DNA from: an uncultured delta proteobacterium
Lineage (GTDB): Bacteria; Desulfobacterota; WTBG01
NCBI GenBank assembly: GCA_963793865.1
Contig: CAWCBP010000008.1
Location: forward strand, 355,182-419,181
Reading direction: 5' to 3'
Length of the DNA stretch: 64,000 bases
Part shown: positions 1-64,000 of the stretch, one piece after another
How positions within the stretch are numbered: the first letter of the stretch is position 1
How the letters are laid out: every line of letters begins with the position of its first letter
Notes under the pieces: model-generated
Seen by the model: the letters and a program-made list of their open reading frames with translations, nothing else
The model's database searches: none
What the model was told of the DNA's origin: nothing
Translations under genes and position numbers: made by a program

Positions 1-3000
1 GTGACCCCAAATCCCTCCCAAATAATCTCTCCACTTTGACTCTTGGAGTCAGTCACCACACAGCGGACAGCGTAGGTCCCCTCGTCACCGGCTTGCGGGG
101 TCCACGCCCAGGTGGTGCTATTAGAACCAACCGTGGTCCAGCCCGGATCTGCTGCTTCCTTAATTGACCAGGCATAAGTGTATGGCGATGTGCCGCCTGT
201 CACCACAGTAGCCTGGAAGGTCACACTCTGGCCAACCGCGGTGCCCTCCTTTTCTCCGTTGGAGAGATACACCATGGGCTTGATGATTGCGTTAACCACC
301 TGTTTTGCCAGCAGCTGTCCCACCCGGGGATCATTGTCGGGCGGGGCGTACATTTCCCAGGTACCCGTGTACTGGTCCTGCACCGGGTTATTGGGATCAG
401 GTGCACCCACGAGGGGATCATATCCCAGGTGTCCGAAATCGCTCAAATCGTAGGCAAGCGATGGATCCAGATCATGCGCCCGGTCGGGTAGTGGGGTGAG
501 CCGGGGCGCCGGATACGGCCGCGGCAGCGGATCATCAGCGCAGCCTCCCATCACGAAGCAGCAGTCGGATGAAAGGGTCTGGGTTTCAGTGCCGTTAGCC
601 AGCGCATTGCCGAAAGGAGTCTTGTCATCGCGGATGGTCTCATTATCGCTGAAGGAGCCGACCAGATCCTTAAGCACAATCCTGCCCGCGGCGTTTCCGC
701 CGGCCCAGCTCCCGCTTTCCACCGCGACCTGTTTTATGATGCCCGTCGCTCCCGATGTTTGACCGACGAGCTTTGCCCCCGGCTCGAGAGAAACCGGGTT
801 GGTGCCGCCGCCGGCTATCTGCGAGGTTCCACCGTCAAACAGGAGTTCCCACTCGCCGCAATCCTGGTATACCCAGTTGCCCCAGTAATCGGCAAAGGGG
901 TGGCCAACGACGGGATACCTGGTGAAATCACCCACGCTCCACAGCGCCCAGTTCTTTATGCCGATCTCCTTGCCGATCTGGTTGGGAATTTCAACCATGT
1001 CCAGCGCCGAGGAGGTAATGATTTGGGTGAAGCCGACCACGATATGCTGCACCCCCTTGGTATTTACCAGGTAATCGATGGCATCCCAGTAGAGATATCC
1101 CCAGGGGTGAAATTTCCCTCTCGGGTCTGAAGGATTGGGATACCCCGCGCTTGAAGGAAATTCCTTTGTCGTCTCGTAAAGGTACTGGTGCCCCAGGTTT
1201 TCCCCGCGCATAAAAATGGTTCTTTCAAGTAACGAGTGCTCTGCTTCGGGGTTTAGTTCTTTGACACCCATGCGGGCACCGATGATGTTATCCGGGTCCA
1301 TGGTGGGATGGAGCGCGACGAGCTGGTCCTTGATGTTTTCATTCAAAACCACGGTATCGTTTAATTTGGGATCGAACACCTCGTCCAGATCGTTGATGGC
1401 ATGGTTGAGGATGATGACCCCCGTATTTGCATCAGAAACGGTCCCTGAGAATGATGCCTCTATTGCCTCCCTCTGCAGCGTGGCCAGGTCGGGATCCGCG
1501 GCAACCGGGTTGGGACTTCCGTTTAGCAGCACTTCACTGTCCTGGGTCGGTAGTGCCCCGGTAGACCTGGTCCACCCCGCCGGAAGAATGGGATAGGAGC
1601 GTTTCATGAGATCACTGTAGTCGTTGACCCAGAGGAGGGGAACGGTAATACCATAAGTGTTCTTCCATTCATCGAGGCGTTTCTGGGACATGTTTTTCAC
1701 ATCGTATGTCTTGGAGAAGCGCACGCCGCCGACGGTGAGGTCAACCATGATGATCCGGTACACACCCTGCTTGAGCAGCCGGTCTATCGGTCCGTCCACG
1801 TTGTAGCGATTCGGGTCGCAACCGGGCCAGGGACCGCCGGGCTCCCCCTCTCCGCAGTAGGTGCAGTTGGTGCCAACGCCGGGGCCGTCAGGGCCGTAGT
1901 AAATGAAGCGGGGGTAAGGATAATGGTCGATGCAGTCCCCGCACATCCATCCCGCCCAGTCAGTGGCAAAATCAATGTTATGGCTGTCGTTTTCAAGCTC
2001 GGTCTCCATGTCAGACAGCTGATCCAGAGTCAGGCCGCCGAAGGGATCTGTTCCCCCGATGCGCGGATACTCAAAATCATACTTGGCCATAAATTTTAAG
2101 GAGGACTCAGCCGTCAGCACAAAGTCCCAATAGGCGGGGTTCCAGATGGCCAGCTTGTAAACACTGTTGTTGGGATCGTATGAGAACTGCTGTACCCCGG
2201 TGTCCCAGATATACTGATCTACATTGGTATCTGTTCCGCCATGCACGGTAAACAGCACTCCCACCGGCCGGCCGGCGGCAGGGCAGGGGTTAGTGAGTGA
2301 CGTTCTGCCGAAGTCTGATTTGAACACTGCTGAATCAGTACCATCGGAATCGCTATCCCCGTCAAAATTGCCGTAGCAGGGGTTATCATAAGTGCATGGA
2401 TTGCCGCTGAGAGTACTTCTGCCGAAACTCTTCTTGAACACTGCTGCATCCGTTCCATCCTGGTCCAGGTCGCAGTCGAAATTCCCCTCGCAGTCGCAGG
2501 CATCACCCACGCCGTTCCCGCCTGCGGGAGAAGTGTCTTCCTGGTTGGTGCTGCACACACCGCCGGTTCCGCACTGGTAATCAGCTATACAGGTTCTCCC
2601 CTTCACACCTTTTGTACAGGTACCCAGATTTGGACCGTTGGGGGTTGAGGGACAATTGTCTGAACCGGTGCAGGAAACATCAGATACACCGGGATTGCAG
2701 ATGCCATCACAATCATCGTCTATATCTTCATTTGTCTGTACATGACAGTCTGTGCAATTACCCCCCCGGGGGATATGATTTTGTACTTCGTAGCATTGAG
2801 AATGGCAATTGGCGCAGCCCGACGTTTCAACCGGACCAGGCCCGGTATTTGTTCTGCAAGGAGATCCTGTGCCCCCGTTATGGCAAAGCAAACATTCGGC
2901 AGGGTCTGTTAGCCCAATTTGCGTAAAATGGAAAGCGTGAATGTTGCTGCGGGAATGGCACTGAAGGCAGTTCTGAGCTGCAGGTGGAGCGACGCATTCG

Positions 3001-3080
3001 TAGGCGAAAGCGGTGCAGGTAAACGCGGATACAATGAAAAGTAGAGTTATACCTAGTATTCCATGCTGAACCTTTTTCAT
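1..3080 (-). CDS. Large secreted multidomain protein (>1026 aa, 3' end beyond window): signal peptide, tetraheme c-type region, Cys-rich TSP3-like repeat, dockerin-like pair, ferrochelatase-like domain, PKD/Ig-like domain
   Basis: Hand translation from ATG 3080 (RBS AAGGGGGG) is open to base 1; absent from the ORF track, probably because there is no stop in the window. MKKVQHGILGITLLFIVSAFTCTAFA signal; CLQCH, CLLCH, CANCH, CTDCH; DNCP..GDACD; GNFDCDLDQDGTDAAVFKKSFGR / GNFDGDSDSDGTDSAVFKSDFGR; GVLFTVHGG..YPRIGG; GQSVTFQATVVTGGTSPYTYAWS..WTPQAGDEGTYAVRCVVTDS. Confidence 0.9.
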   Translation of the reverse strand, partial: MKKVQHGILGITLLFIVSAFTCTAFAYECVAPPAAQNCLQCHSRSNIHAFHFTQIGLTDPAECLLCHNGGTGSPCRTNTGPGPVETSGCANCHSQCYEVQNHIPRGGNCTDCHVQTNEDIDDDCDGICNPGVSDVSCTGSDNCPSTPNGPNLGTCTKGVKGRTCIADYQCGTGGVCSTNQEDTSPAGGNGVGDACDCEGNFDCDLDQDGTDAAVFKKSFGRSTLSGNPCTYDNPCYGNFDGDSDSDGTDSAVFKSDFGRTSLTNPCPAAGRPVGVLFTVHGGTDTNVDQYIWDTGVQQFSYDPNNSVYKLAIWNPAYWDFVLTAESSLKFMAKYDFEYPRIGGTDPFGGLTLDQLSDMETELENDSHNIDFATDWAGWMCGDCIDHYPYPRFIYYGPDGPGVGTNCTYCGEGEPGGPWPGCDPNRYNVDGPIDRLLKQGVYRIIMVDLTVGGVRFSKTYDVKNMSQKRLDEWKNTYGITVPLLWVNDYSDLMKRSYPILPAGWTRSTGALPTQDSEVLLNGSPNPVAADPDLATLQREAIEASFSGTVSDANTGVIILNHAINDLDEVFDPKLNDTVVLNENIKDQLVALHPTMDPDNIIGARMGVKELNPEAEHSLLERTIFMRGENLGHQYLYETTKEFPSSAGYPNPSDPRGKFHPWGYLYWDAIDYLVNTKGVQHIVVGFTQIITSSALDMVEIPNQIGKEIGIKNWALWSVGDFTRYPVVGHPFADYWGNWVYQDCGEWELLFDGGTSQIAGGGTNPVSLEPGAKLVGQTSGATGIIKQVAVESGSWAGGNAAGRIVLKDLVGSFSDNETIRDDKTPFGNALANGTETQTLSSDCCFVMGGCADDPLPRPYPAPRLTPLPDRAHDLDPSLAYDLSDFGHLGYDPLVGAPDPNNPVQDQYTGTWEMYAPPDNDPRVGQLLAKQVVNAIIKPMVYLSNGEKEGTAVGQSVTFQATVVTGGTSPYTYAWSIKEAADPGWTTVGSNSTTWAWTPQAGDEGTYAVRCVVTDSKSQSGEIIWEGFGV

Positions 3081-3111
3081 TTTTACCCCCCTTACATTAA
3101 ATGAGATGACT

Positions 3112-3160
3112 AAAAAAAGGACTTTCATGCGGGTATACACCCGGCAGAGAAAGTCCCTTT
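3112..3160 (-). terminator. Intrinsic-terminator-like hairpin just upstream of the multiheme gene
   Basis: GGACTTTC(3119-3126)/GAAAGTCC(3149-3156) stem with inner GGGT/ACCC hairpin; A7 on the left (T7 on minus strand) and T4 on the right. Confidence 0.55.
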
Positions 3161-3507
3161 ATATAGAGCTAAACCTTGATTCTGTCATAGGGATGACAAA
3201 ATAACTTTTTTATAATGCTATATTAGTAAACGCGATGGATATTTATAACACGTTACTACCCTTGTCGTCAAGTATGATTCAAGATTATTTTAACATCATT
3301 TTAATAAAAAATCAAATTAATCAGCTATTTGTCAATAAAAAAAGAAAATGGGGAGGGTATGCTATTATTGTATGTATCTGTAAAAGAAAGAATTATTTGG
3401 GATGGCGTACGATCGGCGAAAGATGGGCTGCGAATAGAATAAATTGAAAAAGGGGGGATTAATTAAAATAATAGGGCATTACATACGAGGGTTCTTGCAT
3501 GGGTGGA

Positions 3508-4008
3508 TCACTCAAAGCAGAAAACGCCTTTTTTCACCCCTGCGGGAAGAGGGTTTCTTTCTTCATCAGAAACCTTGACATTTTTTGAGGTGATATCAAC
3601 ACATCGGCCTTCAGGGGCTTCTTCCGATACATCATAGCTGACATTGATGATCTGGCCCGCCTCCGCAGGAATCGCATTGCCGCTTAATGATACGAGCATT
3701 ATTCTGAAGCAGCCGTCGGAAAGCTCGTTGAATGCGCAGGTGAATCCGGAAGCATTGCCCACGGCTTCGCAACCGACACCCTGCAGGTAGTTTCCTTTAT
3801 CGCAGATATCCGCTTGAATGCCTTTGACCGTGTTGGCAGGATTGTCAAGGGTTATCTCCACCAGGTTGTTTTCACTGCCCGGGGATCCTGAGCCGTTTTC
3901 AATGGTCAGGTAGATTTCCGCCTGTTGGCAGGAGGTCAGGCAGATGATGGCCAACGGGATGATCATAAGCATTGCTTTTGAAGTAAGGGTAAAGTGTCTC
4001 TTGTTCAT
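3508..4008 (-). CDS. Cohesin-like domain lipoprotein (166 aa)
   Basis: Start moved to ATG 4008 (MNKRHF), removing the overlap with the upstream gene; lipobox LTSC; VEITLDN..VKGIQADICDKGNYL..GQIINVSYDVSEEAPEG cohesin-like beta-sandwich; paralogous to the N-terminal domain of 4046-5614. Confidence 0.75.
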   Translation of the reverse strand: MNKRHFTLTSKAMLMIIPLAIICLTSCQQAEIYLTIENGSGSPGSENNLVEITLDNPANTVKGIQADICDKGNYLQGVGCEAVGNASGFTCAFNELSDGCFRIMLVSLSGNAIPAEAGQIINVSYDVSEEAPEGRCVDITSKNVKVSDEERNPLPAGVKKGVFCFE

Positions 4009-4045
4009 GGTGGCATCCTTTGCGCTGAGCCCGGTGAACCGGAGT

Positions 4046-5614
4046 TTACTTTCTTTTGCGGACCAGCAAAATACCGGCGACGGCAATAAAAGCTGCCAGT
4101 GCAATCAGGGTACCGGGGAAAAAGGGGCTTCCGGACTTGGCGGTCCCGCCCTCAACAGCGCCGCCGTCTGCCGGGCCGGCCGGGGAAAATGCATCGCCCG
4201 GTGCCACGGTTACCAGCGCATCGCTGCTGAGATTATCCCTGCTGTCTTTTATCATAATAATGTCGAGCGATTCCTCATTGGTCCTGTTGATGCCGGCTGT
4301 ATATAAGCCCGCCCCGGTAATGGTTGAACCGATTTTACTGCTCACTTTCCATTGGTATGCACCCTCGGCGCAGGTTTTGCCGACTTTTTTTGCAGTGAAG
4401 GTTATGACATTTCCGGGAGAGATTTCCGCCGAAGAGGGGGTCAGCAGCAACGCACAACCTTCAGAAGGTTCCTTTATGCCTTCTATGGTTATGGTTGCCG
4501 TCGCGCTCATGCTCTTATTTGAGGTGTCTGTTACACGGATGGTTTCCTGAACCGGCGAGCCGGAGGCGTTGATGCCCGCAGTAAATATCCCGTCCGCATC
4601 GATGGTGCTTCCGATGCCGCTTGGCGGAAATATCTCCCACCTGTACTTTCCCGTTACCTCTCTGCCTCCCGCGATGGTTTGAGCATCGAGCGCCAGTATT
4701 CCTTTGGAATTGATTACCGACAGGGACGGTGAGATGATCAGCCGGGATTCCTCGCTTGCGGAGTCGCTTTTTGTCCCGGATGCCCCGGCGGAACGTGTAT
4801 CGCTCTCCCGGGAGGCGGCGCTGCTTTTGCTGCCGGCAGTCCGGTTGCGGGAAGAGCCTCCGGTCGAGGTAAAGGTGTCAGTCTCAGGGGAGGCTTCCTG
4901 CACGCTGGTGGTCAATCCCCCCATGGGGGTTCTTAAGCCTGCCTGTGGATTTGCCGCGGCATTCGTGGAGTTGGTGGCGGGGGTTCCGGCCGCGGGTTCG
5001 TCCCCCGCGGTTTCAGGGCTTTCCGTGTTACCGGTATCGCCGGAGCGAGGGGTGGTGGTTGTGTCATCGCCGCTGCCGCCGCTGATGCAAAACTCACCAC
5101 GTTCCGGCATGACAGTTAATCCCCTCGAATTTAGAACTCCCGGGATTTCTGGACGTGCGACTTTTGCGAGCCTTGGATTGAGCGAGATGCAGCCGGAGGG
5201 TGCATTTTCTGAAACTTCGTAAGTGATTCGGGCGATTGGTCCATTGCCAGGTGCAATGGTATCCCCGAATCCCATAAGCGATATATCAGCGCATCCGGGA
5301 GCCTGCCGGCATGCAGCGATCTTTGCATCGGTTCTGCACTCGTTCACGTAACAGGAAAGGCTGGAAGCGCGGCCCGTAGACGCGCAGCTTTTGACGGACA
5401 GATAATTGCCTTCATCACAAATATAGACATGCACCCCCGTCACGATGTCAGATGCATTGTCGAGCGTAAGCGTTATGGAACCGTTTTCTGAACCGGCCTC
5501 CGCCGAGCCGTTTCCGATGTCAAGAATGACATCTTCGGCGTATGCCCCCGGGCAAAAACAAAGGGCTGCCAGCAGACCAAGCAGTGATACAAGGGAGGGA
5601 TTCTTAGATAGCAT
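4046..5614 (-). CDS. Cell-surface protein: signal peptide, cohesin-like domain, Ser/Thr/Gly-rich linker, two Ig-like repeats, C-terminal TM anchor with basic tail
   Basis: Signal ending AYA; ITLTLDNASDIVTGVHVYICDEGNYL..GPIARITYEVSENAPSG; low-complexity S/T linker; repeated GKYRWEI..IGSTIDADGIFTAGIN / GAYQWKV..IGSTITGAGLYTAGIN; FPGTLIALAAFIAVAGILLVRKRK. Confidence 0.8.
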   Translation of the reverse strand: MLSKNPSLVSLLGLLAALCFCPGAYAEDVILDIGNGSAEAGSENGSITLTLDNASDIVTGVHVYICDEGNYLSVKSCASTGRASSLSCYVNECRTDAKIAACRQAPGCADISLMGFGDTIAPGNGPIARITYEVSENAPSGCISLNPRLAKVARPEIPGVLNSRGLTVMPERGEFCISGGSGDDTTTTPRSGDTGNTESPETAGDEPAAGTPATNSTNAAANPQAGLRTPMGGLTTSVQEASPETDTFTSTGGSSRNRTAGSKSSAASRESDTRSAGASGTKSDSASEESRLIISPSLSVINSKGILALDAQTIAGGREVTGKYRWEIFPPSGIGSTIDADGIFTAGINASGSPVQETIRVTDTSNKSMSATATITIEGIKEPSEGCALLLTPSSAEISPGNVITFTAKKVGKTCAEGAYQWKVSSKIGSTITGAGLYTAGINRTNEESLDIIMIKDSRDNLSSDALVTVAPGDAFSPAGPADGGAVEGGTAKSGSPFFPGTLIALAAFIAVAGILLVRKRK

Positions 5615-5826
5615 GGTGTGTTATCTCTCCAAGACTGAAAAAATGCCCCATGACGGGTAAAATAAGCTGACCAGGTAATAATCAATTATTTGCATGAGTG
5701 TCAACTATAGTCCCCGATTTCTATCTATTGCCTTTCGAACGATTATAGATGAATCAACCCATGTCCGGCAAATCATATTTAGTGAACGTTTCGGTATATT
5801 AATAAGTTTTATTTACATGTATCTTT

Positions 5827-7812
5827 TTAATAAGTTGGCGGGAGGTTACTCCCCGCCTGATTTTTCTTCAGCAACTCCAAAAGATCCCGGGGTATGGTGT
5901 GCCCGAGTTTTTGTATCGTTTCACATTCCTGTGCGGCTCGTGAATAATTACCCTGCAGGCAGTGAACATAAGCAAGATTAATATGTCCGGTGACCAGGGC
6001 TGGATTAATAGCCAGTCCTTTTGTAAGGTATACGAGTGCCTGATCAAAACTGTTTGTATTGAGATAGGCGGCACCGAGGTTGATGAGTGTTTCGGCGTGG
6101 AGCGGCTTTATTAAAAGCACCTTTTGATAGGCGGCAATGGCATCTTCATAACTGCCCTTGTTTAAAAAGGCATTGCCGAGGTTATAGCGAGCCTCAATAT
6201 ATCTGGGGCTGATGGACAAAGCCTTTGCGTATGCCGCTATGGCGCTTTCGAGCCTGTCTTCCTTGGCATAAACGATGCCCAGGTTGTTGAGCGTCTTGGG
6301 ATGATTGGGCTGCAGGGCCAGTGCCTGCTCATACACGGTGGCCGCGTCTTTTAATCTCCCCTGCCTGGTATAGGCCGCCCCCAGGTTATTATATCCTTCC
6401 AGATGCTCGGGGTTGATGCTCAGGGCTTTTTTAAAGTATTCCTCGCCCCGGGCCGGATTTCCCTCCTGGGTGACAATGATGCCGAGATTGTTATACGCCA
6501 TCCAGGATCGGGGATTTTTTTTGAGCGTGTCCATCCACAGCGCGGTTGAGTCGCGATAGGCATATGACTGCTGCCAGGTTAATATCCCCAGCATGAGCAG
6601 GACGATAATCCCGATGCATGTTTCCGCGTTTCGCAATCGCGCTGCCGCGCGGCTGCTTACCGTGCCTGTCCATGCGTCGAATTGCCGCCGTATGCCGCCC
6701 ACAAACACCGCGATCAGTCCCAGGCTGGCAAGGTACTGGTAATGATCGGCAACGAATGAGTAGCGCATGGTGTAGTAATTGATGAACCCCAGCATGGGGG
6801 CCAGGGTTATGGCGAACACGCACACGCCGGTCAACGGTCCGCGCCCCCATCTGTTTCTCATGTGCCACAGGACAAAGAGAAGCAGCACCAGCGCGAGGTG
6901 CCATCCGTACTGTTCCAACGCAAAGGGATCCAGCGTCCACTGGGGGTAGGAAAAGGTGAGATTCACCGGCCAGAGCAGCTTGAGCATATAAAAGCACAGG
7001 GCCCGGCCTGAAAGAAGCACGCGCTGGAAAAATGAAAAACTGAAGTCTTCTCCTATCGTTCCCTGATGATTAGCTTCCCACCAGCTTGAGAGCAGGCCCA
7101 TTGCCAAACCGGCTGCCATGAAGGGAACAAGCAGGCTTACCTCTCTCCGGGTTATGCGGCCTCTCCTCCACCAGCCCAGCAGGAGTATGACCAGCGGCAA
7201 GGTCAGGATCACCGTCTTGCTCAGGAGCCCCAGGGCAAAAAGAACGAAAGCCTGGATATACCAACGCCAGTGCCGGTTCTCCTCATAGCGCAGGTAACTC
7301 ATCAACGCCAGCAGGCAGAACATTCCCGATAAGGTGTTCTTCAGCTCCGTAACCCATGCCACCGACTCCACATGCACCGGATGAAGCGCAAAGATTGCGG
7401 CAGCCATCCAGGCCCCCTGCAGCTTGAGCCGGGTGAAGAGCAGGAAAACAAGCATGGCATTGAGGGCGTGCAGCGCTATGTTGACCAGGTGATATCCCGC
7501 GGGATTGAGATCCCACAGCCGGTGCTGAATCAGGAGCACGGTATAGGTGAGGGGGAAGTATTGAGAAGGGCTCTCGGTGGTGAACCAGATGCGCCGCAGC
7601 CCATCGGGGGCGGTTAACAGGTGGTTTTCAGTAACGTAGAGATCATCATCCCAGATGAAACCGGCGTGCGTTGCCGGATAATAAGCGATGCAGGCAATAA
7701 TAAAGAGCACGATGAGCGGGCGCCAATCCCATCTCTTGCCGGGAATAACAGCACGCGGTGTTTGCGGTGCAGGTCTATCAGCCCCTGCTTGTTTTTTAGA
7801 TTTCTTTCCCAT
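5827..7812 (-). CDS. TMTC-like GT-C membrane glycosyltransferase with C-terminal TPR repeats
   Basis: FIWDDDLYV luminal acidic motif, LHPVHVESVAWVTE, multiple TM helices, about 7 TPRs (AYNNLG, TLNNLG, ARYNLG). Start ATG 7812 or GTG 7860. Confidence 0.85.
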   Translation of the reverse strand: MGKKSKKQAGADRPAPQTPRAVIPGKRWDWRPLIVLFIIACIAYYPATHAGFIWDDDLYVTENHLLTAPDGLRRIWFTTESPSQYFPLTYTVLLIQHRLWDLNPAGYHLVNIALHALNAMLVFLLFTRLKLQGAWMAAAIFALHPVHVESVAWVTELKNTLSGMFCLLALMSYLRYEENRHWRWYIQAFVLFALGLLSKTVILTLPLVILLLGWWRRGRITRREVSLLVPFMAAGLAMGLLSSWWEANHQGTIGEDFSFSFFQRVLLSGRALCFYMLKLLWPVNLTFSYPQWTLDPFALEQYGWHLALVLLLFVLWHMRNRWGRGPLTGVCVFAITLAPMLGFINYYTMRYSFVADHYQYLASLGLIAVFVGGIRRQFDAWTGTVSSRAAARLRNAETCIGIIVLLMLGILTWQQSYAYRDSTALWMDTLKKNPRSWMAYNNLGIIVTQEGNPARGEEYFKKALSINPEHLEGYNNLGAAYTRQGRLKDAATVYEQALALQPNHPKTLNNLGIVYAKEDRLESAIAAYAKALSISPRYIEARYNLGNAFLNKGSYEDAIAAYQKVLLIKPLHAETLINLGAAYLNTNSFDQALVYLTKGLAINPALVTGHINLAYVHCLQGNYSRAAQECETIQKLGHTIPRDLLELLKKNQAGSNLPPTY

Positions 7813-7882
7813 ATGAAAAAAAGCTTTTAGAGTGTCCTGCAGTGCCGGAGATGGCGTCACGGTAAACTTCAGACGCTTCTCA

Positions 7883-7912
7883 ATTGTATCGCAGTCTGTT
7901 CTTGTGAATCAA
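7883..7912 (-). promoter_or_regulatory. sigma70-like promoter for the GT-C/TPR gene
   Basis: TTGATT-N18-TACAAT on minus strand. Confidence 0.45.
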
Positions 7913-7957
7913 TGGATTTTTTTAAAACATCGCCGGGGCGCAACTTCCTGCAAAGGC

Positions 7958-7986
7958 TTGTCTGTCATGCGTTTTTATGCTACAAT
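7958..7986 (+). promoter_or_regulatory. sigma70-like promoter (extended -10) for the AlkP operon
   Basis: TTGTCT-N17-TACAAT with TGn before the -10. Confidence 0.55.
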
Positions 7987-8060
7987 CTACAGCCATTGTT
8001 GAATCTGAAACAGCGTGTTGAAAAAGTGCTCAGGAGAACAGGTTTGATCGAAGCCAACAT

Positions 8061-10190
8061 ATGAATTCATCAAGAGTTGCACGTTTAAGCATAACTGCAG
8101 CCGCGCTGCTTCTTGTCCTTGTGCCCCTGAGGGCACATGCCTATATCGGGCCGGGGGCGGGCTTTGCGGTTGCCGGTTCATTCCTGGTCATGTTCGCGGC
8201 GATGGTATCGGCCCTGTTTCTTATGCTGACCTGGCCGGTCCGCTACGTGGTGAGGGCCATACGTTTCAGAAGGGTTTTTGCCCGCAGCCGGGTCAAGAAA
8301 GTGGTGGTGCTGGGGCTCGACGGCCTCGATTATGCGCTGACCGGAAAGTGGATTGCCGAGGGCAAGCTTCCCAACTTTGCAAAGCTGCGCGATCAGGGCT
8401 GTTTCAAACCCCTTGCCTCAACCGTTCCGCCCATTTCCCCGGTTGCCTGGTCATCCTTTCAGACCGGCACCAACCCGGGGAAGCACAACATCTTCGATTT
8501 CCTCACCCGCGACCGGAGAACCTATGCGGCAAAGCTGAGCTCTACAGCCATCAGGGAATCGTCACGCGCGATCAGCCTCGGGAAATATCGCATCCCGTTG
8601 GGATCGGCCGACATACGCCTGCTGCGCAAAGGGCTTCCCTTCTGGAAAATTCTCGGCGATCAGGGGATATTCAGCAGCGTCATTCGCGTTCCCATCACCT
8701 TTCCTCCTGAAAAGTTTTACGGCATCCAGCTCTCGGCCATGTGCGTGCCCGACCTGCGCGGCACCCAGGGAATGTTTTCATATTATACAACCGAGCCGGG
8801 CGGGAACGGCCGCAGCACCGCGGGCGAAAATTTTCAGGTGCAGAAAAACGGCAACACGGTGAAGGGAGAGCTGGTGGGACCCAAAAATCCCATGCTGCAG
8901 GCGGGCGGGCTGCTCACCTGCCCCTTTGCGGTCACGCTTAACGGTGATGAGGTTGCCACCCTCAGAATCAGCGGGAAGACGGTGAGGCTCAGGGCGGGCG
9001 AGTACTCTGACTGGATAAAGGTTGTTTTTAAGGCCCCGCTCGGTGTCAGGATAGCGGGGATCTGCAGGTTCCTGCTGAAGAGCACCGCCCCGGAGTTCAA
9101 ATTGTATGTTACTCCCATTAATATCGACCCGGAAAAGCCGGCGATGCCCATCAGCCATCCCCCGGTGTATGCCACCTATCTTTCCAAGCGGCAGGGTCCC
9201 TACGCCACGCTCGGGCTTGCCGAAGACTCGTGGGCGCTGAACGAGAAACTGATAAGCGATGACGATTTTCTGGAGCAGTGCCTGCAGCACGACGGCGAAC
9301 GGGAGAGGATGTTTTTTGATTCCCTGGACAATATACGGCGGGGGCTGTGCGTCTGCGTTTTTGACGGGACGGACCGGGTTCAGCACACCTTCTGGCGGCA
9401 GCTGGACAGGGATCATCCCGCTCACGAGGACAAGGGCTCAGCACCGGAACATTCGGCCATTGAGGAAATATACAAGCGTGCCGATGCGCTGCTTGGCAGG
9501 ACCCTTGATAAATGCAGGGACAAGGACACCCTGCTCATGGTCATTTCCGATCACGGGTTCAGTTCATTCCGTTACGGCGTTGACCTGAATCGCTGGCTTG
9601 AGGAAAACGGCTATCTGAAGTTGAAAGAGGGAGGCGGTGACAAAGAGAATCTTGCTGCGGTCGACTGGTCACAAACCCGGGCCTATGCCATCGGCCTTGC
9701 AGGACTCTACCTGAACCTCAAGGGGCGAGAAGGGCAGGGCATCGTCGATCCCCGGACCGAGGCGCCGGCGCTGCGGGATGAAATAGCGCGGAAGCTGCTC
9801 AGCCTCAGGGACCCCATACGGAACCAGCCCGCGGTAAAGGGTGTTTATAACGCCTGGACGGTATACAGCGGGCCTTACCGGGAGGATGCCCCGGACCTGA
9901 TCGTCGGCTATCATGCGGGCTATCGCGCCTCGTGGGAAACAGCGGTGGGAAAGGTGACCGGCGGCATTTTCCACGACAATGTGAAGGCCTGGAGCGGGGA
10001 TCACTGCATTGACCGGTCACTGGTTCCCGGCGTGCTTTTCTGCAACCGCAGGATTGCTGATGAGCACCCGAGGCTCATGGACATCGGCCCCACCGTGCTC
10101 GATCTGTTTGGTGTAAAGGTACCCGCCCACATGGACGGCAAACCGCTCGCCGTGGCCATCGGCGGAAAGGACGCCCCGTCGGCGGCATAG
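8061..10190 (+). CDS. Alkaline phosphatase superfamily protein (type I phosphodiesterase/NPP-like, COG3379-like), membrane-anchored
   Basis: VVVLGLDG, PPISPVAWSSFQTG nucleophile loop, FDGTDRVQH, ISDHG, WSGDHC; N-terminal signal then YIGPG plus TM helix. Confidence 0.85.
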   Translation: MNSSRVARLSITAAALLLVLVPLRAHAYIGPGAGFAVAGSFLVMFAAMVSALFLMLTWPVRYVVRAIRFRRVFARSRVKKVVVLGLDGLDYALTGKWIAEGKLPNFAKLRDQGCFKPLASTVPPISPVAWSSFQTGTNPGKHNIFDFLTRDRRTYAAKLSSTAIRESSRAISLGKYRIPLGSADIRLLRKGLPFWKILGDQGIFSSVIRVPITFPPEKFYGIQLSAMCVPDLRGTQGMFSYYTTEPGGNGRSTAGENFQVQKNGNTVKGELVGPKNPMLQAGGLLTCPFAVTLNGDEVATLRISGKTVRLRAGEYSDWIKVVFKAPLGVRIAGICRFLLKSTAPEFKLYVTPINIDPEKPAMPISHPPVYATYLSKRQGPYATLGLAEDSWALNEKLISDDDFLEQCLQHDGERERMFFDSLDNIRRGLCVCVFDGTDRVQHTFWRQLDRDHPAHEDKGSAPEHSAIEEIYKRADALLGRTLDKCRDKDTLLMVISDHGFSSFRYGVDLNRWLEENGYLKLKEGGGDKENLAAVDWSQTRAYAIGLAGLYLNLKGREGQGIVDPRTEAPALRDEIARKLLSLRDPIRNQPAVKGVYNAWTVYSGPYREDAPDLIVGYHAGYRASWETAVGKVTGGIFHDNVKAWSGDHCIDRSLVPGVLFCNRRIADEHPRLMDIGPTVLDLFGVKVPAHMDGKPLAVAIGGKDAPSAA

Positions 10191-10217
10191 AGGCCGGGTG
10201 CCGGAGGCATAGCGTAT

Positions 10218-12245
10218 ATGAAAAATATCAGCAGAAGAAATTTCATCAAGCGGTCCGCATGTGCCGCCGCCGCACTGGCAACGGGCATGGGCGTCGCCCC
10301 GGCATTTGCCGTCAGGAAAGGACGGGCAAACGCAGCGGGGAAACAAGTCATCGTGATCGGTTTTGACGGCATGGATCCCGGGCTGGCCCGGCAATTGATG
10401 AACGCCGGCAGGCTGCCCAACCTGGAGCGCTTGCGAAGGCAGAACGGATACCGCGTGCTCGGGACCAGCATCCCTCCGCAGAGCCCCGTGGCCTGGGCCA
10501 ACTTCATCAACGGCGCCGGGCCCGGTTCCCACGGCATCTTCGACTTTATCCACCGTGATCCTGAGCGGCAGGCCTATCCGTTTTTCGCCGCCGCTGAAAC
10601 GGTACCGGGCGAGGGCTATCTTGAATGGGGCGAGCATAAACTGCAGCTCGACTTCTGGCCCTTCAATCATAAGCCGGCCAGAACCGTGCTGCAGAGACAG
10701 GGGACTCCCTTCTGGGATTATCTTGACCGGGAGGGAATTCCCTCCACCTTTTATGACCTGCCCTCGAACTATCCGCCCAGCCCTTCGCGCTACGGCAACC
10801 ATCGATGCCTCTCCGGCATGGGGACGCCCGACCTGCAGGGAAGCTATGGGACCTACCAGCACTTTGCCGAGGACGGGCCCGCGCAGACCCAATCCGAGGG
10901 GGGCGGAAAGCGGTCGAGAATCCATTTTGAAGGTGATACCTCCCTTCCGCTGGCACTTCTGGGGCCGAGGAACACCCTGCTCAAGGATCCCCGGGATGCC
11001 GTCATCAATTTTACCCTTCACCGAGACCGGGACGCGGGCGCCGCGGTGGTGGAGATCCAGAAGCACACCCTGGTTCTCAAACAGGGGGAGTGGAGTCCCT
11101 GGATACCCCTTGATTTCGGGCTTTCCACTCCGGCGATGCTGCCGGATAAACACGTGAGCGGCATCTGCCGCTTCTACCTGCAGGAAGTTTCCCCCTGCTG
11201 CCGGCTGTATGTGAGCCCCATCAATATCAATCCCGCCAGCCCGGCGATCCGGATTACCGAGCCCGAAGAATTCTCTCAGGAAATGGCGCACCGCCTGGGC
11301 CTTTTCGCCACCACCGGATTCCAGGAGGACCACAAGGCCCTGTCGAATAAAATTTTTACCGATGACGAGTTTGCCCGGCAGGCCGACCATGTGCTGCAGG
11401 AACGCATGAACCTGCTCGATTATGCCTTGCGGAACTATGATGACGGACTGCTGTTTTTCTACTTCTCCAGCACCGACCTCCAGTCCCACATGTTCTGGTG
11501 GGACTGCGACGCGACGCATCCCGTCCGGTCCCGGGAAGCGGCGATACACTACTTCGGGCAGCTGCAGGATCTCTATGCCCGGATGGACGCGGTGGTGGGT
11601 GATCTGCTCAAGCGCTACGGAGACAGGGCCCACATCATGGTCATGAGCGATCACGGCTTTTCCAATTTCGTGCGCCAGTTCAACCTGAACACCTGGCTGC
11701 GCGATAACGGCTATCTCGGCTCCCCCGACAGCACCTCCATCATGGACCGGGGCTTCGAATGGTCAAAAAGCCGCGCCTTCGGCCTGGGCATCAACAGCCT
11801 CTATCTCAATCTCAAGGGGCGGGAGCGTTACGGTACCGTGGAACCCGGCCCTGAGCGGGAGGGACTGCTGGAAGAGCTTGCGCGCAAGCTGGTGGCCGTC
11901 CGTGACCGCGACGGCAGGCAGGTCATCCGGGCGGTCCACCGGGCCGACAAAGTGTACGCGGGTACGGCCACGCGTTACGCCCCCGATTTGATTATCGGCT
12001 ACAGCCGCGATTTCCGCGCTTCATGGAAAACGGTGCTCGGGGACATGACCGATGAGGTGATGCTCGATAATGAGTCGGCCTGGAGCGCCGACCACTGCAT
12101 GGATGCGTCCGAAGTGCCCGGGGTGTTATTCAGCAACCGGCCCATCGCGGCGCCGAACCCCGCGCTTGCGGACCTGGCGCCCTCGATACTTACAGCGTTC
12201 GGTTTAGGGATACCATCGGACATGACCGGCAGAAATATTTTTTAG
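10218..12245 (+). CDS. Alkaline phosphatase superfamily protein, Tat-exported paralog
   Basis: SRRNFIK twin-arginine signal; IGFDG, PPQSPVAWANF, MSDHG, WSADHC. Confidence 0.85.
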   Translation: MKNISRRNFIKRSACAAAALATGMGVAPAFAVRKGRANAAGKQVIVIGFDGMDPGLARQLMNAGRLPNLERLRRQNGYRVLGTSIPPQSPVAWANFINGAGPGSHGIFDFIHRDPERQAYPFFAAAETVPGEGYLEWGEHKLQLDFWPFNHKPARTVLQRQGTPFWDYLDREGIPSTFYDLPSNYPPSPSRYGNHRCLSGMGTPDLQGSYGTYQHFAEDGPAQTQSEGGGKRSRIHFEGDTSLPLALLGPRNTLLKDPRDAVINFTLHRDRDAGAAVVEIQKHTLVLKQGEWSPWIPLDFGLSTPAMLPDKHVSGICRFYLQEVSPCCRLYVSPININPASPAIRITEPEEFSQEMAHRLGLFATTGFQEDHKALSNKIFTDDEFARQADHVLQERMNLLDYALRNYDDGLLFFYFSSTDLQSHMFWWDCDATHPVRSREAAIHYFGQLQDLYARMDAVVGDLLKRYGDRAHIMVMSDHGFSNFVRQFNLNTWLRDNGYLGSPDSTSIMDRGFEWSKSRAFGLGINSLYLNLKGRERYGTVEPGPEREGLLEELARKLVAVRDRDGRQVIRAVHRADKVYAGTATRYAPDLIIGYSRDFRASWKTVLGDMTDEVMLDNESAWSADHCMDASEVPGVLFSNRPIAAPNPALADLAPSILTAFGLGIPSDMTGRNIF

Positions 12246-12339
12246 CAGGCGGTTGAAAAACACCCATCTGCTTTGTGGCTCAAAGGGAGGGGCTTTTGAC
12301 GCCACAACATTTCTACAACCTTTTAGGGCGAGATGTTCA

Positions 12340-12528
12340 ATGGCCAAGATCAAGATTGATTCCAAGCTCTTTGACCGCGCGAAAGAAGCGGCGGAGAAGG
12401 CGGGATACGCCAGCACCGAAGAGTTTATCACCCACCTTATTGAGAAAGAGGTCGCGCGGCTGGAATCGCCGCCTGCCGGGGATGATGCCGTCGCGGACCA
12501 GCTTCGGGGCCTGGGATATATTGAATGA
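12340..12528 (+). CDS. Small protein (62 aa), ribbon-helix-helix/CopG-like N-terminus with C-terminal LRGLGYIE tail
   Basis: Start moved to ATG 12340 (MAKIKIDSKLFDRAKEAAEKAGYASTEEFITHLIEKE); stop overlaps next start (ATGA). Confidence 0.7.
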   Translation: MAKIKIDSKLFDRAKEAAEKAGYASTEEFITHLIEKEVARLESPPAGDDAVADQLRGLGYIE

Positions 12529-13370
12529 CTGAACTTTTGCTGCGGACGCTGACGGGGATAAACACGGTCACCAATGCTCTCGGCGATATGCTGCAGGCGC
12601 CGGTTGCGACAATGCCGGGGTGGCTTTCCATCACCATCCTGTCCGCGGCGGTCGGGGTGCTTGCCCTGATTATTTTCAAATACACCTCCAATCAGAAGGC
12701 GATCGGCCGCGTCAGGGACGACATCAAGGCCAACCTCCTGGCCGTCAAGCTCTTCAGGGACAATTTCTCCGTGGCCTTCCGGTCGCAGGCACGGGTCATG
12801 GCTGCCGCCGTAAAGCTGCTGGTTTATTCCCTGGTGCCGATGCTGGTTATCATCCTGCCGGTGTGCCTGGTGCTTGCCCAGATGGGTTCGTGGTATCAGG
12901 TCCGCCCTGTGCGGCCGGGGGACGGGCAGGTCACGGTACAATTAAAAATGAACCATCGCGCCGGCACCCTCCCGCAGGTTTCGCTTGACCCCCTCCCCGG
13001 TATCCGCCTCCTCACCGGGCCGGTTCGGGTCCCCAGCAGGGATGAGATTTATTTCAGGCTTCAGCCGCTGGAGTACGGGAACCACACCCTCGTTTTTCAT
13101 ATCGGAGACGCCCGGTATGAAAAGCAGCTGGCCGTCGGCGAAGGCTTCATGCGGGTAAGCCCCAGGCGGCCGGGCGCAAACCCGGGGGATGTTTTGCTGT
13201 ATCCCATGGAAAAACCGTTCTCTTCCGGCGATCACGTTGGGTCGATCAGCATTGCCTATCCGGCACGGGAATCGAAAATTTTTGGAACCGACTGGTGGAT
13301 TGTCTATTTTTTTCTGGCCTCCATGGCATTCGCCATGCTCTGTAAACCTTTTCTGAAAGTGAGGATATAA
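12525..13370 (+). CDS. Membrane protein resembling DUF106/EMC3-TMCO1 family with inserted soluble beta-domain
   Basis: TM1, coiled segment (FKYTSNQKAIGRVRDDIKANLL), TM2 (SLVPMLVIILP), C-terminal WWIVYFFLASMAFAMLCKPFLKV. Confidence 0.6.
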   Translation: MTELLLRTLTGINTVTNALGDMLQAPVATMPGWLSITILSAAVGVLALIIFKYTSNQKAIGRVRDDIKANLLAVKLFRDNFSVAFRSQARVMAAAVKLLVYSLVPMLVIILPVCLVLAQMGSWYQVRPVRPGDGQVTVQLKMNHRAGTLPQVSLDPLPGIRLLTGPVRVPSRDEIYFRLQPLEYGNHTLVFHIGDARYEKQLAVGEGFMRVSPRRPGANPGDVLLYPMEKPFSSGDHVGSISIAYPARESKIFGTDWWIVYFFLASMAFAMLCKPFLKVRI

Positions 13371-13373
13371 GCA

Positions 13374-13949
13374 ATGGAGCAGAAGCCGTTTATTACCATT
13401 GTTTCGGGCCTTCCGCGCTCGGGGACATCCATGATGATGCAGGTGATTGAAGCCGGGGGCGTTCCCGCCCTCACCGATAACCTGCGCACCAGGGATGAGG
13501 ACAACCCCCAGGGATATTATGAATTCGAGCCGGTAAAGAAGACCAGGGAGGACCCATCCTGGGTCCCGGGGGCACGCGGAAAGGTGGTCAAGATGGTGTA
13601 CCGCCTGCTGTATGATCTGCCCGGTGACCAGGAGTACCGCGTCATCTTCATGCGCAGGAACATCGATGAGGTCCTGACCTCGCAGAAAAAAATGCTTCAG
13701 CGCTCGGGCAAGCCGGGCGCGGCCATCAGCGATGAAAGATTGAAAGAGCTGTTTCTGGCCGAGCTGGACAAGTTCGATCGCTGGATAGCGGAACAAAAGA
13801 ACTTCTCGATCATCGAGGTTGATTACAGCGACATGGTTGCCTCCCCCGGGACGCAGTGCAAGCGCATTAATGAATTTCTCGGAGGGGTCCTTGATAGTGA
13901 CCGCGCGGCCGCGGCGGTGAATCCGTCCTTGTACCGCAACCGGAGCTGA
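13374..13949 (+). CDS. Sulfotransferase family protein (P-loop, PAPS-binding)
   Basis: IVSGLPRSGTSMMMQ 5'-PSB loop; VIFMRRNIDEVLTSQ 3'-PB-like motif; no signal peptide. Confidence 0.85.
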   Translation: MEQKPFITIVSGLPRSGTSMMMQVIEAGGVPALTDNLRTRDEDNPQGYYEFEPVKKTREDPSWVPGARGKVVKMVYRLLYDLPGDQEYRVIFMRRNIDEVLTSQKKMLQRSGKPGAAISDERLKELFLAELDKFDRWIAEQKNFSIIEVDYSDMVASPGTQCKRINEFLGGVLDSDRAAAAVNPSLYRNRS

Positions 13950-14063
13950 TATTCCGGGGACACCATACGCAATGTGATGTTGCATGGAACGGAATGCTCT
14001 TTTTTATGCACTATTACGTATGGTGTCCCCAAATGACTTGAAGGTAAAAGTCAACAGGTAAGC

Positions 14064-14094
14064 AAAGGGCCTGGCATTGAGCCGGGCCCTTTTT
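14064..14094. terminator. Bidirectional terminator between convergent operons
   Basis: AAA-GGGCCTGGC-ATTGA-GCCGGGCCC-TTTTT. Confidence 0.7.
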
Positions 14095-14118
14095 GATTCA
14101 ATCGTCTCAATGCGGCGG

Positions 14119-16275
14119 TCAGGGTTCCGGCTCAAATACCAGGATATAACGCTGCGGGATGAATTGTGCCCGGTCAACCAGGCGGAAGCCGTAGTGCTTC
14201 AGCTGGCTGATGATGAGCTCCGGGGCGATGCGGGGGCCGTAGTAGGGATTTTCAGCGTCCGCCAGGACGGCATTGTCGGCGATGACCAGCCGGGCGCCTT
14301 TTCGCAGGGAGCGCTTGAGGCTGTTGATGAAACCGTCTTTCACATATTCCAGCGAGCCCATGTAGATGGCGTGATACACGGAGCAGATGTACACCAGGTC
14401 CACGCTTTCGGGAGGCAGCGCGGCGTCATTGTCCCGGGCCAGGACGGTCTGAATGTTGCGCACCCCGTTTTTTATCGACACCTCCCTGACATAGTCAAGC
14501 ATGGCTTGCGTGGTGTCGGTGGCGTAAACCATGCCATCCGGGCCTGCCAGTTCCGCGAACTTGAAGGTGTAATAGCCGGGGCCGCAGCCGATATCCGCGA
14601 TGCGGGTGCCGGGCTTGATGTTGAGAAACTCAATGACCCTGCCGGTGCGCTCCCAGTTTTCGCGATAGGGGCTGCTGAAGGCAATGAACTCGCCCCATTC
14701 GTTAAGCTGGCCCTGGGTCACCGGGGCGGATCCGGGAAGCTCCAGGTCGCGAATGGAGAGCTTCTGAGCGCCCGGGCCGGCGTGCGCCGCGTCTTCGTCG
14801 TCGAGCACGGCGTCGAAATAATATTTATAGCGCAGATAGGTCTTCAATACCCTGAAGTCGTCAACTGCCAGCCGCTCGAAGTAGCTGCGGACAAACCAAT
14901 GGGCAAGCAACTCCTGTCTTAACCGGGGTGAGGCAAGCAGATACTCGCAGAACCATTGCCAGGCAAGATATTCGTCGCCGAACCGCTCCCGGGGAATCAA
15001 CGCCCTGTAGGCTTCCAGGGCCGCATTGATGGTTGGCGGGTCCTTCTTTTCCAGGGCTGTGTACATCAGCCGCGCTGCCCGCCGGCCGGCCAGGGTAAAG
15101 CCCGGGGAGGAGGCGATCGGCGAGGAACGGAGCAAAGAAGATTTTGAGATGAGGGGGACGCAGTCATCGCCGAGTGGTCGGTCAAGCGGCGCGGGCTGCG
15201 GCTCCTCCGGCATCATCTTAAACACCAGGATGTAGCGCTGGGGAATGAACTGGTAGCTTTTGACCAGCTGCAGGCCATAATACCAGAGCTGGTTGATGAT
15301 CAGTTCCCTGGCGAGATGGGGACCATGATAGGGAAGAGTCCTGTCTTCAACCAACCCGTTGTCCACGATCACCAGCATACCGTCCGGCTTGAGGTTGCTC
15401 TTGATGCTGTTGATGAATGTGCCGCGCTCTTCATCGGTGTCCAGGGCATATATATTGTGATACAGCGAGCAGAGGTAGGCCATGTCCGCTTTCCGGGGAA
15501 GCAGCATGCCTGTTGACGCCGGCACCACTGCTTCCACGTTCTTCACGCTGAGCTTCTTCACCAGCTTCGATACATAGTCAATATGCTGCTGATTGGTGTC
15601 TACCGCATACACAAGGCCGCGCTCGCCGACCATTTCCGCGAACTTGAAGGTATAGTAGCCGGGGCCGCAGCCGATGTCGGCCACCACGTCGCCCTTTTTC
15701 AAACCGAGGACTTCAAGGATGCTTCCGGTCTTTTCCCATCGCTCGCGCCGGGGATTGTTGAAGAGGATGAAATCCTCCAGAAAGCGGAACCTTGGCTCCG
15801 ACTTGGGCGTCGCCCGGTCCTTCCATTCCAGCAGGTGGTACTTCTTCTTGAGGTAGTCCCTGAGCGGCTCGAAGTCATCCCGGGAGAGATAATCGTACCA
15901 CGCAGCCGTGATGGGGTCGGCGAGCATCTTCTCCCGCTCCTTTCCGGATGCCGCCATGAACTCGCCGATCCATTCCAGCGCGGTGTATTCCCCGCCGAAA
16001 TTCTCCGAGGGTATGATCTGCCGGTAGATCTCTATCGCCTCACGGGCGGGCCGTGGATCCTTCCGGGTCAGACAGTCATACATCAGCGAGGCCGCCCTGG
16101 TGCCGCCTTCGGTGATGTCGAAGGAATCGAGGCTGCCCAGATGAATGAGGGAGGCCCTGGAGGTAACGCGGATGAAATGCGGGGGCGCCGACGGGACATC
16201 AGGCTGCCTGAGCAAAGGAGGCGGGGGCTGCCGCAACGGCGCCGAGCAGGAGGTAACTAAATAAAGAGGTTTCAT
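14119..16275 (-). CDS. Tandem (internally duplicated) class I SAM-dependent methyltransferase, 718 aa
   Basis: ADIGCGPGYYTFKFAE occurs twice; both halves end QFIPQRYILVF; ATGA overlap with upstream gene. Confidence 0.85.
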   Translation of the reverse strand: MKPLYLVTSCSAPLRQPPPPLLRQPDVPSAPPHFIRVTSRASLIHLGSLDSFDITEGGTRAASLMYDCLTRKDPRPAREAIEIYRQIIPSENFGGEYTALEWIGEFMAASGKEREKMLADPITAAWYDYLSRDDFEPLRDYLKKKYHLLEWKDRATPKSEPRFRFLEDFILFNNPRRERWEKTGSILEVLGLKKGDVVADIGCGPGYYTFKFAEMVGERGLVYAVDTNQQHIDYVSKLVKKLSVKNVEAVVPASTGMLLPRKADMAYLCSLYHNIYALDTDEERGTFINSIKSNLKPDGMLVIVDNGLVEDRTLPYHGPHLARELIINQLWYYGLQLVKSYQFIPQRYILVFKMMPEEPQPAPLDRPLGDDCVPLISKSSLLRSSPIASSPGFTLAGRRAARLMYTALEKKDPPTINAALEAYRALIPRERFGDEYLAWQWFCEYLLASPRLRQELLAHWFVRSYFERLAVDDFRVLKTYLRYKYYFDAVLDDEDAAHAGPGAQKLSIRDLELPGSAPVTQGQLNEWGEFIAFSSPYRENWERTGRVIEFLNIKPGTRIADIGCGPGYYTFKFAELAGPDGMVYATDTTQAMLDYVREVSIKNGVRNIQTVLARDNDAALPPESVDLVYICSVYHAIYMGSLEYVKDGFINSLKRSLRKGARLVIADNAVLADAENPYYGPRIAPELIISQLKHYGFRLVDRAQFIPQRYILVFEPEP

Positions 16276-17744
16276 GGTTTTGAACAGCTTTCCCGGGCAA
16301 TATGCGGGGGTCCTGAGTGAGTTCCGTGCATATAAGGATTAAGCGGGCCGTCCGCATAGCGTGCCGGGGCAAACGGCATATATTCCTTCTGGTGAAACTG
16401 CTGCACCACCTCGTCGGCGAAAAACGCCCCCAGCGGGGTAAGCTCAACGCGGGACCCGGTTTCGCTGATAAGCCCGAACTCTTTAAGGCCTGCAAAAATG
16501 CCGGGGAAGGCTTCGGCCAGGGGAACCCCGGTCACCGCTTCAAAATGCTTTTTTCTGATAAAATAGTTCTTCAGCGGCAGTATGATTGCCCACCGCGTCT
16601 GCTCATCTTTGCTGCGCACCAGGCCGCGATTGAGCGGCAGGCGCCCCGCCTCAACGGCGCCATAGTACTCGTCAAAGTACTGCACGTTCAGGCTGAAGCG
16701 GTCGCGCATGCTGCTGAACGCGGTCAGCCCGAACCCTATCTGGTCGAGCAGGGCGCAGCACTGGTTGAAGGCGTACAGCGAAATGTCCGACCGTTTCCTG
16801 GTAAACACCCGCCGCAGGTTCTCGTGAAAGCCGCTGCGGGCGAGCAGGTCGATGGCCACCTGCTTCATCAGGAACATGTCTTCAACCGCTATCATTTCAT
16901 CGGGACGGATCTCCCGCACCTTTTGAATCACCCCCTGCTGGTCCCCGTAGGGTATGACCTTGAGCCGGTAAAACTGGATTTCGTCGACGCCGGCGCCCAG
17001 CGCCTGCTCCAGCACCGCCACCCAGTTTTCCATGGTCTGACCGGGATACCCGAAGATGAATTCAATGTTCACCTTGTAGCCGTATTCCTGCGAGTTCCTG
17101 ATGGACTCAAGCGCAACCGCGGCATCATGTGAACGGTTCATCCGTTTGAGTATGGCGTCATTGAAGGACTGCACCCCGATGGTCAGGCGGTTGACGCCGA
17201 ACGACCTCATGATGCGCAGCCGCTCCCTGCCTTCGGGACCCACCAGGGTTGAAGGATCAACGTCATAATTGAACTGCCGGCATCCGCCCATGTCCAGCCG
17301 GGAGGTGAAGAAGGTCAGGAAGCGCTCCAGCTGTGCCGGGGTCAGGTCGGTCGGCGTCCCGCCGCCGACCAGGATGGAGCGCGCTTTAATGGAGCTGATT
17401 CCCAGCCGGCGCAGGTAGAGATCCATCTCCCTTTCCAGCGCAGTGAGGTAGCGGTCTTTTTCCGCATCAGCCGCGCCGTAGAGGGAGGGATAGTGGCAGA
17501 ACACGCAGCGGCGCATGCAAAAGGGAATGTGCACGTAGAGATCAAACATGCCGTCCGGCGGCAGGGTGTACGTGTCAAACAGCGCTTCTTCGGTAACCGG
17601 CGGATACATGGTAATCGGCGGATAGTGGACCGAGGGGAAGAAGTCCCCGTCCATGGGAACGAGCCCCGCCTTCCTGAGCCGCCGGTAATCGTCCAGTCTC
17701 GGGCGGGCCGCATCCAGCATTTCCCTGATTTCGCCGCTACGCAT
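16272..17744 (-). CDS. HemN-like (class C type) radical SAM enzyme
   Basis: YVHIPFCMRRCVFCHY CX3CX2C, VGGGTPT, RLTIGVQSF, FIFGYPGQT; start moved to ATG 17744, overlapping upstream stop. Confidence 0.85.
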   Translation of the reverse strand: MRSGEIREMLDAARPRLDDYRRLRKAGLVPMDGDFFPSVHYPPITMYPPVTEEALFDTYTLPPDGMFDLYVHIPFCMRRCVFCHYPSLYGAADAEKDRYLTALEREMDLYLRRLGISSIKARSILVGGGTPTDLTPAQLERFLTFFTSRLDMGGCRQFNYDVDPSTLVGPEGRERLRIMRSFGVNRLTIGVQSFNDAILKRMNRSHDAAVALESIRNSQEYGYKVNIEFIFGYPGQTMENWVAVLEQALGAGVDEIQFYRLKVIPYGDQQGVIQKVREIRPDEMIAVEDMFLMKQVAIDLLARSGFHENLRRVFTRKRSDISLYAFNQCCALLDQIGFGLTAFSSMRDRFSLNVQYFDEYYGAVEAGRLPLNRGLVRSKDEQTRWAIILPLKNYFIRKKHFEAVTGVPLAEAFPGIFAGLKEFGLISETGSRVELTPLGAFFADEVVQQFHQKEYMPFAPARYADGPLNPYMHGTHSGPPHIARESCSKP

Positions 17745-18810
17745 GAAAGGCCTCCATGGAGAGTCGCATGCCCGCGCGGCGCACAATGTCTTCAAGGTGC
17801 GCTTCATTCGGCACAACGCGCTTGAGGGAGTAGATGGGGAAAAGGCGCTTCAGCTCCGGGGGCGTTCCGTCGTGAATGGTGACGGTATTGGCGCCGGCCG
17901 TCAATCCGCGGTACTGCCCCTCCGGCGCTGCTTTTTCCAGGGAACTGGTGGCCGGCATGAGCACGGAGGGATTCATGATCCTCATCAGGGCCATGACGGC
18001 AAGGGTACGATCCAGGCTCCCCATCGGTTCATCCCGGCAGCAGGAGTCTTCCGAGGGGATAAATGCCGTGCAGCTCACCATGGACAGGGGATATTGTTGC
18101 ACCAGCAGCAAATCAGCCGCGATGTCCTCCAGCGTCTGGCCGGGCAGGCCGACGATGTTTCCGGTGCCGACCGCGAAGCCGGCGGACAAAAGGTGCTCAA
18201 TGCACGCCAGCCGCCGCGTGAGCGAGTCACCGGGTTTCAATTGTTCATAGAGCGCGGGATTGGCTGTTTCAAACTTGAGAATATAGCGCTCCGCCCCCGC
18301 TTTCCTGAGCCGGCGATACTGGTCGGGACGCAGATTGCCGAGGCACAGGATGACCAGCAGGTCGCTGAAGCGGGCCTTCACCCTCTCGACGCAGCGGCAC
18401 ACATAGTCGACAAAGGATTGAGCGGGGTTTTCACCCGACTGCAGGAGTATGACCCGCCTGCCCTTCAGGTAAACGGAGGCAACAATTTGTTCAAATGCCT
18501 CCGGGTCAATCCGGTAGCGTTCCCGCTTCGAGCTTCTGGCCATGTTGCAATAGAGGCAGTCGCGCACGCAGGTATTGGATATTTCGATCACGCTCCGCAC
18601 TTCCACTTTTTTTTCAGGAAAGTGGAGGTCCCGCGTCTTCCGTGCCAGGGCAAAGAGAAGGGATTGCGCTTCACCGTCGAAGGAGAGTGCCTCTTTCAGC
18701 AGGGAGGGATGGAAATCACCGCTCGCAAGCGCATCAATCACTTCATGAAATGCCATCTGCCGCGTGCTTTCGACACACATGGTATCCTGTCCCTTGGTGA
18801 CTCTGCTCAC
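17737..18810 (-). CDS. HydE/PylB-like (BioB-family) radical SAM enzyme
   Basis: VRSVIEISNTCVRDCLYCNM, LLQSGE, YILKFETAN, VGTGNIVGLPGQT, MPATSSL, GANTV. Confidence 0.85.
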   Translation of the reverse strand: MSRVTKGQDTMCVESTRQMAFHEVIDALASGDFHPSLLKEALSFDGEAQSLLFALARKTRDLHFPEKKVEVRSVIEISNTCVRDCLYCNMARSSKRERYRIDPEAFEQIVASVYLKGRRVILLQSGENPAQSFVDYVCRCVERVKARFSDLLVILCLGNLRPDQYRRLRKAGAERYILKFETANPALYEQLKPGDSLTRRLACIEHLLSAGFAVGTGNIVGLPGQTLEDIAADLLLVQQYPLSMVSCTAFIPSEDSCCRDEPMGSLDRTLAVMALMRIMNPSVLMPATSSLEKAAPEGQYRGLTAGANTVTIHDGTPPELKRLFPIYSLKRVVPNEAHLEDIVRRAGMRLSMEAFHA

Positions 18811-19694
18811 ACCCTGCAGAGCAGTATCACCCCGAACACCGTAAGCACCGCCCCGGCTATCTCCATCAGGGTGACCCGCTCCTTTAAAAACACCACCGCC
18901 AGCGGAATGACGAACAGGGGCTCAGCCGCGCTCAGCGCGTTGGCGATGGCAATCTCGACGTGCTTTATGGCCACCAGCGACAGCCAGAAGCCGCCGAAGG
19001 TGACCACGCACACCGAGATCACGAATACGCCGAGCATGTTCATGTCGCTGAAGGGGTTGATCCACTCCCTCACCCGGCCGGTGAGCATGCCGAAGATGAG
19101 CATGCCCAGGGTTCCCGCGACCATGCGAATGAAGGTGGCGGTCATGGTTGAAACCGAGCCCAGCGCCTGCTTGGCAATAATCAGCGAGATCGACATGGCC
19201 AGCATGGAGAAAAAGCCCAGCAGGATGCCCCGCATCCTGGTCGGCCGGTGGGTTTCATCCCGCGAAATCTGGGTGAGCAGCACCATGGCAATGCCGGCGA
19301 GGACCACCCCTATGCCCGTCCACTCCCCCGGCCGGGGCACCTCTCCCAGAAAAAGGATGGCCAGCAGCGCGGTGAGAATCTGTCCGGCCATGAAAAACAC
19401 GATCAACCCGACCGGGCCGAGGTCCTGCAGGGCGGCAAAAAAAAGCGTGTCTCCAACGGCTATCCCCAGTATGCCGCTCACCAGCAGGAGGCCGAGCGCC
19501 CCGCCGGGAATGGCGCCGTATCCGGTGATGCAGAGCACCGCCCCCAGCAGCAGCGAGCTCACCGCCCCCTTGCTCAGGGTCATGCCGAAGGGGGTGACCG
19601 TCTCACCGATGCGCTTGAAGAGAATTGAGCCAACTGCCCATGATGCCGCGGAACCGAGCGCAGCGCCCATGCCCAGCAGCTTAAGGTCTGTCAC
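18807..19694 (-). CDS. DMT/EamA family transporter
   Basis: About 10 TM helices in two repeats; GDTLFFAAL, AAEPLFVIPLAVVFLKERVT; GTG start with AGGAGG RBS. Confidence 0.85.
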   Translation of the reverse strand: MTDLKLLGMGAALGSAASWAVGSILFKRIGETVTPFGMTLSKGAVSSLLLGAVLCITGYGAIPGGALGLLLVSGILGIAVGDTLFFAALQDLGPVGLIVFFMAGQILTALLAILFLGEVPRPGEWTGIGVVLAGIAMVLLTQISRDETHRPTRMRGILLGFFSMLAMSISLIIAKQALGSVSTMTATFIRMVAGTLGMLIFGMLTGRVREWINPFSDMNMLGVFVISVCVVTFGGFWLSLVAIKHVEIAIANALSAAEPLFVIPLAVVFLKERVTLMEIAGAVLTVFGVILLCRV

Positions 19695-19741
19695 GTCTCC
19701 TCCTGTGGATCTTCAACGGACGGCAACCGGGTCATGCCGGA

Positions 19742-21031
19742 TCACTCGTACCGCAGCGCGTCGATGGGATTGAGGCGCGCCGCCTTCCGCGCCGGGAAAA
19801 AGCCGAAGATGATGCCGATGGCCGCGGAGACCATCACCGAGACAAAAATCATTTGTGCCCTGATCAGGGCGCTGAAGGCGGTAAACCCGTTGATGCCCCA
19901 TGCGGCAGCCAGCGCCAGCAGCACCCCGCAAATGCCGCCGATCAGGCTCAATACCACCGCCTCGGTGAGAAACTGCACCATGATGTCGCTGCGGCATGCC
20001 CCCACCGACATGCGTATGCCGATCTCGTGAGTTCTTTCGGTGACTGACACCAGCATGATGTTCATGATGCCGATGCCCCCCACGATCAGCGCGATGCCCG
20101 CGATGGCGGCCAGAAAGCTGGTCATCAGCTTTGAGGATCTGGTGACCACCTCAATGATTTCAGTCTGGTTCTGAATGGTGAAATCATCCTCCCCGCTCTC
20201 CAGGCGATGGGCATCACGGAGGGCGGCTCGCATCTCCTCCTCGGCGTCTTCAAGCACATCCTCCGACACCGCGCTTGCGGTAATCAGATCGATGTAACGC
20301 CCGCCCTTGAGACGGTACAGCACCGTGGTGGCCGGGGCGATGACCAGGTCGTCCTGGTCCATCCCCCTTCCGCCCTGCCCCTTTTCCTCAAGCACGCCGA
20401 TGACGGTGAAGGGTATGTTTCTGATGCGGACCTTCTGCCCCACGGGATTTTCGCCGGCAAACAGCTCGTCGGCAACCGTCCTGCCGAGCAGCGCAACCTT
20501 TCTTCGCCCGTTCACATCCTTTTCGGTGAAAAGCGTGCCCTGCTCCGGCTTCCAGTTTTTTATCTTAAAATAATCGGTGCCCACCCCGCATATTTCGGTT
20601 GCCCAGTTGGCACTTCCGGCGATGACCTGCCCGCCCGCCATGACCAGCGGCGATATGGCCCGGAGCTGTGTCACCGATTGTCTGATCTTCTCCACGTCAT
20701 CCAGGGTAAAACGGTTGAGGCTTCCCATGCCCCGCTGCACACCTCCCAGGCGGCTTGATCCGGGAGAGACAATGATCACGTTCGTGCCCAGGAGGTTGAT
20801 TTCCTTCCTGATCAGGTCCTGGGTTCCCTCCCCGACCGCCGACATGACGATCACCCCGCTTACACCGATGATGATGCCCAGCGAGGTCAGCATGCTGCGC
20901 AGCTTGTTCTTGAGAATGCTCCTGAGGGCGATCCCGAGCAGATTCTTAAATATTAGCGGCAACCCCATATCCTGCACCATGTGTTCTGCCGGTCCCGCAT
21001 CCGGCGGCGCCCGGTGGGCCGAAACGCTCAC
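19742..21031 (-). CDS. MacB/FtsX-type ABC transporter permease (no ATPase domain)
   Basis: LRSMLTSLGIIIGV, GTNVIIVSPG, VGGIGIMNIMLVSVTERTHEIGIRMSVGA, PARKAARLNPIDALRYE. Confidence 0.9.
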   Translation of the reverse strand: MSVSAHRAPPDAGPAEHMVQDMGLPLIFKNLLGIALRSILKNKLRSMLTSLGIIIGVSGVIVMSAVGEGTQDLIRKEINLLGTNVIIVSPGSSRLGGVQRGMGSLNRFTLDDVEKIRQSVTQLRAISPLVMAGGQVIAGSANWATEICGVGTDYFKIKNWKPEQGTLFTEKDVNGRRKVALLGRTVADELFAGENPVGQKVRIRNIPFTVIGVLEEKGQGGRGMDQDDLVIAPATTVLYRLKGGRYIDLITASAVSEDVLEDAEEEMRAALRDAHRLESGEDDFTIQNQTEIIEVVTRSSKLMTSFLAAIAGIALIVGGIGIMNIMLVSVTERTHEIGIRMSVGACRSDIMVQFLTEAVVLSLIGGICGVLLALAAAWGINGFTAFSALIRAQMIFVSVMVSAAIGIIFGFFPARKAARLNPIDALRYE

Positions 21032-22329
21032 AGGCCGGGGGGCGGCGGTCCGGGCGGCGGACCCATGGACCCCGGCTGGTCTCCCATCAGTATCCGATTC
21101 ACATTGCCAATGCTCTTGCCGCCCTTGTCTGTGCTGCTCACTCCGCAGAGCACCTGCATGCCTTCCTGAAGCATGCCCGGATCGGAGAGCTCGGTAAACA
21201 TCCCGTCGGCAATGCCGGTCTTCACCCGCTCCATTGTCAGACGGCCGTCCCGGTCAATGAACCACAGTTGACCGTCGCTGTCCCGGGAGGCATCCTGCCC
21301 GGAAGGGGAGGCCGTGCGGGCCGCGCCGTCTTCCTGCGGCCTCTTGAGGCCGCCTCCGGCTGACTCCCCGGAGGGCTGAAACTGAAGCGCGGCGGTGGGA
21401 ACGAGCAGGACACCGCTTCTCTCCGCGATCACAAAGTCAACCTCGGCGGTCATGCCCGGAAGCAGCAGGTGATCCTCATTGACGGCGTCAACCACCACCG
21501 TATAGTTAACCACGTTGGATATCAGCCTGGGCTGCAGGCGGATTTTTTTCACCACCCCTCCAAAGACCCTGCCGTCATATGCCTGGACCTCGAACTGCAC
21601 CTTCTGCCCCTCTTTGATTTCACCTATGTCGCTCTCATCCACGTTTACCAGGATTTCCAGGTGCGACAGGTCGGCGGCAATCTCAAACAGCGTGGGCGTG
21701 GCAAAATTGGCCGCGAGCGTCTGCCCTTCCTCCACGTTTTTCGCGATCACGATGCCGTCAATGGGTGAGCGGATCACCGCGTACTCGAGATTGCGCCGGG
21801 CCTTCTGCAGGGTGGCCCTGGCTGATTGCAGCTCCGCCTGCCGTGTTTTTAACTTGACCCGGGTGGTTATGAACTGGAAGTCGGAAATGACCCCTTTTTT
21901 AAAAATCGGCAGATTGCGATCATACTCCGCCTGTGCTTCCTCCACGGCCGCTTCTTTATTGCTCACGTTCGCTTCCGCGTTATCCACCTCCGCCTTGAAG
22001 AGCGAGGTGTCCAGCTCTGCCAGGAGCTGATCTTTTTTGACCCCGTCGTTGTAATCCACGTGAATTCTGGCAATGGTGCCTGATACCTGCGTGCCCACCT
22101 CCACCTTGGTTACCGGATCAAGCGGGCCGCTGCAGGATATGGTTTTCCTGATGTCGCCCCTGCTGATGGCGGCCATTTTGTACGGGGCATTCCCGCGCTG
22201 CGCAAAAAACCCTCCGATAAAACGCACCAATCCCGCGAGCACGATTGCGCCTACCAGTAGCCACAGCAACCTCCCTCTCGCGCCCTTTTTAGCCGTCATG
22301 GGCGGTTCGATGCTTTCCTGCGACGCCAT
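21028..22329 (-). CDS. MacA-like periplasmic adaptor (membrane fusion protein)
   Basis: N-terminal TM; VEVGTQVSGTI, IRSPIDGIV, VDESDIG, LLPGMTA. Confidence 0.9.
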   Translation of the reverse strand: MASQESIEPPMTAKKGARGRLLWLLVGAIVLAGLVRFIGGFFAQRGNAPYKMAAISRGDIRKTISCSGPLDPVTKVEVGTQVSGTIARIHVDYNDGVKKDQLLAELDTSLFKAEVDNAEANVSNKEAAVEEAQAEYDRNLPIFKKGVISDFQFITTRVKLKTRQAELQSARATLQKARRNLEYAVIRSPIDGIVIAKNVEEGQTLAANFATPTLFEIAADLSHLEILVNVDESDIGEIKEGQKVQFEVQAYDGRVFGGVVKKIRLQPRLISNVVNYTVVVDAVNEDHLLLPGMTAEVDFVIAERSGVLLVPTAALQFQPSGESAGGGLKRPQEDGAARTASPSGQDASRDSDGQLWFIDRDGRLTMERVKTGIADGMFTELSDPGMLQEGMQVLCGVSSTDKGGKSIGNVNRILMGDQPGSMGPPPGPPPPGL

Positions 22330-22436
22330 GTTTTCACCGTCTCATGTTCTTTCGGAATTGAATCGTCACCGCGCGAGGTTACAATACGGGTACTTTATAT
22401 AATAAGCGCATAAAAACACAATATTAAAATTGACAA

Positions 22437-23147
22437 TTGTCCCAAAGTTCTATACATGTCATTAGGAAAAAGCCACCGTGTGAGCCCGCACCCATGTCAG
22501 CAATGAAACAGATCATTGCAGCCCGCCACTACAGCTCTTCTGACTCTTTGATCCCTTTTGTGCGTGATTCCTCTCATCCCCAGCCGGCTGTTTGCCGCCC
22601 CGCCCCCCGATCATTGCCCGACCGGATTTACATCATCGGGTTTTCCGGCGTGGGGAAAACAACCGAGGGAGCAATAATCGCCCACATGCTCGGTCGGAAA
22701 TTTATTGACCTGGATCAGGCGATTACCGGAAGCACCGGGAAGACCATACCGCAGATTTTCGAGGAAGGGGGACAAGACCGCTTTCGCGCCGTCGAGACAC
22801 GTGTGCTCCACGAACTGGCGGCAGCCGAACACAACGCGGTTATTGCCTGCGGGGGAGGGACGGTCTGTGAACGGATAAACCGCCGCATCCTCAAAGAGAG
22901 CGGCCTCAGCATCCTGCTCGTTGCCGATGTGCAGACGATCTATAAGCGCACGCGTTCGTCCGACCGGCCGCTGCTGAGCGGCGCGGACCCGCTGCGAAAG
23001 ATTGAGGAGCTCCTGCGCGATCGCCGTCCTCTCTACCTCGAGTGCGCTGACTGCATCTTCTCAACGGGCCGGACATTGCCCGATGAGGTTGGAAGAGACA
23101 TATGTAATTACTATCTGGCCGGGCAGCCCCAGGCCGGTATGCGTTAG
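22437..23147 (+). CDS. aroK: Shikimate kinase (true start probably downstream, e.g. TTG 22614)
   Basis: IIGFSGVGKTT Walker A, FIDLD, FRAVE, ACGGGTV, RPLL. Confidence 0.85.
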   Translation: MSQSSIHVIRKKPPCEPAPMSAMKQIIAARHYSSSDSLIPFVRDSSHPQPAVCRPAPRSLPDRIYIIGFSGVGKTTEGAIIAHMLGRKFIDLDQAITGSTGKTIPQIFEEGGQDRFRAVETRVLHELAAAEHNAVIACGGGTVCERINRRILKESGLSILLVADVQTIYKRTRSSDRPLLSGADPLRKIEELLRDRRPLYLECADCIFSTGRTLPDEVGRDICNYYLAGQPQAGMR

Positions 23148-23200
23148 CACATTAAAAAAGTGTAATCGGTAAAAGCAGCTCAAACATGGAGGATTTCAAA

Positions 23201-23623
23201 ATGGGTCCGGGAGAGAATGCGGTTTCTTATTTTGAGCAGGGAAATAACTGAGCGGTGTCAGTGTTTCGCTCGTTGAGCGAACTGGTTGATGCCGGTGAGA
23301 GGATGGACTATCATCTGGCGGCGGGATTCGGAGGCGGCCTGGGCAGAAACGGTTACGTGTGCGGTGCCGTCGCGGCTGCAACCATGATTATCAGCCTGGA
23401 GGGAAGGGGAAAGGAGAAGAAGGAGATCTACAGAGATGTGGATGGATTTCTTAATGATTTCAAATCCCGCTTCGGAGAGGTTAATTGCCGCGGACTGCTG
23501 GGAGTGGACCTTAAAACCAAAGAGGGAATGGCATTTCTCGCAACAGAGGGACACAAAAAGTGCGCTGACTATGTCCGTTACGCCGCGGACCGGGTGGGGG
23601 ACATGATTAGTGTGAAGGAGTGA
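23201..23623 (+). CDS. C-GCAxxG-C-C family redox protein, predicted selenoprotein (Sec at TGA 23249-23251)
   Basis: GGAGG RBS + ATG 23201, MGPGENAVSYFEQGNN-UGA-AVSV in frame with the track ORF 23255; GFGGGLG, VCGAV, VNCRGLL, KCADYV; TGA occupies the first conserved Cys position. Confidence 0.8.
23254..23293 (+). promoter_or_regulatory. Bacterial SECIS-like hairpin
   Basis: Lower stem GGTGTCA/TGATGCC, upper stem TTCGCTC/GAGCGAA, apical loop GTT whose G lies 21 nt after the UGA. Confidence 0.7.
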
Positions 23624-23640
23624 GGGGAGATAGGACGAAT

Positions 23641-23777
23641 GATGCAGGATACAGGATACATGATGCACGATACAGGATGTGAGGTGAGGCAAATCCGAAG
23701 CGCGAAGAGAGGTAAACCCTAATTTCAAAATCCCAAATCCCAAAGAAATCCAAAATCCAAATGTCAAATGCTCAAAA
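23641..23777. repeat. Degenerate 7-bp tandem arrays (GATRCAN x6; AAATCCN-type x7-8)
   Basis: gatgcag gatacag gatacat gatgcac gatacag gatgtga; aatttca aaatccc aaatccc..tccaaat gtcaaat gctcaaa. Confidence 0.7.
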
Positions 23778-23843
23778 CGGAAACCACGAAAGACGCGGAA
23801 ACAACATACTTCACCAGAGCGTGAAGGAAAACGACAGGCAACA

Positions 23844-23905
23844 GTAGGGGCAACCCCCTGTGGTTGCCCTTTGATATCCGGGCAGGCACAGGGGCCTGCC
23901 CCTAC
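23844..23905. repeat. GTAG-type REP doublet
   Basis: GTAGGGGCAACCCCCTGTGGTTGCCCT..GGGCAGGCACAGGGGCCTGCCCCTAC: two hairpins bounded by GTAG/CTAC. Confidence 0.7.
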
Positions 23906-23943
23906 TCAACCGACAAACAAGGGAACGGGCAAACCAGCAAACC

Positions 23944-24762
23944 ATGAACCGCCCTAAGATCACCGCCTCCACACAACTCTGCGCCATCATCGGCAACCCC
24001 ATAGGACATTCCCTCTCTCCGCTGGTGCACAATGCCGCTTTCCGGCACCTCGGGCTGGATTATGTTTTCGTGGCATTCCGGGTGGAGCGGCTGCAGGAGG
24101 CGGTCCGGGGCATCGCGGCGCTCGGTTTGAAAGGGATCAGCGTCACCATACCTCACAAGGTGGAGGTGATGGCCTGCCTGGATGAGATAGAACCGGTGGC
24201 CCGGCGGATAGGGGCGGTGAACACCATTGTCAACAGGGATGGAAAGCTCATCGGCTATAATACCGATTGGAACGGCGCCATGAGGGCACTGCAGAATAAA
24301 ATTGAGCTTCAGGGAAAAACTGCCGTGGTTCTGGGGGCGGGAGGTGCGGCGCGGGCGATCGCCTTTGGCCTTAAAGAAAAGGGCGCTGACCCGGTTATTC
24401 TCAACCGGACGGTTTCCAAAGCCGAAGCGCTGGCTTCAGGGCTCACATGCCGTTTCGGCGGCCTTGAGCTCATCGACAAGCTGTCTTTTGACCTGGTAAT
24501 TAACGCCACCTCAGTGGGGATGTCCCCCGACGCGGACCGCACGCCCCTGAACAGGACGGTGCTCAAGAATGTGCTTGTCTTTGACACGGTGTACAATCCC
24601 TTAAAGACCCGCCTGATCAGGGAGGCTGAAGAAAACGGCTGCGCCACGGTAACGGGGCTGGAGATGTTTGTGAACCAGGCGGCCCTGCAGTTCGAGCTGT
24701 GGACCGGGCAGACGGCCCCGCTGGATATCATGAAACAGGTTACCGCCCGGGAGCTGGCATGA
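23944..24762 (+). CDS. aroE: Shikimate dehydrogenase
   Basis: GNPIGHSLSP, SVTIPHK, GAVNTI, NTDW, LGAGGAAR, NATSVG, GLEMFVNQA. Confidence 0.95.
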   Translation: MNRPKITASTQLCAIIGNPIGHSLSPLVHNAAFRHLGLDYVFVAFRVERLQEAVRGIAALGLKGISVTIPHKVEVMACLDEIEPVARRIGAVNTIVNRDGKLIGYNTDWNGAMRALQNKIELQGKTAVVLGAGGAARAIAFGLKEKGADPVILNRTVSKAEALASGLTCRFGGLELIDKLSFDLVINATSVGMSPDADRTPLNRTVLKNVLVFDTVYNPLKTRLIREAEENGCATVTGLEMFVNQAALQFELWTGQTAPLDIMKQVTARELA

Positions 24763-26027
24763 ATATTGTGGTTGAGCCTTCCCGCCTGCAGGGCAGCATA
24801 GACATACCCTCATCCAAGTCCCACACCATCAGGGCCGTGGTTATCGCCTCGCTTGCCGAAGGAACATCGCGCATAGGAAACCCGCTGGATTCCGGGGATA
24901 CCCGTTCGGCGGTTCAGGGCTGCAGGGCCCTGGGCGCCGGGATTGAAACAGGCGATGAATGGGTGGTGAAGGGGGTTGGGGGACGTCCCCGGCTCACAGT
25001 GCCCCGGATAGACCTGGGGAACTCCGGCACCTCGCTCCGTCTTCTGACCAGCACGGCGGCCCTCCAGGACCGAGAGGCCATTTTTGACGGGGACGCATCG
25101 CTGCGAACCCGGCCGCTGCAGCCGCTGCTGGAAGCGATAAACGCGCTCGGCGGCAGCGCCTGCTCCCTCAACGGCAACGGCTTCTGCCCGGTCAGCGTGA
25201 GGGGAATAATGCGGGGCGGGAGGACCGCGGTGAGCGGCGTGACCTCACAGTTTCTCTCCAGCCTTTTGATCAGCGCGCCCCTCCTGGAAGGGGATACCGA
25301 AATTACAGTTGCCGCGCTCAACGAGAAACCCTACGTGGAGATGACCCTGACCTGGCTGAAGGAACAGGGCATCCGCTATGAGCGGTCCGGCTGGGAATCC
25401 TTTTTTATCAGCGGAGGGCAGCGGTACCGCCCTTTTGACAAGCCGGTGCCGGGTGACTTTTCCTCCGCTGCCTTTCCGCTCTGCGCGGCGGCCATTACCT
25501 CCTCCCGCGTCCTGCTCAAGGGGCTGAGCATGAGCGACACCCAGGGTGACAAGGAAGTGTTCAGCATGCTCTCATCCATGGGGGCATCTGTCCAGGCGAC
25601 AGCGGAAGGCGTTCTGGTCTCCCCGGGAGAGCTGACCGGGACCGAGCTTGACTTAAACAGCACGCCGGACGCGCTTCCCGCCCTGGCAGTGGTGGGGTGC
25701 TGCGCAAAGGGAACGACGGTGCTCAGGAATGTGCCCCAGGCGCGCATTAAAGAGACGGACCGTATCAGGGTGATGGCGACCGAGCTTTCTAAAATGGGGG
25801 CCTCCATCGAGGAGATGGATGACGGGCTGATTATCCGGGAGAGCAGGCTTACCGGAACCAGGGTACGGGGCTATCATGACCACCGGGTGGTCATGGCGCT
25901 TTCCCTCGCCGGCATGGTGGCCGGGGGTGAGACCGAGATTGACACGGCGGAGTCGATCGAGGTTACCTTTCCCGGGTACGTCCAAAAAATGCAGGCGCTG
26001 GGAGCCCGGATACGGGTGGTGACGTAA
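24759..26027 (+). CDS. aroA: 3-phosphoshikimate 1-carboxyvinyltransferase (EPSP synthase)
   Basis: PSSKSHTIR, LGNSGTSLR, SQFLSSLL, GDFSSAAF, RIKETDRI, DHRVVM; ATG 24759 overlaps the aroE stop. Confidence 0.95.
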   Translation: MNIVVEPSRLQGSIDIPSSKSHTIRAVVIASLAEGTSRIGNPLDSGDTRSAVQGCRALGAGIETGDEWVVKGVGGRPRLTVPRIDLGNSGTSLRLLTSTAALQDREAIFDGDASLRTRPLQPLLEAINALGGSACSLNGNGFCPVSVRGIMRGGRTAVSGVTSQFLSSLLISAPLLEGDTEITVAALNEKPYVEMTLTWLKEQGIRYERSGWESFFISGGQRYRPFDKPVPGDFSSAAFPLCAAAITSSRVLLKGLSMSDTQGDKEVFSMLSSMGASVQATAEGVLVSPGELTGTELDLNSTPDALPALAVVGCCAKGTTVLRNVPQARIKETDRIRVMATELSKMGASIEEMDDGLIIRESRLTGTRVRGYHDHRVVMALSLAGMVAGGETEIDTAESIEVTFPGYVQKMQALGARIRVVT

Positions 26028-26075
26028 GCGGAAGAGATGGCTGGAGCGCGTCCCTCCCTGTGATTCTTATTTACA

Positions 26076-26105
26076 TGTAGGGGCGACCGGCCGGTCGCCC
26101 CTACA
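26076..26105. repeat. Perfect 30-bp GTAG-type REP palindrome
   Basis: TGTAGGGGCGACCGG|CCGGTCGCCCCTACA; copies at 46608-46635 (2 mismatches) and 54507-54536 (identical). Confidence 0.85.
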
Positions 26106-26174
26106 GAGACCTCATTTTCGTGTTAAACAATCGAGTTCCTCGGGAATAGCACGCAATCGAGAAACCGGTGCGGT

Positions 26175-26606
26175 ATGGGAAAGAAGGATTTTTATCAAAA
26201 GCTGCGCATACGGTTGAAAGAGTGGGCAGCAGGAGCGGGTAAAGACAGTACGGCACTCAAGTATGTGCTGCTCGCGCCTGACTTTTTTCATTTGCTCTGC
26301 AAAATTCTTCTTGATCCGCGGGTTCCCGGCAAGGAGAAGGCCAAGGTGGGAGGCGCCATTGCCTACTTTATGTCACCCCTTGACGTGGTGCCTGAGGGGC
26401 TGCTCGGCCCTGCCGGTTATGTTGACGATGTCGCTCTTGCCGCATATGTCCTCAACAGCGTATTGGAAAGCGCCGGTCCCGAAGTGCTCCGGGAGCATTG
26501 GGCGGGCGACGGAGATGTGCTTGAGCAGATCAGGAGTGTCATCAAGGCGGCTGACAAGCTGCTCGGGTCAGGCGCCTGGAGTAAGATAAAACGCTTGATC
26601 AAGTGA
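26175..26606 (+). CDS. YkvA/DUF1232 family protein
   Basis: AIAYFMSPLDVVPEGLLGPAGYVDD. Confidence 0.85.
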   Translation: MGKKDFYQKLRIRLKEWAAGAGKDSTALKYVLLAPDFFHLLCKILLDPRVPGKEKAKVGGAIAYFMSPLDVVPEGLLGPAGYVDDVALAAYVLNSVLESAGPEVLREHWAGDGDVLEQIRSVIKAADKLLGSGAWSKIKRLIK

Positions 26607-26612
26607 GAACGG

Positions 26613-27536
26613 GTGAGCATGCGCGGGTTCACATCTTTATTGATACTTTCAGCTGTTTTTCTCCTTCCCCTTTCCTGCGTTCATTTCAGGGAACCCGTTC
26701 ATCTCGATGTCTATCGGGGGGAGCCAATTCCCTTTGAGGAAATGATCGGTTCCCTGGCGCAGGCCCGGCTGATTTACATCGGCGAGATACATACCCTGGA
26801 GCGGCACCACCGCTTTCAGCTGCTGGTCATACAGGCGCTGAGCCAAAGGAACATCCCGCTGGCCGTCGGCCTGGAGATGCTTCCCTTCACCGTGCAATCC
26901 CACCTTGACGCCTGGACTGAAGGCCGTTTGGGCGAGAAGGAATTCCTACAGCTCATCGACTGGAAAACCAACTGGGGCACCGACTTTGGCCTTTACCGGC
27001 CCATCTTTGAGTATGCCCGGAGGAATAAAATTCCCCTCAGGGCGCTCAACGCGCCGCGCGACGCGGTAAAGGAAGTGGCGCGAAAGGGACTTTCGGGTTT
27101 GAGCGAAGAGACGCGCCGGATGCTTCCGCCCGTAACCGTCTCTTCGGAGGAGCATCGCCGCCTTCTGGCCCTGTTTATCGGCAGGCATAAAACCCTGCGC
27201 GCAGATATGCAGGATGCCGCCTATGAAGCCCAGGATGTGTGGGATTCCACCATGGCTCACGGCGTGGTGCAGTACCTGAACAGTAAAGAAGGAGCGGGGA
27301 AAACCATGGTTGTGCTTGCCGGAACGGGACACCTGGCATACGGCTTCGGAATACCGGAACGTGTGGCGCGATCATGCAATCTTCCCTGCCGGATCATCAT
27401 TCCCTCCGACAGCGGTGACCTTGAATATGAAAAGGAATGGGAGCGCTATGTTGAACCGGCTGACCTGACCCATGAAGATTTTCTTTTCCTTGACCGGCCC
27501 ATAGCAAATTTCATTTTTTTAGTGCCCCTGCGTTAA
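26613..27536 (+). CDS. ChaN-family lipoprotein (heme-binding/iron-regulated-like)
   Basis: Lipobox LPLSC; IYIGEIH, VGLEMLP, WDSTMA, LAGTGH. Confidence 0.8.
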   Translation: MSMRGFTSLLILSAVFLLPLSCVHFREPVHLDVYRGEPIPFEEMIGSLAQARLIYIGEIHTLERHHRFQLLVIQALSQRNIPLAVGLEMLPFTVQSHLDAWTEGRLGEKEFLQLIDWKTNWGTDFGLYRPIFEYARRNKIPLRALNAPRDAVKEVARKGLSGLSEETRRMLPPVTVSSEEHRRLLALFIGRHKTLRADMQDAAYEAQDVWDSTMAHGVVQYLNSKEGAGKTMVVLAGTGHLAYGFGIPERVARSCNLPCRIIIPSDSGDLEYEKEWERYVEPADLTHEDFLFLDRPIANFIFLVPLR

Positions 27537-27601
27537 AGGCGGCATACGGTTTTCTTTATCACCATTCTCCGGACGATTGTTTCTCCCCCCGACTACTGCC
27601 C

Positions 27602-28768
27602 ATGGACTTCTTGCACGACCGGCTTGAGGATTTGAAGAGGATGGGCCTGTACCGCTCGCTCAGGGAGGTGGAGGGCCCCCCGGGGGCAACCATCGTCATT
27701 GACGGCAGGAAGCTGCTGCAATTTTCCTCGAACAACTATCTGGGACTGGCGAATCATCCCCGCTTGAAGGCTGCCGCGATGGCTGCCGTGGAGCGATACG
27801 GTGTCGGGTCGGGGGCATCGCGCCTGGTCTGCGGGAACCTGGACCTGAACCGGAAGCTTGAGGAAAAGGTCGCGCAGCTGAAAAAGAAAGAGGCGGCGCT
27901 GCTGTACAGCACCGGCTACATGGCCAATCTGGGCGTCATAGCAGCCCTTGCCGGTGAAGGCGATCTTATCCTGAGTGACGAGTTTAATCACGCCAGCATT
28001 GTCGATGCCTGCCGCTTGAGCAGGGCGCAGACCAGGGTATACCCGCACAAGCGCATGGATGAGCTGGAGAAGCTGCTTGCCGGCGCGGGGAGCAGCAAAA
28101 GGCGGCTCATTGTTACCGACGGGATATTCAGCATGGACGGTGACATAGCGCCGCTTCCCGATCTGGTGGAGCTGGCCGAAAAATATGAGTGCCTGCTGAT
28201 GGTCGATGATGCTCATGCCACCGGGGTGCTGGGGCCTGACGGGGGCGGCACGGGGGACCATTTCGGCCTGGCGGAAAAAATTGATGTCGCCATGGGTACC
28301 TTTGGAAAAGCGCTGGGCGGCTTCGGGGCTTTTGTGGCCGGAGACAGAAACTTGAGGGAGTTGCTCATTAACTGCTCACGTCCCTTCATGTTCACCACCG
28401 GGCTTCCTCCGTCAGTGCTTGCGACCGGCATTGCCGCCCTAGAGCTGGTGGAGGAAGAGCCGGAGCTTCGGGCTCGCCTGAGGGACAACGCAAACTTTCT
28501 CAGAAACGGGATTGAAGAGCTGGGCTTCAAGGTGGCCGGCAGTGAAACCCAGATTATTCCCCTTCCGGTGGGAGATGCCTCCCCGGCCATGGAAATGAGT
28601 TCCCTCCTTCTGGAAGAGGGCTTGTTCATCCAGGGAATCAGGCCTCCTTCCGTCCCGCCGGGCACTTCCCGGCTGCGCATAACCGTCACGGCGGTCCATA
28701 CCCGGGGTGAGCTGGCCTTTGCGCTGGAGGCGCTTCAGAAGGTGGGGAGACGGGTGGGGATTATTTGA
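27602..28768 (+). CDS. bioF: 8-amino-7-oxononanoate synthase
   Basis: SNNYLGL, GSGASRL, NHASIVD, DGIFSMDG, DDAHA, GTFGKALG, IRPPSVP. Confidence 0.95.
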   Translation: MDFLHDRLEDLKRMGLYRSLREVEGPPGATIVIDGRKLLQFSSNNYLGLANHPRLKAAAMAAVERYGVGSGASRLVCGNLDLNRKLEEKVAQLKKKEAALLYSTGYMANLGVIAALAGEGDLILSDEFNHASIVDACRLSRAQTRVYPHKRMDELEKLLAGAGSSKRRLIVTDGIFSMDGDIAPLPDLVELAEKYECLLMVDDAHATGVLGPDGGGTGDHFGLAEKIDVAMGTFGKALGGFGAFVAGDRNLRELLINCSRPFMFTTGLPPSVLATGIAALELVEEEPELRARLRDNANFLRNGIEELGFKVAGSETQIIPLPVGDASPAMEMSSLLLEEGLFIQGIRPPSVPPGTSRLRITVTAVHTRGELAFALEALQKVGRRVGII

Positions 28769-28793
28769 GAAGTGATGGGGGATGTGCGATGGA

Positions 28794-28972
28794 GGAGGCA
28801 GGAGGCAAGATGCGCGACGCAGGTTGAAATCCAAAATCCAAAGCTCAAAATCCCAAGTAAATCCAAAATTCAAATGACCAAAACAACCCGCGGGCAGGTC
28901 CGTTTTTGAACGTTTTGTCATTTGAACTTTTTCACTTTTCATTTGGGTTTTGTTATTTGAACTTTGTCATTT
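28794..28972. repeat. 7-bp tandem arrays forming an imperfect large inverted repeat between bioF and bioH
   Basis: Left AAATCCA/AAATGAC-type units; right TTTGAAC/GTCATTT units complementary to them. Confidence 0.65.
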
Positions 28973-29046
28973 ATTACTTGGATATGCTCCGTGCTTCGGA
29001 TTTATAAACATTCCTATTATTGCTATAAAGATTAAATTAAACAAAT

Positions 29047-29859
29047 ATGCCCTTTTTTACAACCCCTGATGGCGTGAAAATAAACTACCAGATTGCGGGT
29101 AAGGGTAAACCCCTCCTCTTCCTCCACGGATGGGCCATGTGCTCACGGGTATGGAAATATCAGGTGGATTTCTTCGCCGGGCATTATCAGGTAATCTGCC
29201 CGGACCTGCCCGGTCATGGGGCTTCTGAATGCCCATCCGGGGCATGCGATTTTGCGTCGCTCACCCGTGACATTGCACGGTTCATTGAGGGTCTGGAGCT
29301 GAACCGGGTTACGCTCATTGGATGGTCGATCGGCGCGTCCGTGGCCATATTGCTGGCCGCGTCACATCGGCTGCCGGTCGATTCGCTGGTGCTGGTTGAC
29401 GGCACCCCCAGCTTTATGGCGCGGGATGATTTTCCCCACGGCCTTTCTGCCGCCTCGTTAAGGCGGATGCTCAAGCTGGCAGATGCCGATTTTGGCCGCG
29501 CGCTCCGGGAGTTTCACGGCCTTCTGCTCTCCGAAGAGGATCAGGCGCTGCCCTCCGGAGATGAAATCCGGGAGCTTCTGACGGATGAGCAGTATCTTCC
29601 CCGGCGGGACGCGGCCCGGAGCCTGCTTGCCTCCCTGGCCCGCGAAGACCTGCGGGAGAATCTCGGCAGCATCAACATTCCCTCCTTGCTTACGCACGGA
29701 GATCAGGATACAATCTGCCCGCCCGGGGCTTCCGCGTACATGCAGGAACGCCTTGCCGGGGCGGAGATGATCACCTTTGCCGGCGCGGGGCACGCGCCCT
29801 TTCTCACCCGGGCCGATTTCTTCAACCGCTCGCTTGCGTCCTTTCTTTGCTCATTATGA
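29047..29859 (+). CDS. bioH: Pimeloyl-ACP methyl ester esterase (alpha/beta hydrolase)
   Basis: FLHGW, DLPGHG, GWSIG nucleophile elbow, GHAPF; position in bio operon. Confidence 0.8.
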   Translation: MPFFTTPDGVKINYQIAGKGKPLLFLHGWAMCSRVWKYQVDFFAGHYQVICPDLPGHGASECPSGACDFASLTRDIARFIEGLELNRVTLIGWSIGASVAILLAASHRLPVDSLVLVDGTPSFMARDDFPHGLSAASLRRMLKLADADFGRALREFHGLLLSEEDQALPSGDEIRELLTDEQYLPRRDAARSLLASLAREDLRENLGSINIPSLLTHGDQDTICPPGASAYMQERLAGAEMITFAGAGHAPFLTRADFFNRSLASFLCSL

Positions 29860-30685
29860 TGGACAAGAATAAAATAAAGCGCTCATTCAATGACCACGCT
29901 GCATCCTATGATGGATCGGCCCATCTGCAGCGGCGGGTGGCTGAAGAGCTGGCTGCGCGAATTAAGACTCTCGGACTGTGCCCCTCAGCCGTACTGGATA
30001 TCGGCACGGGGACGGGGTATATCCCGCTCAGCCTGGGTCAGCTGTTCCCCGCGGCATCCATACAGGCCTGTGACCTGGCCCGGGGCATGCTCCTGGTGGC
30101 GCGGAACAAAAGCGACGGCTGTCGCGGCAGCCCATCTCCGGTTTTGTCAATGCCGATGCCGAGTTCCTTCCCTATCGGAGTGGCGCCTTTGACCTGGTGG
30201 TTTCAAATCTTGCCTACCAGTGGCTTGACGATTGGAAGGCTGCGTTTCGGGAGGCTTCCAGAGTGCTGCGTGCAGGGGGCGTCTTCTGCTTTACCACCCT
30301 CGGAAGCAGCACCCTTTTTGAGCTCAGGGATTCCTACCGGCACTCTTTTCATGCGCGGGGAAGCGGGGCTTTGCCCGCCCTTCACGAATTTATCCGGCAT
30401 GATGACCTGCAGCGTATCCTTGAAAGCGAAGCATTCGGGGAGGTGTCGGTGCAGCGCAGGCTGGAAAGGGAGTACCATGCCGATGTCAGGCAGCTTTTAA
30501 TCGGCTTAAAGGCCATCGGCGCGCAGAACGGTTCTAACAACCGGCTCTCCCGCCCGGGCAGGCCGAAGGTGTTCCGGGGGATGATCGAGGTATATGAGAG
30601 CAGGTACCGGGATCCAAAGGGCATTCCGGCCACCTATGAACTTCTTTTCGGTTTCGGGCGGAAAGCGGTGCAGCAGCAGATATGA
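29856..30685 (+). CDS. bioC: Malonyl-ACP O-methyltransferase, split by one frameshift at about 30105-30143
   Basis: 5' frame SFNDHAASYD..LQRRVA..LDIGTGTG..CDLARGML; 3' frame FVNADAEFLP..FDLVVSNLAYQW..LKAIGA..ATYE; joined length about 276 aa. Confidence 0.85.
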
Positions 30686-32079
30686 AAAATGACGAGCAGA
30701 GGTACCGGCAGTCGGAACTGGAAGCATGGGATAAGCGTTATCTGTGGCATCCCTTCACCCAGATGCGGGATTACTGCAACGAGAGCCCGCTTATCATAGA
30801 GCGGGGGGAAGGTTCGTTTCTCTTTGACATCAACGGCAACCGGTACCTGGACGGGGTTTCATCGCTCTGGGTCAACCTGCACGGGCACCGGCGGGAGGAG
30901 ATTGACCGGGCAATCATCAGCCAGGTTCAGCAGGTGTCCCACTCCACGCTGCTTGGCATATCCAATGTTCCCGCCATTGCCCTGGCGAAAAAAATGGCGG
31001 AGATCGCGCCCCCGGGCTTAAGCAGGGTTTTTTATTCGGATGACGGGTCCACGGCGGTTGAAATCGCGCTCAAGATAGCCTTCCAATACTGGCAGCAAAA
31101 AAAGTCCCCGAACCAGCGGAAGAGCAGGTTTATATCACTGGACTATGCCTATCATGGCGATACCCTGGGCGCGGTGAGCGTGGGCGGCATCGACACCTTC
31201 CACCAACTCTACAGGCCGCTGCTCTTCTCCACCTTCCGCATTCCCTCCCCCTACTGTTACCGCTGCAGCCTGGACAGGAGCTATCCCTCCTGCGGCCTGG
31301 AATGTCTGAACCGGGCGGAAGAAGTCATCAGGCAGCACCATGAGGAGGTCGCCGCGCTGATCATCGAGCCCCTGGTCCAGGGCGCGGCAGGCATGATTGT
31401 CGCTCCGCAGGGATATCTGAAAGAGATCCGGCGATTATGCGCCGCATATGATCTGCTGCTCATCGCCGATGAAGTGGCGGTCGGCTTCGGCAGGACGGGC
31501 ACCATGTTTGCCTGTGAGCAGGAAGGGGTGGTCCCGGACCTGCTCTGTGTTGCCAAGGGTATTACCGGGGGATATCTGCCCCTGGCGGCGACGCTTGCCA
31601 CCGAAGCCATATACGAAGCGTTTTTGGGCGAGCACCAAGAGCTTAAGACCTTCTTTCACGGACACTCCTACACCGGCAATCCGCTTGCCTGCAGCGCCGC
31701 TTTGGCCAATCTCTCCATCTTTGAGAGCGATCGAACCCTGGAGACGCTGCAGCCCAAGATCGCCTTTCTGCAGGAGAAGCTGCAGCGGTTTTCCGCGCTG
31801 TCTCACGTGGGCGAGGTGCGGCAGAAGGGATTCATGGCGGGGATTGAACTGGTTGCGGACAGGGAGAGCAAAAGGCCCTTTCCCCCGGAAAGGAAGACAG
31901 GCATACGGGTCATCCAGGAAGCGAGAAAGCGGGGGCTGATCATCAGGCCTCTTGGCGATGTGATTGTCATCATGCCGCCCCTGAGCATTGACCTCGAGCA
32001 CCTTCAAGAGTTGCTGACCATTGTGTTTGACTCCATCGAAAGCGTGACCAACTTGAATCCTCGAACCCCTGACCCCTAA
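30682..32079 (+). CDS. bioA: Adenosylmethionine-8-amino-7-oxononanoate transaminase
   Basis: LWHPFTQM, SLWVNLHG, DDGSTAVEIALK, YHGDT, ADEVAVGFGRTG, KGITGGYLPL, FHGHSYTGN. Confidence 0.95.
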   Translation: MKNDEQRYRQSELEAWDKRYLWHPFTQMRDYCNESPLIIERGEGSFLFDINGNRYLDGVSSLWVNLHGHRREEIDRAIISQVQQVSHSTLLGISNVPAIALAKKMAEIAPPGLSRVFYSDDGSTAVEIALKIAFQYWQQKKSPNQRKSRFISLDYAYHGDTLGAVSVGGIDTFHQLYRPLLFSTFRIPSPYCYRCSLDRSYPSCGLECLNRAEEVIRQHHEEVAALIIEPLVQGAAGMIVAPQGYLKEIRRLCAAYDLLLIADEVAVGFGRTGTMFACEQEGVVPDLLCVAKGITGGYLPLAATLATEAIYEAFLGEHQELKTFFHGHSYTGNPLACSAALANLSIFESDRTLETLQPKIAFLQEKLQRFSALSHVGEVRQKGFMAGIELVADRESKRPFPPERKTGIRVIQEARKRGLIIRPLGDVIVIMPPLSIDLEHLQELLTIVFDSIESVTNLNPRTPDP

Positions 32080-32120
32080 ACATGCAATCGTAACCCGATA
32101 GCAGCTTAAGAGGTGCATCC

Positions 32121-32837
32121 GTGTCGCAGGGTGTCTTTATTACGGGAACGGATACGGGAGTGGGAAAGACCCTCATCGCCGGGGCACTGGCTGCCTGCTA
32201 CCGTAAAGGCGGAGTTCGCGCCGGTGTCATGAAGCCGGTGGAAAGCGGATGCAGGCGGCTGGAAGACGGCCTGCATCCTGACGACGCGCTCTTTTTAAAA
32301 AAGATGGCCGCATCGGCTGACGCCCTGGATGATATTGTTCCCTACCGGCTGGAGCAGCCGCTCACTCCGAGCGTGGCCGCGGCGCTTGCCGGCGTTACCA
32401 TTGATCTTGAAGTGATCAACCGCTCCTACCGCCGCATTGCGGGAAGAAACGACATCGTGCTGGTGGAGGGTGCGGGCGGATTGCTGGCGCCGATTTTCCA
32501 GCGTCTGACCGCTGTGGATTTGATACGGCTGCTGCGGACACCCCTGATTATTGTGGCGCGCAACGCCCTCGGCACCATCAATCACACCCTGCTGACGGTT
32601 GAGCACGCGCGCAGAAGCGGGCTTGACGTGCTCGGCATCATCGTGAATCAATGCAGCCCCTCCCCGGACCTCTCCGCCGAAACCAATCCCGGCATTATAG
32701 AACGGCTGTCGGGGCTTCCGCTGCTGGGTGTGCTGCCGTATCTTCCGGCATCCGTCCGGGAGGACCCGTCGCTCCTTGCGGAGGTAGTCAGCCGGGAGGT
32801 GCGCATGGAACTGTTGGGGTTTGGGAAGAGGGGATGA
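32121..32837 (+). CDS. bioD: Dethiobiotin synthase
   Basis: TGTDTGVGKT, MKPVESG, VEGAGG, LGTINH. Confidence 0.95.
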   Translation: MSQGVFITGTDTGVGKTLIAGALAACYRKGGVRAGVMKPVESGCRRLEDGLHPDDALFLKKMAASADALDDIVPYRLEQPLTPSVAAALAGVTIDLEVINRSYRRIAGRNDIVLVEGAGGLLAPIFQRLTAVDLIRLLRTPLIIVARNALGTINHTLLTVEHARRSGLDVLGIIVNQCSPSPDLSAETNPGIIERLSGLPLLGVLPYLPASVREDPSLLAEVVSREVRMELLGFGKRG

Positions 32838-32878
32838 CAAAAACTCTCCGCATCATGATGTGAGAACAAATAATGGAG

Positions 32879-32943
32879 ATGGAGGGACGCGCTCCATCGC
32901 GTCCGCATTCACTGCACGGCCACAACGGAGTGTGGCCCTCCAT
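32879..32943. repeat. GGAGGG..CCCTCC two-hairpin REP-like element
   Basis: Reverse complement of the copies at 46525-46589 and 54376-54438. Confidence 0.75.
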
Positions 32944-33018
32944 TATTAACCTGTCATTTCGAAGGAGCAGGCGCGACTGAGAAATCTTGCACGTGAATTG
33001 TACTGTAGGGCGAAGCAG

Positions 33019-33510
33019 ATGGTTTTAAAAAGGATGGTATTAATCTCGGTTATGTTGGCCTGCGGATTGGCTATCGCGGATGCGGTACCGGTTTTCGGAG
33101 AGCAGATGGCTGACAGGTCACCTTTGAAGGGTGATCAGGTGATGCCGGCTCATGACCTCTTTGACCGCGTCATCGAGATGGCCGGGGGTGCCGCCAATGA
33201 GGATGAGCTCCGGCAATGGATGGAAAATGACCCCCCGGTTCAGGAGGCCGGCATCAACCCCGACTCTGATCTCATGATCAGCGGCGTTTACACCGGGGAC
33301 TGCTACCTGACCCCGCTCATCTGCCTCTTCGAGACCGTTACGCCTGATTTGAGCTGCGTGTATAACTGCATCGGGATGCGGGGCTCCGGCGAGGTGATCC
33401 GCCGGAACGCGGAGGAGTGTGATTTTATGGCGGGCTGCATATTGTTCGAGAACTGCCTGACGCTGTGCATGACCATTATACCGCATGATTTTCCCTCAGT
33501 TATCCGGTAA
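33019..33510 (+). CDS. Secreted hypothetical protein with 8-Cys C-terminal domain
   Basis: Signal MVLKRMVLISVMLACGLAIADA; Cys spacing C-x6-C-x10-C-x3-C-x16-C-x5-C-x5-C-x3-C. Confidence 0.55.
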   Translation: MVLKRMVLISVMLACGLAIADAVPVFGEQMADRSPLKGDQVMPAHDLFDRVIEMAGGAANEDELRQWMENDPPVQEAGINPDSDLMISGVYTGDCYLTPLICLFETVTPDLSCVYNCIGMRGSGEVIRRNAEECDFMAGCILFENCLTLCMTIIPHDFPSVIR

Positions 33511-33686
33511 GGTGCCTCGGGGAGATAATCAGCTTGCCGTACTGATGGGGTCCTGATATGGTAAGGATAATCGCAGCGGATGGAAAGCATAAAGAGGAAG
33601 ATGCGGAATTGGTTTGTGGAATTGCAGGCGACGATTTAAAAAGCGGCAGAACAGCAAACCGGGGTATATGAGGAGGTGATGGCAAT

Positions 33687-34058
33687 ATGAAGGCAGCAAC
33701 GATTGTCCTTTTACTGCTCATTCCGGTGGTGGCAGTTGCCCAGAATTTTCCGGGCATGAGCGAGGCAGACATGCAGAAGATGGAGCAGATGCAGTCGTGC
33801 ATGGAAAAGATTGATGAGGCGAAATTAAAAGCAATTGAGCAACGCTCATCTCAGATCGAAGCGGAGATAAAATCCCTGTGCGCCGGCGGCAAGAGGGCCG
33901 AGGCGCAGGCAAAGGCGGAGGCGTTCGGCAAGGAAATGGCGAAGGACCCCACCATGCAGGCCATGAGCAAGTGCGGCGAGATGATGAAAGGAATGATGCC
34001 CAAAGTGCCTTATGTGGACCAGGGGAAGGGATCTTCCGGTCGTCATGTGTGTGATTGA
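33687..34058 (+). CDS. Secreted helical Met-rich hypothetical protein
   Basis: GGAGG RBS upstream; signal ending AVA; 4 Cys; helical composition. Confidence 0.7.
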   Translation: MKAATIVLLLLIPVVAVAQNFPGMSEADMQKMEQMQSCMEKIDEAKLKAIEQRSSQIEAEIKSLCAGGKRAEAQAKAEAFGKEMAKDPTMQAMSKCGEMMKGMMPKVPYVDQGKGSSGRHVCD

Positions 34059-34122
34059 TTGCAGGGGAGAGCTGCTCAAACCGGCGGCCGCAATGACCAC
34101 GGGGTGAAAAGCAAACAGGTCA

Positions 34123-36577
34123 TCACCAGACCGGGATAATGCCTCCCGTATCCGTTTCCTGGAAGGGGACCCACACCAGGGCGGTGAGCGCCACGGAGAT
34201 GTCCTTCTTTTTGGGCTTTATGGCAAGCTGCTCGAGCGTCTCCGTCAGGGGGTCCGTACTTTTCCGTGCAGCCTCCGTTTCCTCCGCCAACAGCGCGTGA
34301 AGTCGCTGCCAGCCCCTTTCTCAGCTCATCGACGTTTTCCTCCGCCCGTTCCACATCTTTGGTCTCTTTCAGAATGCGGCCGGCGCGGCCTGCCGTCGTC
34401 GAAGCCCGCCCGAGGGTGGACCGGCTCCCCTTTCTTCTGCTCAACATGGCGTCGAAAATGGTGGTCCCCAGTGAAAGCGCGGTCTGCAGCTTTTGCTGCT
34501 GCGCCTGCTCCTTTTCCCGGTCCACCGCCTGCTCCGCCCTGCGAATGCGCTCCTCGAGGGCGGCGATTTTTTCCGTGTACTTCCTGCTGATGCGGTCAAT
34601 CAGCGCGTCCCTCATTTCGCGGGCCGCCGTCTGCAGGCGGATTCTGAAATCGCGCTCGCTTTCTCCCGGCCGGGACACCTCACCGAGCGAAGGACTCTTC
34701 ATCAGGCTGACGGTCATGTTCCGGTACAGCCACTCATGAAATGATTTTCCCCAGAGGGGGTAATTGCCCTTTGCCGATGCGTTTTTCGGCAGATCGCGGT
34801 AAGAGGCATCGGGATCATCGGGGAACTTTTCCAGGCTGCTGTCGGGAAGGGTCACCCGATCCGCCCTGTCCCAATCAATGAGGGAGGAGGTTTCAGGAAT
34901 CTCTGAGAGCAGTCCAATCTGTTCTTTGGCTGCCGCTCCCGCCGCCGCATCGGCGTAGTAAATGGTGCCGATACAGAGCAGCATTGGTTCGTACAACAGC
35001 CGCCCGCCTTCTTTTTTTTCTTCCTGCACGGGAACGAAATATTCGGGAATTCCCGGAGGCGTAATGGGACGTTGGGATGTGGCGGCGGCGGCAGCCCTTG
35101 TGGCAGGGGTCTGCTGCGAAGGTTCAGGGGCGGGCTGGGCGGCCGGCGGGATCGATGATCGCTTTTCATCCATCAGCAGCTTTATCTGGTCCCGGGTGAG
35201 CGGACCGCCGAGGTAGGACATGGCCCACCGGGTTTCAAAGGTCAGGGGCTCATCATCATGGACGTTGTTCATGAGAAAGACCCGCTTTCCCAGCCGGGAG
35301 ATGGTCTGCTCAAGCCGCTGACGGTCGAATCGTCCGCCGGCGCTTCCCGCGGCGCCCTCCAGCCCTTCAATCATGCGCGCCTTGTCCCGTTCGGTCTGCA
35401 GCCTGCCGATGAACCAGGTGCCGATATTGGAAAGGCCGCGGTAGTCGAGGTCCACGGGATTCTGGGTGGCCAGAAGACAGCCCAGCCCGAAGGCCCGCGC
35501 CTGTTTCAGCAGGGTGATCAGCGGTTGTTTCGAGGGAGGATTTGCCACCGGGGGAAAGTAGCCGTAAATTTCATCCATGTACAGCAGGGCCCGGAGGCTG
35601 GTCGTCCCGGGCTGTGTGCGCATCCATCCCACCACCTGAGTGAGCAGCAGGGAGACAAAAAACATCCGCTCGGCATCGTTTAAGTGGGCGATGGAAAATA
35701 TGGACACCCGCGGTTTCCCCTGCGCGGTGTACAGCATCCCGTCCATGTCCAGCGGCTCACCCTGCAGCCAGGACTGGAACCCCGGGGCTGCCAGCAGATT
35801 GTTCAGGCGCATTGCCAGCGCAAAGCGGTCCTTGGAGGAAAAAAAGGATTCCAGGTCGAAGATGCCGATTTTTTCCACCGGCGGCGACTGGATGGCCATG
35901 ATTAATCCGGGAAGGTCAAGCGACTGACCGTTTTTCCATGCCCCGTCAAGGATGGTTGAAATCAGGATGTGTTCCCTGCTCTGAAGGGGATCCGCTTGGA
36001 TGCCCAGCAGGTTGAGCATGCCGGTGACCGTCACCGTGATTCTTTCCCGCAGCAGGTCGCTGTCGTTAAGGATGACCGGGGCGGGGGATTCAAATGATTT
36101 GAGTATGGACACGGGGAGACCGGCACTGCTGCCGGGCGTGTAAATGGAAAAGTCAACCGCCTCCCGCAGCCGCCCGATACGTGCCTTGTCCTGCCCCCAT
36201 TCGGCCAGCCCCTTTTCCCAGAGTCGCGCCTGGCTTTCGGCATAGGCCTCCCGCGACAGCCCCTGCTTGCGCGCGTCTTCTTCATTGACCCAGGGGAGGA
36301 AAGAGGAAGCGCTGAGATCGGGGAAGGTGAGCAGGAGGTTGGCAAGGTCCCCCTTGGGATCAACGACGATGGAGGGGATACCGTCAAGGGCGGCTTCCTC
36401 CAGCAGCCCGATGCAGAGGCCGGTTTTCCCGCTGCCGGTCATCCCCACGCACACCGCGTGCGTCAGCAGGTCCTTTGATTCATACAGCAGGAGGTTGTCC
36501 TTCCGCCGGCCCGCTTCGCTGTCATACTCCCGCCCCAGGTAGAAAATCCCCAGCTTTTCAAAATCTTCCATGATCAT
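34123..36577 (-). CDS. HerA/FtsK-superfamily ATPase (DUF87/DUF853-like); C-terminus probably frameshifted at about 34308-34320
   Basis: GMTGSGKT, LYMDEIYG, ATQNP. The +1 frame gives QRLHALLAEETE..LAIKPKKKDISVALTALVWVPF ending at TGA 34125-34123, whereas the track ORF (to 34076) ends in low-plausibility sequence. Confidence 0.8.
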
Positions 36578-36674
36578 CCTTTATTCTTAATATGGGGTCA
36601 GGTCTTGAATTATCAGTTTTCTTCACCTATGACTTGATCCGAAAGAAACTTCAAATGTTTTTGGCGAGTCTTTA

Positions 36675-39347
36675 ATGTGCCTCGCTCCAGGAGTTTCCCC
36701 AGCTTACCTCCACTTCGAGCGGGACAATCAGGGTCATCACCTTTTCCATTTCTTCCTTCACCAGGGCGCTCACCGCGGTCAGCTCATCCCGGGGTACCTC
36801 GAAGACCAGCTCGTCATGCACCTGGATGATCATCCGGGTTTTGAGCCGTTCGCCTTTTATCCGGTTGTGAATGGCGATCATGGCCATTTTAATCATGTCC
36901 GAGGCGGTGCCCTGGATGGGGGTGTTGATGGCGGTGCGCTCGGCAAACTGGCGCGCCGCCAGGTTCCTGCTGTTGATCTCGGGAAGGTAGCGGCGCCGCT
37001 TCATCAAAGTGCTGACATATCCTTTTTCCTTTGCCTCCCTGAGCTCGCTGTCGATGTAATTCTTCACCCCCTGGTATTTACGGAAGTAATTTTCAATGAA
37101 GGCGCTTGCCGCTTTGGGGGTGATGCCGAGTTCCTGCGCCAGGCCGAAGCTGCTCATGCCGTAAATGATGCCGAAATTAATCACCTTGGCTTCCCGCCTC
37201 ATCCCTTCAGTGACCAGATTGGGCATCAGCCCGAATATTTCGGCGGCGGTGCGCCGGTGAATGTCCTCCCTGCGCTTGAAGGATTCGATCAGGAGTTCGT
37301 CCTGTGAGAGGTGGGCCAGGATGCGCAGCTCGATCTGGGAGTAGTCGGCGGAAAGGATCTCCCAGCCGTCTGCGGCTATGAACGCATCCCTGATTTTTCT
37401 CCCCTCCGCGCTGCGGATGGGGATGTTCTGAAGGTTGGGGTTGCTGCTGCTGAGCCTGCCGGTGGCGGTGACGGTCTGGTTGTAGGAGGTGTGGATGCGC
37501 CCGGTGTCCGGGCTGATCAGGCCGAGCAGGGCATCCACGTAGGTGGACTTGAGCTTGCTGATGCTGCGGTATTTGAGCACTTCGGCGGGCAGGGGGTGAA
37601 TCTGGGACAGGCCCGTCAGCATGGCAACATCGGTGGAATAACCGGTTTTCGTCTTTTTCGCCCCGGGGAGCTGCAATTTTTCAAACAGGATCCTGCCGAG
37701 CTGCTGGGGCGAATTAATGTTAAATTCCTCGCCTGCCGCCTGGTAGATGGTTTGCGTGGCGGTATTAAGAAAATCTTCAAACTCTTTTCCCCGTTCGCGC
37801 AGTGTTTCAGTATCGATCTTAACGCCGTTCATTTCCATGGTGGCCAGCACCTCGATCAGCGGCAGCTCCACCTCGTAGAAAAGCCGGTCGAACCCCTCCC
37901 GGCTGAGCCGGGGCAGCAGCAATGCCGCTGCCTCAAGGGACAGCCGGCAGCGCTCGCAGGCGTAGTTCGAAACCTGGCCGGCATCGATCTGATCGAACGC
38001 CAGCTCCTTTCTGCCGCTGCCCGCGAGCTCCTTGTAGGAAAGCATCTTATGGTCAAGCCATTCCAGCGCGATCTCCTCCAGGCTATGGCTGTGCTTTCCG
38101 GGGTTGAGCAGATAGGAGGCCACCATGCTGTCGGAGGTGATGCCCCTGAGCTCGATGCCGAAGCGCCTGAACTGAATGATTTCGTGCTTGATGTTGTGTC
38201 CGTATTTCCTGATGCGCTCATCCTCAAGGACCGGCTTCAACTGCTGAAGCACCCACTCCCGGTCGCAGCCGCCTTCATCGCCGGCGTGCGCGGGAGTGAG
38301 CGGCAGGTAGAACACCCGGTCCGCGTCCGCGGCAAGTGATATTCCCGACGGCTTGCTGCCAAAAGGTTCCAGGTCGGCGGGCATGCAGTTGAGCGCGCAC
38401 TGACGCGCCTCCCTGATCTGCGAAAGCACTTGCATGCATGCTTCCCTGGTGGTCGCCAGCTGAGAGCACTGCGCGACGGCCGCCGGCGCGGGGGTGATGG
38501 CCTGGAGAAAGGTGGTGAACTCAAGCTGCTTGAAAAGCTCCTTCAGTTTTTCACGGTCGGGGGGCGCCACTTTCAGATCGTCGGGCTGATAGTTGAGCGG
38601 GACGGCGCTGTCAAGGGTTACCAGCTGGCGGCTCAGGAGCGCCTTGTCGCTGCAGGCAATGAGATGCTCACGCACCTTCCGGGAATCGACCTTGTCGACA
38701 TTCCTGAGCAGGTTCTCTATGCTATCAAATTCCCCGATCAGCTTGATGGCGGTTTTTTTACCGATGCCGGGTACTCCCGGGACATTGTCCGAGGTGTCCC
38801 CGACCAGCCCCAGGAAATCCACCACCCGCTCCGGTTTTACCCCGAGGTGTTCGAGAACGCCTGCCGGGTCAAACCGCTTGTCGCGCATGGTGTCAATGAC
38901 GGTGGTATGATCGCTGACCAGCTGCAGCAGGTCCTTATCACCGCTGACGATACAGACGTCCATGCCCCTGCGTTCCTCGGCCCGGGCAATGGTGGCGATG
39001 ATGTCGTCAGCCTCAAAACCTTCCAGCTCGAGGCTTTTGATGTTGAACCCCTTCACGATCTCCTTGATAAAGGGGACCTGGGCTATGAGGTTATCGGGCA
39101 TCCGGGGGCGGTTGGCCTTGTATTCCTGATAGACTTCGTGCCGGAAGGTGGGCGCGGGGGTATCATAGGCAATGGCGAGATGGGCAGGATGGTAGTCATT
39201 GATGATCTTGAGCAGCATGCTGGTGAAGCCGTACACGGCATTGGTGGGCTGACCGGCGGAGTTTGAAAGGTAGGGGATGGCAAAAAAAGCCCGGTAGATG
39301 TAAGAACTGCCATCGATAAGAAAGAGGGTCTGTCGCCCGGCCATCAC
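36675..39347 (-). CDS. polA: DNA polymerase I
   Basis: LIDGSSYIYRAFFA 5'-3' exonuclease; TATGRLSSSNPNLQNIP, DYSQIELR, AKVINFGIIYG, QVHDELVFE. Confidence 0.98.
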
Positions 39348-39425
39348 GCATACCTGGTGTGAAATTGTCCGGGTCAGGCAGGCCTTTTTACGATTGCAAA
39401 GGCGCTGGTTCCCGGCATCCCGGAA

Positions 39426-39806
39426 TCATTTCAGCGTTCTGGTGTGGTCAATGGTAAAATCGAAGTGATGGGTGTAGAAGGGTATTACGATATCCCCTTC
39501 CCAGGATACCTGGATGGTAACCGTCTGGTCGTTTCGCTCCGCCACGATATTGTCCAGGGTGATGTCCACGCCGCGGCTCCGTGCCTCGATCAGTACCGCT
39601 TCGGCTATGTCCCGGTTGGAGCGGTAGGTCTTTGCTTTCCAGTCCTCGGCCGCATCCCCGGCGATCTGAAAGGCTTTCTTGTCCAGAAAATATTTTGCCA
39701 TGTACACCCTGCCGAATTTGTAACCCACATAGCCTCCGGCAATGATAAGCGCTGTAATAAAAAGGCATCCGAGATTTATTCTGCCGCGCATGCGAAAGTG
39801 CTTCAT
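39426..39806 (-). CDS. DUF4845-like single-TM protein
   Basis: AAGGAGG RBS + ATG 39806; RGRINLGCLFITALIIAGGYVGYKF TM then soluble domain. Confidence 0.65.
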   Translation of the reverse strand: MKHFRMRGRINLGCLFITALIIAGGYVGYKFGRVYMAKYFLDKKAFQIAGDAAEDWKAKTYRSNRDIAEAVLIEARSRGVDITLDNIVAERNDQTVTIQVSWEGDIVIPFYTHHFDFTIDHTRTLK

Positions 39807-39951
39807 AGGGCCCCTCCTTACCAGTCGCTGGTTTGTTGCACCATGAGCCTGCGTATCACCATGCGGTTGAAAGAACTGTACACCGACCTGTTCATGTTTG
39901 ACCATGCCGGTACAAGTTCCCGTGCCTCTAAACAGGTTCCTTAACAACTCA

Positions 39952-39980
39952 CTATAGGGAAATTAACCGGGTGTGTCAAC
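39952..39980 (-). promoter_or_regulatory. sigma70-like promoter for DUF4845-like gene and polA
   Basis: TTGACA-N17-TATAGT. Confidence 0.65.
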
Positions 39981-40181
39981 CGGAAGATGAACTTATCGGC
40001 TGATTAAAATCAGGCGCAGAGATGCTTTGGTTGTTGAATGTGTGGCTTGCGGATATCAGTTATGGTAACACATGCAGAGCCCCTCGTGCTCTTATTATGC
40101 GAAAAAACACACGACCAATTTTCACTGCATTGAAAAATAATCGTGACTATTAAGTTCGTCGGGAGTGTCAACCGAAAGATA

Positions 40182-40253
40182 AAGAGGGACGCCCTTAAAA
40201 TTCTAAGAATCCATTTTTTGCCTCAAACTTAGAATTTTAAGGGCGTCCCTCTT
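40182..40253. repeat. Perfect 26-bp inverted repeat with 20-nt spacer
   Basis: AAGAGGGACGCCCTTAAAATTCTAAG..CTTAGAATTTTAAGGGCGTCCCTCTT. Confidence 0.85.
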
Positions 40254-40274
40254 ATACATACATAAAGTGCCTTT

Positions 40275-41495
40275 CTACGGCAAATGGGCAAGCCACTGGT
40301 ATGCCGGGGCGACAAGAATTTTGTGGTCTCCGTTTGACAGCAGCCGGTAGGTCTTCCCTTCCTGCGTTAGCTGGGCCGCCGGTATCTTCAGCGCCGATTG
40401 AAATTTGGTGAGCGCTGTCGAGGGCTGCATGTCCGATAGCTTTGCTTCGATCAAAAGAAAAGGTCGGCGGTCTCTGGCAATGAGAAAGTCGACTTCCTGC
40501 TTTTCCTTGTTTTTTATAAAGTGAAGCGAGAACAGTCCATAACCCATGTCATTCCATGAAGTGATCGCGCGGTAGAGTTCAATTGCCACCATGTTTTCAA
40601 AGCGGGCTGCCGGTTCGGAAATGCGCGGGGAATCCCAGAGATAGATTTTGCGCTCTTTTTGAATCGCCCGGGTAATCTTTGCCGTCCATGGATATACGCT
40701 GAATACGAGGAAAAATCTTTCGAATACTGAGATCCAATTCTTCACCGAGTTGTAGGATGCCTTGAGATCCCGGGCAAGAGCCGGTACCGAGAGCGGGCTT
40801 CCGATTTTTGAGGGGAGCAAGAGATAAAGTGTCTCGACATCTCCTATGGATTTGATATCGGTCATGTCCCGGATATCCTCTTTGATCAATTGCTGGGCAT
40901 AGCTGTTTGACCATCGGCGGTAGGTGGTCATTTTTCCCGATAAATAAGGTTCAGGAAAGCCGCTCAGGTTCGAAAGCTGCATCCACATATCCTTGAGTGT
41001 CTGGTGCCGCTCCATGCTCATGGAGAGCGGATCCTTCACTATGTCTTCAATAGTGTGAGCGCATTTTCCCAGCTCGGCAACGGTAAATGGCCAGAGGTGA
41101 AAGAGAAAATATCGGCCTGCAAGGGAATCACCGCCCTTGCGGTAAACGTCGAGCCGCCCGCTTCCTGACACAAGGAACTGATACCTTGCATGAAAGTGAT
41201 CGTAGGTACCTTTAAGATAATTTTTCCATTCTTTATATTTGTGGATTTCATCAAAAATGATGAGGGGGATGGATGAATCCTTGCGTTCGACCGCCTCAAA
41301 AAAAGCAGGGTTTTCCAAAAGGCGCGTTCGGTGTTGCGGAATATCCCAATTGAAATAAAGGCTGTTGCTATAGGAACGTGAGATAATTTTTGCCAGGGTG
41401 GTTTTCCCCGCCTGCCGTGGTCCAGCCATAAAGACCATGCTTTTTTCTGCGGCAAGTTCCTTCCAGATGTTTATATAGAATTCCCTCCGTTCCAT
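40275..41495 (-). CDS. AAA_14 + DUF4143 ATP-binding protein
   Basis: GPRQAGKTT, IIFDEIHK, VSGSG, GFPEP, KIYLWD, FENMV, QEVDF. Confidence 0.85.
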   Translation of the reverse strand: MERREFYINIWKELAAEKSMVFMAGPRQAGKTTLAKIISRSYSNSLYFNWDIPQHRTRLLENPAFFEAVERKDSSIPLIIFDEIHKYKEWKNYLKGTYDHFHARYQFLVSGSGRLDVYRKGGDSLAGRYFLFHLWPFTVAELGKCAHTIEDIVKDPLSMSMERHQTLKDMWMQLSNLSGFPEPYLSGKMTTYRRWSNSYAQQLIKEDIRDMTDIKSIGDVETLYLLLPSKIGSPLSVPALARDLKASYNSVKNWISVFERFFLVFSVYPWTAKITRAIQKERKIYLWDSPRISEPAARFENMVAIELYRAITSWNDMGYGLFSLHFIKNKEKQEVDFLIARDRRPFLLIEAKLSDMQPSTALTKFQSALKIPAAQLTQEGKTYRLLSNGDHKILVAPAYQWLAHLP

Positions 41496-41498
41496 GCC

Positions 41499-41560
41499 GA
41501 CTATTATTCACCATAATGAAAAATAGTCAAGACTATTTTTCACTGTACTGAAAAATAGTC
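41499..41560. promoter_or_regulatory. Two tandem 30-bp palindromes directly upstream of the AAA_14 gene
   Basis: GACTATT(A/T)TTCA-N6-TGAAAAATAGTC at 41499-41528 and 41531-41560. Confidence 0.65.
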
Positions 41561-41788
41561 AGGGGCATCGTGTGTGCTCCGCGACGTATAATCAGGTAAA
41601 GGTTTTGGGCCCTGCTGGAGAATAAACTGCCGGAAAAAAACGGGCACATGGTCAGAATTTCCCGGGAGCTTAAGCATAGCTCCGGGAGTTTTATAATTCA
41701 CTTGACAAACAAAAAGGAAATATGTCATTCCATACCTGCTTGAGAAGAAGATGAGCGTTGAATTGTCTCACCGGAATGGAGGAATATC

Positions 41789-43219
41789 ATGTTAAAAAAA
41801 GGGCTGGAAGCTGTTGTCGGCAAAAAATACGTTCTGGATGATGAGCCAACCCTCGATGCCTATTCGAAGGATCTGAGTCTGAGCACCCCCCGCAGACCGT
41901 CATTCGTGGTCAAGCCCAAGAATACCGAGGAAGTCCAGGGGCTGGTGAAGCTGGCCAACAAGCACCTGATACCGCTCATACCGTCAAGCTCGGGAGCCCA
42001 CTGTAACGGCGCGACCATTCCCGAACAGGGCGGCATTGTGGTGGACCTGAGAAGGATGGACAAAATAGTGCAGATTGACGCCAGAAACCGCAAGGTGAAA
42101 GTTGAACCGGGCGTGACCTGGGGCCAGCTGCAGGCGGCCTTGAAGGAGTATGACCAGATGCCGCTTACCCCCCTCTTTCCCCACCCGCAGATGTCCGCCA
42201 TGACCTCCAGCCTGGAGCGGAACCCCATGCTGATTCCCAAGTATGAATATGCCGAGCCGGTGCTGACCATGGAGGTTGTACTCCCCCAGGGCGATGTGTT
42301 CAGGACGGGAACCGCTTCCGCGGCCAACACCGAGGAGGCCTACCCTGAGGGGCCGGGGATCGATTTTTACCGCCTCTTTCAGGGGGCGCAGGGAACGCTG
42401 GGCATCGTCACCTGGCTCAACATTAAAACGGAATACCTGCCGAAACACCAGAAGGTCTTTTTTGTTCCCTTTAAAAGAATCGAGGACGCGGTGGATCCCG
42501 TCTACCGCATGCAGCGCAGGCACATCGGGAACGAGTGCTTCCTCCTGAACAGCTTCAACCTGGCCCTGCTGCTGGCGGATGAATGGCCGAAGGACTTTGA
42601 GGACTACCGGGAAAAGCTTCCTCCCTACATTCTGACGGTGGTCATCGCCGGCGCGCCGCGCCGTCCGCTGGAGCGGATTGCCTATGAGGAAGAGGCGCTG
42701 CATGAAATCGCTTCACAGCTGCTGTTTGAGCCTGCCGCCACCGTCGCGGGCATCGCCGGCCTGCAGGACATAATGCTGCAGAAGCTCCGCTCGCCCCAGG
42801 ACGAGGGCAGCTACTGGAAGACCAGGTGCAAGGGTTCTTCGCAGGACATCTTTTTCATAACCACCATGGACCGCGCCGGAGCATTCCACGGGAAGGTGAT
42901 GGAGGCCTGCGGCCGGTTCAACTATCCGACGCGCGATGTGGGCGTTTACCTGCAGCCGCTGGAGCGGGGCAGGGCCTGCCATCTGGAATTCAGCTTCCCC
43001 TGCGATCTCGCCTGCGGCCCGGAGCGGGAGAAGATTGGAGAGCTCTGCCGGTGCTTGAGCGAGGAACTGATCACCATGGGCGCCTTTTTCTCGCGGCCCT
43101 ATGGCCCCTGGGCGGATATGGTTTACCGGAGGGCGTCAGCCTACACCGCCACCTTAAAGGAAATTAAAAAGGTTTTTGATCCCAACAGCATTTTAAATCC
43201 CGGTAAGCTCTGCTACTAA
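41789..43219 (+). CDS. FAD-binding oxidoreductase (VAO/PCMH/GlcD superfamily)
   Basis: VVKPKNTEEVQ, VDLRRMDKI, VEPGVTW, GAQGTLGIVT, DPNSILNPGK; GGAGG RBS. Confidence 0.9.
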   Translation: MLKKGLEAVVGKKYVLDDEPTLDAYSKDLSLSTPRRPSFVVKPKNTEEVQGLVKLANKHLIPLIPSSSGAHCNGATIPEQGGIVVDLRRMDKIVQIDARNRKVKVEPGVTWGQLQAALKEYDQMPLTPLFPHPQMSAMTSSLERNPMLIPKYEYAEPVLTMEVVLPQGDVFRTGTASAANTEEAYPEGPGIDFYRLFQGAQGTLGIVTWLNIKTEYLPKHQKVFFVPFKRIEDAVDPVYRMQRRHIGNECFLLNSFNLALLLADEWPKDFEDYREKLPPYILTVVIAGAPRRPLERIAYEEEALHEIASQLLFEPAATVAGIAGLQDIMLQKLRSPQDEGSYWKTRCKGSSQDIFFITTMDRAGAFHGKVMEACGRFNYPTRDVGVYLQPLERGRACHLEFSFPCDLACGPEREKIGELCRCLSEELITMGAFFSRPYGPWADMVYRRASAYTATLKEIKKVFDPNSILNPGKLCY

Positions 43220-43234
43220 AGGAGGACCAGTTCA

Positions 43235-44512
43235 ATGGGTAAGAAAAAAGAGATGATCCTTCCCAAGGACCCGCGCTATTTAAAGTATCCCATCGACGAG
43301 CCCTTTGACCCGCGCTGGACGGCCTTTAACTGCTCCCGCTGCTCCTGCTGCAAGTGGATAGATTCCTGGAGGGTGAAAAGCGCCAAGTACGCCCGCATCT
43401 GCCCCCAGCACAAGCGCTACCTCTATGACGCCTATTCGGCCCAGGGGAAGTGCGACCTGGCGCTGGCCGTCATCGACGGCAAGATGAAGTGGGGCGATGA
43501 ACCCGCCATCAAGGACATCCTGTTCCGCTGCACCCTCTGCGGCGGGTGCGACACCATGGACAAGTGCATCAGGGACGGCGAGGTGCTCAAGCTGCAGAAG
43601 TGGATGCGGGAGGAGTACATCAAGGCGGTCGGCGTGCTTCCCGATCACCAGCCGCTGGTGGACAGCGTGCGCAACTATGACAACGTGTGGATCCAGCCGC
43701 GCGCCCGGAGGAATTCCTGGGCCAGGGACATGGAGATCAAGGACCTCAACACCGAGAAGGCCGAGGTGCTGCTCTTCGTGGGGTGCACCTACGGGCTCTC
43801 CGAGGAACTCAAGGCGACCATTCGCAACGTGGCTTCCATTCTAAAGAAGGCCAGGGTGAATTTCGGGATCCTGGGCTCCAAGGAGCTGTGCTGCGGAAGT
43901 CCGGTGGAGAAGATCGGGGTCACGTCCGAATTCGAGCGGCTGGCCAGGGCAAACATTGAGCGCTTTAATAAGCTCGGGGTAAAAACGGTGGTGGCCCCCT
44001 GTGCCGGGTGTTACGGCACCATACGCGAAGAGTATGACCGCTTCAAAATCAAGAAGAACTTTGAGGTGCTCCACATTACCGAACTCTTTGATCAGCTGGT
44101 CGGGGAGGGAAAGCTCAAGTTCAAGAAGGAGGTTCCCCTCACGGTGACCTGGCACGATCCCTGCCATCAGGGCAGGCTGTCGCGTCCGTACGTGCCGGGC
44201 AAGGAGATTGACGGCGTCTATGAACAGCCGCGAAATATTCTCAAGGCCATTCCCGGCATCGAGCTCTACGAAATGGAGCGGATCAAGGAATACGCCTGGT
44301 GCTGCGGCGGCGGCGGCGGGGTCTTCACCGCCTTCAAGGATTTTGCCCAGTGGACGGCGCTTGAACGCCTGGAGGAGGCCAAGGACACCGGAGCGCAGGT
44401 GCTGGCCACCAGCTGCCCCTGGTGCGAGTCCAACCTGGGTAATGCCGTCAAGGGCATGGAGGAAAAGATCGGCATCGCCAGTTTAACTGATATAATGGTC
44501 AAAGCTCTCTAG
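43235..44512 (+). CDS. Fe-S/CCG-domain protein (GlcF/HdrD-like)
   Basis: CSRCSCC, CTLCGGC, LCCG, WHDPCH, WCCGGGGG, TSCPWC. Confidence 0.9.
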   Translation: MGKKKEMILPKDPRYLKYPIDEPFDPRWTAFNCSRCSCCKWIDSWRVKSAKYARICPQHKRYLYDAYSAQGKCDLALAVIDGKMKWGDEPAIKDILFRCTLCGGCDTMDKCIRDGEVLKLQKWMREEYIKAVGVLPDHQPLVDSVRNYDNVWIQPRARRNSWARDMEIKDLNTEKAEVLLFVGCTYGLSEELKATIRNVASILKKARVNFGILGSKELCCGSPVEKIGVTSEFERLARANIERFNKLGVKTVVAPCAGCYGTIREEYDRFKIKKNFEVLHITELFDQLVGEGKLKFKKEVPLTVTWHDPCHQGRLSRPYVPGKEIDGVYEQPRNILKAIPGIELYEMERIKEYAWCCGGGGGVFTAFKDFAQWTALERLEEAKDTGAQVLATSCPWCESNLGNAVKGMEEKIGIASLTDIMVKAL

Positions 44513-44528
44513 CGAAAGGACATATTCC

Positions 44529-46088
44529 ATGGACAAAGAAAGACATGCGATCATTCTGGAGGCCTTGCGATCCGCCATTGGAAAGGAAAATGTCGAGGAC
44601 AGCCTTTCGGTGATGATGGCTTATCACCGCGACTGGCTGCCGCCGGGCGTGTTGAATCCCGTGCTCCCGGAATTCGTGACGCTTCCCAACGGCACCGAGG
44701 AGGTCCAGAAGGTAATCAGGATCTGCAACCGCTATAACGTGCCCTTCATTCCCCTGGGATCCAGCCAGTGGTCACTCACCACCGCGCCCAATCGCCCCGG
44801 GACACTGATCATTGACTCAAAGCGGATGGGCCGCATCCTGGAAATAGATGATAAAAACATGTACGCGGTCATTGAGCCGTATGTGACCATGGCACAGATT
44901 CACTCCGAGGCCAACCGGCGCGGTCTCTATCTGGGCAGCCCCGAGGCCAGCGCCCAGGCATCCGCCATGGCAGGCCACGTCTTTCAGGGCATGTGGGGGG
45001 TCGGCCACCGTGTGGGGGTCGGCCATCGCAATATCCTGGCCATGGAGTGGGTGCTGCCCAACGGGGAAATTGTAAGGACCGGCTCGTGGGCCACCAACAG
45101 CGGGACGCGCTTCTTCGGTGAAGGCCCGGGAATCGACCTGCGGGGCATGCTGCGCGGGCTCGCCGGGGCCATGGGCGGCGCGGGCATGGTAACCAAGATG
45201 GCCATCAAGCTTCATCCCTATCCCGGCCCCAAATTTTTCCCCTGCGAGGGAATGATACCCAACCACACCTCCACCCTGCCCGAAGACCGCTTCCAGTGGT
45301 ACATCATCAAGTATCCCTCGATTGAAAAGGCAGCCCATGCCATGTATGAAATCGCCCGGGCCGAGATCGGCGGGGTGCTGCAGAAGCTGCCCACGGTTTA
45401 TTTCAACTGGTGGTGGGCCAATTCCAATCAGGAGTACTGGGAAACCTGGCAGGAGGGCGTGTGGCAGAAGCACTGCAAGTACGCCGTTGAGGTGTGCCTG
45501 TGGGGCTTTACCTCGGAAAAGCAGCTCGAGTATGAAAAGCGGGTGCTCGAGGACATCATTAAAGAAACCAAGGGGAGCCTCATCCCCCGGGAGATTTTTG
45601 ACAAGTGGGTGCCCCGCACCGCCAACAACTGGATACGCGATACCAACGGATCCCGGATGATGCGGCCTTCCGGCACGTTCCTGGCGCTGCGGCTGCCCTT
45701 TGACACCATCAACAGCTCCATCGGCGTATGTGCGGACGGGGTGCGCTGGGTAGATAAGTTCAGCCCGCCCATACTGGACAGCGACGGGCCGGACTGGATC
45801 TCCACCTTTGACATGGGCCATTTCGGCTCAGCGGAGACGGATTTCCCGGTTGAGAAAAACCCCGAGGCGCTCGGCGATCTCATGCAGAAGCTCATGGGCA
45901 TGATGAAGGAGGATCTCTCGCGCAAGGTTGAGGGAGGGGTGGGTCCCTTCCTGGGCGGCCCCTATCATGGAATGGCGGGATCGGTTTTTTCCAACTACGG
46001 GAAGCTGCTGGGGGGCATCAAGAAGGCCATTGATCCCAAGGCAGTCGCCAACCCGCCGCACAATTACCCGATTGAAAGAAACGATTGA
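44529..46088 (+). CDS. Second FAD-binding oxidoreductase (VAO/PCMH/GlcD superfamily)
   Basis: LPNGTEEVQ, IDSKRMGRILEID, EWVLPNGEIVRTGS, GPGIDLRG, IDPKAVANP. Confidence 0.85.
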   Translation: MDKERHAIILEALRSAIGKENVEDSLSVMMAYHRDWLPPGVLNPVLPEFVTLPNGTEEVQKVIRICNRYNVPFIPLGSSQWSLTTAPNRPGTLIIDSKRMGRILEIDDKNMYAVIEPYVTMAQIHSEANRRGLYLGSPEASAQASAMAGHVFQGMWGVGHRVGVGHRNILAMEWVLPNGEIVRTGSWATNSGTRFFGEGPGIDLRGMLRGLAGAMGGAGMVTKMAIKLHPYPGPKFFPCEGMIPNHTSTLPEDRFQWYIIKYPSIEKAAHAMYEIARAEIGGVLQKLPTVYFNWWWANSNQEYWETWQEGVWQKHCKYAVEVCLWGFTSEKQLEYEKRVLEDIIKETKGSLIPREIFDKWVPRTANNWIRDTNGSRMMRPSGTFLALRLPFDTINSSIGVCADGVRWVDKFSPPILDSDGPDWISTFDMGHFGSAETDFPVEKNPEALGDLMQKLMGMMKEDLSRKVEGGVGPFLGGPYHGMAGSVFSNYGKLLGGIKKAIDPKAVANPPHNYPIERND

Positions 46089-46131
46089 GGCAGGTATTTA
46101 TCATCCGGCACAGAACAGGGAGAGATAACCG

Positions 46132-46470
46132 ATGGAACTGAAAGTTGACAGCTTGAAATGCACCGCCTGCAAGGCATGTGAATTTGCCTGCAATTATCAC
46201 TTTGACGGCACCAGCTCCCCGATAGGATCGAGCATCATGTTTTCCCGCGAGGAAAAGAAGAACTACTACGGAGCCATGGTCAAAAAAGCCAAAAGCCTGC
46301 TGCTCGCGCGCCCCGAGGGGCCTGAGGAGATCAAGCCCGGGCAGCAGATCCAGGGGGCGTCGGCCAGCAGCAAACCGATTCTGCTGCGGGTGGCCTGCAA
46401 TCTCTGCGAGGGAGAGGAAACCCCCTTCTGCGTCCGCATCTGTCCGCAGGGTGTGTTCAGCGTAGAATAG
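46132..46470 (+). CDS. 4Fe-4S ferredoxin-like protein (AOR partner type)
   Basis: CTACKACEFAC, CNLC..PFCVRICP. Confidence 0.8.
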   Translation: MELKVDSLKCTACKACEFACNYHFDGTSSPIGSSIMFSREEKKNYYGAMVKKAKSLLLARPEGPEEIKPGQQIQGASASSKPILLRVACNLCEGEETPFCVRICPQGVFSVE

Positions 46471-46524
46471 CCATCATTCCCCCCAGTCTATCCTTCGGCA
46501 CAGCGAAGCGAGAGGGCGGGTTTG

Positions 46525-46635
46525 ATGGAGGGCCATGCTCTGCCATGGCCGCATGGCATCATCGGACGCGACGGAGCGCGTCCCTCCATATGATTTTTTT
46601 ATTTACTGTAGGGGCGGCCGGCCGGTCGCCCCTGC
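46525..46635. repeat. Composite REP-like element (GGAGGG..CCCTCC doublet plus GTAG palindrome)
   Basis: 46525-46589 and 46608-46635; the junction closely resembles 26042-26110. Confidence 0.75.
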
Positions 46636-46723
46636 AGAGACCGATATTCGTATCAAGGCAGGGCTCTGTTACATCAGCCATCAAGATGTCGAGCATGACA
46701 ATAATCAGGTGAGAGGAGGCAGC

Positions 46724-48229
46724 ATGGATTTTGCAAACAATTACAACGGCACCATTCTTATAGTTGATCTGGAAAAGGGCGAGACCTCCAATGAGAGTCT
46801 CGATGAAGCGCTGGTTGAGGAATGCCTGGGCGGCGCCGCCCTCAATCTCAAGCTCTATGAGCAATACGCTGATCGCAACCCGGTGGTGCTGGGCACCGGC
46901 CTTTTCACCGCCACCTTTGTGCCCGCTGCCTGCCTGGGGGTGGCGACCTTCAAGAGCCCGCTCAACGGCGGCATCTGTCATGTGCCGCTGACCTGGCAGA
47001 CGGGGGTTGAACTGAAGCTCACCGGTTTTGATTTCGTGGTGTTGCTGGGTTCGTCCGCCAAGCCGGTTCGGCTGTGGCTGCACGACGGGCTGGCCGACGT
47101 GGAGGACTCCGCCGACGTGTGGGGGAAAAGCACCTGGGAGACGGTTGATGGGCTGCGGCAGACGTACGGCGATGACCAGGTGCAGGTGCTCTGCATCGGT
47201 CCGGCAGGGGAAAACAAGTCGGCCCTGGCGCAGGTTTCGGAAAGCTACTGGGGAAGCAAGGACAAGTCCGCCCTGGGCAGGGTCTTCGGGGAGAAGAACC
47301 TGAAGGCGGTCGCGCTGCGGGGACTGGGAATGCTGGAAGTGGCTGACGGATTTTTTGACCGCTGCGCCGGGCTGATGAAGGAGATAAACGGGGGTGCGCT
47401 GAAGGGCAAGCGGGGCCTCAAGGCAACCATGGCTTCGCTTCCCCAGGACCAGATGTCACCGGAGGTGCTGGATTCGCTTACCCACAGAAACAACGCCTGC
47501 TATAATTGTGCCTACGCCTGCAACACCTTTGTTAAGTACCGGGAACCGGCCGGCACCATGGCCATATCCGGCGTGGCCGAACCGGGATGCCAGATCACCG
47601 ACCTTTCGGGCTTGCTGAGCTTCGGCTTCCTGGGCAAGGACGCCGCGGCCGCGCTGGAACAATGCTTCCGTCTCGGGCTCGAGCCTTCAGGGGCGGCGCA
47701 GGTGGTGAAGGCGCAGGGCGCAAAGGACCTGCAGTCGGCAACCGAAAAGCTTGCGCTTCTGGCCGCGTCAGCCGGCGGGGTTAAAGAGGCCGGGCTCCCG
47801 CATTTTTGCGGGGTTTCTTCCTGGCCGATCAAGCCGTCCCCCGAGACCGGATTAGCCCAGGCCTTCGGGGTGTTCAGCAATGCCGTGCCGCCCATGCCGG
47901 TTGCTGCTTCCTGGGAGTCCTTCGGTGTCACGGGATCCGCTGTGGATAAGGCCGCCTGGTGGCTGAAGCGGCAGTCGCTTGCTTACATTCTGGGGATATG
48001 CCCCATCTTTGCCCTGGCCTCACCGGAACTGAGCGAGCAGAAGCTGGCTGAACTTGCCAACTGTTCGCTCGGCTGCGAAGACTTCGGGGCGGAAAAGCTT
48101 GAGCAGCTGGCGGTGGAGACCGTGCGCCGATCGCTCAAGGCGGGCGAGCGGCAGGGGGAGGTGCATCCCTCGCTTCGGGGTGACGGTTTTGAAGCCGCGT
48201 ACCGGGAGCTCGTGGCCCGCTTTTCCTAG
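46724..48229 (+). CDS. Aldehyde ferredoxin oxidoreductase-like protein (501 aa, shortened)
   Basis: AGGAGG RBS + ATG 46724; GFDFVVLLG, CIGPAGEN, FGEKNLKAV, CYNCAYAC, LGICPIF. Confidence 0.8.
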   Translation: MDFANNYNGTILIVDLEKGETSNESLDEALVEECLGGAALNLKLYEQYADRNPVVLGTGLFTATFVPAACLGVATFKSPLNGGICHVPLTWQTGVELKLTGFDFVVLLGSSAKPVRLWLHDGLADVEDSADVWGKSTWETVDGLRQTYGDDQVQVLCIGPAGENKSALAQVSESYWGSKDKSALGRVFGEKNLKAVALRGLGMLEVADGFFDRCAGLMKEINGGALKGKRGLKATMASLPQDQMSPEVLDSLTHRNNACYNCAYACNTFVKYREPAGTMAISGVAEPGCQITDLSGLLSFGFLGKDAAAALEQCFRLGLEPSGAAQVVKAQGAKDLQSATEKLALLAASAGGVKEAGLPHFCGVSSWPIKPSPETGLAQAFGVFSNAVPPMPVAASWESFGVTGSAVDKAAWWLKRQSLAYILGICPIFALASPELSEQKLAELANCSLGCEDFGAEKLEQLAVETVRRSLKAGERQGEVHPSLRGDGFEAAYRELVARFS

Positions 48230-48285
48230 AGGAAGCAGTGTCTACCGGCATATTGTAAACATATTTGACACGGAGGAATGCTCGC

Positions 48286-49473
48286 ATGAAGAAGGCGTTA
48301 GACGGCATAAAAGTGCTTGATTTGTCACGGGCGCTGGCAGGTCCTTACTGTACCATGATGCTTGCCGACATGGGCGCGGAGGTCATAAAAGTGGAGATGC
48401 CCGGCACCGGCGATGATTCCCGCGCGTGGGGACCGCCGTTCGTCGAAGGTGAGAGCGCCTATTTCATGAGCATCAACCGCAACAAGAAAAGCATCACCCT
48501 GGACATGAAGGGCGGCAAGGCAATCGAAATCATCATGAAGCTCATCAAGGGGTCCGACGTGCTGGTGGAGAACTTCAGGCCCGGTGCCATGGAGCGCCTG
48601 GGGCTTGCCTACCAGCAGGTGAAGGCGGTGAACCCGCGCCTGGTGTATTGCAGCATTTCCGGCTTCGGGCAGAACGGGCCGTATCGCATGCTTCCCGGCT
48701 TTGACCAGGTGCTGCAGGGCATGGGGGGATTGATGAGCATTACCGGTGAGCCTGATGGTCCGCCGGTAAAGGTGGGTGTGCCCATAGCCGACATAACCGC
48801 CGGCATGTTCGCCGCCTACGGCATTGCCATTGCGCTTTTTACCCGGGAGAAGACCGGCAGCGGGCAGATGGTGGACATCTCCCTGCTGGACAGCCAGGTG
48901 GCCCTGCTTACCTATCGCGCCGGCTCCTTTTTCGCGTCGGGTGAGATACCCAAACGGGTTGGCTCCGGGCACCCGGTCATCGTTCCCTACCAGGCCTTCA
49001 AGGCCAGGGATGTGTATATCAATATCGCGGTGGGCAATGACCAGCTGTGGGGAAAATTCTGCAAGGCGGCCGGGCTGGAAGGTATAGTGAACGACCCGCG
49101 GTTTGCCACCAATGCGAAGAGGGTGCAGAACCGCGATGAGGTGGTGAAGGTGGTGGGTGATTTGATTGCCACCAAAAACGGGGAGGAGTGGCTGAAAATC
49201 CTCACCGATGCGGGCATTCCCTGCGGGCCCATCTACACGGTGGACAAGATTTTCTCCGATCCCCAGGTCATTCACCGCCAGATGGTGACCGAATTGCACC
49301 ATCCCAAAGCCGGCACCATCAAGGTAACCGGCAACCCGGTGAAATTATCCGACACGCCCGGCGAGCCGTCCGTGGCGCCGCCGCTTCTCGGTCAGCACAC
49401 GCAGGAGGTGCTTGAGGGATTGGGATATTCCGCAAAGGAAATAGAGGAGCTTAAGCAGGCCAAGCTTATTTGA
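48286..49473 (+). CDS. CaiB/BaiF family III CoA-transferase
   Basis: VLDLSRALAGPYCTMMLADMGAEVIKVE, NRNKKS, ENFRPG, GFDQVLQ, PLLGQHT. Confidence 0.93.
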   Translation: MKKALDGIKVLDLSRALAGPYCTMMLADMGAEVIKVEMPGTGDDSRAWGPPFVEGESAYFMSINRNKKSITLDMKGGKAIEIIMKLIKGSDVLVENFRPGAMERLGLAYQQVKAVNPRLVYCSISGFGQNGPYRMLPGFDQVLQGMGGLMSITGEPDGPPVKVGVPIADITAGMFAAYGIAIALFTREKTGSGQMVDISLLDSQVALLTYRAGSFFASGEIPKRVGSGHPVIVPYQAFKARDVYINIAVGNDQLWGKFCKAAGLEGIVNDPRFATNAKRVQNRDEVVKVVGDLIATKNGEEWLKILTDAGIPCGPIYTVDKIFSDPQVIHRQMVTELHHPKAGTIKVTGNPVKLSDTPGEPSVAPPLLGQHTQEVLEGLGYSAKEIEELKQAKLI

Positions 49474-49658
49474 TCCGGCTGCTCCTGACGTCATTCCGGT
49501 GTGGTCCCTGCCCTGAACGACAGGGCGGGTTGTGTGCGGTGGGGCTGATAATCGAGCGTTTTGTGCGAAAAGGCTTTGACAAGAAGTGCCGGCCATGCTA
49601 TGTAGAAGCTAGTTATGAGGCAATAACCAGGCTACTAACTTAGTAAAAGGAGGGCTTT

Positions 49659-49931
49659 ATGACCAAAGCAGGATTAGTTGCTCGGATGGCAAAGGATGCC
49701 AAAATAAGCAAGGCGGCAGCCAACAAGGCGCTCGGCGGCGCGATCGATGAAATCACCAAGACGCTCAAGAAAGGCCAGAGCGTTACGCTCATCGGGTTCG
49801 GGACCTTTTCGGTTGCCAAAAGAAAGGCCCGCAAAGGCAGAAATCCCCAGACCGGAAAAGTGATCACCATCGCGGCGCGGCGGGTTCCCAAGTTCAAGGC
49901 GGGTGCCGGGCTGAAGAAGGCGGTAAAGTAG
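49659..49931 (+). CDS. hup: HU family DNA-binding protein
   Basis: GFGTF, RKGRNPQTG, PKFKAG; AGGAGG RBS. Confidence 0.95.
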   Translation: MTKAGLVARMAKDAKISKAAANKALGGAIDEITKTLKKGQSVTLIGFGTFSVAKRKARKGRNPQTGKVITIAARRVPKFKAGAGLKKAVK

Positions 49932-49987
49932 ATCCGGTTGTAAGGGACATGTGTTTTAGATTGACTGCGTTGAACGCTGATAATTGA

Positions 49988-50020
49988 AACAACCCTGATA
50001 GTTTTGCTATCAGGGTTGTT
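49988..50020 (+). terminator. Hairpin terminator after hup
   Basis: AACAACCCTGATAG-TTTTG-CTATCAGGGTTGTT, 14-bp perfect stem. Confidence 0.6.
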
Positions 50021-50047
50021 CTGTTTTGGACCAATGCTTCCATCGGA

Positions 50048-50115
50048 TCATCCTGCGACTTGGTCGCGGGATCCAATAAAATGAGTTACTGGATTCTGCG
50101 GTGACCGCAGGATAA
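50048..50115. repeat. GTCAT..ATGAC-type two-hairpin REP-like element
   Basis: Homologous to 61472-61544 and to the reverse complement of 54298-54370. Confidence 0.7.
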
Positions 50116-50176
50116 GTCCGGAGTAAACATTTCGCGTTCTCTATTGGTCAGTTATCAAACCGGGACAGAGCGTCCT

Positions 50177-50200
50177 CTAACAACAACCCCGCATGGTTAG
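50177..50200 (-). terminator. Terminator-like hairpin downstream of the B12 radical SAM gene
   Basis: CCCCGC-N7-GCGGGG followed by TTGTTGTT on minus strand. Confidence 0.45.
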
Positions 50201-50262
50201 CGGGGTGTGTCAATTTTGCTCTTGCGATGCGACCACAAATCTGTCATGAGCGATTGGTGTAT

Positions 50263-52062
50263 TCAGCTGCTCAGAGCTGATCGGCGTGAGGGGCGGGACT
50301 CCATTTCCCGGGGCAGGGGCGAATCATTGTCGCTGGAAATGAGATTGGTGATGTTGGTGAATGCCCCGTTGGCAATCTGGCTGAAATTGCGCATCTCTAT
50401 CTGGTTTCTCTTCTTGAACAGCCTGCTGAGATTCTTCATCACCAGCAGGTTGGCCGCTTTGGGCGAAAGATACTCCACCCCCTTGAAGTCGATCACGATT
50501 TTTCGCTGCCCCTTGTTGAGAAAGGAGCTGAGCCGCTTGAACAGCTTTTTGGCAGCACTCAGATCAAGAGAGCCTTCCAGCTTGATGAAAAGTGTTCGAA
50601 ATCGTTCATTGTGCGTGGCCTTGACCTTGAGCAGCCTGCCGGCGCTCTTGAGCATCTGCTGGCTCTTTGCGAAGGTGGCGTCCACAAAGGTGGGGACAAG
50701 ATTCTTTTTGTCCTTGATGGGGATGGAGGTATTTAATTTGCCGAGCACTCTGGACATGATGGGTATCCTGCCCTTCGGGGCCCGCATCACCATTCTGCGG
50801 AAGGCTACATTGCTCACCAGCTCGGGAACAACCCTTTTCGTGGGAGGCATCAGAATGCGTTTGGCGATGGACGCATAGGAATAGATTTCCTGGAACGCCC
50901 AGCTGTAGCCGTTGAACAGGGTTTCTTCGGATATGAGCTTAGGCTTGAACACCACGTTTGAACCATTGTACCGCGACCAGTCCTTGTGCAATATGCGTCC
51001 ATCCTCGTCCATCCGCTTATAGAGACGGGTCCCGGGGACGGGGGTGAGGATGAAAAAGATGGGGAGGTCTATTTTATTCTTTTCACAGAATCGCACCGTG
51101 CGCTCAAAAACCGCATCATCATCGTGGTCAAAGCCGAAGATAAAGCTCCCCACGATCATGATGCCGTGATCGCGGATTTTTTTAATGGCATCCTCGTAGC
51201 GCGAGACGTTGTTGATGGATTTATTCATGGCGGCAAGGTTGTCCTGGGTAAGAGACTCGATGCCCACGAACAGTGCATAGCAGCCGCTTGCGGCGGCCAG
51301 TTTCAGGAGCTCGGTATCCTTGGCCATGGTCAGGCTGCCCTGGCTGGTCCATATCCTCTTGAGCGGGGCCAGCTTTTGAAACAGCTCCTTGGCGTAAGCA
51401 GGCCTGCCCATGATATTGTCATCGACAAAGGTGAAGTACCCCCCCGACGGGAGCTGCCTGACTTCCTCGATGACCTCGTCCACCGGCCGGTAGCGATAGG
51501 TGTCTCCGAAAAATTGGGCGACCGAGCAGAAGTCGCAGCTGAAAGGACAGCCGCGGGTGGCCTGAACGCAGTTGACGGTCCAGTAATGCTCCTTTTTGAG
51601 CAGGTCCAGGCGGGGATGCGGCTGCGACTGCAAGGTGCAAAAGCCGCTGCTCCGGTAAAATGGCTGCAGGCGCCCCCGCTGAAAATCTTCCAGCAACCCC
51701 TTCCATACCCCTTCCGCCTCTCCGATAACCACTGCATCAACATGCTGCTTGGCTTCCTCAGGGAGGCTCGAGGCGTGGAGTCCGCCCATGACCACGGGGA
51801 TGTTGCGCTCCCGGAAGCGGTCGGCAATCTCATAGGCCCGGATGGCGTGCATGGTCATCGCGGTCAGACCCACTAGGTCCACATCCTCGTTGAAATTGAT
51901 CTCCTCGACATTCTCGTCGGTGATGGCTACTTCAATCTCCGGTGGGGTCAGTGCGGCGATGGTGGTCAGGCTGAGTCGGGCAAACCAGTAGGACTTGATG
52001 TCCTTGTTGGTCTGCATCAGCAGGTTGTCCTTGGGGGCGGGGTCTATAAGTCGGATCTTCAA
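50263..52062 (-). CDS. Cobalamin-binding radical SAM protein (DUF4070-type) with C-terminal STAS-like domain
   Basis: DLVGLT..VVMGGLHAS B12 domain; RGCPFSCDFC, FVDDN, FVGIES, FIFGFDHD; LFIKLEGSLD..KIVIDFKGVEYL. Confidence 0.85.
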   Translation of the reverse strand: MKIRLIDPAPKDNLLMQTNKDIKSYWFARLSLTTIAALTPPEIEVAITDENVEEINFNEDVDLVGLTAMTMHAIRAYEIADRFRERNIPVVMGGLHASSLPEEAKQHVDAVVIGEAEGVWKGLLEDFQRGRLQPFYRSSGFCTLQSQPHPRLDLLKKEHYWTVNCVQATRGCPFSCDFCSVAQFFGDTYRYRPVDEVIEEVRQLPSGGYFTFVDDNIMGRPAYAKELFQKLAPLKRIWTSQGSLTMAKDTELLKLAAASGCYALFVGIESLTQDNLAAMNKSINNVSRYEDAIKKIRDHGIMIVGSFIFGFDHDDDAVFERTVRFCEKNKIDLPIFFILTPVPGTRLYKRMDEDGRILHKDWSRYNGSNVVFKPKLISEETLFNGYSWAFQEIYSYASIAKRILMPPTKRVVPELVSNVAFRRMVMRAPKGRIPIMSRVLGKLNTSIPIKDKKNLVPTFVDATFAKSQQMLKSAGRLLKVKATHNERFRTLFIKLEGSLDLSAAKKLFKRLSSFLNKGQRKIVIDFKGVEYLSPKAANLLVMKNLSRLFKKRNQIEMRNFSQIANGAFTNITNLISSDNDSPLPREMESRPSRRSALSS

Positions 52063-52187
52063 GATGTCTTCTCCTTGTGGTGCGCGGGCACGGTTATGAC
52101 AGAAAATGAACTTTTACGGTGCGATCGTCTATGCGCGTGCAATCAGGTATAACATGCGGTATGCGGATCGTCAACCGGCAACGAATG

Positions 52188-52844
52188 TTATTCGAGGGTT
52201 ATGGTTACCTCGTGCGGACTTTCACTTTCGCTGAGAGCGATAATGGTGCTCCCGTCGAGGAGCTGCTGGTCGGTGAGGGAAGCGCTCATGAAGTCATGAA
52301 TCTGCTGTTTTCGCACGACAAGGATCATCTCTTCATAGGTGGCATAACGATACTTGTCTTTTATTTTCTTTTGCACGCCCCAGCGCGTGCTGATCATGAT
52401 TCCCGCCACATCCGTGTCCTCAAGCAGCGCCGTTTCCGAAGCCGCGATGGAGAGCAGCGGCCTGCTGTATGCGGCAAAGACGGCAGCGGCCCGTTTTGCA
52501 AAAGTGGTTTTGTCGTCGTTAAACGAGGCGGAACACTTGGTGTTGATGGAAAGGTATGTGTCATACCTGTTCTTGAGCTGGAACTTGCGAAAGCAAATGC
52601 CGGATATGAGGAAAAACTCCAGCTTGGATGAGCTGAAGCGGTCCCTGATCCCGTTATAAATGGCGTTCAAACTGCTCCGGTGCTTGAGGACCAGCAGCCT
52701 GTCCTCCTGTGATTCATACATCTCGGGAGCCGCAATGACGGATTCACCCGCCAGCGGTTTGTGCCGGTGATATGCCTGACAGGATGTGCCGGCGATGAGC
52801 ACCACCGCCGCGGCAGCCTGAAGAATGCGACGCTTCCGGAACAT
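52188..52844 (-). CDS. Hypothetical lipoprotein
   Basis: MFRKRRILQAAAAVVLIAGTSC signal with Cys; 218 aa. Confidence 0.65.
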   Translation of the reverse strand: MFRKRRILQAAAAVVLIAGTSCQAYHRHKPLAGESVIAAPEMYESQEDRLLVLKHRSSLNAIYNGIRDRFSSSKLEFFLISGICFRKFQLKNRYDTYLSINTKCSASFNDDKTTFAKRAAAVFAAYSRPLLSIAASETALLEDTDVAGIMISTRWGVQKKIKDKYRYATYEEMILVVRKQQIHDFMSASLTDQQLLDGSTIIALSESESPHEVTITLE

Positions 52845-52919
52845 CTGCTTTCACCGCCTCACGGTTAAAGTTCCGCGCTGCCTGCTGATGAGCTTTGCGA
52901 GGAGCAGCTGCCGGGCAGG

Positions 52920-53171
52920 TTATACCTGCTCTGCCTGATCATACCCGCCGCTCTCGTCCTGGGCGGGTTCCTTCTGCTTGCGGGAGGGCAGCTGCGCTGC
53001 CAGGAGGTGGGTATCTACAAATTCCGAGAACTCGAGCAGGTCGGGCAGCTGCTTTGACAGTTCCTGCTCATACTGCCTTCGTTCGTCTTCCTGCATTCGG
53101 CCGAGAATTCTCTTGTCAAGTACCTTCATGGAAACCTCCGTCATACCCTGACCATAACTGGGGATGTTCAT
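52920..53171 (-). CDS. Hypothetical protein (83 aa)
   Basis: Protein-like charged helical sequence; ATGA overlap with upstream ORF. Confidence 0.5.
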   Translation of the reverse strand: MNIPSYGQGMTEVSMKVLDKRILGRMQEDERRQYEQELSKQLPDLLEFSEFVDTHLLAAQLPSRKQKEPAQDESGGYDQAEQV

Positions 53172-53467
53172 TGAGCGTCTGTCGCAGGCGGTGCATCCGG
53201 CGCGAGCACTCTGATGCCGTCAATGGATACGGGAATGTCAGGACACAGCTTATGCATGATGCTGATGATGTTTCGGCAGATGTCCTCCATTGCCCTGTAT
53301 CCCATGCCCTGCTCAACGAATTTCCCTATGTATTTGTCCTGGTCAACAGTGATGATCTGCAAAAAATCCGGATTGTTGTCCTGGAAATAAAAGCGGTTGA
53401 GCGGATTGGACCTGTCAAGCCCTTCCTGAAGCTTTGCATTTATCCTGATCCCGAGAAACGGTTTCAA
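53168..53467 (-). CDS. Hypothetical protein (99 aa)
   Basis: Globular composition; coupled to the downstream ORF. Confidence 0.6.
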   Translation of the reverse strand: MKPFLGIRINAKLQEGLDRSNPLNRFYFQDNNPDFLQIITVDQDKYIGKFVEQGMGYRAMEDICRNIISIMHKLCPDIPVSIDGIRVLAPDAPPATDAQ

Positions 53468-53667
53468 ACCTTCAAAGTCCTCTCACCGGTGCGGCTGATT
53501 GATACAAAGTGCGAATGCACTCTAACAGATTTTGCCCAAAAGTAAAGGGCTTTTTGGGGCAGCAGGCGGAGCGGGGCTCACGCGGCTTTGCTGACATCAC
53601 CTGGCACGCATGCGCAAGGGGGGGGTAACCGGGTGCTTATAGGGCCTCAGTGCCGGGAGACGGTGTG

Positions 53668-54180
53668 TCATTCACCCTCCCCGGGCACTGGGGGAGGGGT
53701 GACATCCTCTCCGCCGCTCTCGGGAGCGGGTACGCCGTCATCTTCGGGTATCACGGGAGACAGGTCCCTGTCCTCCGCCGGCACTGATGTTTCAGGCTGC
53801 TCATAATACGCTTCATACGAAGAGGTGATGAAGGTCGGATAAATAAGGCACGAATCATAAACCGGCACGGGGAAGGTAATGAGGTCGTAGGCGCCCACCA
53901 CCAGGCGCCATAACCCGATGCCAATGCCGGTAAACAGGCCTTCAATGGCACCCGCGGCCGTTTCAACTCCGTAGCGCGAATTTTCATCGGCGTGATCTGC
54001 CAGGATGTACATCTGATTGGGCACCTCAAGCGGCGACGTGACCACGTTCACCGCGCCCCGGGCAAATTTCAAAAACGGTTTGGTCAGCAAAGGCCTTTCG
54101 GCCTGATCCCCGGCGGCCGCCGTGAGCGGAGCGGCGAAACACAACAGAATGGAAAGTGCAAAGGGTATCCATGACTTCAT
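53668..54180 (-). CDS. Exosortase-system-associated protein, TIGR04073-like
   Basis: AGGAGA RBS + ATG 54180; KFARGAVNVVTSPLEVP..GLWRLVVGAYDLITFPVP; acidic Pro-rich tail. Confidence 0.75.
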   Translation of the reverse strand: MKSWIPFALSILLCFAAPLTAAAGDQAERPLLTKPFLKFARGAVNVVTSPLEVPNQMYILADHADENSRYGVETAAGAIEGLFTGIGIGLWRLVVGAYDLITFPVPVYDSCLIYPTFITSSYEAYYEQPETSVPAEDRDLSPVIPEDDGVPAPESGGEDVTPPPVPGEGE

Positions 54181-54297
54181 GGCCGTATCTCCTGTTTGAA
54201 TGATGCGCGCAGGTATTGGCGTGCCTGCGGGTTTGTTTATACCAGTATAGTGAGCAAGAAACAAGCAAAATGTGAGTTGCGTGCAGCCAAAGGTGTT

Positions 54298-54706
54298 TCA
54301 TTCTGCGGCTCGACCGCAGAATCCAGTTTTACGATTCTGTTTGGATCCTGCGATCACGTCGCAGGATGACTTGTAATGGAGGGCCATGCTCCGTCATGGC
54401 CTTTATAAAAACGGATGCGACGGAGAGCGTCCCTCCACATGAATCATTCCGGAGGCACGTCCCTTTGGTAGGAGCGGCTTTAGCCGCGATCCAATGCTTA
54501 TCTCACTGTAGGGGCGACCGGCCGGTCGCCCCTACAAAAGGGATCGAAAAATAGTTGAAGCAAGAGTTCTGCAGCAGCAGCTACTTAGGTGTTGACTAAA
54601 GAGTGCTTATACATTAAGATTTTAGCGCATTTATAAATTTATCAGCGAGCACCCCTGTAGGAGCGCATTCATGCGCGCTGCATTCGCGGCTTAAAGCCGA
54701 TCCTGC
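54298..54706. repeat. Mosaic of five REP-like palindromic elements upstream of ftsK
   Basis: 54298-54370, 54376-54438, 54468-54490, 54507-54536, 54657-54706; each has a homolog elsewhere in the window. Confidence 0.8.
54592..54620 (+). promoter_or_regulatory. sigma70-like promoter upstream of ftsK
   Basis: TTGACT-N17-TAAGAT. Confidence 0.55.
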
Positions 54707-54782
54707 CGGCCTGAAAGCAATGCGCAGATTTTCCTGCATGAGCATCTAATGTTATTTCCACTGTATCCGACAAGACGTAATC

Positions 54783-57068
54783 ATGGCTGCATCAGATAAA
54801 AAACCAAGAGTAAAAAAAGAAGTCGTGGCTGTCTGCTGCCTTTTTCTGGCAGTTTTTATCGTCTGCTGCCTTCTTTCCTACCATTCCGCGGACAGCTCCT
54901 TCAACACGGCCTATTCTTCTCCGGCGGGCAGGGTACACAACTGGGGCGGGCTGGCGGGTTCATATCTGGCGGACGCGCTCTTTCAGCTCATGGGCCTGAC
55001 CGCCTTTCTGATCCCGCTGATCCTGCTCGGGCTGTCATTGAAGATGCTCTTTTTTGCGGGCGCACCGGTTCGCTACACGACGGTGCTGAGCCTGATCCTG
55101 CTGACGGTTTCCTTCTCGGCGCTGCTCAGCCTCACCGTGGCCGACGCGGGTATTCGCCTGGCATCATTCAGGTATGAGCTCAACGGGGGCGGACTGGCGG
55201 GCAAGCAGCTGACAAACCTTTCGCATGCCTATCTGAATACCGTGGGAAGCATGCTGGTCTTTTCCCTGGCGGGCCTGGTTTCCCTGATCATTCTCTTCAA
55301 TCTGACCATGCACGGCATGTCCGATGCTTTGAGCCGCATCCTGGGAAGGGTAACGCACGGTTCACGTCTGATAAAAAAAATCACCGGCGGTCTTGGGAAT
55401 GCCCTTGCGGGAGCACGGGTTCGTTCTCAGGCAGTCATTGCATATTGCAGGACGCTCACGGCGAAGTGGGAGAGGAAGCAGGTCATCGCCGATGAAGTTG
55501 AGCCTCCTCCTGTAGCGCTGCAGCCGCCTCCTCCCGGGGAGCACGAACGGGAGACACGGCAGCGGAAAAGATCCGTCCCGGTTGAAGAGAAGCCCCGGGT
55601 CAGAGTGACATGTTCCTCTGACTATCAGATTCCGCCCTTTTCGCTTTTGGACAGCGTTTCCCAGAAATCGACCAAGGCGGGCAAGGATGCATTGCGGGAT
55701 AATTCGCGGACCCTGGAGAACAAGCTGGCGGATTTCGGGATCGTGGGCAAGGTGGTGGAGGTGAACCCGGGGCCGGTGATCACCCGCTATGAGCTTGAGC
55801 CGGCATCCGGCGTGCGCATCAGCAAGATTCTCAACCTGGCCGATGATCTGGCCCTGGCCCTCAAGGCGGTCGGCGTCCGCATCCTGGCCCCGGTTCCCGG
55901 CAAGGCGGTGGTGGGCATAGAAATACCCAATACCATGCGGGAAACGGTTTATTTCAGGGAGATTGTGGGCCGGGAGGAGTTTGCCCACTCCCGGTCAAAG
56001 CTGACCCTGGCCCTGGGAAAGGATATCGCCGGCAAGGCCATCATCGGCGACCTTGCCAAAATGCCCCACCTGCTCATCGCCGGCTCGACCGGCTCGGGCA
56101 AGAGCGTTCTCCTGAACGCGCTCATCTGCAGCATCCTGTACAAGGCCGCCCCGTCCGAGGTAAAGTTTCTGCTCATTGATCCCAAGCGCCTGGAGCTTTC
56201 CTTCTATGAGGACATCCCCCACCTGCTCTACCCGGTGGTGACCGATCCCAAGAAGGCCTCCCTGGTGCTGCAGTGGACCGTGGGTGAAATGGAGCGGCGC
56301 TACGGGATGCTGGCCGACATGGGGGTGCGGGACATAGATGGATACAACCAGAAAGTAGAGGCCGAGATGCAGTCGGCGCAGGGCGGCCGCGGCAAAAAGT
56401 CGGACCCGGACAGCGGGGCTGAATGGGAGACGCTGCCCTACATACTGGTGGTGATCGATGAACTGGCTGACCTGATGATGGTGTCGTCCCGCGAGGTTGA
56501 AACCTCCATAACCAGGCTGGCGCAGATGGCCAGGGCGGCCGGGATCCATCTGCTGGTTGCCACCCAGCGGCCGTCGGTTGACGTTTTGACCGGCACCATC
56601 AAGGTGAATTTCCCCGCGCGCATTTCCTTCCAGGTTTCATCCAAGGTTGATTCCCGCACCATACTCGACACCATGGGGGCCGAGCGTCTGCTGGGGATGG
56701 GCGACATGCTCTTCCTGCGGCCCGGCACCTCAACGCTGGAGCGGGTCCACGGCTGTTACCTTTCCGAAGTGGAGATCAGAAGGATCACCGCCTTCTTGAG
56801 AAAGCAGGCGGAGCCGGTCTACAACCAGAGTATAACGGAAATGAAGCAGGATGATGCCGCCGGGGAAGAGGATGACTATGACGAGTGCTATGATCAGGCG
56901 GTTGCCCTGGTGGCCCAGGAACGCAAGGCATCCATCTCAATGATCCAGAGAAGGCTGCGCATCGGGTATAACCGGGCGGCACGCATCATGGACCGCATGG
57001 AGCGCGAGCGGGTGGTCGGTCCCAGCGATGGGGTTAAACCCCGAGATATACTGGTCAAGAGGCTTTGA
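54783..57068 (+). CDS. ftsK: DNA translocase FtsK
   Basis: N-terminal 4TM domain; GPVITRYE, AGSTGSGKS, IDELADLMM, ATQRPSVDV, gamma domain QRRLRIGYNRAAR. Confidence 0.97.
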   Translation: MAASDKKPRVKKEVVAVCCLFLAVFIVCCLLSYHSADSSFNTAYSSPAGRVHNWGGLAGSYLADALFQLMGLTAFLIPLILLGLSLKMLFFAGAPVRYTTVLSLILLTVSFSALLSLTVADAGIRLASFRYELNGGGLAGKQLTNLSHAYLNTVGSMLVFSLAGLVSLIILFNLTMHGMSDALSRILGRVTHGSRLIKKITGGLGNALAGARVRSQAVIAYCRTLTAKWERKQVIADEVEPPPVALQPPPPGEHERETRQRKRSVPVEEKPRVRVTCSSDYQIPPFSLLDSVSQKSTKAGKDALRDNSRTLENKLADFGIVGKVVEVNPGPVITRYELEPASGVRISKILNLADDLALALKAVGVRILAPVPGKAVVGIEIPNTMRETVYFREIVGREEFAHSRSKLTLALGKDIAGKAIIGDLAKMPHLLIAGSTGSGKSVLLNALICSILYKAAPSEVKFLLIDPKRLELSFYEDIPHLLYPVVTDPKKASLVLQWTVGEMERRYGMLADMGVRDIDGYNQKVEAEMQSAQGGRGKKSDPDSGAEWETLPYILVVIDELADLMMVSSREVETSITRLAQMARAAGIHLLVATQRPSVDVLTGTIKVNFPARISFQVSSKVDSRTILDTMGAERLLGMGDMLFLRPGTSTLERVHGCYLSEVEIRRITAFLRKQAEPVYNQSITEMKQDDAAGEEDDYDECYDQAVALVAQERKASISMIQRRLRIGYNRAARIMDRMERERVVGPSDGVKPRDILVKRL

Positions 57069-57069
57069 T

Positions 57070-57783
57070 ATGATGCAGTTCATGAGCATGAGACGATGGA
57101 GCAGTTGGGTGATGGCGGGTGCGGTCGCGGTGTGCCTGCTTGCCGGGACTTCCCGGGGTGACGATACCGAGGCCCTGGCAAAGCGTATTCAAACGTCCTA
57201 TGACGCCATCAGGGATTTCAAGGCGCACTTTGTTCAGGAATCTTCCATCAAGTCCTGGAATGCCGAGCAGGTGCAGAAAGCCGAAGGCATGGTGTATTTG
57301 AAAAAGGGCGGCAGGATGTTCTGGGACTACCAGGCCCCCGACCCCCAGCAGATTATCAGTGACGGCAGGAAGCTCTGGTTCTATGAGCCCGAGGAGAAGC
57401 AGGTCATGGTCACCACCGTCGGCGAAGGCCTGCAGTCGCAGGTGTCCGCCGATCTCCTCAACGGGAAGGCGCAGCTGATGAGGGATTTTACCATCAGGGA
57501 TATTACCGCTCAGGCCGACCGCGACGCGAATTCCTGTGCGCTGGAGCTGATCCCCAGGGCTCCCCAGCCGAACCTGAGTAAAATTATTCTCAGGGCCGAC
57601 CGGACCACCTTCCAGATCAGGCAAACCGAGGTCTATGACCTTTTTGATAACATTACCCGGATCACCTTTTCCCGGGTTGAAGTCGACACGCTGCTGTCTG
57701 ACGCACTGTTTACCTTTATTCCTCCGCCGGGGGTTGAAAGCGTTGCCCCGCCCGCTTTGCCGCTGCCTGACCGGAAACCGTAA
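57070..57783 (+). CDS. lolA: Outer-membrane lipoprotein carrier protein
   Basis: AHFVQ, KGGRMFWDY..PQQIISDGRKLWFYEPEEKQV, FTFIPPPGV. Confidence 0.9.
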   Translation: MMQFMSMRRWSSWVMAGAVAVCLLAGTSRGDDTEALAKRIQTSYDAIRDFKAHFVQESSIKSWNAEQVQKAEGMVYLKKGGRMFWDYQAPDPQQIISDGRKLWFYEPEEKQVMVTTVGEGLQSQVSADLLNGKAQLMRDFTIRDITAQADRDANSCALELIPRAPQPNLSKIILRADRTTFQIRQTEVYDLFDNITRITFSRVEVDTLLSDALFTFIPPPGVESVAPPALPLPDRKP

Positions 57784-57800
57784 GATTAAAACTCGTTGAC

Positions 57801-60800
57801 ATGGCACTGCCTCAAACAACTCGTGCCGGTAAAGCTGACCCGGCTTCACTGGTAAGCCCCATATCCGGACCGCTCCGTGCGGGCGTTGAACGCGTAACCC
57901 TGACCGGCCTCAAGGGCTCCTCCGCGTCGTTCCTGCTGTCAGCCTTGTGGCGTGAGAAGCCCCGGCAGCTGCTGATCATTACCCCTACCCTCGAAGAGGC
58001 GGAAGACTACTGCCGGGAGCTGCTTTTTTTCCTCAACGACCCTGACCGGCCCAAGCAGGAGGAAAAGCAGGTGGTGCTTTACCCGCCTGACGGGGAATTC
58101 CCCTTCACCGTGTGCACCCGGAACCCTGAACAGAAAAGCGGGCAGGTGGAAATTCTGCACCGACTGTTGCGCGGCGGGGACCCCTTCATCATGGTTGCCC
58201 CCGCGGCCGCGGTGGTGCGAAAAACCATCCCGCGGACCGTGCTGGAGCGCTACGCGCGCCGCCTTCGGGTCGGGGAGGAAATAGACCGGGAAGCGCTTGC
58301 CTTCCTGCTGGTGAAGGGCGGGTACCTCAAGGTGGGAGTCGTTGAGGACCGCGGCGATTTCAGCATCCGGGGCGGCATTATCGATGTCTTTCCCCCGGGA
58401 TGTGCTTATCCGCTCCGGGTGGAATTGTTCGGGGACTGCATCGAATCCATTCGCTGCTTCGATGCGGCAACCCAGCGGTCCCGCGGCGAGCTGACTGCCG
58501 CCTGGATTGCACCGGTGTCTGATACCATCCTCGAAGAGGATGGGCTGGATGAAATCGTTGAGCGCATGAAAGGCAGCGCCGGAGAGCCGCTGCAGGTGAC
58601 CGGGAAATGGGAGGAGCTGGCCGCGTCCCTGGTTCGTTTTCAGGCGCACGCCGAGCTTGAGCGTTTCCTTCCCTTCATCTACCCGCAGCCGGAGACGCTG
58701 CTTGACTACCTTTCCGCCCAATGCGCTGTTTTCCTCCACGACCACGAAGTCATACGGGGCGAGCTTCATAATTATCGGGCGGAGGCCGGGGAGCAGCACG
58801 CAAAGTGCCTGCAGCAGGGACACCCGGCACCGCCGGTCAGCGGGTTTTACCTCTCCCCGGAAGAGCTGGATGAAGGGCTGCAGTATTTTCAGACGCTCTC
58901 GCTGGACACCCTGGGCGGCGCCCGGCCTGAGGGAACGGCGGTGTCCTACCTCACCTCTTCCAATGAGGATATCCGCCGGGAACTGCTTGAGACCACTTCC
59001 AGCCAGGGCATGCTCTCCCCCCTGGTGGGCAGGCTGCGGGAGTGGGAGGAGGAAGGGTACTGCATTCTGGTTATCTGCCATGCCCTGAGCGAGGCCCATA
59101 AGCTCATGGCGCTGCTTGAGGAGTATGGCATTGCTGCCGGCCTGAGCGAGCGCGAAGGGTTTGATTACCGTGGCGATCTGTCCGTTATCCACCGCAGGTG
59201 GATCCAGATAAGCAGCTTCACCCGAGGCTTTCGCTTTCCCCAGGCGCGCCTGATTGTCATCACCGAGGAGGAGATCTTCGGTGAGAAAAAGCGGCGGCCG
59301 GCGCCGCCCCGCCTGAAAAGCAGCTATTTTATTTCTGACTTCGGGGAGCTTGAAGCCGGCGATTGCGTAGTGCACGTTGATCACGGGGTGGGAATCTACC
59401 GGGGCTTGAAGCAGTTGGAGGTCGGCGGCGGGCGCAGCGACTATCTCCTGATCGAATACCAGGGAAATGACAGGCTCTACCTGCCCATCGACCGGGTCAA
59501 GCTGGTGCAGAAGTTCCGCGGAGCGGACGGTGCGCACCCCCCTATTGACCGTCTGGGCGGGACATCATGGAAGAGGACGAAAAGCAGGGTCAAGAATTCA
59601 CTCATGGCCATGGCCAAGGATCTGCTGGACATTTACGCCTCGCGCAAGCTGCTCCAGGGACACTCCTTCTCATCCCCCGACCATTATTACCGCGAGTTCG
59701 AAGCCACCTTTCCCTACGAGGAGACGCCGGACCAGCTTGCTGCCATTGAGGATGTCATGAGGGACATGAATGACCCGAAACCCATGGACCGGCTCATCTG
59801 CGGAGATGTCGGCTACGGCAAGACCGAAGTGGCGGTGCGCTCCTCGTTCAGGGCGGCCATGGATGGAAAGCAGGTTGCCTTTTTAGTGCCCACCACCATT
59901 TTAGCGCAGCAGCACTACCAGACCATATCCGGGCGGCTCAAGCCCTACCCCATCCGGGTGGAAATGCTGAGCCGCTTCAGGAGTCCAGCGGAGCAGAAGG
60001 AAATTATAAAGGGGCTTGCGGACGGGTCCATCGACATCATTGTGGGCACGCACCGCCTCATCCAGAAGGACGTGCACTTCAAGGACCTGGGCCTGGTGAT
60101 TATTGACGAGGAGCAGCGCTTCGGCGTCGCCCACAAGGAGCGCATGAAGAGGATGAGAAAAACGGTGGATGTGCTCACCCTCACGGCCACGCCCATACCC
60201 CGCACGCTGCACATGTCCATGGTCGGCGTTCGGGATATGAGCGTGATCGACACCCCCCCCGAAGACCGGCTGGCCATCAGAACCTTCATTACCCGGTTTG
60301 ACGGAGGGGTCATACGCGAGGCGATCACCCGTGAGCTGAGCCGGGGCGGGCAGGTATTTTTTGTGCATGACCGGGTAAGGACCATTCCCGCGATGGCACG
60401 GTATCTCTCCGGGCTCATTCCCGAGGCAAAGCTGGGCGTGGCCCACGGACAGATGTCCGAACGGCAGCTGGAGAAGGTCATGCTCGCTTTTATCAACCGC
60501 GAGGTCAACCTGCTGCTATGCACCACCATTATTGAGTCGGGCCTGGACTTTCCGGCAGCCAACACCATGATCGTCAACCGTGCCGACCGCCTGGGCCTGG
60601 CCCAGCTCTATCAGCTGCGGGGCAGGGTGGGAAGGTCAAAATTCCGCGCCTACTGCTACCTGCTGACGCCCCGGCGAGGAGGCGCTTTCCCGGGATGCCC
60701 GCGAGCGGCTGCAGGCCATCTTTGAATTCAGCGAGCTGGGATCGAGCCTGCGGCTGGCGACCCGCGATCTCGAAATACGTGGTGCCGGTAACATGCTGGG

Positions 60801-61329
60801 CGCGTCGCAGTCGGGCCACATTGCCGCCGTGGGCCTTGATTTGTACACCCAGCTCATGGAGGAAGCCATCAAGGAGCTGAAGGGGGAGCAGATTATTCCT
60901 GATATCGATCCGGAGATAGCCCTGTCCATTCCGGCCTTCATTCCCGAAGACTACCTGGGTGACATCAATCAGCGCCTGCTCTTTTACAAAAAGCTGGCCT
61001 CCTGCCCGGATGACGCAAGCATCGATGCGGTCGGCGAAGAGCTGATTGACCGGTTCGGGAAGCTTCCGCCGCCGGTCTCCAATCTCCTGCGCGTCATGCA
61101 CCTGAAAACCATCCTTCGGCGGTACCTGGTTACCCGCATTGCCTGCCGGGGAAAGGAGATTCTCCTGAGCTTTCATCCCCAGGCGGAACATTCGCTGGAT
61201 AAAATTTTAGCCCTCATTGCCGGCAACCCCAGGCGATACCGACTTTCTCCCCAGCTCCAGTTCAGCATAGCCCACGATACCTGCGACTGGAAGGAAGTGG
61301 CGGATGAGGTAACCCGGCTGCTGGGGTAG
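57801..61329 (+). CDS. mfd: Transcription-repair coupling factor, one frameshift at the C4 run 60669-60672
   Basis: RGGIIDVF, VHVDHGVG, EETPDQ, GDVGYGKTEV, DEEQRFGV, QLRGRVGRS; after the shift DLEIRGAGNMLG and the TRCF domain; joined about 1175 aa. Confidence 0.95.
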
Positions 61330-61342
61330 GCCGCATTCGTGG

Positions 61343-61372
61343 TTGACATTTCAGGATGAGGTTGTTTAGAAT
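61343..61372 (+). promoter_or_regulatory. sigma70-like promoter upstream of surA
   Basis: TTGACA-N18-TAGAAT. Confidence 0.5.
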
Positions 61373-61378
61373 GGTCGC

Positions 61379-61413
61379 GATACAGGATGCATGATGCAGG
61401 ATACATGATGCAT
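61379..61413. repeat. 7-bp tandem array GATRCAK x5
   Basis: gatacag gatgcat gatgcag gatacat gatgcat; same family as 23641-23682. Confidence 0.7.
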
Positions 61414-61471
61414 GTTAGAAAGAAGTTGCTGTCATGAGCCCTTCGTTGCTTCATTCCGAGTCCTTCATCGT

Positions 61472-61544
61472 GTCATCCTGCGACTTGATCGCAGGATCCA
61501 ATAAGAAATAGCAACTGGATTCTGCGGTCGAGCCGCAGAATGAC
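61472..61544. repeat. GTCAT..ATGAC-type two-hairpin REP-like element
   Basis: GTCATCCTGCGA..TCGCAGGATCCA..CTGGATTCTGCGG..CCGCAGAATGAC. Confidence 0.8.
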
Positions 61545-61642
61545 GCGTCTATGGTATTATCGTTTAATCCTTCGTTGTGTCTCCCAAGGGGGAGATGGGG
61601 AGTTGTTTGATAATCTGTCGTGTTCACTCAGGAGAAACAGGT

Positions 61643-62656
61643 ATGTGTTCCACAGAATCACGGTTTTCATATATGCGAAGTTATCGTAATCTTTTGCGTA
61701 CGACAGTCCTGCTAACGATGTTTATGGCGCTGTCGCCGGGGGTGACGGCCGCCGCAGAAACAGTGGACCGGATCGTGGCTGTGGTCAACGGGGATATTAT
61801 TGTTCTTTCAGAACTGAGACAAGTATCCCGGAACTACATTGATCGGATGAGTGAGCAATTTAAAGTCGCCGGCGGGGATGAGCAGCTGCGGGAGGCGGAA
61901 AGGCGCATACTGGATCAGCTCATTGAAGAGAAACTGGTTAACCAGGAGGCGGACCGGCTGGCCATTACCTTTAGCGAACGGGAAGTGGACCTGGCGGTCA
62001 AGGAGATGCAGAACCGCAACAGGATGAACGATGCCCAGTTTGCGGCAGTCCTGGCAGAAGAAGGACTGACGATGCCGAAATACAGAGAGCAGCTTACATC
62101 GCAGATGAAAAAGGCGCGGGTGATCGACCAGGAGATAAAGTCCAGGATACAGGTGTCCAAGGAGGAAGTGGACGCATACTACGAAAAGCACGCGGATGAT
62201 TTCAATGCCGAGCCCGAGGTGAGGATTCAGCAGATCCGCCTGCTCATTCCTCCCGGGTCAAGCGCAGGGGAGGTCAGCCGGATTCAGGCGCAGGCGGAAT
62301 CCATCCTGGCAAAAATCAAGGCGGGCGAGGACTTCACCGCGCTGGTCGGCCTCTATTCCCAGGATCCCACCGCCGCGGCGGGGGGAGACATGGGTATATT
62401 CAAGCGGGGCGAGCTGCTGCCCGCCATTGATGAGTTCGCCTTCAGCATGAAGCCGGGTGAGGTGAGCCCGGTCATCAGGACGGAGGGCGGTTTTCACATT
62501 GTGAAAGTTCTGGGAAAGCGGGAGCCGTCTGCCCTGTCCGAGGAAGAACGCAGGGCCGAAGTAAAAGATGTGCTTTTTAGCCAGAAGGCTGAGGAAGATT
62601 TCAAGGTGTGGATTGCCAAGCTGCGCAAGAAGGCCTACATTGAGGTAAATCTGTGA
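61643..62656 (+). CDS. surA: SurA-like periplasmic chaperone / PpiC peptidyl-prolyl isomerase
   Basis: AGGAGA RBS + ATG 61643; VDRIVAVVNGDII, AGGDMG, VSPVIRTEGGFHIVK, KAYIEV. Confidence 0.85.
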   Translation: MCSTESRFSYMRSYRNLLRTTVLLTMFMALSPGVTAAAETVDRIVAVVNGDIIVLSELRQVSRNYIDRMSEQFKVAGGDEQLREAERRILDQLIEEKLVNQEADRLAITFSEREVDLAVKEMQNRNRMNDAQFAAVLAEEGLTMPKYREQLTSQMKKARVIDQEIKSRIQVSKEEVDAYYEKHADDFNAEPEVRIQQIRLLIPPGSSAGEVSRIQAQAESILAKIKAGEDFTALVGLYSQDPTAAAGGDMGIFKRGELLPAIDEFAFSMKPGEVSPVIRTEGGFHIVKVLGKREPSALSEEERRAEVKDVLFSQKAEEDFKVWIAKLRKKAYIEVNL

Positions 62657-62748
62657 GAACCCGTGTTTTCCTAAATGTGGCTTGTATAATTAAATAGAGC
62701 TAAAAATGGGTTATCAATTTTTTTATATGATGAATATGCATAGGGCCG

Positions 62749-62798
62749 GTAGGAGCGGCTTTAAGCCGCGAATGCATCGCGCCTGAAGGCGCTCCTAC
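62749..62798. repeat. GTAG-type REP doublet
   Basis: GTAGGAGCGGCTTTAAGCCGCGA..GGCGCTCCTAC; reverse-complement homolog at 54657-54706. Confidence 0.8.
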
Positions 62799-62899
62799 CG
62801 AACATTAAACTTCTTCTCTGTAACGAAACTTCTTCCCCTTGCGTTGTCTGCCAACAGTTTCCAGATATGCCTGTATAAGCATCCCTAATGATTTTTCCT

Positions 62900-63328
62900 C
62901 TATTTCTTCACTATTAATTTTACGCTTATTCCGAAATGCCTGGCTGCTGCCGCAAGTCGCACGTCTGCAGTCACCAGGGTCAGATTATGAGAGGAAGTGA
63001 CCGCAAGGTGCAGGGCATCAAGCGTTCTCAGGGAAGTGCTAAATTGAGCAATCCACCCTTTTGCCGTCCGATAGTTTTGGGATTCGATGGCAACCCACCG
63101 GAAGAGGTGCCGTTCAATATGGGCCTGAAATTGAGTTATTATTTTGTTGCCGTCTGCGGATGATAATTCTTTGTCACGAATTTTTCTTGATAGCGCAGAA
63201 ACCAATTCAAGAGCTGTAAGGTAACTGATTGCCGGCTGTTGCGAACGAATAATGATCTTTTCAACTGTTGCGCTGATTGGCTCCGGACAATAATAAGCGG
63301 TTAGAACACTGGTATCCAGATAAAGCAT
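62900..63328 (-). CDS. vapC: Type II toxin, PIN-domain VapC
   Basis: YLDTSVL, TALEL, LRTLDALHLA, VTAD. Confidence 0.9.
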   Translation of the reverse strand: MLYLDTSVLTAYYCPEPISATVEKIIIRSQQPAISYLTALELVSALSRKIRDKELSSADGNKIITQFQAHIERHLFRWVAIESQNYRTAKGWIAQFSTSLRTLDALHLAVTSSHNLTLVTADVRLAAAARHFGISVKLIVKK

Positions 63329-63564
63329 CAGTACCGCTCCCTGTTTCTTGAGTCGATCACCGTTCGGCTCAGTGGCTTCCCTTTTGCCTTAATGCCGGAA
63401 CGAAAATCAGCCAGGCTTGGCAAAGAAGCCCTTGTTGTATCCGCTGAGATTAAACGGGCAATCTTCCTGCCGTGTTTCGTGATCACGATTTCTTCACCCC
63501 GCTCCACACGTGCCAGAAGGACGCTTAAGTTTCTTCGCATTTCTTTGACATTAATTTCCAGCAT
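63328..63564 (-). CDS. Type II antitoxin, Phd/YefM family
   Basis: INVKEMRRNLS..VERGEEIVITKHGRKIARL; stop overlaps the toxin start. Confidence 0.9.
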   Translation of the reverse strand: MLEINVKEMRRNLSVLLARVERGEEIVITKHGRKIARLISADTTRASLPSLADFRSGIKAKGKPLSRTVIDSRNRERY

Positions 63565-63579
63565 AAAAGCTCCTACGAT

Positions 63580-63604
63580 AGGTGTACATTAATTATGTAC
63601 ACCT
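63580..63604. promoter_or_regulatory. Probable TA autorepression operator
   Basis: AGGTGTACAT-TAATT-ATGTACACCT, 10-bp perfect inverted repeat 16 nt upstream of the antitoxin ATG. Confidence 0.65.
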
Positions 63605-63651
63605 TTTTATCAGACAAGTCAACATAATCTAGCCAAACATATTTGAAAGTT

Positions 63652-63688
63652 CCCCTCACCCCATCCATCTCCCCGGCGGGGAGAGGGT
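63652..63688. repeat. CCCCTCACCCC..CTCCCC-NNN-GGGGAGAGGG palindromic element
   Basis: TCTCCCC-GGC-GGGGAGA hairpin with the CCCCTCACCCC lead; single copy in window. Confidence 0.45.
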
Positions 63689-63751
63689 GTGAAGTAAAGA
63701 TTGAGTGAATATATTTCCGTAATTATACATACGTGTCTTAATCTGGAATCG

Positions 63752-63942
63752 GGGGACGTTCGTGCGGAAATTGCCTCAATGATGGACGCATTCCTTTTTT
63801 CTGTAACAGATGAAGATGATCGGAAAGAAAAGGTAACAAAGTGATGCGAGTAAACAAAACTATTTTCCCGTGCGGATTGAATAATAGCTATCCCTCAGAG
63901 GTCTTCTCTTCAATGCAAAGCAATTTCTGCACGAACGTCCCC
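63752..63942. mobile_element. MITE-like element with 23-bp terminal inverted repeats
   Basis: GGGGACGTTCGTGCGGAAATTGC..GCAATTTCTGCACGAACGTCCCC (1 mismatch); 145-bp AT-rich non-coding interior. Confidence 0.5.
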
Positions 63943-64000
63943 TTTGTTTACCGTAACCTTTCTTGACATCCCCTTCCGTACGTGATAAAAATCATGCCCA

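Follow-up and report, generated by a model that had tools for sequence, protein, structure and literature searches.

An exported protein family of uncultured bacteria with a predicted ferrochelatase fold and an altered, conserved pocket

A protein encoded in a 64,000-nucleotide stretch of DNA from an uncultured delta proteobacterium (the whole of which is termed here the window) contains a domain that predicted structures and profile alignment show to be a ferrochelatase-shaped, collinear homolog of HemH. The family of which it is a member is compact but widespread; its proteins are always exported and combine the ferrochelatase scaffold with a His/His/Leu pocket. Ferrochelatase itself is among the best-studied tetrapyrrole enzymes and counts as a biosynthetic enzyme of the cytoplasm (or of organelles). 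The explanation preferred here, to which about even weight is given, is that the exported module serves at the cell envelope to capture, retain or pass on a tetrapyrrole from outside, probably by bis-histidine ligation. The family libraries hold no annotation for these proteins, and no paper describing them was found in the literature.

The original prediction for this protein, which was made from the sequence alone, had recognized five ferrochelatase-like motifs, all of which are found in the order proposed, in one reading frame of a single minus-strand open reading frame (Table 1). The extent that it assigned to the domain (970-2261) proved too short: the core runs further at both ends, and the module conserved within the family reaches beyond the core to about position 261. 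It was right in placing the protein outside the cytoplasm beside hemes of its own, inasmuch as a signal peptide (with a probable signal peptidase I site after 'AFA') is followed by four CxxCH motifs; these, together with three further conserved histidines, are aligned in the window protein and in two relatives from the same sub-lineage (termed here L010 and P0121). The N-terminal module thus has the several CxxCH motifs, the export signal and the extra conserved histidines of a multiheme c-type cytochrome, and it matches Pfam Cytochrome_C7 at a sub-threshold E of 0.0058. The pair of Asp-rich repeats within the linker recurs at the C-terminus of a secreted protein encoded next to the L010 gene, which matches Pfam TSP_3 (E = 9e-5; 22.5 bits, under the gathering score of 25).

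Relative to HemH, the core has four large loop insertions; insertions add about 170 residues in the family, which also has a 100-residue extension, whose conserved motifs are 'CCFxMGGC', 'PYPxPR', 'DPSLAY', 'GHLGYDP' and 'QYTGTW'. The beta insertion, which is found in some family members only and has a different insertion point in one homolog (P0124), gives weak Foldseek matches, about 100 columns long, to baseplate proteins of phages. The Ig-like tail is present in about half of the homologs; it matches Pfam He_PIG below threshold (E = 9e-4) and a phage decoration protein in the PDB (E = 0.004), and it is the only part of the protein matched in a phmmer search of the PDB. The window edge clips the C-terminus; comparison with P0121 and with L010 ('…WEGFAVTAP') puts the loss at about six residues.

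Table 1. Parts, motifs and pocket residues of the window protein, in window coordinates.
Feature	Position	Strand	Residues, correspondence or basis
Whole coding sequence	3..3080	minus	at least 1026 aa; ATG at 3080, runs past the left window edge
Sec-type signal peptide	3003..3080	minus	aa 1-26; predicted from sequence; also in L010 and P0121
Small multiheme c-type cytochrome module	2721..3002	minus	four CxxCH (aa 38, 63, 89, 109)
Cys-rich linker with two Asp-rich Ca-binding-type repeats	2286..2720	minus	'NFDxDxDxDGxDxAVFKxxFGR'; TSP3/dockerin-like by eye
Ferrochelatase (HemH/CpfC)-fold core	852..2279	minus	aa 268-743; AlphaFold2, Foldseek, hhalign
Beta-sandwich insertion	567..851	minus	aa 744-838 (95 aa); AlphaFold2 model, homolog comparison
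Family-specific C-terminal extension with terminal helix	261..566	minus	aa 839-940; homolog conservation and model
C-terminal Ig-like domain (He_PIG/PKD-like), clipped by window edge	3..251	minus	sub-threshold Pfam match
Motif 1, GVLFTVHGG	2235..2261	minus	aa 274-282
Motif 2, FEYPRIGGTDPF	2040..2075	minus	aa 336-347
Motif 3, LLKQGVYRIIMVDL	1737..1778	minus	aa 435-448
Motif 4, GVIILNHAI	1395..1421	minus	aa 554-562
Motif 5, DAIDYLVNTKGVQHIVVGFTQIITSSALDMVEIP	984..1085	minus	aa 666-699
His280, end of beta-1	2241..2243	minus	aligned with B. subtilis Tyr13 / human Met76, proximal residue of the porphyrin site
His560, end of first strand of lobe 2	1401..1403	minus	aligned with catalytic His183 (B. 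subtilis) / His263 (human)
Asp570-Pro571-Lys572	1365..1373	minus	invariant; aligned with ferrochelatase 'GDPYP'
Trp660	1101..1103	minus	aligned with active-site Trp230 of B. subtilis HemH
Leu693	1002..1004	minus	at the position of catalytic Glu264 (B. subtilis) / Glu343 (human)
Glu697	990..992	minus	at the position of Asp268 (B. subtilis), same helix; invariant (84/84)

Both structure and profile searches, on which the proposed class II chelatase fold of HemH/CpfC had been made to depend, return chelatases. For each of two independent AlphaFold2 models (pLDDT 87.7 and 88.8; pTM 0.87–0.88), the top 44 Foldseek matches in the PDB are exclusively ferrochelatase/CpfC structures, with E from 7.5e-9 to 4.8e-5 for one model and from 4.6e-9 to 2.2e-6 for the other, and with target-normalised TM scores of 0.5-0.71. 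The matches that come next have E of at least 1e-2 for the former model and 3.6e-3 for the latter, this being the match to the periplasmic CbiK(P) (PDB 2xvx), which the former model matches at 0.049; matches to SirB (E = 0.033) and to ABC-transporter solute-binding proteins (E about 1e-2) are weak. When the family profile was aligned by hhalign with a three-sequence ferrochelatase alignment (B. subtilis, E. coli and human), a single collinear alignment of 303 columns was obtained (E = 3.6e-6), pairing model residues 7-482 with HemH residues 1-310; a column-reversed control gave 19 columns at E = 0.012. Moreover, the models have the hallmark of class II chelatases, namely a histidine after the first strand of each lobe (His280 after residues 12-21 and His560 after residues 292-298, in model numbering for the strands). 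Chance does not account for the likeness to ferrochelatase.

Identity to ferrochelatases is only 10-14%. Against E. coli HemH alone, the hhalign alignment is correctly placed on motif 5 and insignificant (probability 2%). Sequence and profile searches of the PDB with the core reach E of 0.5 or worse, and, of the 12 matches found with the family profile (E about 0.5), 10 are ferrochelatases aligned on motif 2. Searched with either the whole protein or the core, Pfam and NCBIfam (PF00762 included) give no match to the core at E up to 10, nor does the CbiK family of Pfam match. An exhaustive HMMER search with the family profile returned 190 representatives, mostly fragments belonging to the same family, among which there is no canonical ferrochelatase and no bridge to one.

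Residues were mapped to the pocket by profile alignment combined with secondary-structure register, and conservation was counted across 84 homologs from three bacterial classes. The histidine said to be kept in the second domain does map to His183 and is invariant (His560; 84/84), and a second pocket histidine, His280 in 'VHGG', which the original prediction had overlooked, occupies a position that is His in 81 of 81 homologs. The segment corresponding to D-H-x-E-T is altered, as had been noticed: the position of the canonical catalytic Glu264 is Leu in 83 of the 84 homologs. The Trp230 position is Trp in 67 of 67 homologs (74/84 in a wider set), and it is retained along with two other porphyrin-contact elements, Tyr47 and the GG-x-x-P loop. 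Invariant charged residues that map to the pocket are Asp345, Asp447, Arg454, Lys457, Asp570, Lys572 and Glu697, of which the acidic Asp345, Asp447 and Glu697 are placed near it by alignment register. Several propionate ligands of CpfC are replaced (Arg30/31 by Ser/Tyr, Arg46 by Glu, Ser54 by Asp, and Lys87/His88 by Ile/Tyr), so that the ligand may be something other than a dicarboxylic porphyrin or may bind differently. The description of this active site as 'degenerate' does not hold: its changes are fixed family-wide among about 20 other invariant pocket residues, which argues for a selected new function rather than decay and points to a pocket that was remodelled and then frozen.

In CpfC, the product iron is ligated by Tyr12 on one face, while His182, 3.2 Å off on the other face, is held back by Glu263 (PMC7340540); and metals bind CpfC/HemH at the same two positions without porphyrin (PDB titles 2ac2, 9kth, 9ktc and 9ktd). 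The cleft of the window family would still take a tetrapyrrole and, with a histidine on both faces and no Glu, would be suited to a metallated tetrapyrrole such as heme, with the two histidines as axial ligands. Because the Glu required for porphyrin deprotonation and metal insertion is missing, the canonical ferrochelatase reaction is unlikely. Active small class II chelatases of the CbiX-S/CfbA type, however, have a symmetric His/His arrangement, in which the same histidine at the C-terminal end of beta-1 faces the cleft from both halves of a homodimer. His280 and His560 would be analogous to this pair, and the loss of Glu264 is thus no proof of lost catalysis. CbiX-S/CfbA and SirB differ from the window family in being small cytoplasmic biosynthetic enzymes with a second His and a Glu, and they give no sequence match or strong structural match to it.

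With CpfC/HemH (B. subtilis 1ak1, L. monocytogenes 6sv3/9f0f and human 1hrk; PF00762; EC 4.98.1.1 / 4.99.1.9) the window family shares a two-lobe fold that is collinear over the whole enzyme, as well as His183, the 'Y-x-x-I-G-G-x-x-P' loop and the Asp-Pro of 'GDPYP'; the Trp230 position is likewise shared, and an acidic residue stands in for Asp268. The family differs in having Leu for Glu264 and His for Tyr13/Met76, in the replacement of Lys87/His88 and of the propionate arginines, in falling below the Pfam and NCBIfam thresholds, and in being exported (by Sec or as lipoproteins), whereas HemH/CpfC is cytoplasmic. The premise that ferrochelatases are cytoplasmic stands for HemH/CpfC, but does not extend to all class II chelatases: both CbiK(P) of Desulfovibrio vulgaris (PDB 2xvx) and FetB/IhtB of Porphyromonas gingivalis (PDB 9B86; PMC13065792) have a class II fold, are extracytoplasmic and bind metallated porphyrins; they are precedents, in anaerobes, for a chelatase fold that is exported. 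FetB, which binds haemin and is associated with the cell surface, sits in the outer membrane; it is active as a Co/Mn chelatase but did not act on haemin as a reverse chelatase (PMC13065792). These two proteins are CbiK-type, with about 260-270 residues and CbiK signatures, have kept chelatase activity (Co, Mn) and are reported from contexts unlike those of the window family. The latter is not CbiK-type, and the Foldseek matches of its models to them are marginal (the two CbiK(P) values given above) in comparison with the 1e-8 to 1e-9 reached with ferrochelatases.

The family comprises at least 637 clusters at 90% identity and occurs at 192 places in GTDB species representatives from three bacterial classes, all of them uncultured; the hosts are Thermodesulfobacteriota, Gammaproteobacteria and Alphaproteobacteria from anoxic freshwater, wetland and sediment. 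All 110 of the N-terminally complete homologs have a hydrophobic signal sequence, and in at least 52 of these the core is immediately preceded by a lipobox Cys; lipoproteins make up about half to two-thirds of the family, the remainder being Sec-secreted, and no member has a Tat motif. Fusion to a four-heme module is confined to the sub-lineage of the window protein, L010 and P0121, and CxxCH was absent from all 120 closest homologs in the first search. Accessory domains of surface proteins (Ig-like, TSP3, IPTL-CTERM and the beta insertion) are common in the family, and the protein of the window sub-lineage may be displayed on the cell surface. The window sequence was not found in RNA runs.

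Within Thermodesulfobacteriota, the family gene is recurrently linked to an AmeABCD-type envelope transporter for apolar compounds and to cytoplasmic flavoenzymes that resemble ferredoxin-dependent bilin reductases (FDBRs) or are PNPOx-like or of OYE type. At 15 of 81 loci, representing at least 12 MAGs, an FDBR-like gene (PF05996; 55 bits, gathering score 31) occurs no more than 6 kb away and is often directly downstream on the same strand; the size of this share limits what it lends to the preferred explanation. The operon-like gene string MMPL-DUF1302-DUF1329-BNR-[family gene]-FDBR-like-unk-PNPOx-like-flavin-reductase-like-(OYE)-MFS is found at three loci (L032, L037 and L041) and parts of it at seven more, and the four gene families of AmeABCD flank the family gene co-directionally at L029, L032, L037, L041, L050 and L053. 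The AmeABCD systems of Castellaniella and Pseudomonas, by comparison, have neither an attached ferrochelatase-like lipoprotein nor bilin-reductase-like genes. This operon evidence is drawn from paralogous or orthologous sub-lineages in several Thermodesulfobacteriota species; AmeABCD is absent from the window's own locus, where no partner gene occurs within 64 kb and there is only a distant AFOR-like ORF at 46.7 kb. Gamma- and alphaproteobacterial loci have other neighbours, such as DUF1838 and FAD_binding_4, and the family gene shows no linkage to heme-biosynthesis genes. Of the roles that the original prediction had offered, namely porphyrin or heme binding, dechelation and metal sensing, the genomic surroundings speak for one connected with tetrapyrroles rather than for plain metal sensing. 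Two further leads were set aside. A 'chlorophyllase-like' cluster of neighbours at five loci was dropped as evidence because it is probably united by the Asp-rich repeats, which its L010 member, a beta-propeller-like secreted protein, shares; and a molybdate/tungstate role, suggested by AFOR neighbours at six loci and by other Mo/W-enzyme neighbours, has no support from the fold, the FDBR link being stronger.

According to the preferred explanation, the domain would serve in the capture, holding or transfer of an external tetrapyrrole at the envelope; and, given its fusion to a four-heme module and Ca-binding-type repeats, the bound tetrapyrrole could be reduced or oxidised in place. A serious but less likely possibility is a working extracytoplasmic chelatase or dechelatase, in which His280 and His560, with Asp345, Asp447 or Glu697, would move a metal in or out--iron from heme, Mg from chlorophyll derivatives, or Mn/Co as in FetB--and for which the fused c-hemes would supply electrons, for example by reducing Fe(III)-heme before iron release. 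The scaffold is after all that of a chelatase, with its metal-side histidine invariant and many invariant charged residues lining the mapped pocket; exported CbiK-type chelatases with real activity exist (FetB, PMC13065792); a four-heme fusion makes sense for redox-assisted demetallation; and the downstream FDBR-like, PNPOx-like and OYE enzymes suggest further processing of a macrocycle. Yet Lys87/His88 are lost as well, FetB itself fails to act in reverse on haemin, and most family members have no redox module. That these are ordinary heme-biosynthetic HemH/CpfC enzymes overlooked by the profile libraries is hardly conceivable: fold and collinearity would fit, but PF00762 and NCBIfam stay silent even at the most permissive E, canonical ferrochelatases lie beyond the reach of the profile search, there is no catalytic Glu, a signal peptide or lipobox is found throughout the family, and some 170 residues plus a 100-residue extension have been added.

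Two other readings dispense with the macrocycle. It is improbable that the scaffold was recruited for a role unrelated to tetrapyrroles, whether in binding or modifying some other apolar cargo of the Ame-type transporter or as a surface module that is structural or adhesive, with pocket residues conserved for reasons that have nothing to do with porphyrin. Ame-type DUF1302/DUF1329/BNR/RND systems have been associated with apolar compounds, terpenes and fatty esters among them (PMC6394551; bioRxiv 10.1101/2020.07.04.188060), the propionate-binding arginines are not conserved, and surface-protein domains abound in the family; against this, two independent tetrapyrrole-family neighbours recur (the FDBR-like genes, above the Pfam threshold, and the PNPOx-like split barrel), and the invariant His/His pair coincides exactly with the axial positions in the porphyrin site of the ancestor. 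Improbable too is a site for free metal, at which His280, His560 and nearby carboxylates would serve periplasmic metal binding, metallochaperone function or sensing. Such a site would accord with the porphyrin-free metals that the same two positions flank in CpfC/HemH, with the lipoprotein anchoring typical of substrate-binding proteins and with the weak Foldseek likeness to ABC solute-binding proteins. These matches, however, are about six orders of magnitude weaker than those to ferrochelatase, the porphyrin-contact elements are retained, and the neighbours are bilin-reductase-like genes and a transporter for apolar compounds rather than metal ABC, ZIP or CDF systems.

If a tetrapyrrole is indeed bound outside the cell, then the family adds a protein class for heme or porphyrin capture by anaerobes to CbiK(P), FetB and the HmuY type, and would provide a handle on what bacteria of anoxic sediments do with tetrapyrroles from outside. 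The operonic association with bilin-reductase-like genes, in hosts that are not phototrophs, also bears on the current debate over FDBR origin. More doubtful is a wider proposal, that the family forms the extracytoplasmic entry to an undescribed anaerobic salvage or breakdown of environmental tetrapyrroles (i.e., heme or chlorophyll-derived detritus). In that case the ferrochelatase-derived protein, at the surface or in the periplasm, would capture the pigment, perhaps removing its metal as well, with the c-hemes of the window lineage donating electrons; passage through the envelope would fall to an AmeABCD-type machine, and reduction of the pigment to bilin-reductase-like, PNPOx-like and OYE-type enzymes in the cytoplasm.

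The family also has six conserved cysteines, a pattern consistent with disulfides. A [2Fe-2S] site formed by four cysteines of the C-terminal extension, the position of which recalls animal ferrochelatase, seems the less likely alternative, since Sec export and the lack of Tat argue for disulfides instead. Foldseek aligns this Cys-bearing extension of the window protein with the extension of human ferrochelatase, in an alignment of about 560 columns.

The ferrochelatase-like region lies within a single minus-strand gene (ATG at 3080) that is cut by the left edge of the window and encodes at least 1026 aa. Because the protein of the closest relative (locus L010; 91% identical, ending in '…FAVTAP') and a 986-aa homolog, P0121 (ending in '…FVVSAP'), end only a few residues beyond the cut, about six C-terminal residues are missing. 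The five motifs quoted in the original prediction were borne out within this protein, both in coordinates and in order. (At ~2870-2970 of L010 the mechanical ORF list splits the orthologous gene in two; this reflects a masked run of Ns--that is, an artefact of the record and no frameshift.) The beta-sandwich insertion occurs only in a subset of the family, by which is meant the exported homologs of the core, and shows a weak Foldseek similarity (E ~0.02) to phage baseplate proteins. Because a related module is differently placed in homolog P0124 (residues ~175-250, within the loop preceding 'WxGCDPERYNVDGP'), it behaves as a mobile insert.

Modules and pocket residues of the flagged protein, with neighboring genes (aa, protein numbering; nt, window positions; Bs, B. 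subtilis HemH)
Feature	Position	Strand	Ferrochelatase equivalent or remark
Sec signal peptide	aa 1-26	-	
Four CxxCH heme-attachment motifs	aa 38-113	-	Pfam Cytochrome_C7, E 0.0058 only
Cys-rich stretch	aa 121-265	-	two Asp-rich Ca-binding-type repeats
Ferrochelatase-like core	aa 268-743	-	
Beta insertion, 95 aa	aa 744-838 (nt 567-851)	-	beta-sandwich, 'GEWEL…TGxTSGATGVIK…'
Conserved C-terminal extension	aa 839-940	-	
Ig-like domain	aa 944 to end	-	
'VHGG', end of beta-1	His280		Tyr13 (Bs) / Met76 (human)
FEYPRIGGTDPF			'RYEAIGGISPL'
Pocket residue	His560		His183
Pocket residues	Asp570-Pro571		Asp-Pro of 'GDPYP'
Pocket residue	Trp660		Trp230
Pocket residue	Ser690 (most members: Asp)		Asp261
Pocket residue	Ser691		His262
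Pocket residue	Leu693		catalytic Glu264
Pocket residue	Glu697		Asp268
Conserved Cys741, Cys840, Cys841, Cys847	nt 540-563 and 858-860	-	core end and C-terminal extension, 'DCG…CCFxMGGC'
Secreted proteins, 166 and 522 aa	nt 3508-4008 and 4046-5614	-	just upstream; similar ~130-aa modules at start
PMT_2 + TPR membrane protein	nt 5827-7860	-	
Tandem paralogs, ~700 aa	nt 8061-10190 and 10218-12245	+	type I phosphodiesterase / nucleotide pyrophosphatase (PF01663)
Methyltransferase/radical-SAM pair	nt 14119-17816	-	11 kb from flagged gene
AFOR-like ORF	nt 46748-47521		

By sequence, the core matched nothing in Pfam or NCBIfam (E up to 10) or, using phmmer, in the PDB, and its homologs form at least 637 clusters, every one 'hypothetical' and without Pfam domains; a family profile reached B. 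subtilis ferrochelatase/CpfC in the PDB at E about 0.5 only, though placed exactly on the 'YEAIGGISPL' segment. The decisive test of the fold was structure comparison, here of predicted models. For an AlphaFold2 model of aa 262-940 (pLDDT 87.7, pTM 0.87), the best 44 Foldseek matches in the PDB were ferrochelatases/CpfC from Listeria, Bacillus, yeast and human (E 7.5e-9 to 4.8e-5; ~430 columns aligned; target-normalised TM ~0.6), and no other protein scored better than E 1e-2. A model of the minimal member P0006 (581 aa; pLDDT 88.8) likewise returned ferrochelatases as its top 44 (E 4.6e-9 to 2.2e-6; TM up to 0.71), followed by D. vulgaris periplasmic CbiK (3.6e-3) and SirB (3.3e-2). Moreover, hhalign placed the family on three ferrochelatases--B. 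subtilis HemH (310/310 identical to PDB 1ak1), E. coli HemH (K-12 genome) and human FECH (from a PDB alignment)--in one collinear alignment of model residues 7-482 to HemH 1-310 (E 3.6e-6), versus E 0.012 over 19 columns for a column-reversed control. Together these comparisons establish that the core has the ferrochelatase fold and is homologous to HemH. The fold assignment of the original prediction is thus correct and well supported; the profile and structure searches, which would have counted against it had no class II chelatase come back, gave ferrochelatases in both cases.

The family forms a compact, isolated group: an exhaustive HMMER search over 1.84 billion representatives gave 190 matches, mostly fragments, and reached no canonical chelatase. 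Among the GTDB species representatives, MAGs throughout, it was located at 192 places, Thermodesulfobacteriota genomes carrying several paralogs each, and the window's DNA was detected in metagenomes from freshwater, wetland, sediment and estuary. Judged by catalytic Glu, profile thresholds and location, the core falls outside the ferrochelatase family; it is an exported module in which the class II chelatase/ferrochelatase fold takes a new form.

A hydrophobic signal sequence opens every one of the 110 homologs that are complete at the N terminus, and no twin-arginine motif occurs among them; a lipobox Cys directly precedes the core in at least 52, and others have SPase I-type sites. The accessory domains (Ig-like, TSP3, IPTL-CTERM and, in P0124, a carboxypeptidase-regulatory-like tail), an exosortase gene adjoining homolog P0104 and six conserved cysteines point to a predicted location on the outer side of the inner membrane or farther out. 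The original statement that ferrochelatases are cytoplasmic holds for HemH/CpfC; for class II chelatases as a whole it does not, exported CbiK-type enzymes being already known (PDB 2xvx; FetB, PMC13065792). At locus L008 (9386-12362) an exosortase (EpsH) gene, a 198-aa ORF and a PMT_2/TPR gene of the kind found near the flagged gene come after a family member; these neighbors, together with the IPTL-CTERM sorting domain of homolog P0089, suggest that part of the family undergoes exosortase-type surface sorting or glycosylation.

Pocket residues were mapped through the hhalign alignment, with the model's secondary structure used to check the register, and their conservation was scored over 84 ORFs of the family taken from Thermodesulfobacteriota, Gamma- and Alphaproteobacteria among the GTDB species representatives. 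Within this set His280 is kept in 81/81, Leu693 and Cys421 in 83/84, Trp660 in 74/84, and His560, Glu697, Asp447, Arg454, Lys457, Cys409 and Asp-Pro-Lys570-572 in all 84. Such near-complete conservation indicates a different, strongly constrained site--that is, a rebuilt, invariant His/His/Leu pocket rather than the 'degenerate active site' originally described. The position of the four C-terminal cysteines, through which the Foldseek alignments with human ferrochelatase run (~560 columns), recalls the [2Fe-2S] site of animal ferrochelatase, but disulfides seem the likelier reading, since export is of the Sec type and no Tat motif is present.

Ferredoxin-dependent bilin reductases (FDBRs) act on linear tetrapyrroles, and FDBR-like genes (PF05996, 55 bits versus a gathering score of 31; weak RCC-reductase echo) recur beside the family, the clearest signal among its neighbors. 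ORFs were called in 81 loci, neighbors within 6 kb were clustered and recurrent clusters annotated: FDBR-like genes occur in 15 of the 81 (at least 12 MAGs), often directly downstream on the same strand, in one or two copies--18% observed versus ~1% expected for random genes, a rough figure that assumes ~3 FDBR-like genes per 4000-gene genome. In non-phototrophic Thermodesulfobacteriota they are often two tandem paralogs (255 and 240 aa). In three species (L032, L037 and L041; ~3400-16200) the family gene, encoding a ferrochelatase-like lipoprotein, sits in a tight co-directional string, preceded by MMPL/RND, DUF1302, DUF1329 and BNR/Ycf48-like genes and followed by FDBR-like, unknown (150 aa), PNPOx-like, flavin-reductase-like (with a protochlorophyllide-reductase-type, PCP_red, tail), in some cases OYE-type reductase, and MFS genes; portions recur in L001, L006, L021, L029, L046, L050 and L053. 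The first four genes match the AmeABCD-type envelope system for apolar compounds (PMC6394551), genes of which show co-fitness in Pseudomonas (bioRxiv 10.1101/2020.07.04.188060). Two papers on pre-PcyA FDBRs in heterotrophs do not mention a ferrochelatase-like neighbor. This neighborhood gives independent support to a tetrapyrrole-related role, from loci of sub-lineages other than that of the window, whose own copy lacks every one of these partners within 64 kb.

In CpfC a proximal Tyr12, which ligates coproheme iron, faces a distal His182/Glu263 pair, His182 lying 3.2 Å from the iron (PMC7340540). Replacement of this Tyr by His and of Glu by Leu would place one His on each face and free the distal His, much as one might build a pocket to ligate a metallated tetrapyrrole through two histidines, and would take away the residue needed for canonical insertion chemistry. 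The pocket thus appears suited to such a ligand, and there is about an even chance that the core is an extracytoplasmic tetrapyrrole-binding or hand-off module, probably bis-His, and not a canonical ferrochelatase. Caution comes from two sides: several CpfC propionate ligands are not conserved in the family, and active small class II chelatases include symmetric His/His sites. A working chelatase or dechelatase, which the latter sites would allow and the loss of Glu would disfavor, is a possible but unlikely alternative. A non-tetrapyrrole ligand or a structural role, compatible with the missing propionate ligands and at odds with the FDBR neighborhood, is improbable, and metal-only binding, for which the two histidines might serve, slightly more so. 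That the core is an ordinary HemH, despite its homology, is scarcely credible given Leu693 and the predicted location. A true, unusually long PF00762 ferrochelatase gene (463 aa; L008, 1-759, minus strand) lies 6 kb upstream of P0104 on the same contig, which may be coincidence.

The four-heme module and Asp-rich repeats are confined to the window protein, its L010 ortholog and P0121, as well as P0001 and P0002, which are truncated at the N terminus; the 120 closest homologs listed by the first search have no CxxCH. At L010 the gene corresponding to the position past the window's left edge encodes a secreted protein with the same Asp-rich repeat pair at its C-terminal end, and the 166-aa upstream protein matches Pfam Cohesin nearly end to end, below threshold (E 0.012). 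This match and the dockerin/TSP3-like repeats of the flagged protein and of the L010 neighbor hint at a possible cohesin/dockerin-like surface assembly. At the C-terminal end of the 522-aa protein, a hydrophobic helix and 'VRKRK' form a possible sorting or anchor signal.

The methyltransferase/radical-SAM pair farther away consists of a 718-aa protein that has two methyltransferase domains and, after it, a 514-aa radical-SAM protein whose tail weakly matches HemN_C; the HemN/HemW/ChuW-like class of the latter includes anaerobic heme-handling enzymes. Aldehyde:ferredoxin oxidoreductase (AFOR) genes lie within 6 kb of family members at L006, L007, L009, L023, L028 and L035, at L007 directly downstream on the same strand, and at L002-L004 the family gene and a cluster for a xanthine-dehydrogenase-type Mo enzyme are divergently oriented. 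Gamma- and Alphaproteobacterial loci have a partner set different from that of the Thermodesulfobacteriota operon: a DUF1838 gene almost always adjoins the family gene (median gap 28 bp; L057, L058, L064, L066, L067, L072, L073, L077, L085 and L086), often with a FAD_binding_4 oxidase nearby.

Follow-up and report, generated by a model that had tools for sequence, protein, structure and literature searches.

A phosphoesterase and membrane-protein gene cassette conserved across bacterial phyla, with a sulfotransferase as a frequent add-on

Several described systems come close to individual parts of the locus analysed here. These are the NPP/PhnA branch of the alkaline-phosphatase superfamily (Xanthomonas NPP, ENPP1/5/6 and phosphonoacetate hydrolase), the cytosolic PAPS sulfotransferases, the RHH antitoxins and regulators (CopG, the VapB-like PSK_trans_fac, TacA and the N-domain of NikR), the Arn pathway (ArnC/ArnE-F/ArnT) together with EptA, LtaS and OpgB, and archaeal DUF106/Ylp1 (MJ0480) with the Oxa1 superfamily (YidC, EMC3, GET1 and TMCO1). 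Tat-exported phosphodiesterases of the alkaline-phosphatase superfamily, such as PhoD and PhoX, typically scavenge phosphate. The catalytic base of sulfotransferases is a His in the SULTs and a Glu in TPST and the heparan sulfotransferases, while arylsulfotransferases act on phenols. Members of the Oxa1 superfamily have a common layout, with an outer N-terminus, TM1, a cytosolic coiled-coil, TM2, TM3 and an inner C-terminus (PMC5868721).

The window analysed here, a stretch of 64,000 nucleotides from an uncultured delta proteobacterium, harbors a probable operon of five co-directional ORFs on the + strand (8061-13949), which encode two alkaline-phosphatase-superfamily enzymes (A1 and A2), a small protein (s), a membrane protein (M) and a PAPS-type sulfotransferase (ST). 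The gaps of 27, 94, -4 and 3 nt reported in the first-pass annotation were reproduced exactly from the ORF coordinates, the third being an ATGA overlap of the s stop codon with the M start. The five-gene operon proposed there is supported by the gaps, by the terminator and by a gene order whose identical recurrence across phyla places the arrangement far beyond chance. A strong hairpin followed by a T-run is indeed found at the terminator position (14064-14094; dG -23.3 kcal/mol, z -3.8 on the + strand), and as it folds on the - strand as well (-20.4 kcal/mol, z -4.1), with T-runs on both sides, it represents a bidirectional intrinsic terminator common to the operon and the convergent methyltransferase gene (14119-16275, - strand). 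A further near-perfect hairpin of 76 nt (13956-14031; dG -46.9 kcal/mol, z -6.8) is located between the ST stop codon and this terminator. For the suggested promoter in the 200-nt divergent intergenic region (7958-7986, + strand), a sigma-70-like candidate match is present (TTGTCT-17-TACAAT, TG-extended, 9/12 matches) but weak, and because the number of promoter-like sites in this region (5) is not above that in shuffles (3.1 +/- 1.9), it does not constitute evidence on its own. The A2-s spacer (12246-12339, + strand), which contains two hairpins (fold z -2.6), is unusually long at 94 nt compared to a median of 39 nt in related loci. Contigs with unrelated flanks match positions 12242-12308 only. 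Direct support for co-transcription is thin, consisting of one ambiguous contig, derived from a run labelled 'METAGENOMIC RNA-Seq', which bridges the A2 stop and the s start (11961-12380).

A gene-neighbourhood search showed that the genes are conserved together elsewhere, with the first four, A1-A2-s-M, rather than all five forming the conserved unit. The four genes follow one another in this way in 58-67 of about 61-72 informative loci, all derived from MAGs or a SAG: s adjoins M in 67/72 loci, while A2 is present in order in 63/64 and A1 in 58/61. The median gaps in the related core loci are 18, 39 and -1 nt. The five-gene set first put forward as a unit holds for A1-A2-s-M, but not for ST, which is an accessory gene adjoining M in 28/67 loci. 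Loci with the cassette are found in at least five phyla, occurring in Thermodesulfobacteriota, Planctomycetota, Verrucomicrobiota, Kiritimatiellales and Acidobacteriota, and the hosts are uncultured anaerobic sediment and freshwater bacteria. Across five phyla, the s-M pair almost never occurs without A1 and A2 in front. No description of the cassette was found in the literature searched, within which A1-A2-s-M is an undescribed cassette with ST as a frequent add-on, and the annotations of all cassette members examined are either 'hypothetical' or generic.

The small protein s (12340-12528, + strand) is an acidic protein of 62 aa with an RHH-like N-terminal half and an acidic linker, ending in the invariant tail LRGLGYIE. 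Its start was placed at the ATG at 12340 because about 70 homologs begin with MAKIKID, ruling out a longer ORF from a TTG at 12253. Its identity between phyla amounts to 45-70%, and G22, Y23, L55, G57, L58, G59 and Y60 are invariant in an alignment of 20 of the about 70 homologs. A Pfam search yielded no family for the s protein of the window; however, RHH_1 matches 4/20 members (best E 1.3e-4) and PSK_trans_fac 6/20, and further weak matches were obtained to 1y9b and NikR in the PDB and to FitA-like and TacA-like antitoxins. As in the RHH antitoxins and regulators, a strand-helix-G-x-S-helix pattern occupies the first 40 residues, and given this likeness to DNA-binding proteins, s may simply be a regulator. 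It differs from them in being far more conserved across phyla than is usual, in an invariant LGY tail that is also common to enzymes, and in that a search upstream of A1 revealed no conserved operator, no k-mer being common to more than 8 of 57 upstream regions.

The LGY motif of this tail ties s to the accessory enzymes at the level of sequence. It occurs 118 times in the cassette neighbourhoods, compared to 5.2 times in shuffles, and is shared by most accessory proteins, including 22/31 sulfatase-like, 6/13 arylsulfotransferase-like and 3/4 CysD-like proteins, although a GY tail is native to the CysD family and an ordinary feature there. We propose that s could act in the cytoplasm as a small adaptor or regulator, with its invariant LGY tail as the docking element. 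A single docking partner would hardly explain the motif, however, as the LGY-bearing proteins are predicted on both sides of the membrane.

The two enzymes at the 5' end of the operon, A1 (8061-10190, + strand; 709 aa) and A2 (10218-12245, + strand; 675 aa), are paralogs with 36% identity. Both show NPP/PhnA-type similarity to PF01663 (A1: 109.6 bits, E 3e-31; A2: 108.2 bits, E 8e-31; GA 23) and, as first annotated, belong to the alkaline-phosphatase superfamily, with the metal ligands and the Ser nucleophile invariant in both (PPISPVAW, TDxxxH, SDHGF, GDHC). In A2 numbering, D50, S89, D420/H424, D478/H479 and D625/H626 are invariant in 34 A1 and A2 sequences, and both are predicted to be bimetallo enzymes of the phosphodiesterase/phosphotransferase type with a Ser nucleophile. 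The AF2 model of A2 (pLDDT 72.7, pTM 0.76), which is weak at residues 89-131 around the nucleophile loop, has PhnA, ENPP1/5/6, autotaxin and SPAP as its best Foldseek matches; the alkaline-phosphatase core fold is matched at a probability of 1.00 to PhnA, ENPP1/5/6 and Xac NPP, while the TM-scores are low because of a beta-rich insert of ~200 aa. A1 and A2 thus resemble the NPP/PhnA branch in scoring above the Pfam gathering threshold, in the metal-site pattern of Asp, nucleophile, Asp-His, Asp-His and His, and in the PhnA and ENPP matches of the A2 model. In contrast to that branch, they use Ser instead of Thr as the nucleophile, their core is interrupted by a beta-rich domain of ~200 aa, they come as two paralogs, one predicted inside with a hairpin anchor and the other outside with a Tat signal, and their similarity to solved members is marginal (E 1e-4 or weaker). 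The best PDB and NCBIfam matches of both are remote, and no characterised close homolog points to a substrate or product. More than 7700 proteins of the A1/A2 type were found in metagenomes.

The N-termini of the two paralogs differ. A1 begins with a signal-like helix, followed by AHA-YIGPGAGFA, a second helix and a run of 6-9 Arg/Lys residues. This hairpin is kept in about 55 homologs and its motif is confined to A1 proteins, while A2 carries a Tat signal (SRRNFIK; TIGR01409: 23.7 bits vs cutoff 16.7) with the RR motif present in 55-56/59 A2 homologs. As the membrane hairpin is followed by the Arg/Lys run, the catalytic domain of A1, held by this anchor, is predicted to face the cytoplasm, and A2, for which folded export by Tat is predicted, would be an NPP/PhnA-type enzyme of the periplasm. 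The paralogs would therefore lie on opposite faces of the inner membrane, a sidedness which, like the topology of M below, we infer from the positive-inside rule and the targeting signals.

Accessory genes of the cassette mostly encode further phosphoesterase-type enzymes. Neighbouring 'sulfatases' of family PF00884 could have been read as evidence for sulfate-ester hydrolysis, but this is not borne out, because the C/S-x-P-x-R signature is absent at the nucleophile of the cassette-adjacent members; those inspected have T-x-P-x-H instead (PWTLPSH, PITLPAH), and the sole member with a true C/S-x-P-x-R signature is situated 5 kb from its cassette, in L051. Occasionally, genes for the Thr-type PF00884 proteins, either with TPR or lacking it, separate A1 from A2. 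The association that had been suggested with the divergent GT-C (PMT_2) and TPR gene of the window (5827-7860, - strand; Pfam) is rare, with a true homolog of the GT-C domain only in L021, in a GT-C/TPR architecture directly downstream of M; L004 carries a PMT_2 gene and one lineage a GT2 gene, while the GT-C + TPR gene is absent from the remaining related loci examined. Thr-nucleophile PF00884, GT2 and GT-C genes near the cassette in some loci, and a putative cytoplasmic modification followed by periplasmic transfer, recall the Arn pathway, EptA, LtaS and OpgB by analogy. However, the defining Arn, Ept and Lta proteins are absent from the cassette and its core enzymes are of the NPP type, such that the likeness would be a functional one only.

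These neighbours could alternatively belong to a phosphate-economy operon, a reading we consider rather unlikely. A2 and the Thr-type sulfatase-like enzymes would be exported phosphodiesterases that obtain phosphate from organic esters, A1 would remove phosphodiester head groups in the inner leaflet, sulfated, phosphorus-free replacements would come from ST and sulfate activation, and s would be an RHH repressor. The Tat export of A2, typical of scavengers such as PhoD and PhoX, accords with this, as do the NPP lipid phosphodiesterases ENPP6 and autotaxin among its Foldseek matches, the RHH-like features of s and the predominance of phosphoesterase-type enzymes among the accessory genes. The neighbourhood family counts, however, include no Pho-regulon genes (pstSCAB, phoBR), the 57 loci share no conserved operator upstream of A1, and the strict pairing with M and the LGY motif are left unexplained.

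M (12525-13370, + strand) is a protein of 281 aa with three membrane helices, arranged as an N-terminal helix, TM1, a helical loop, TM2, an Ig-like beta-sandwich (about residues 130-245) and TM3. In its AF2 model (pLDDT 78) helices span residues 32-54, 57-76, 81-123 and 257-277. The loop, which starts with an invariant FKYTSNQ, contains nine Lys/Arg residues between positions 53 and 92 and is predicted to be cytoplasmic by the positive-inside rule, with the Ig-like domain periplasmic, and the most conserved motifs of M are situated at the membrane interfaces. According to the model and this rule, M would have the layout of the Oxa1 superfamily, with an outer N-terminus, TM1, a cytosolic helical hairpin, TM2, TM3 and an inner C-terminus. 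The family comprises 2342 clusters at 50% identity (E<=1e-3), and many homologs are labelled 'DUF106 family' by JGI.

The initial description of M as DUF106-like proved weak. Among 15 full-length proteins, 4 N-terminal halves and 6 distant members, no match to PF01956 or any other Pfam family was obtained at E<=10, hhalign against DUF106 gave a probability of 30%, and Foldseek with the M model returned Ig-like domains only, with no DUF106/Oxa1 match. Nevertheless, archaeal MJ0480 is the top PDB match of the M profile (E=0.004, over TM1-loop-TM2) and the only one below E 0.1, and together with the layout and the JGI labels this suggests that M may be distantly related to archaeal DUF106/Ylp1. 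It is set apart from these by its bacterial origin, by the Ig-like domain between TM2 and TM3, by the lack of PF01956 and Foldseek matches and the low hhalign probability, and by a gene that always accompanies A1, A2 and s, unlike that of a housekeeping insertase.

If this relationship is real, M, with s as a cytosolic factor, could be a dedicated Oxa1-type insertase or chaperone for the A1 hairpin and perhaps for signal-anchored accessory enzymes, with no small molecule being moved. The layout (as in PMC5868721), the MJ0480 match and the position of the conserved M motifs at the membrane interfaces are compatible with such a biogenesis pair, and the A1 N-terminus fits the substrates of Oxa1-type proteins, namely plain helical hairpins in which the translocated loop is short. 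We regard this reading as doubtful, however, in that the homology to Oxa1 is tentative and the periplasmic Ig-like domain and the conservation of A2 and s find no explanation. YidC, moreover, is expected to exist in these bacteria already.

The last gene of the operon (13374-13949, + strand) encodes a minimal PAPS-type sulfotransferase of 191 aa, predicted to be cytoplasmic (PF13469, Sulfotransfer_3: 41.1 bits, GA 27; PF00685, Sulfotransfer_1: 28.8 bits, GA 22). PAPS binding, which the first-pass annotation had assumed, is supported by the 5'-PSB loop GLPRSGTS (G12-S19) and the 3'-PB pair R95 and S103, which are invariant in 13 homologs and align to the SULT PSB loop and RNxxDxxxS. The PRSGTS loop, the 8-residue spacing of Arg and Ser, as in SULT1A1, and the profile matches to SULT1A3/1A1/1C3 (E about 2e-5) and SULT2B are those of the cytosolic type. 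ST nonetheless differs from these enzymes in its size (191 aa vs about 295 aa in SULTs), in lacking a match to an NCBIfam model, and in that the 13 homologs have no invariant His as catalytic base; the invariant E50 and E52 are candidates for this role.

ST is the most frequent accessory gene of the core, being present in 30/73 loci, and an ST homolog also occurs with no cassette nearby (L084). Arylsulfotransferase-like genes are located directly upstream of A1 in 12 loci, CysD is found in four, and TauE or SulP in single loci. The recurrence of these families fits the sulfation pathway initially postulated, although its substrate and product are matters on which we can only infer. In 23/73 loci no ST, arylsulfotransferase-like, sulfatase-like or CysD-like gene is found in the available sequence, many contigs being short.

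The co-occurrence of ST and arylsulfotransferase-like genes with the cassette would also be consistent with the LGY tyrosine being itself a modification site. In that case the invariant Tyr of the L-x-x-L-G-Y tail, in s and in the accessory enzymes, would offer its phenol as acceptor to cytoplasmic ST or to a periplasmic arylsulfotransferase-like enzyme, with A1 and A2 writing or erasing a related phosphoester mark. Phenols are known acceptors of arylsulfotransferases, the invariant Tyr lies beside acidic residues, and the motif is strongly enriched in exactly the cassette neighbourhoods. Many loci, however, keep s unchanged without an ST or arylsulfotransferase-like gene, the ST profile is closer to cytosolic SULTs than to tyrosylprotein sulfotransferases, and the GY tail is an ordinary family feature in CysD, making this distinctly improbable. 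The weak PSK_trans_fac, FitA-like and TacA-like matches of s and the overlap of its stop codon with the M start, an arrangement known from toxin-antitoxin pairs, might suggest that s and M form an antitoxin-toxin-like pair, or a purely regulatory one, beside unrelated enzymes and with no common pathway. The conservation data come near to refuting this, since s and M almost never occur without A1 and A2 in front in five phyla and give no sign of mobility of their own.

Our tentatively favoured reading, which we hold to be plausible if short of probable, is that of a membrane-spanning phosphoester-processing module coupled to the sulfation of an envelope precursor. On the cytoplasmic side, A1 would process a membrane-associated precursor containing a phosphodiester, most likely a lipid-linked envelope building block, which ST would sulfate with PAPS. 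The precursor would cross the membrane at M, proposed as a hub joining both sides and possibly an Oxa1/DUF106-like groove protein, and A2 would process or transfer it in the periplasm, a step that in other genomes may be helped by Thr-type 'sulfatase-like' transferases, arylsulfotransferase-like proteins and GT-C/TPR enzymes. The formation of a complex, the substrate, the direction of flow and the part of M in translocation are presumed in this scheme. A more specific and bolder version, which seems to us unlikely as it stands, is that the four-gene core is a trans-membrane enzyme system not recognised before, in which M, as a bacterial groove protein of the Oxa1/DUF106 type, couples the cytoplasmic and periplasmic paralogs and a short C-terminal LGY peptide code on s and on the sulfation and phosphotransfer accessory enzymes recruits partners. 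Envelope chemistry linked to sulfation could then take place beyond the cytoplasm, where no PAPS is available.

In metagenomes the cassette is common, and its combination of features is unusual. Its paralogous phosphoesterases are predicted to sit on either side of the membrane, and it always includes a bacterial protein that may be related to the DUF106 (EMC3/Ylp1) insertases of archaea and eukaryotes. There is also a 62-aa protein conserved across phyla, and a short LGY motif that recurs in neighbouring enzymes with no other relationship to each other. Should M indeed be of the Oxa1 type, the DUF106 branch of this superfamily would be extended into bacteria in a specialised role, and if the link to sulfation is true, the cassette would be relevant to the way in which envelope components are sulfated or remodelled in diderm bacteria.

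Five open reading frames on the forward strand, identified by ORF calling and reading of the sequence, code for two paralogous alkaline phosphatase superfamily proteins, A1 (709 aa; 8061-10190) and A2 (675 aa; 10218-12245), a small protein, s (62 aa; 12340-12528), a membrane protein, M (281 aa; 12525-13370) and a PAPS-type sulfotransferase, ST (191 aa; 13374-13949). Their positions and spacing (27, 94, -4 and 3 nt) in the first-pass annotation were confirmed, with the start of s placed at the ATG at 12340 because approximately 70 homologs begin with MAKIKID. A match to the promoter proposed at 7958-7986 is present, but it carries little weight, since five such matches occur in the region versus 3.1 ± 1.9 in shuffled sequences. 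The terminator proposed at 14064-14094 is a convincing intrinsic hairpin (dG: -23.3 kcal/mol; z: -3.8) which is also predicted to fold on the reverse strand (dG: -20.4 kcal/mol; z: -4.1), and as such makes a convincing candidate terminator for both strands. An Rfam scan of the region gave a single, sub-threshold match, to SorX, at this site. Directly 3′ of the ST stop codon and 5′ of the terminator lies a near-perfect 76-nt hairpin lacking a T-run (13956-14031; dG: -46.9 kcal/mol; z: -6.8), which could stabilise the transcript or represent a repeat element. At 94 nt, the A2-s spacer (12246-12339) exceeds the 39-nt median of the related loci, and it is predicted to fold into a pair of hairpins (z: -2.6). 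Metagenome and RNA contigs whose flanks are unrelated align to 12242-12308 only, hinting at a short element that is also present at other loci. Co-transcription is supported by the gene geometry and, among the sparse metatranscriptome contigs, by one bridging the A2/s junction, the source run of which is of uncertain RNA status.

Two peptide patterns from M, searched against 185,579 species genomes, identified 75 loci, all in metagenome-assembled genomes (MAGs) or a single-amplified genome. The carriers belong to the Thermodesulfobacteriota, Planctomycetota (Pirellulales, Phycisphaerae, Sedimentisphaerales, Gemmataceae and Isosphaeraceae), Verrucomicrobiota, Kiritimatiellales and Acidobacteriota, and a search for cultured or named carriers returned only MAG "hypothetical proteins". 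The proteins of the window were mapped onto all ORFs of the 75 loci, and each was counted against the loci in which its position was visible. The order A1-A2-s-M is maintained nearly everywhere it can be seen, with s adjoining M in 67/72, A2 present in 63/64 and A1 in 58/61 loci, and median gaps of 18 nt (A1-A2), 39 nt (A2-s) and -1 nt (s-M). The first-pass annotation had treated all five genes as a set; the first four recur together, but ST is found directly 3′ of M in 28/67 loci, with five more carrying it at another position, while by Pfam assignment 25/67 of the immediately downstream genes are sulfotransferases. When contexts were selected via ST rather than M, two contained the cassette plus a GT2 gene and one contained ST by itself. 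The core therefore consists of the four genes A1-A2-s-M, with ST as the commonest accessory.

The A1 and A2 proteins share 36% amino acid identity and both match PF01663 (e-value: ~1e-31), placing them by sequence in the NPP/PhnA branch of the alkaline phosphatase superfamily. Searches returned more than 7,700 A1/A2-type proteins. No close solved or curated family was identified in NCBIfam or by PDB sequence and profile searches, and a single-protein PDB sequence search with A1 gave nothing informative. Across 34 aligned A1 and A2 orthologs, all expected metal ligands and the Ser nucleophile are invariant (motifs DG-x-D, PP-x-SPVAW, TD-x3-H, SDHGF and (G/A)DHC), and both are therefore likely to be catalytically competent. 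The A2 structure model (pLDDT: 72.7; pTM: 0.76), which is weak near the nucleophile loop and includes a β-rich insert of approximately 200 residues, matches phosphonoacetate hydrolase, ENPP1/5/6, autotaxin and SPAP. The N-terminal signals predict opposite membrane sidedness for the two paralogs. In A1, a conserved hairpin is formed by a signal-like helix, A-x-A-YIGPGAGFA and a second helix, followed by six to nine Arg/Lys residues which, by the positive-inside rule, predict a cytoplasmic catalytic domain. A2 should be periplasmic, given its twin-arginine signal, which is retained in 55-56 of 59 orthologs. The A1 hairpin was also considered as a general sorting signal; this was rejected as the YIGPGAGFA-type motif is confined to A1 proteins.

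Neither M nor s belongs to a Pfam family, and Pfam and NCBIfam gave nothing usable for either. The M family comprises 2,342 clusters at 50% identity (e-value ≤1e-3). The M model (pLDDT: 78) is ordered as an N-terminal helix, TM1, a Lys/Arg-rich helical loop starting with an invariant FKYTSNQ, TM2, an Ig-like sandwich (residues ~130-245) and TM3. The description of this protein as "DUF106-like" receives mixed support. The only PDB match of the M-family profile below an e-value of 0.1 is archaeal MJ0480 (DUF106/Ylp1; e-value: 0.004), across TM1-loop-TM2, many M homologs are labeled "DUF106 family" by JGI, and the topology is that described for the Oxa1 superfamily (Anghel et al., PMC5868721). 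However, a Foldseek search with the model returned Ig-like domains alone and no insertase, and hhalign gave a probability of only 30%. Homology to DUF106 is thus plausible but unproven.

ST scores above both sulfotransferase Pfam thresholds, matches cytosolic SULTs by profile (e-value: ~2e-5) and retains the invariant PSB loop GLPRSGTS and an Arg95...Ser103 pair, so that the motifs predictive of PAPS binding, whose absence would have counted against the first-pass reading, are intact. Armadillo-repeat PDB matches were discarded as a low-complexity artefact of residues 10-42. Clustering of all neighbourhood ORFs with Pfam and NCBIfam scans showed that, among 73 non-duplicate loci, ST occurs in 30, mostly directly after M, PF00884 "sulfatase" proteins in 20, often as TPR fusions, arylsulfotransferase-like proteins (PF05935) with signal peptides in 12, directly upstream of A1, CysD (NF003587; e-value: 1.6e-108) in four, and TauE and SulP in one each. 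In L017, L024 and L077 the PF00884 genes are inserted between A1 and A2. The cassette-side "sulfatase/arylsulfatase" genes (L001, L004, L017, L024, L029, L075, L077 and others) lack the C/S-x-P-x-R formylglycine signature, and these neighbours were therefore no longer counted in favour of hydrolysis of sulfate esters. At the nucleophile, those inspected have T-x-P-x-H. With weak EptA, LtaS and YejM matches, these proteins are probably Thr-type phosphoester hydrolases or transferases rather than sulfatases. The CysD homolog adjoining the cassette (L005, 5254-6066; also L028, L066 and L075) is a shortened sulfate adenylyltransferase subunit 2 of 270 aa, which shares 41% identity with its E. coli counterpart in an alignment with a gap of 31 residues. 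The L005 copy lies immediately after M, where ST lies in other loci, and precedes a TauE-family transporter. The cassette neighbourhoods are enriched in sulfate-activation, sulfotransfer and further phosphoester genes.

The C-terminal part of s consists of an acidic linker and an invariant tail, L-[RKQ]-G-L-G-Y-[IL]-x (12502-12525), a version of which recurs in the accessory proteins, mostly after an acidic or polar stretch. The ORFs of the loci contain 118 copies of this LGY motif, L-x-x-L-G-Y-[ILVMF], versus 5.2 in residue shuffles, and it is distributed over L001, L005, L017, L019, L024, L027-L029, L032, L033, L035, L038, L041, L044, L046, L051, L055, L057, L060, L070, L073, L075, L077 and L079. 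It is carried by 22/31 sulfatase-like proteins, at the C-terminus or between the catalytic and TPR domains, by 6/13 arylsulfotransferase-like proteins, internally, and by 3/4 CysD-like proteins, terminally, and is absent from all M and ST proteins of the loci. The CysD part of the pattern is to be discounted, as E. coli CysD natively ends in ELKKRQGYF, which aligns with the end of the cassette-linked CysD. The motif may serve in docking or modification. LGY-bearing proteins are predicted on both sides of the membrane, which would fit either a pair of paralogous receptors (A1 inside, A2 outside) or both soluble portions of M. A role for s as a Tat chaperone of A2 was rejected, since s is unchanged where the A2 signal is Sec-type.

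The first-pass annotation had further linked the operon to the possible decoration of glycans made by the product of the divergent upstream gene (5827-7860, reverse strand), a Pfam-assigned GT-C (PMT_2) and TPR protein. A true homolog of its GT-C domain is found in L021 alone, directly after M, while the other apparent matches are TPR-only, and the gene was rejected as a conserved partner of the cassette. A PMT_2 gene lies 5 kb downstream in L004, and a small GT2 gene follows ST in one lineage (L016, L018, L082 and L083), so that some lineages may have a link to glycans. In L016, L018 and L083, a Lnb_N/DUF7840/DUF7843 protein gene before A1 and ST and a 231-aa GT2 gene at the other end make up a block of seven co-directional genes; L082, a related locus, instead has an FGE-sulfatase-like gene before A1.

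The remainder of the window holds ordinary chromosomal genes, including the shikimate pathway, a MacB/HlyD pump and radical-SAM enzymes, and near-identical DNA is found in freshwater, sediment and soil metagenomes. Convergent to the cassette is a gene for a 718-aa internally duplicated protein (14119-16275, reverse strand), whose halves are 42% identical and each comprise a ~190-aa unknown domain and a SAM methyltransferase. The closest genome-resolved relative, an uncultured Thermodesulfobacteriota MAG (L006; 76% identity in M), has this gene in the same convergent arrangement. Two overlapping radical-SAM genes downstream on the same strand (16272-17816 and 17737-18810) may form an operon with it, and show no relation to the cassette in other loci. 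Also on the reverse strand, adjacent genes (3508-4104 and 4046-5614) encode secreted proteins with a common N-terminal domain of ~140 aa (37% identity) which lacks a Pfam family; the longer protein is rich in Ser/Thr, has a hydrophobic helix and RKRK at its C-terminus, and matches the GVDTG-CTERM sorting domain below threshold. A 1,046-aa ORF (3-3140, reverse strand) has no Pfam family at an e-value ≤1e-4.

Our main model, held tentatively and at somewhat less than even odds, is that A1, M and A2 would form a membrane-spanning unit acting on a phosphodiester-bearing, membrane-associated precursor, which ST would sulfate on the cytoplasmic side and M would pass across the membrane, or else organise both sides, while s, an adaptor or regulator in this model, would dock via its tail. 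Any specific substrate is much more doubtful. An operon serving phosphate economy is unlikely. We give similarly low credence to M acting together with s as an insertase devoted to the A1 hairpin, which would be compatible with the main model. Less probable still is sulfation of the LGY tyrosine, the GY pair being native to CysD. Residues 1-40 of s show a ribbon-helix-helix pattern (strand-helix-G-x-S-helix) with weak matches to RHH_1, PSK_trans_fac, NikR and 1y9b. A search for a conserved operator for s in the regions preceding A1, covering 57 loci, found none. An unrelated toxin-antitoxin-like pair of s and M is very improbable.

No account of the cassette was found in the literature searched, in which the assembly has no named counterpart. 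Its parts derive from known superfamilies: alkaline phosphatase superfamily paralogs predicted inside and outside the membrane, an LGY-tailed small protein, a membrane protein of DUF106-like topology carrying an inserted Ig-like domain, and sulfation and phosphoester accessories that vary among loci. We rate the assembly as a variant among the known kinds of envelope-modification or phosphoester systems, with a real chance that it is more distinct than these.

Follow-up and report, generated by a model that had tools for sequence, protein, structure and literature searches.

A four-gene unit, made up of two radical SAM genes, a methyltransferase (MTase) gene in one or two copies and an EamA gene, is the conserved core of a cassette of which one copy lies on the minus strand, at 14119-22329, of the 64,000-nucleotide stretch of DNA analysed here (the window). 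Because the core genes travel together yet match no described pathway, they may well make and secrete a new methylated metabolite; our leading reading, to which we give a probability of roughly 45%, is that the four-gene core would serve to produce, inside the cell, a small methylated metabolite that is then secreted. A literature search found no description of the cassette and no curated NCBIfam equivalog was reached by its proteins, in agreement with the sequence-only reading of this DNA, which had not recognised the combination from any described pathway.

All six co-oriented ORFs proposed in that reading are present and belong to the families it gave them (Table 1). Their interpretation as one functional unit is supported. 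Every one of the six genes has homologs at E <= 1e-100, and the arrangement is therefore far beyond chance. Of the four overlapping junctions, out of five, that had been claimed, three surely overlap, namely EamA/HydE-like (4 nt), HydE-like/HemN-like (8 nt) and HemN-like/MTase (4 nt), and the fourth possibly does, because the 4-nt MFP/permease overlap hinges on a GTG start of the permease. In close relatives the permease is annotated at 412 aa, which corresponds to ATG 20980 in the window and gives a 47-nt MFP/permease gap, and this ATG is probably the true start. A gap of 47 nt also separates the permease from EamA, and the start of the HemN-like gene (ATG 17744) is preceded at 6 nt by GGAGG. 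The promoter candidate lies within the divergent intergenic region common to aroK and the MFP gene. At the other end, the strong hairpin is located 27 nt past the MTase stop, between convergent genes, and the A-run on one side of it and UUUGCUU on the other fit the shared, bidirectional terminator that had been suggested to close the unit; a simple terminator scan did not list the hairpin among its sites.

Table 1. Coordinates of the cassette genes and of the candidate signals flanking them in the window
Feature	Position	Strand	Evidence
Sigma-70-like promoter candidate	22399..22427	-	TTAATA-17-TATTAT, 9/12 matches; consensus match only
MFP, putative periplasmic adaptor	21028..22329	-	HlyD_D23; TIGR01730 RND_mfp 185 bits
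MacB-type (FtsX-fold) permease	19742..21031	-	MacB_PCD 166.6 bits, FtsX 60.7 bits
DMT/EamA-family inner-membrane permease	18807..19694	-	EamA 130 bits, two repeats
HydE-like radical SAM enzyme	17737..18810	-	TIGR03956 222.3 bits; T. maritima HydE E=4e-56
HemN-like (class-C-type) radical SAM enzyme	16272..17744	-	Cluster cysteines C76/C80/C83; HemN profile alignment
Tandem MTase	14119..16275	-	Two units, each helical domain + class I SAM MTase fold
GC-rich hairpin, terminator candidate	14064..14092	.	dG -20.4 kcal/mol, z -4.07

A relative of the HemN-like enzyme is encoded in 241 species-level genomes, and the loci of the best 80 of these 241 were examined. The identity of the HemN-like orthologs in these 80 genomes ranges from 55 to 87%, and strong co-location was observed among them: within 10 kb of the HemN-like gene, a HydE-like gene was found in 68 of the 80 loci, EamA in 63, an MTase in 62, all three partners in 47 and some transporter in 74, so that orthologs are indeed clustered elsewhere. 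In the 48 loci that are flanked by 5 kb or more on each side, the HydE-like enzyme was present in 42, EamA in 39 and the MTase in 38, the last figure excluding divergent MTases that were identified separately. The gene order is permuted from phylum to phylum, and in two genomes (loci L024 and L061) both radical SAM enzymes are fused in a single protein of about 830 aa. The carriers span more than 15 phyla of both prokaryotic domains and include Thermodesulfobacteriota, Bacteroidota, Chlorobi, Verrucomicrobiota, Planctomycetota, Cyanobacteria, methanogens and a Bradyrhizobium conjugative plasmid, the same trio of partners being found in Prosthecochloris, Methanoculleus, Desmonostoc and that plasmid. 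This distribution is sporadic, as in horizontal gene transfer, and identity between members from different domains of life is still about 60%. The cassette appears to be ancient and to move horizontally, the locus in the window being one of its copies. Sulfidic or anoxic habitats are common among the carriers. An APC permease gene lies inside the operon in 8 loci, an Aap-like importer is encoded within the Bradyrhizobium plasmid cluster, and a gene for a periplasmic LTXXQ (Spy/CpxP-like) protein comes first in 25 loci; beyond transporters and LTXXQ, no family recurs in at least nine of the 80 loci.

The HydE-like enzyme (357 aa) carries its CxxxCxxC motif at C81/C85/C88, and the conservation analysis revealed neither auxiliary-cluster cysteines nor conserved extra cysteines, a single BioB-like auxiliary position (C156) being conserved in part. 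The nearest solved relative is T. maritima HydE (3CIW, 8QMK), with which it aligns over 309 residues (E=4e-56). The CxxxCxxC motif is common to both, and the pocket appears to be retained for the most part. R159, T268 and T269 of T. maritima HydE, which we take to be substrate-pocket residues, align to K179, T288 and S289. The protein nevertheless differs from HydE in the invariant lysine at the position of R159 and in the absence of the C-terminal auxiliary-cluster cysteines. Its score on the HydE model TIGR03956 (222.3 bits) is about 30 bits short of the cut-off (254.6), below which all the cassette homologs from cyanobacteria, Methanoculleus, Verrucomicrobia, Bacteroidales, Prosthecochloris and Bradyrhizobium also fall (166-244 bits), and it scores 104.7 bits against a PylB cut-off of 348, 92.4 against a BioB cut-off of 225, and 74 on the ThiH model. 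Such a narrow shortfall, together with the strong similarity to T. maritima HydE, might suggest that two housekeeping genes, a HydE that matures [FeFe]-hydrogenase and a HemN/HemW of the heme pathway, lie side by side by chance. We consider this extremely improbable, and the synteny data contradict it: both radical SAM enzymes are under the curated cut-offs in every lineage tested, they occur as a single fused protein in two genomes and are conserved along with the MTase and EamA, and the HydE-like enzyme is always paired with a HemN-like one rather than with HydG/HydF, no HydG, HydF or [FeFe]-hydrogenase being among the recurrent neighbour families in the flanks of the 80 loci. Moreover, the cassette is present in cyanobacteria and methanogens, which to our knowledge lack [FeFe]-hydrogenases, and none of the 120 closest HydE-like homologs carries the name HydE.

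Of all the cassette proteins, the HemN-like enzyme shows the highest conservation. Its invariant residues Y70, H72, P74, F75, C76, C80, C83 and G127-P131 form the YxHxPFC, CxxxCxxC and GGGTP motifs, and its profile aligns to HemN residues 26-440 (E=4.7e-46) with the C-terminal domain retained. The CxxxCxxC motif within YxHxPFC, the GGGTP motif and the HemN-type C-terminal domain assign it to the HemN-like (class C) superfamily, and these elements and the radical SAM barrel are shared with HemN (1OLT) and with the class C enzymes NocN/NosN, ChuW/HutW, C10P and STM4012. It differs from them by its scores, which fall short of every cut-off (in bits, STM4012 162/380, HemN 146/325, HutW 144/400 and HemW 130/205), by a conserved N-terminal GDFFPSVHYPPI segment, and by an invariant NQCC motif with cysteines in place of HemN Y313/T314. 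C329 (kept in 75 of 75 HemN-like sequences) and C330 (74 of 75) align 2-3 residues past HemN F310/Q311, beside the second-SAM site, and a third cysteine (C155 or C30) is conserved in part only. The enzyme probably binds two SAM molecules, and a SAM methylene radical is the general mode of action of HemN-like enzymes (PMC10114718). With neither radical SAM enzyme reaching the HydE, PylB, BioB, HemN, HemW, ChuW or STM4012 cut-off, both stand outside these characterised families, contrary to the outcome that would have spoken against the sequence-only reading.

That the HemN fold is retained in full, C-terminal domain included, would be expected if the substrate were a tetrapyrrole that is modified or opened in a ChuW-like manner by the HemN-like enzyme, methylated by CbiT/precorrin-like MTases and exported via the MacB-type permease and EamA. 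Porphyrin and heme are exported by MacAB and HrtAB-type pumps, and the CbiT model TIGR02469 gives the MTase 70.6 bits against a cut-off of 78.3, a match that covers the generic Rossmann core only. However, the HemN, HemW and ChuW/HutW models are all far under their cut-offs, no tetrapyrrole genes recur near the 80 loci and none of the known tetrapyrrole chemistry involves a HydE-like partner. This route is very unlikely, and beyond the HemN fold we find nothing for a tetrapyrrole origin of the product.

In each unit of the tandem MTase, a helical domain of about 150 aa precedes a class I SAM MTase fold, and the predicted structure is confident (pLDDT 87.9). In a search with the N-terminal domain, the only proteins matched were of MTase-family size or fragments of such proteins. 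The folds nearest to the model (Foldseek) are small-molecule MTases, and the top matches to the whole model include the tandem phosphoethanolamine N-MTases 5WP5 and 4KRG, which likewise have two MTase folds per chain and carry out successive methylations, although their identity to the cassette MTase is only about 10-13%, the whole-chain TM-score is low and the N-terminal helical domains are, by the search above, particular to the cassette family. A target other than a free small molecule (a ribosomal peptide, a protein, a lipid or a tRNA) could be suspected given that the class C enzymes TbtI and NosN act on RiPPs, and that the MTase domain finds its strongest single match in a predicted DNA MTase, PADLOC mad2 (128 bits), with PCMT-like matches also found. 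PADLOC detected no defence system with several components, left MFP, EamA and both radical SAM enzymes without a match, and matched the permease weakly to two CARF/LolE transmembrane-domain models (25-33 bits). The modification of a macromolecule is nonetheless very improbable: neither a precursor gene nor any conserved small ORF came to light, the systematic clustering covering ORFs of at least 90 aa; the junctions in the window overlap or measure 47 nt and thus leave no room for a precursor peptide gene; there is no RRE, protease or cyclodehydratase; and a small solute is what a dedicated DMT permease would suggest.

The top NCBIfam matches of the MTase are ArsM-type selenoprotein MTases, far under their cut-offs, and they bring in the possibility that carbon derived solely from SAM is attached to inorganic or thiol-bound As, Sb, Se, Te, Hg or sulfide to yield an exported organo-element compound. 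In such a route, the Cys-Cys pair of the HemN-like enzyme would hold the element near the SAM-derived radical and a carbon-element bond would be forged, the HydE-like enzyme would attack the element in its adduct with cysteine, in the way that HydE attacks Fe-cysteine, and the MTases would methylate the element. The arsinothricin genes form the arsQML cluster, with the permease ArsQ. A cassette of radical SAM enzymes, MTase and permease and nothing else mirrors this minimal module, for which SAM and an inorganic substrate suffice and in which cysteine pairs hold the substrate. Arsinothricin is made with the radical SAM enzyme ArsL and the MTase ArsM, As(III) being bound by ArsL via a CCxxC motif (bioRxiv 10.64898/2026.04.29.721666). 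The near-invariance of C329-C330, the sporadic spread across domains at about 60% identity, typical of resistance genes, and the many carriers from sulfidic or anoxic habitats point in the same direction. We nevertheless regard this route as unlikely. The cassette has two radical SAM enzymes instead of one and lacks both the CCxxC motif of ArsL and an ArsM equivalog: the arsenite MTase model gives 69 bits on the window MTase against 263, and methyl_ArsM 18.6 bits on its plasmid homolog against a cut-off of 500. In addition, the flanks of the 80 loci contain no recurrent ars, mer, tellurite or selenium genes and no recurrent regulator of the ArsR/MerR type, the third cysteine of the HemN-like enzyme is just partly conserved, and the HydE-like enzyme is devoid of conserved extra cysteines.

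Regarding transport, an export role is supported by the presence of transporters in 74 of the 80 loci. EamA belongs to the DMT/EamA family (PF00892, 130 bits in 2 stretches), and its top NCBIfam match is a carboxylate/amino acid/amine family. The MFP, with 185 bits on TIGR01730 against a cut-off of 94.9, is predicted to be the periplasmic adaptor of a MacA/DevB-type tripartite efflux pump. Like MacAB-TolC, DevBCA and PvdRT, the window combines an MFP with an abutting gene for a MacB-fold permease that has the periplasmic core domain, but it differs from them in lacking an ATPase gene and a nearby outer-membrane factor. The permease match spans the permease half of the MacB model only, a tblastn search with a cassette-linked ATPase found no ABC ATPase partner in the whole 64 kb, and the closest relatives of the window likewise lack both the ATPase gene and a neighbouring gene for an outer-membrane factor. 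Hence, of the MacAB export system that had been proposed, the MFP and the MacB-type permease stand and the complete pump does not, and without its ATPase the pump part may be inactive here. MFP orthologs adjoin the cassette in 14 of the 80 loci and MacB-type pumps recur in about 18, the full set of MFP, ATPase and MacB-type permease being found next to the cassette in nine lineages, including Crocosphaera, and an ABC-2 exporter taking the place of the MacB-type pump in the Methanoculleus locus. The MacB-type pump is an add-on in about one-fifth of the lineages, outside the conserved core.

Because no other biosynthetic enzymes, regulator or riboswitch were found with the cassette, a detoxification or transformation module fits this gene content equally well as biosynthesis. 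Such a module would take up an exogenous toxic amino-acid analogue or thiol, which the radical SAM enzymes and MTases would inactivate, the exporters removing the product. The APC permease or Aap-like importer genes inside some clusters, the lack of dedicated precursor-supply enzymes and the stress-chaperone-like LTXXQ gene at the head of 25 operons are compatible with it. However, importers are encoded in a minority of loci, two oxygen-sensitive radical enzymes make a costly route and no inducible regulator is linked to the cassette, and overall we judge detoxification to be distinctly unlikely. Amino-acid transporters in about 10% of loci only, an LTXXQ first gene that the model leaves unexplained and a MacB-type permease without ATPase in the window are observations that run against a secreted-metabolite pathway as well.

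In the secreted-metabolite pathway, the product is best read as an amino-acid- or SAM-derived compound, possibly sulfur-containing, that would be exported in two steps; the importer genes mentioned above lend its amino-acid link some circumstantial support, and the top NCBIfam match of EamA points the same way. The HydE-like enzyme would act through a 5'-deoxyadenosyl radical on a small, carboxylate-bearing, amino-acid-like substrate. As much of the HydE pocket seems to be retained, this substrate may derive from cysteine or be a thioether. The HemN-like enzyme, with two SAM molecules bound, would install a one-carbon unit by means of a SAM-derived methylene radical, and the Cys-Cys beside the second SAM could donate hydrogen, act as a resolving nucleophile or bind the substrate as a ligand. 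The two MTase units would add one or two ordinary methyl groups, EamA would carry the product over the inner membrane and the MacB-type pump, where present, would expel it from the periplasm. A comparable succession is known from nosiheptide, where an amino acid is first remodelled by NosL, a radical SAM enzyme of the BioB/ThiH/HydE clan, before the class C enzyme NosN adds a C1 unit; NosL is ThiH-like and not HydE-like, however, and that pathway is embedded in a thiopeptide cluster. The pairing of a HemN-like enzyme with an MTase has a precedent in C10P/C10Q, the two-component cyclopropanase of CC-1065 (PMC6050322), in which a HemN-like enzyme and an adjacent SAM-MTase-fold protein act on a small molecule. 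The likeness of C10P/C10Q to the cassette proteins is drawn here at the level of architecture; the pair sits in a large natural-product cluster and has no HydE-like partner, EamA or N-terminal MTase domain.

The cassette offers a sharply delimited target of four to six genes, with its HemN-like marker in at least 241 species-level genomes, and, as all the catalytic steps would use SAM and the product would be exported, its chemistry should be tractable. It would give a HydE paralog a role apart from hydrogenase maturation, and it would define both a new HemN-like branch with an active-site Cys-Cys and an MTase family with a private substrate domain. If the organo-element route were true, it would occur widely among cyanobacteria, methanogens and bacteria of anoxic habitats and would itself be a hidden contributor to metalloid or chalcogen cycling. 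In anoxic and cyanobacterial habitats, the product could turn out to be a common metabolite that has so far been overlooked, be it a signal, a metallophore, an antimetabolite or a volatilised element.

The sequence-only reading had described six co-oriented genes on the minus strand, and all six open reading frames were recovered there with the families that it had assigned (see the table below). The HemN-like gene starts at an ATG at 17744, with GGAGG 6 nt before it, and overlaps the stop codon of the HydE-like gene by 8 nt; 4-nt overlaps are found at the EamA/HydE-like and HemN-like/methyltransferase (MTase) junctions, and the permease and EamA genes are separated by 47 nt. A 4-nt overlap between the membrane-fusion protein (MFP) and permease genes requires a GTG start codon, and in close relatives the permease is called as a 412-aa protein, which corresponds to ATG 20980. 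Therefore, three of the four overlaps previously counted among the five junctions are certain, and the fourth is only possible. A hairpin (dG -20.4 kcal/mol, z -4.07) lies between the cassette and a convergent operon, and a promoter-like site precedes the MFP gene. The cassette genes form an operon-like unit whose GC content is that of the surrounding chromosome and whose neighbours are housekeeping genes, including aroK/aroE/aroA, polA, ftsK and mfd.

Features of the window and of cassette loci in other genomes (L numbers)
Feature	Position	Strand	Remark
Membrane-fusion protein (MFP)	21028-22329	-	TIGR01730, 185 bits vs cut-off 94.9
MacB-type permease	19742-21031	-	MacB_PCD + FtsX; MacB model matched over permease half only
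EamA/DMT permease	18807-19694	-	Two EamA repeats
HydE-like radical SAM (RS) protein	17737-18810	-	TIGR03956, 222.3 bits vs cut-off 254.6
HemN-like RS protein	16272-17744	-	Below every curated cut-off; HemN architecture kept
Tandem methyltransferase (MTase)	14119-16275	-	718 aa; two MTase domains
Hairpin	14064-14092
Convergent four-gene operon	8061-13949	+
aroK, C_GCAxxG_C_C redox protein gene, aroE, aroA	22437-26027	+	Divergent from cassette promoter
Biotin-type operon	27602-32837	+	Includes ORF 29847-30500
Low-GC patches	2001-4000, 40001-42000, 62001-64000
AAA_14/DUF4143 ATPase gene	40275-41495		In middle low-GC patch
B12-binding RS protein	50263-52062	-	With DUF4070
LTXXQ gene, L072	6752-7495
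LTXXQ gene, L005	3618-4457
LTXXQ gene, L045	9009-9773
HemN-like/HydE-like fusion, L024	9953-12454		Bacillota MAG
HemN-like/HydE-like fusion, L061	792-3287
Shikimate-kinase-like gene, L061	3368-3928
Paralogous module, L086	11374-17308
Cassette, L090 (NZ_CP094524)	157758-183173		Bradyrhizobium sp. ISRA443 plasmid

Relatives of the HemN-like protein number more than 1500 when clustered at 90% identity, and the best 120 of them (58-93% identical) stem from lineages as far apart as Aminicenantes, Verrucomicrobiota, Prosthecochloris, Desulfobacteraceae, Desmonostoc, Ignavibacteriales and Methanoculleus. The same partners, namely an RS protein of ~340 aa, a double MTase of 707-713 aa (or a single one of 370 aa) and a transporter, were found in the neighbourhoods from Prosthecochloris, Methanoculleus and Desmonostoc. 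A survey of one genome per GTDB species yielded 241 loci with a HemN-like relative, and in the best 80 of these, analysed with their flanks, ORFs were called and searched with the proteins of the window. Within 10 kb of the HemN-like gene, 68 of the 80 loci carried the HydE-like RS gene, 62 a member of the MTase family and 63 EamA; all three were present in 47, and a transporter of any kind in 74. Contig ends cut many of these loci short; in the subset with at least 5 kb on either side (n = 48), the numbers were 42, 38 (divergent MTases left out) and 39, respectively. These counts speak decisively against the possibility, raised by the sequence-only reading, that the orthologs are not clustered elsewhere. 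They also make it scarcely credible that a housekeeping HydE and a housekeeping HemN, which the two enzymes resemble, merely lie side by side by coincidence.

The cassette genes are ordered differently in different phyla, and this favours selection on co-location over inherited synteny as the cause of their clustering. The HemN-like (N-terminal) and HydE-like (C-terminal) proteins are fused into a single polypeptide of ~830 aa in the loci L024 and L061 and in the homologous protein P0108, and the four-protein core of two RS enzymes, MTase and EamA is co-inherited and partly fused. A full cassette is carried by a 317-kb conjugative plasmid (MOBQ/MPF_T) of the peanut isolate Bradyrhizobium sp. 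ISRA443, where genes for HlyD, an ABC ATPase and a double FtsX permease of 790 aa are interspersed and an Aap-like amino-acid ABC importer lies in mid-cluster; a search of IMG/VR for phage carriage gave one match. In one further locus (L085) two pairs of HemN-like and EamA genes were seen, and in L086 a second, paralogous module with a 471-aa RS protein, EamA, a nitroreductase, a PALP enzyme, an HMGL-like enzyme and a DsbA-like thioredoxin lies next to the cassette.

Three architectures were distinguished. Type A, found in cyanobacteria, many Verrucomicrobia, Methylococcales and Sulfopaludibacter, comprises an LTXXQ protein, the HydE-like protein, a single MTase, EamA and the HemN-like protein; type B, with EamA, HydE-like, HemN-like and double MTase genes, occurs in the window, Aminicenantes, Bacteroidales, Ignavibacteria, Acidobacteria, Chlorobi and Competibacteraceae; and type C, in methanogens and some Planctomycetes, has HemN-like, HydE-like and double MTase genes followed by an ABC-2 exporter. 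The secreted LTXXQ protein (Spy/CpxP/ZraP-like), poor in Cys and His, is the leading gene in 25 loci and in every single-MTase (type A) cassette examined. In Crocosphaera and Cyanothece (type A), three pump genes (MFP, MacB-type permease and ATPase) lie downstream of the HemN-like gene, and type B cassettes often carry the same three. Export machinery is attached to the cassette almost always. Type B operons often contain an APC amino-acid permease as well (8 loci), with which the uptake and detoxification of an amino-acid analogue would be compatible; this reading is distinctly unlikely. Around the cassette loci there was no recurrent regulator, riboswitch, ars/mer gene or further enzyme family, and the window and seven diverse loci gave no Rfam element, riboswitches included, that could point to a ligand.

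In the window the MFP and MacB-type permease genes abut (19742-22329) without an ABC ATPase gene between them, and no homolog of the pump ATPase was found anywhere in the 64 kb. The same clean loss is shared by the closest relatives (L006, L007, L088 and L089), and the order MFP, ATPase, permease is kept in Aminicenantes, Bacteroidales, Acidobacteria and Crocosphaera. The pump of the window may be inactive or may borrow an ATPase encoded elsewhere.

Several features of the flanks deserve mention in their own right. Close relatives keep the convergent operon beside the cassette as well. Its products are two large members of the type I phosphodiesterase/alkaline-phosphatase superfamily, one of which bears a TAT signal, a sulfotransferase, and a 281-aa protein that matched no Pfam family; Phosphodiest homologs were also seen near the cassettes of an Elusimicrobia (L069) and a Verrucomicrobiaceae (L083) locus. 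An STM4011-4015-like system was rejected, since neither the AP-superfamily and sulfotransferase genes nor the membrane genes nearby match the families of that system. In L061 the cassette itself contains the shikimate-kinase-like gene, flanked by the fused RS gene and the gene for the MTase; this and the aro genes beside the cassette of the window may be a coincidence or a hint of a tie to aromatic metabolism. The biotin-type operon contains a bioF-like aminotransferase, a bioH-like hydrolase, an ORF, a bioA-type aminotransferase and a bioD-type AAA_26 protein; bioB is absent from the 64-kb window, where the only BioB-clan RS gene nearby is the HydE-like one, which does not qualify as BioB. 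That this gene substitutes for bioB was rejected because its product scores low on BioB and lacks the ligands of the auxiliary cluster, and because the cassette is found elsewhere with no bio genes. The three low-GC patches (0.47-0.48 versus about 0.57-0.61 elsewhere) may be insertions, and the B12-binding RS protein is unrelated to the cassette.

Neither RS enzyme falls within the characterised HemW/HemN or true HydE clades, a placement that would have told against the sequence-only reading, since both score below the curated cut-offs. The HydE-like protein is a close relative of HydE (E=4e-56 to the T. maritima structures), and on TIGR03956 its homologs in the cassettes of the plasmid and of five further lineages reach 166-244 bits; its scores against PylB (105 bits, cut-off 348) and BioB (92 bits, cut-off 225) are low, and none of its 120 closest homologs bears the name HydE. 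HydE residues R159, T268 and T269, which we take to form the carboxylate-binding pocket, align with K179, T288 and S289, a correspondence that may serve as a lead; K179 is invariant among the cassette proteins. No extra cysteines are conserved in this protein within the cassette family. The HemN-like protein scores 162 bits on STM4012 (cut-off 380), 146 on HemN (325), 144 on HutW (400) and 130 on HemW (205), and its profile aligns to HemN residues 26-440 with YxHxPFC, CxxxCxxC and GGGTP kept. With such scores tetrapyrrole modification, which the retained HemN architecture could suggest, is very unlikely. The distinguishing mark of the HemN-like protein is an invariant NQCC, in which all 75 sequences have C329 and 74 of them C330; in the profile alignment this pair occupies HemN positions Y313/T314, directly after F310/Q311, presumably the ligands of the second SAM. 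Conservation is only partial at C155 and at a cysteine in position 30.

In each half of the MTase a helical domain of ~150 aa precedes a class I MTase fold, and the motifs FNNPxRExWE, DxGxGxGYYTFxF, CSLYHxIY, DN...PYHGP and PQRYxLxF are conserved. The N and C halves are each orthologous across species on their own, which indicates that the duplication is old, and the MTase of single-MTase lineages is of the N type in 30 of 31 cases. The AlphaFold model of the tandem protein is confident (pLDDT 87.9, pTM 0.85), and Foldseek matched it to generic small-molecule MTases only, headed by tandem phosphoethanolamine N-MTases and followed by 3DH0 and DnrK-type O-MTases; it returned nothing informative for the N-terminal domain. 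Used alone as the query against 1.84 billion representatives, this domain retrieved no more than 129 clusters (50% identity), and from their length and match position these look like members or fragments of the MTase family itself, so that they offer no Rosetta-stone clue. The domain seems to be private to this family and presumably binds the substrate. In one homolog of the tandem protein (P0223, 979 aa) an esterase/lipase-type alpha/beta-hydrolase domain is fused to it, which could hint at methyl-ester chemistry. The strongest single-family match of the MTase domains was the PADLOC model of mad2 (PDLC04134, 128 bits), which is predicted to be the DNA methyltransferase of MADS, a defence system; in PADLOC the permease gave weak matches (25-33 bits) to two CARF/LolE transmembrane-domain models, and the MFP, EamA and both RS proteins gave none. 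A defence system was rejected because no PADLOC system was matched with several components. Macromolecule modification, at which the mad2 match might hint, is highly improbable.

All three cassette enzymes are SAM-dependent. HemN-like enzymes generally cleave one SAM, the 5'-deoxyadenosyl radical then producing on a second SAM a methylene radical that adds to the substrate or abstracts from it, and HydE acts on the sulfur of a metal-bound cysteine or of a thiazolidine (PMC10114718). From this known chemistry we propose that the HydE-like enzyme would process a small carboxylate-bearing, possibly sulfur-containing substrate of the amino-acid type, that the HemN-like enzyme would add a C1 unit with the Cys-Cys pair as hydrogen donor, resolving group or ligand, and that the MTase units would add one or two methyl groups. 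EamA would carry the product to the periplasm and, where present, the MacB-type pump would move it outside, because such pumps draw their substrates from the periplasm. We assign a probability of about 0.45 to this general scheme, in which the three enzymes build a product that EamA and then the pump export, and hold any single chemical step with much less confidence.

By sequence, the nearest known systems are HydE and the HemN/class C enzymes. The permease linked to the arsinothricin pathway is ArsQ. By logic, the nearest are C10P/C10Q, a HemN-like RS enzyme with an MTase (PMC6050322), NosL/NosN and arsinothricin biosynthesis. In the last of these, arsenic is bound at a CCxxC motif of the RS enzyme ArsL and methylated by the MTase ArsM (bioRxiv 10.64898/2026.04.29.721666). 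None of these passes as the identity of the cassette. The likeness to arsenosugar ArsS or arsinothricin ArsL is an architectural analogy only, and these identities were rejected, the ArsM models being unapproached and an ars context lacking; a SAM-only organo-metalloid or chalcogen pathway like that of ArsL and ArsM, which the same analogy could suggest, is unlikely. No core protein reached an NCBIfam equivalog model, and full-text searches of the literature, some of them loosely aimed, found no description of this combination, which the sequence-only reading had not recognised from any described pathway either. By family, the cassette is made up of members of the HemN-like and HydE/BioB-clan superfamilies, of the DMT family and of the MFP/MacB-fold families, and the whole lies outside any characterised pathway. 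Sequence alone would support no specific function for it. Nevertheless, the cassette is real, tightly conserved and very widely distributed, it belongs to a known kind, that of radical-SAM small-molecule tailoring and export modules, and it represents a good, well-delimited target for enzymology.
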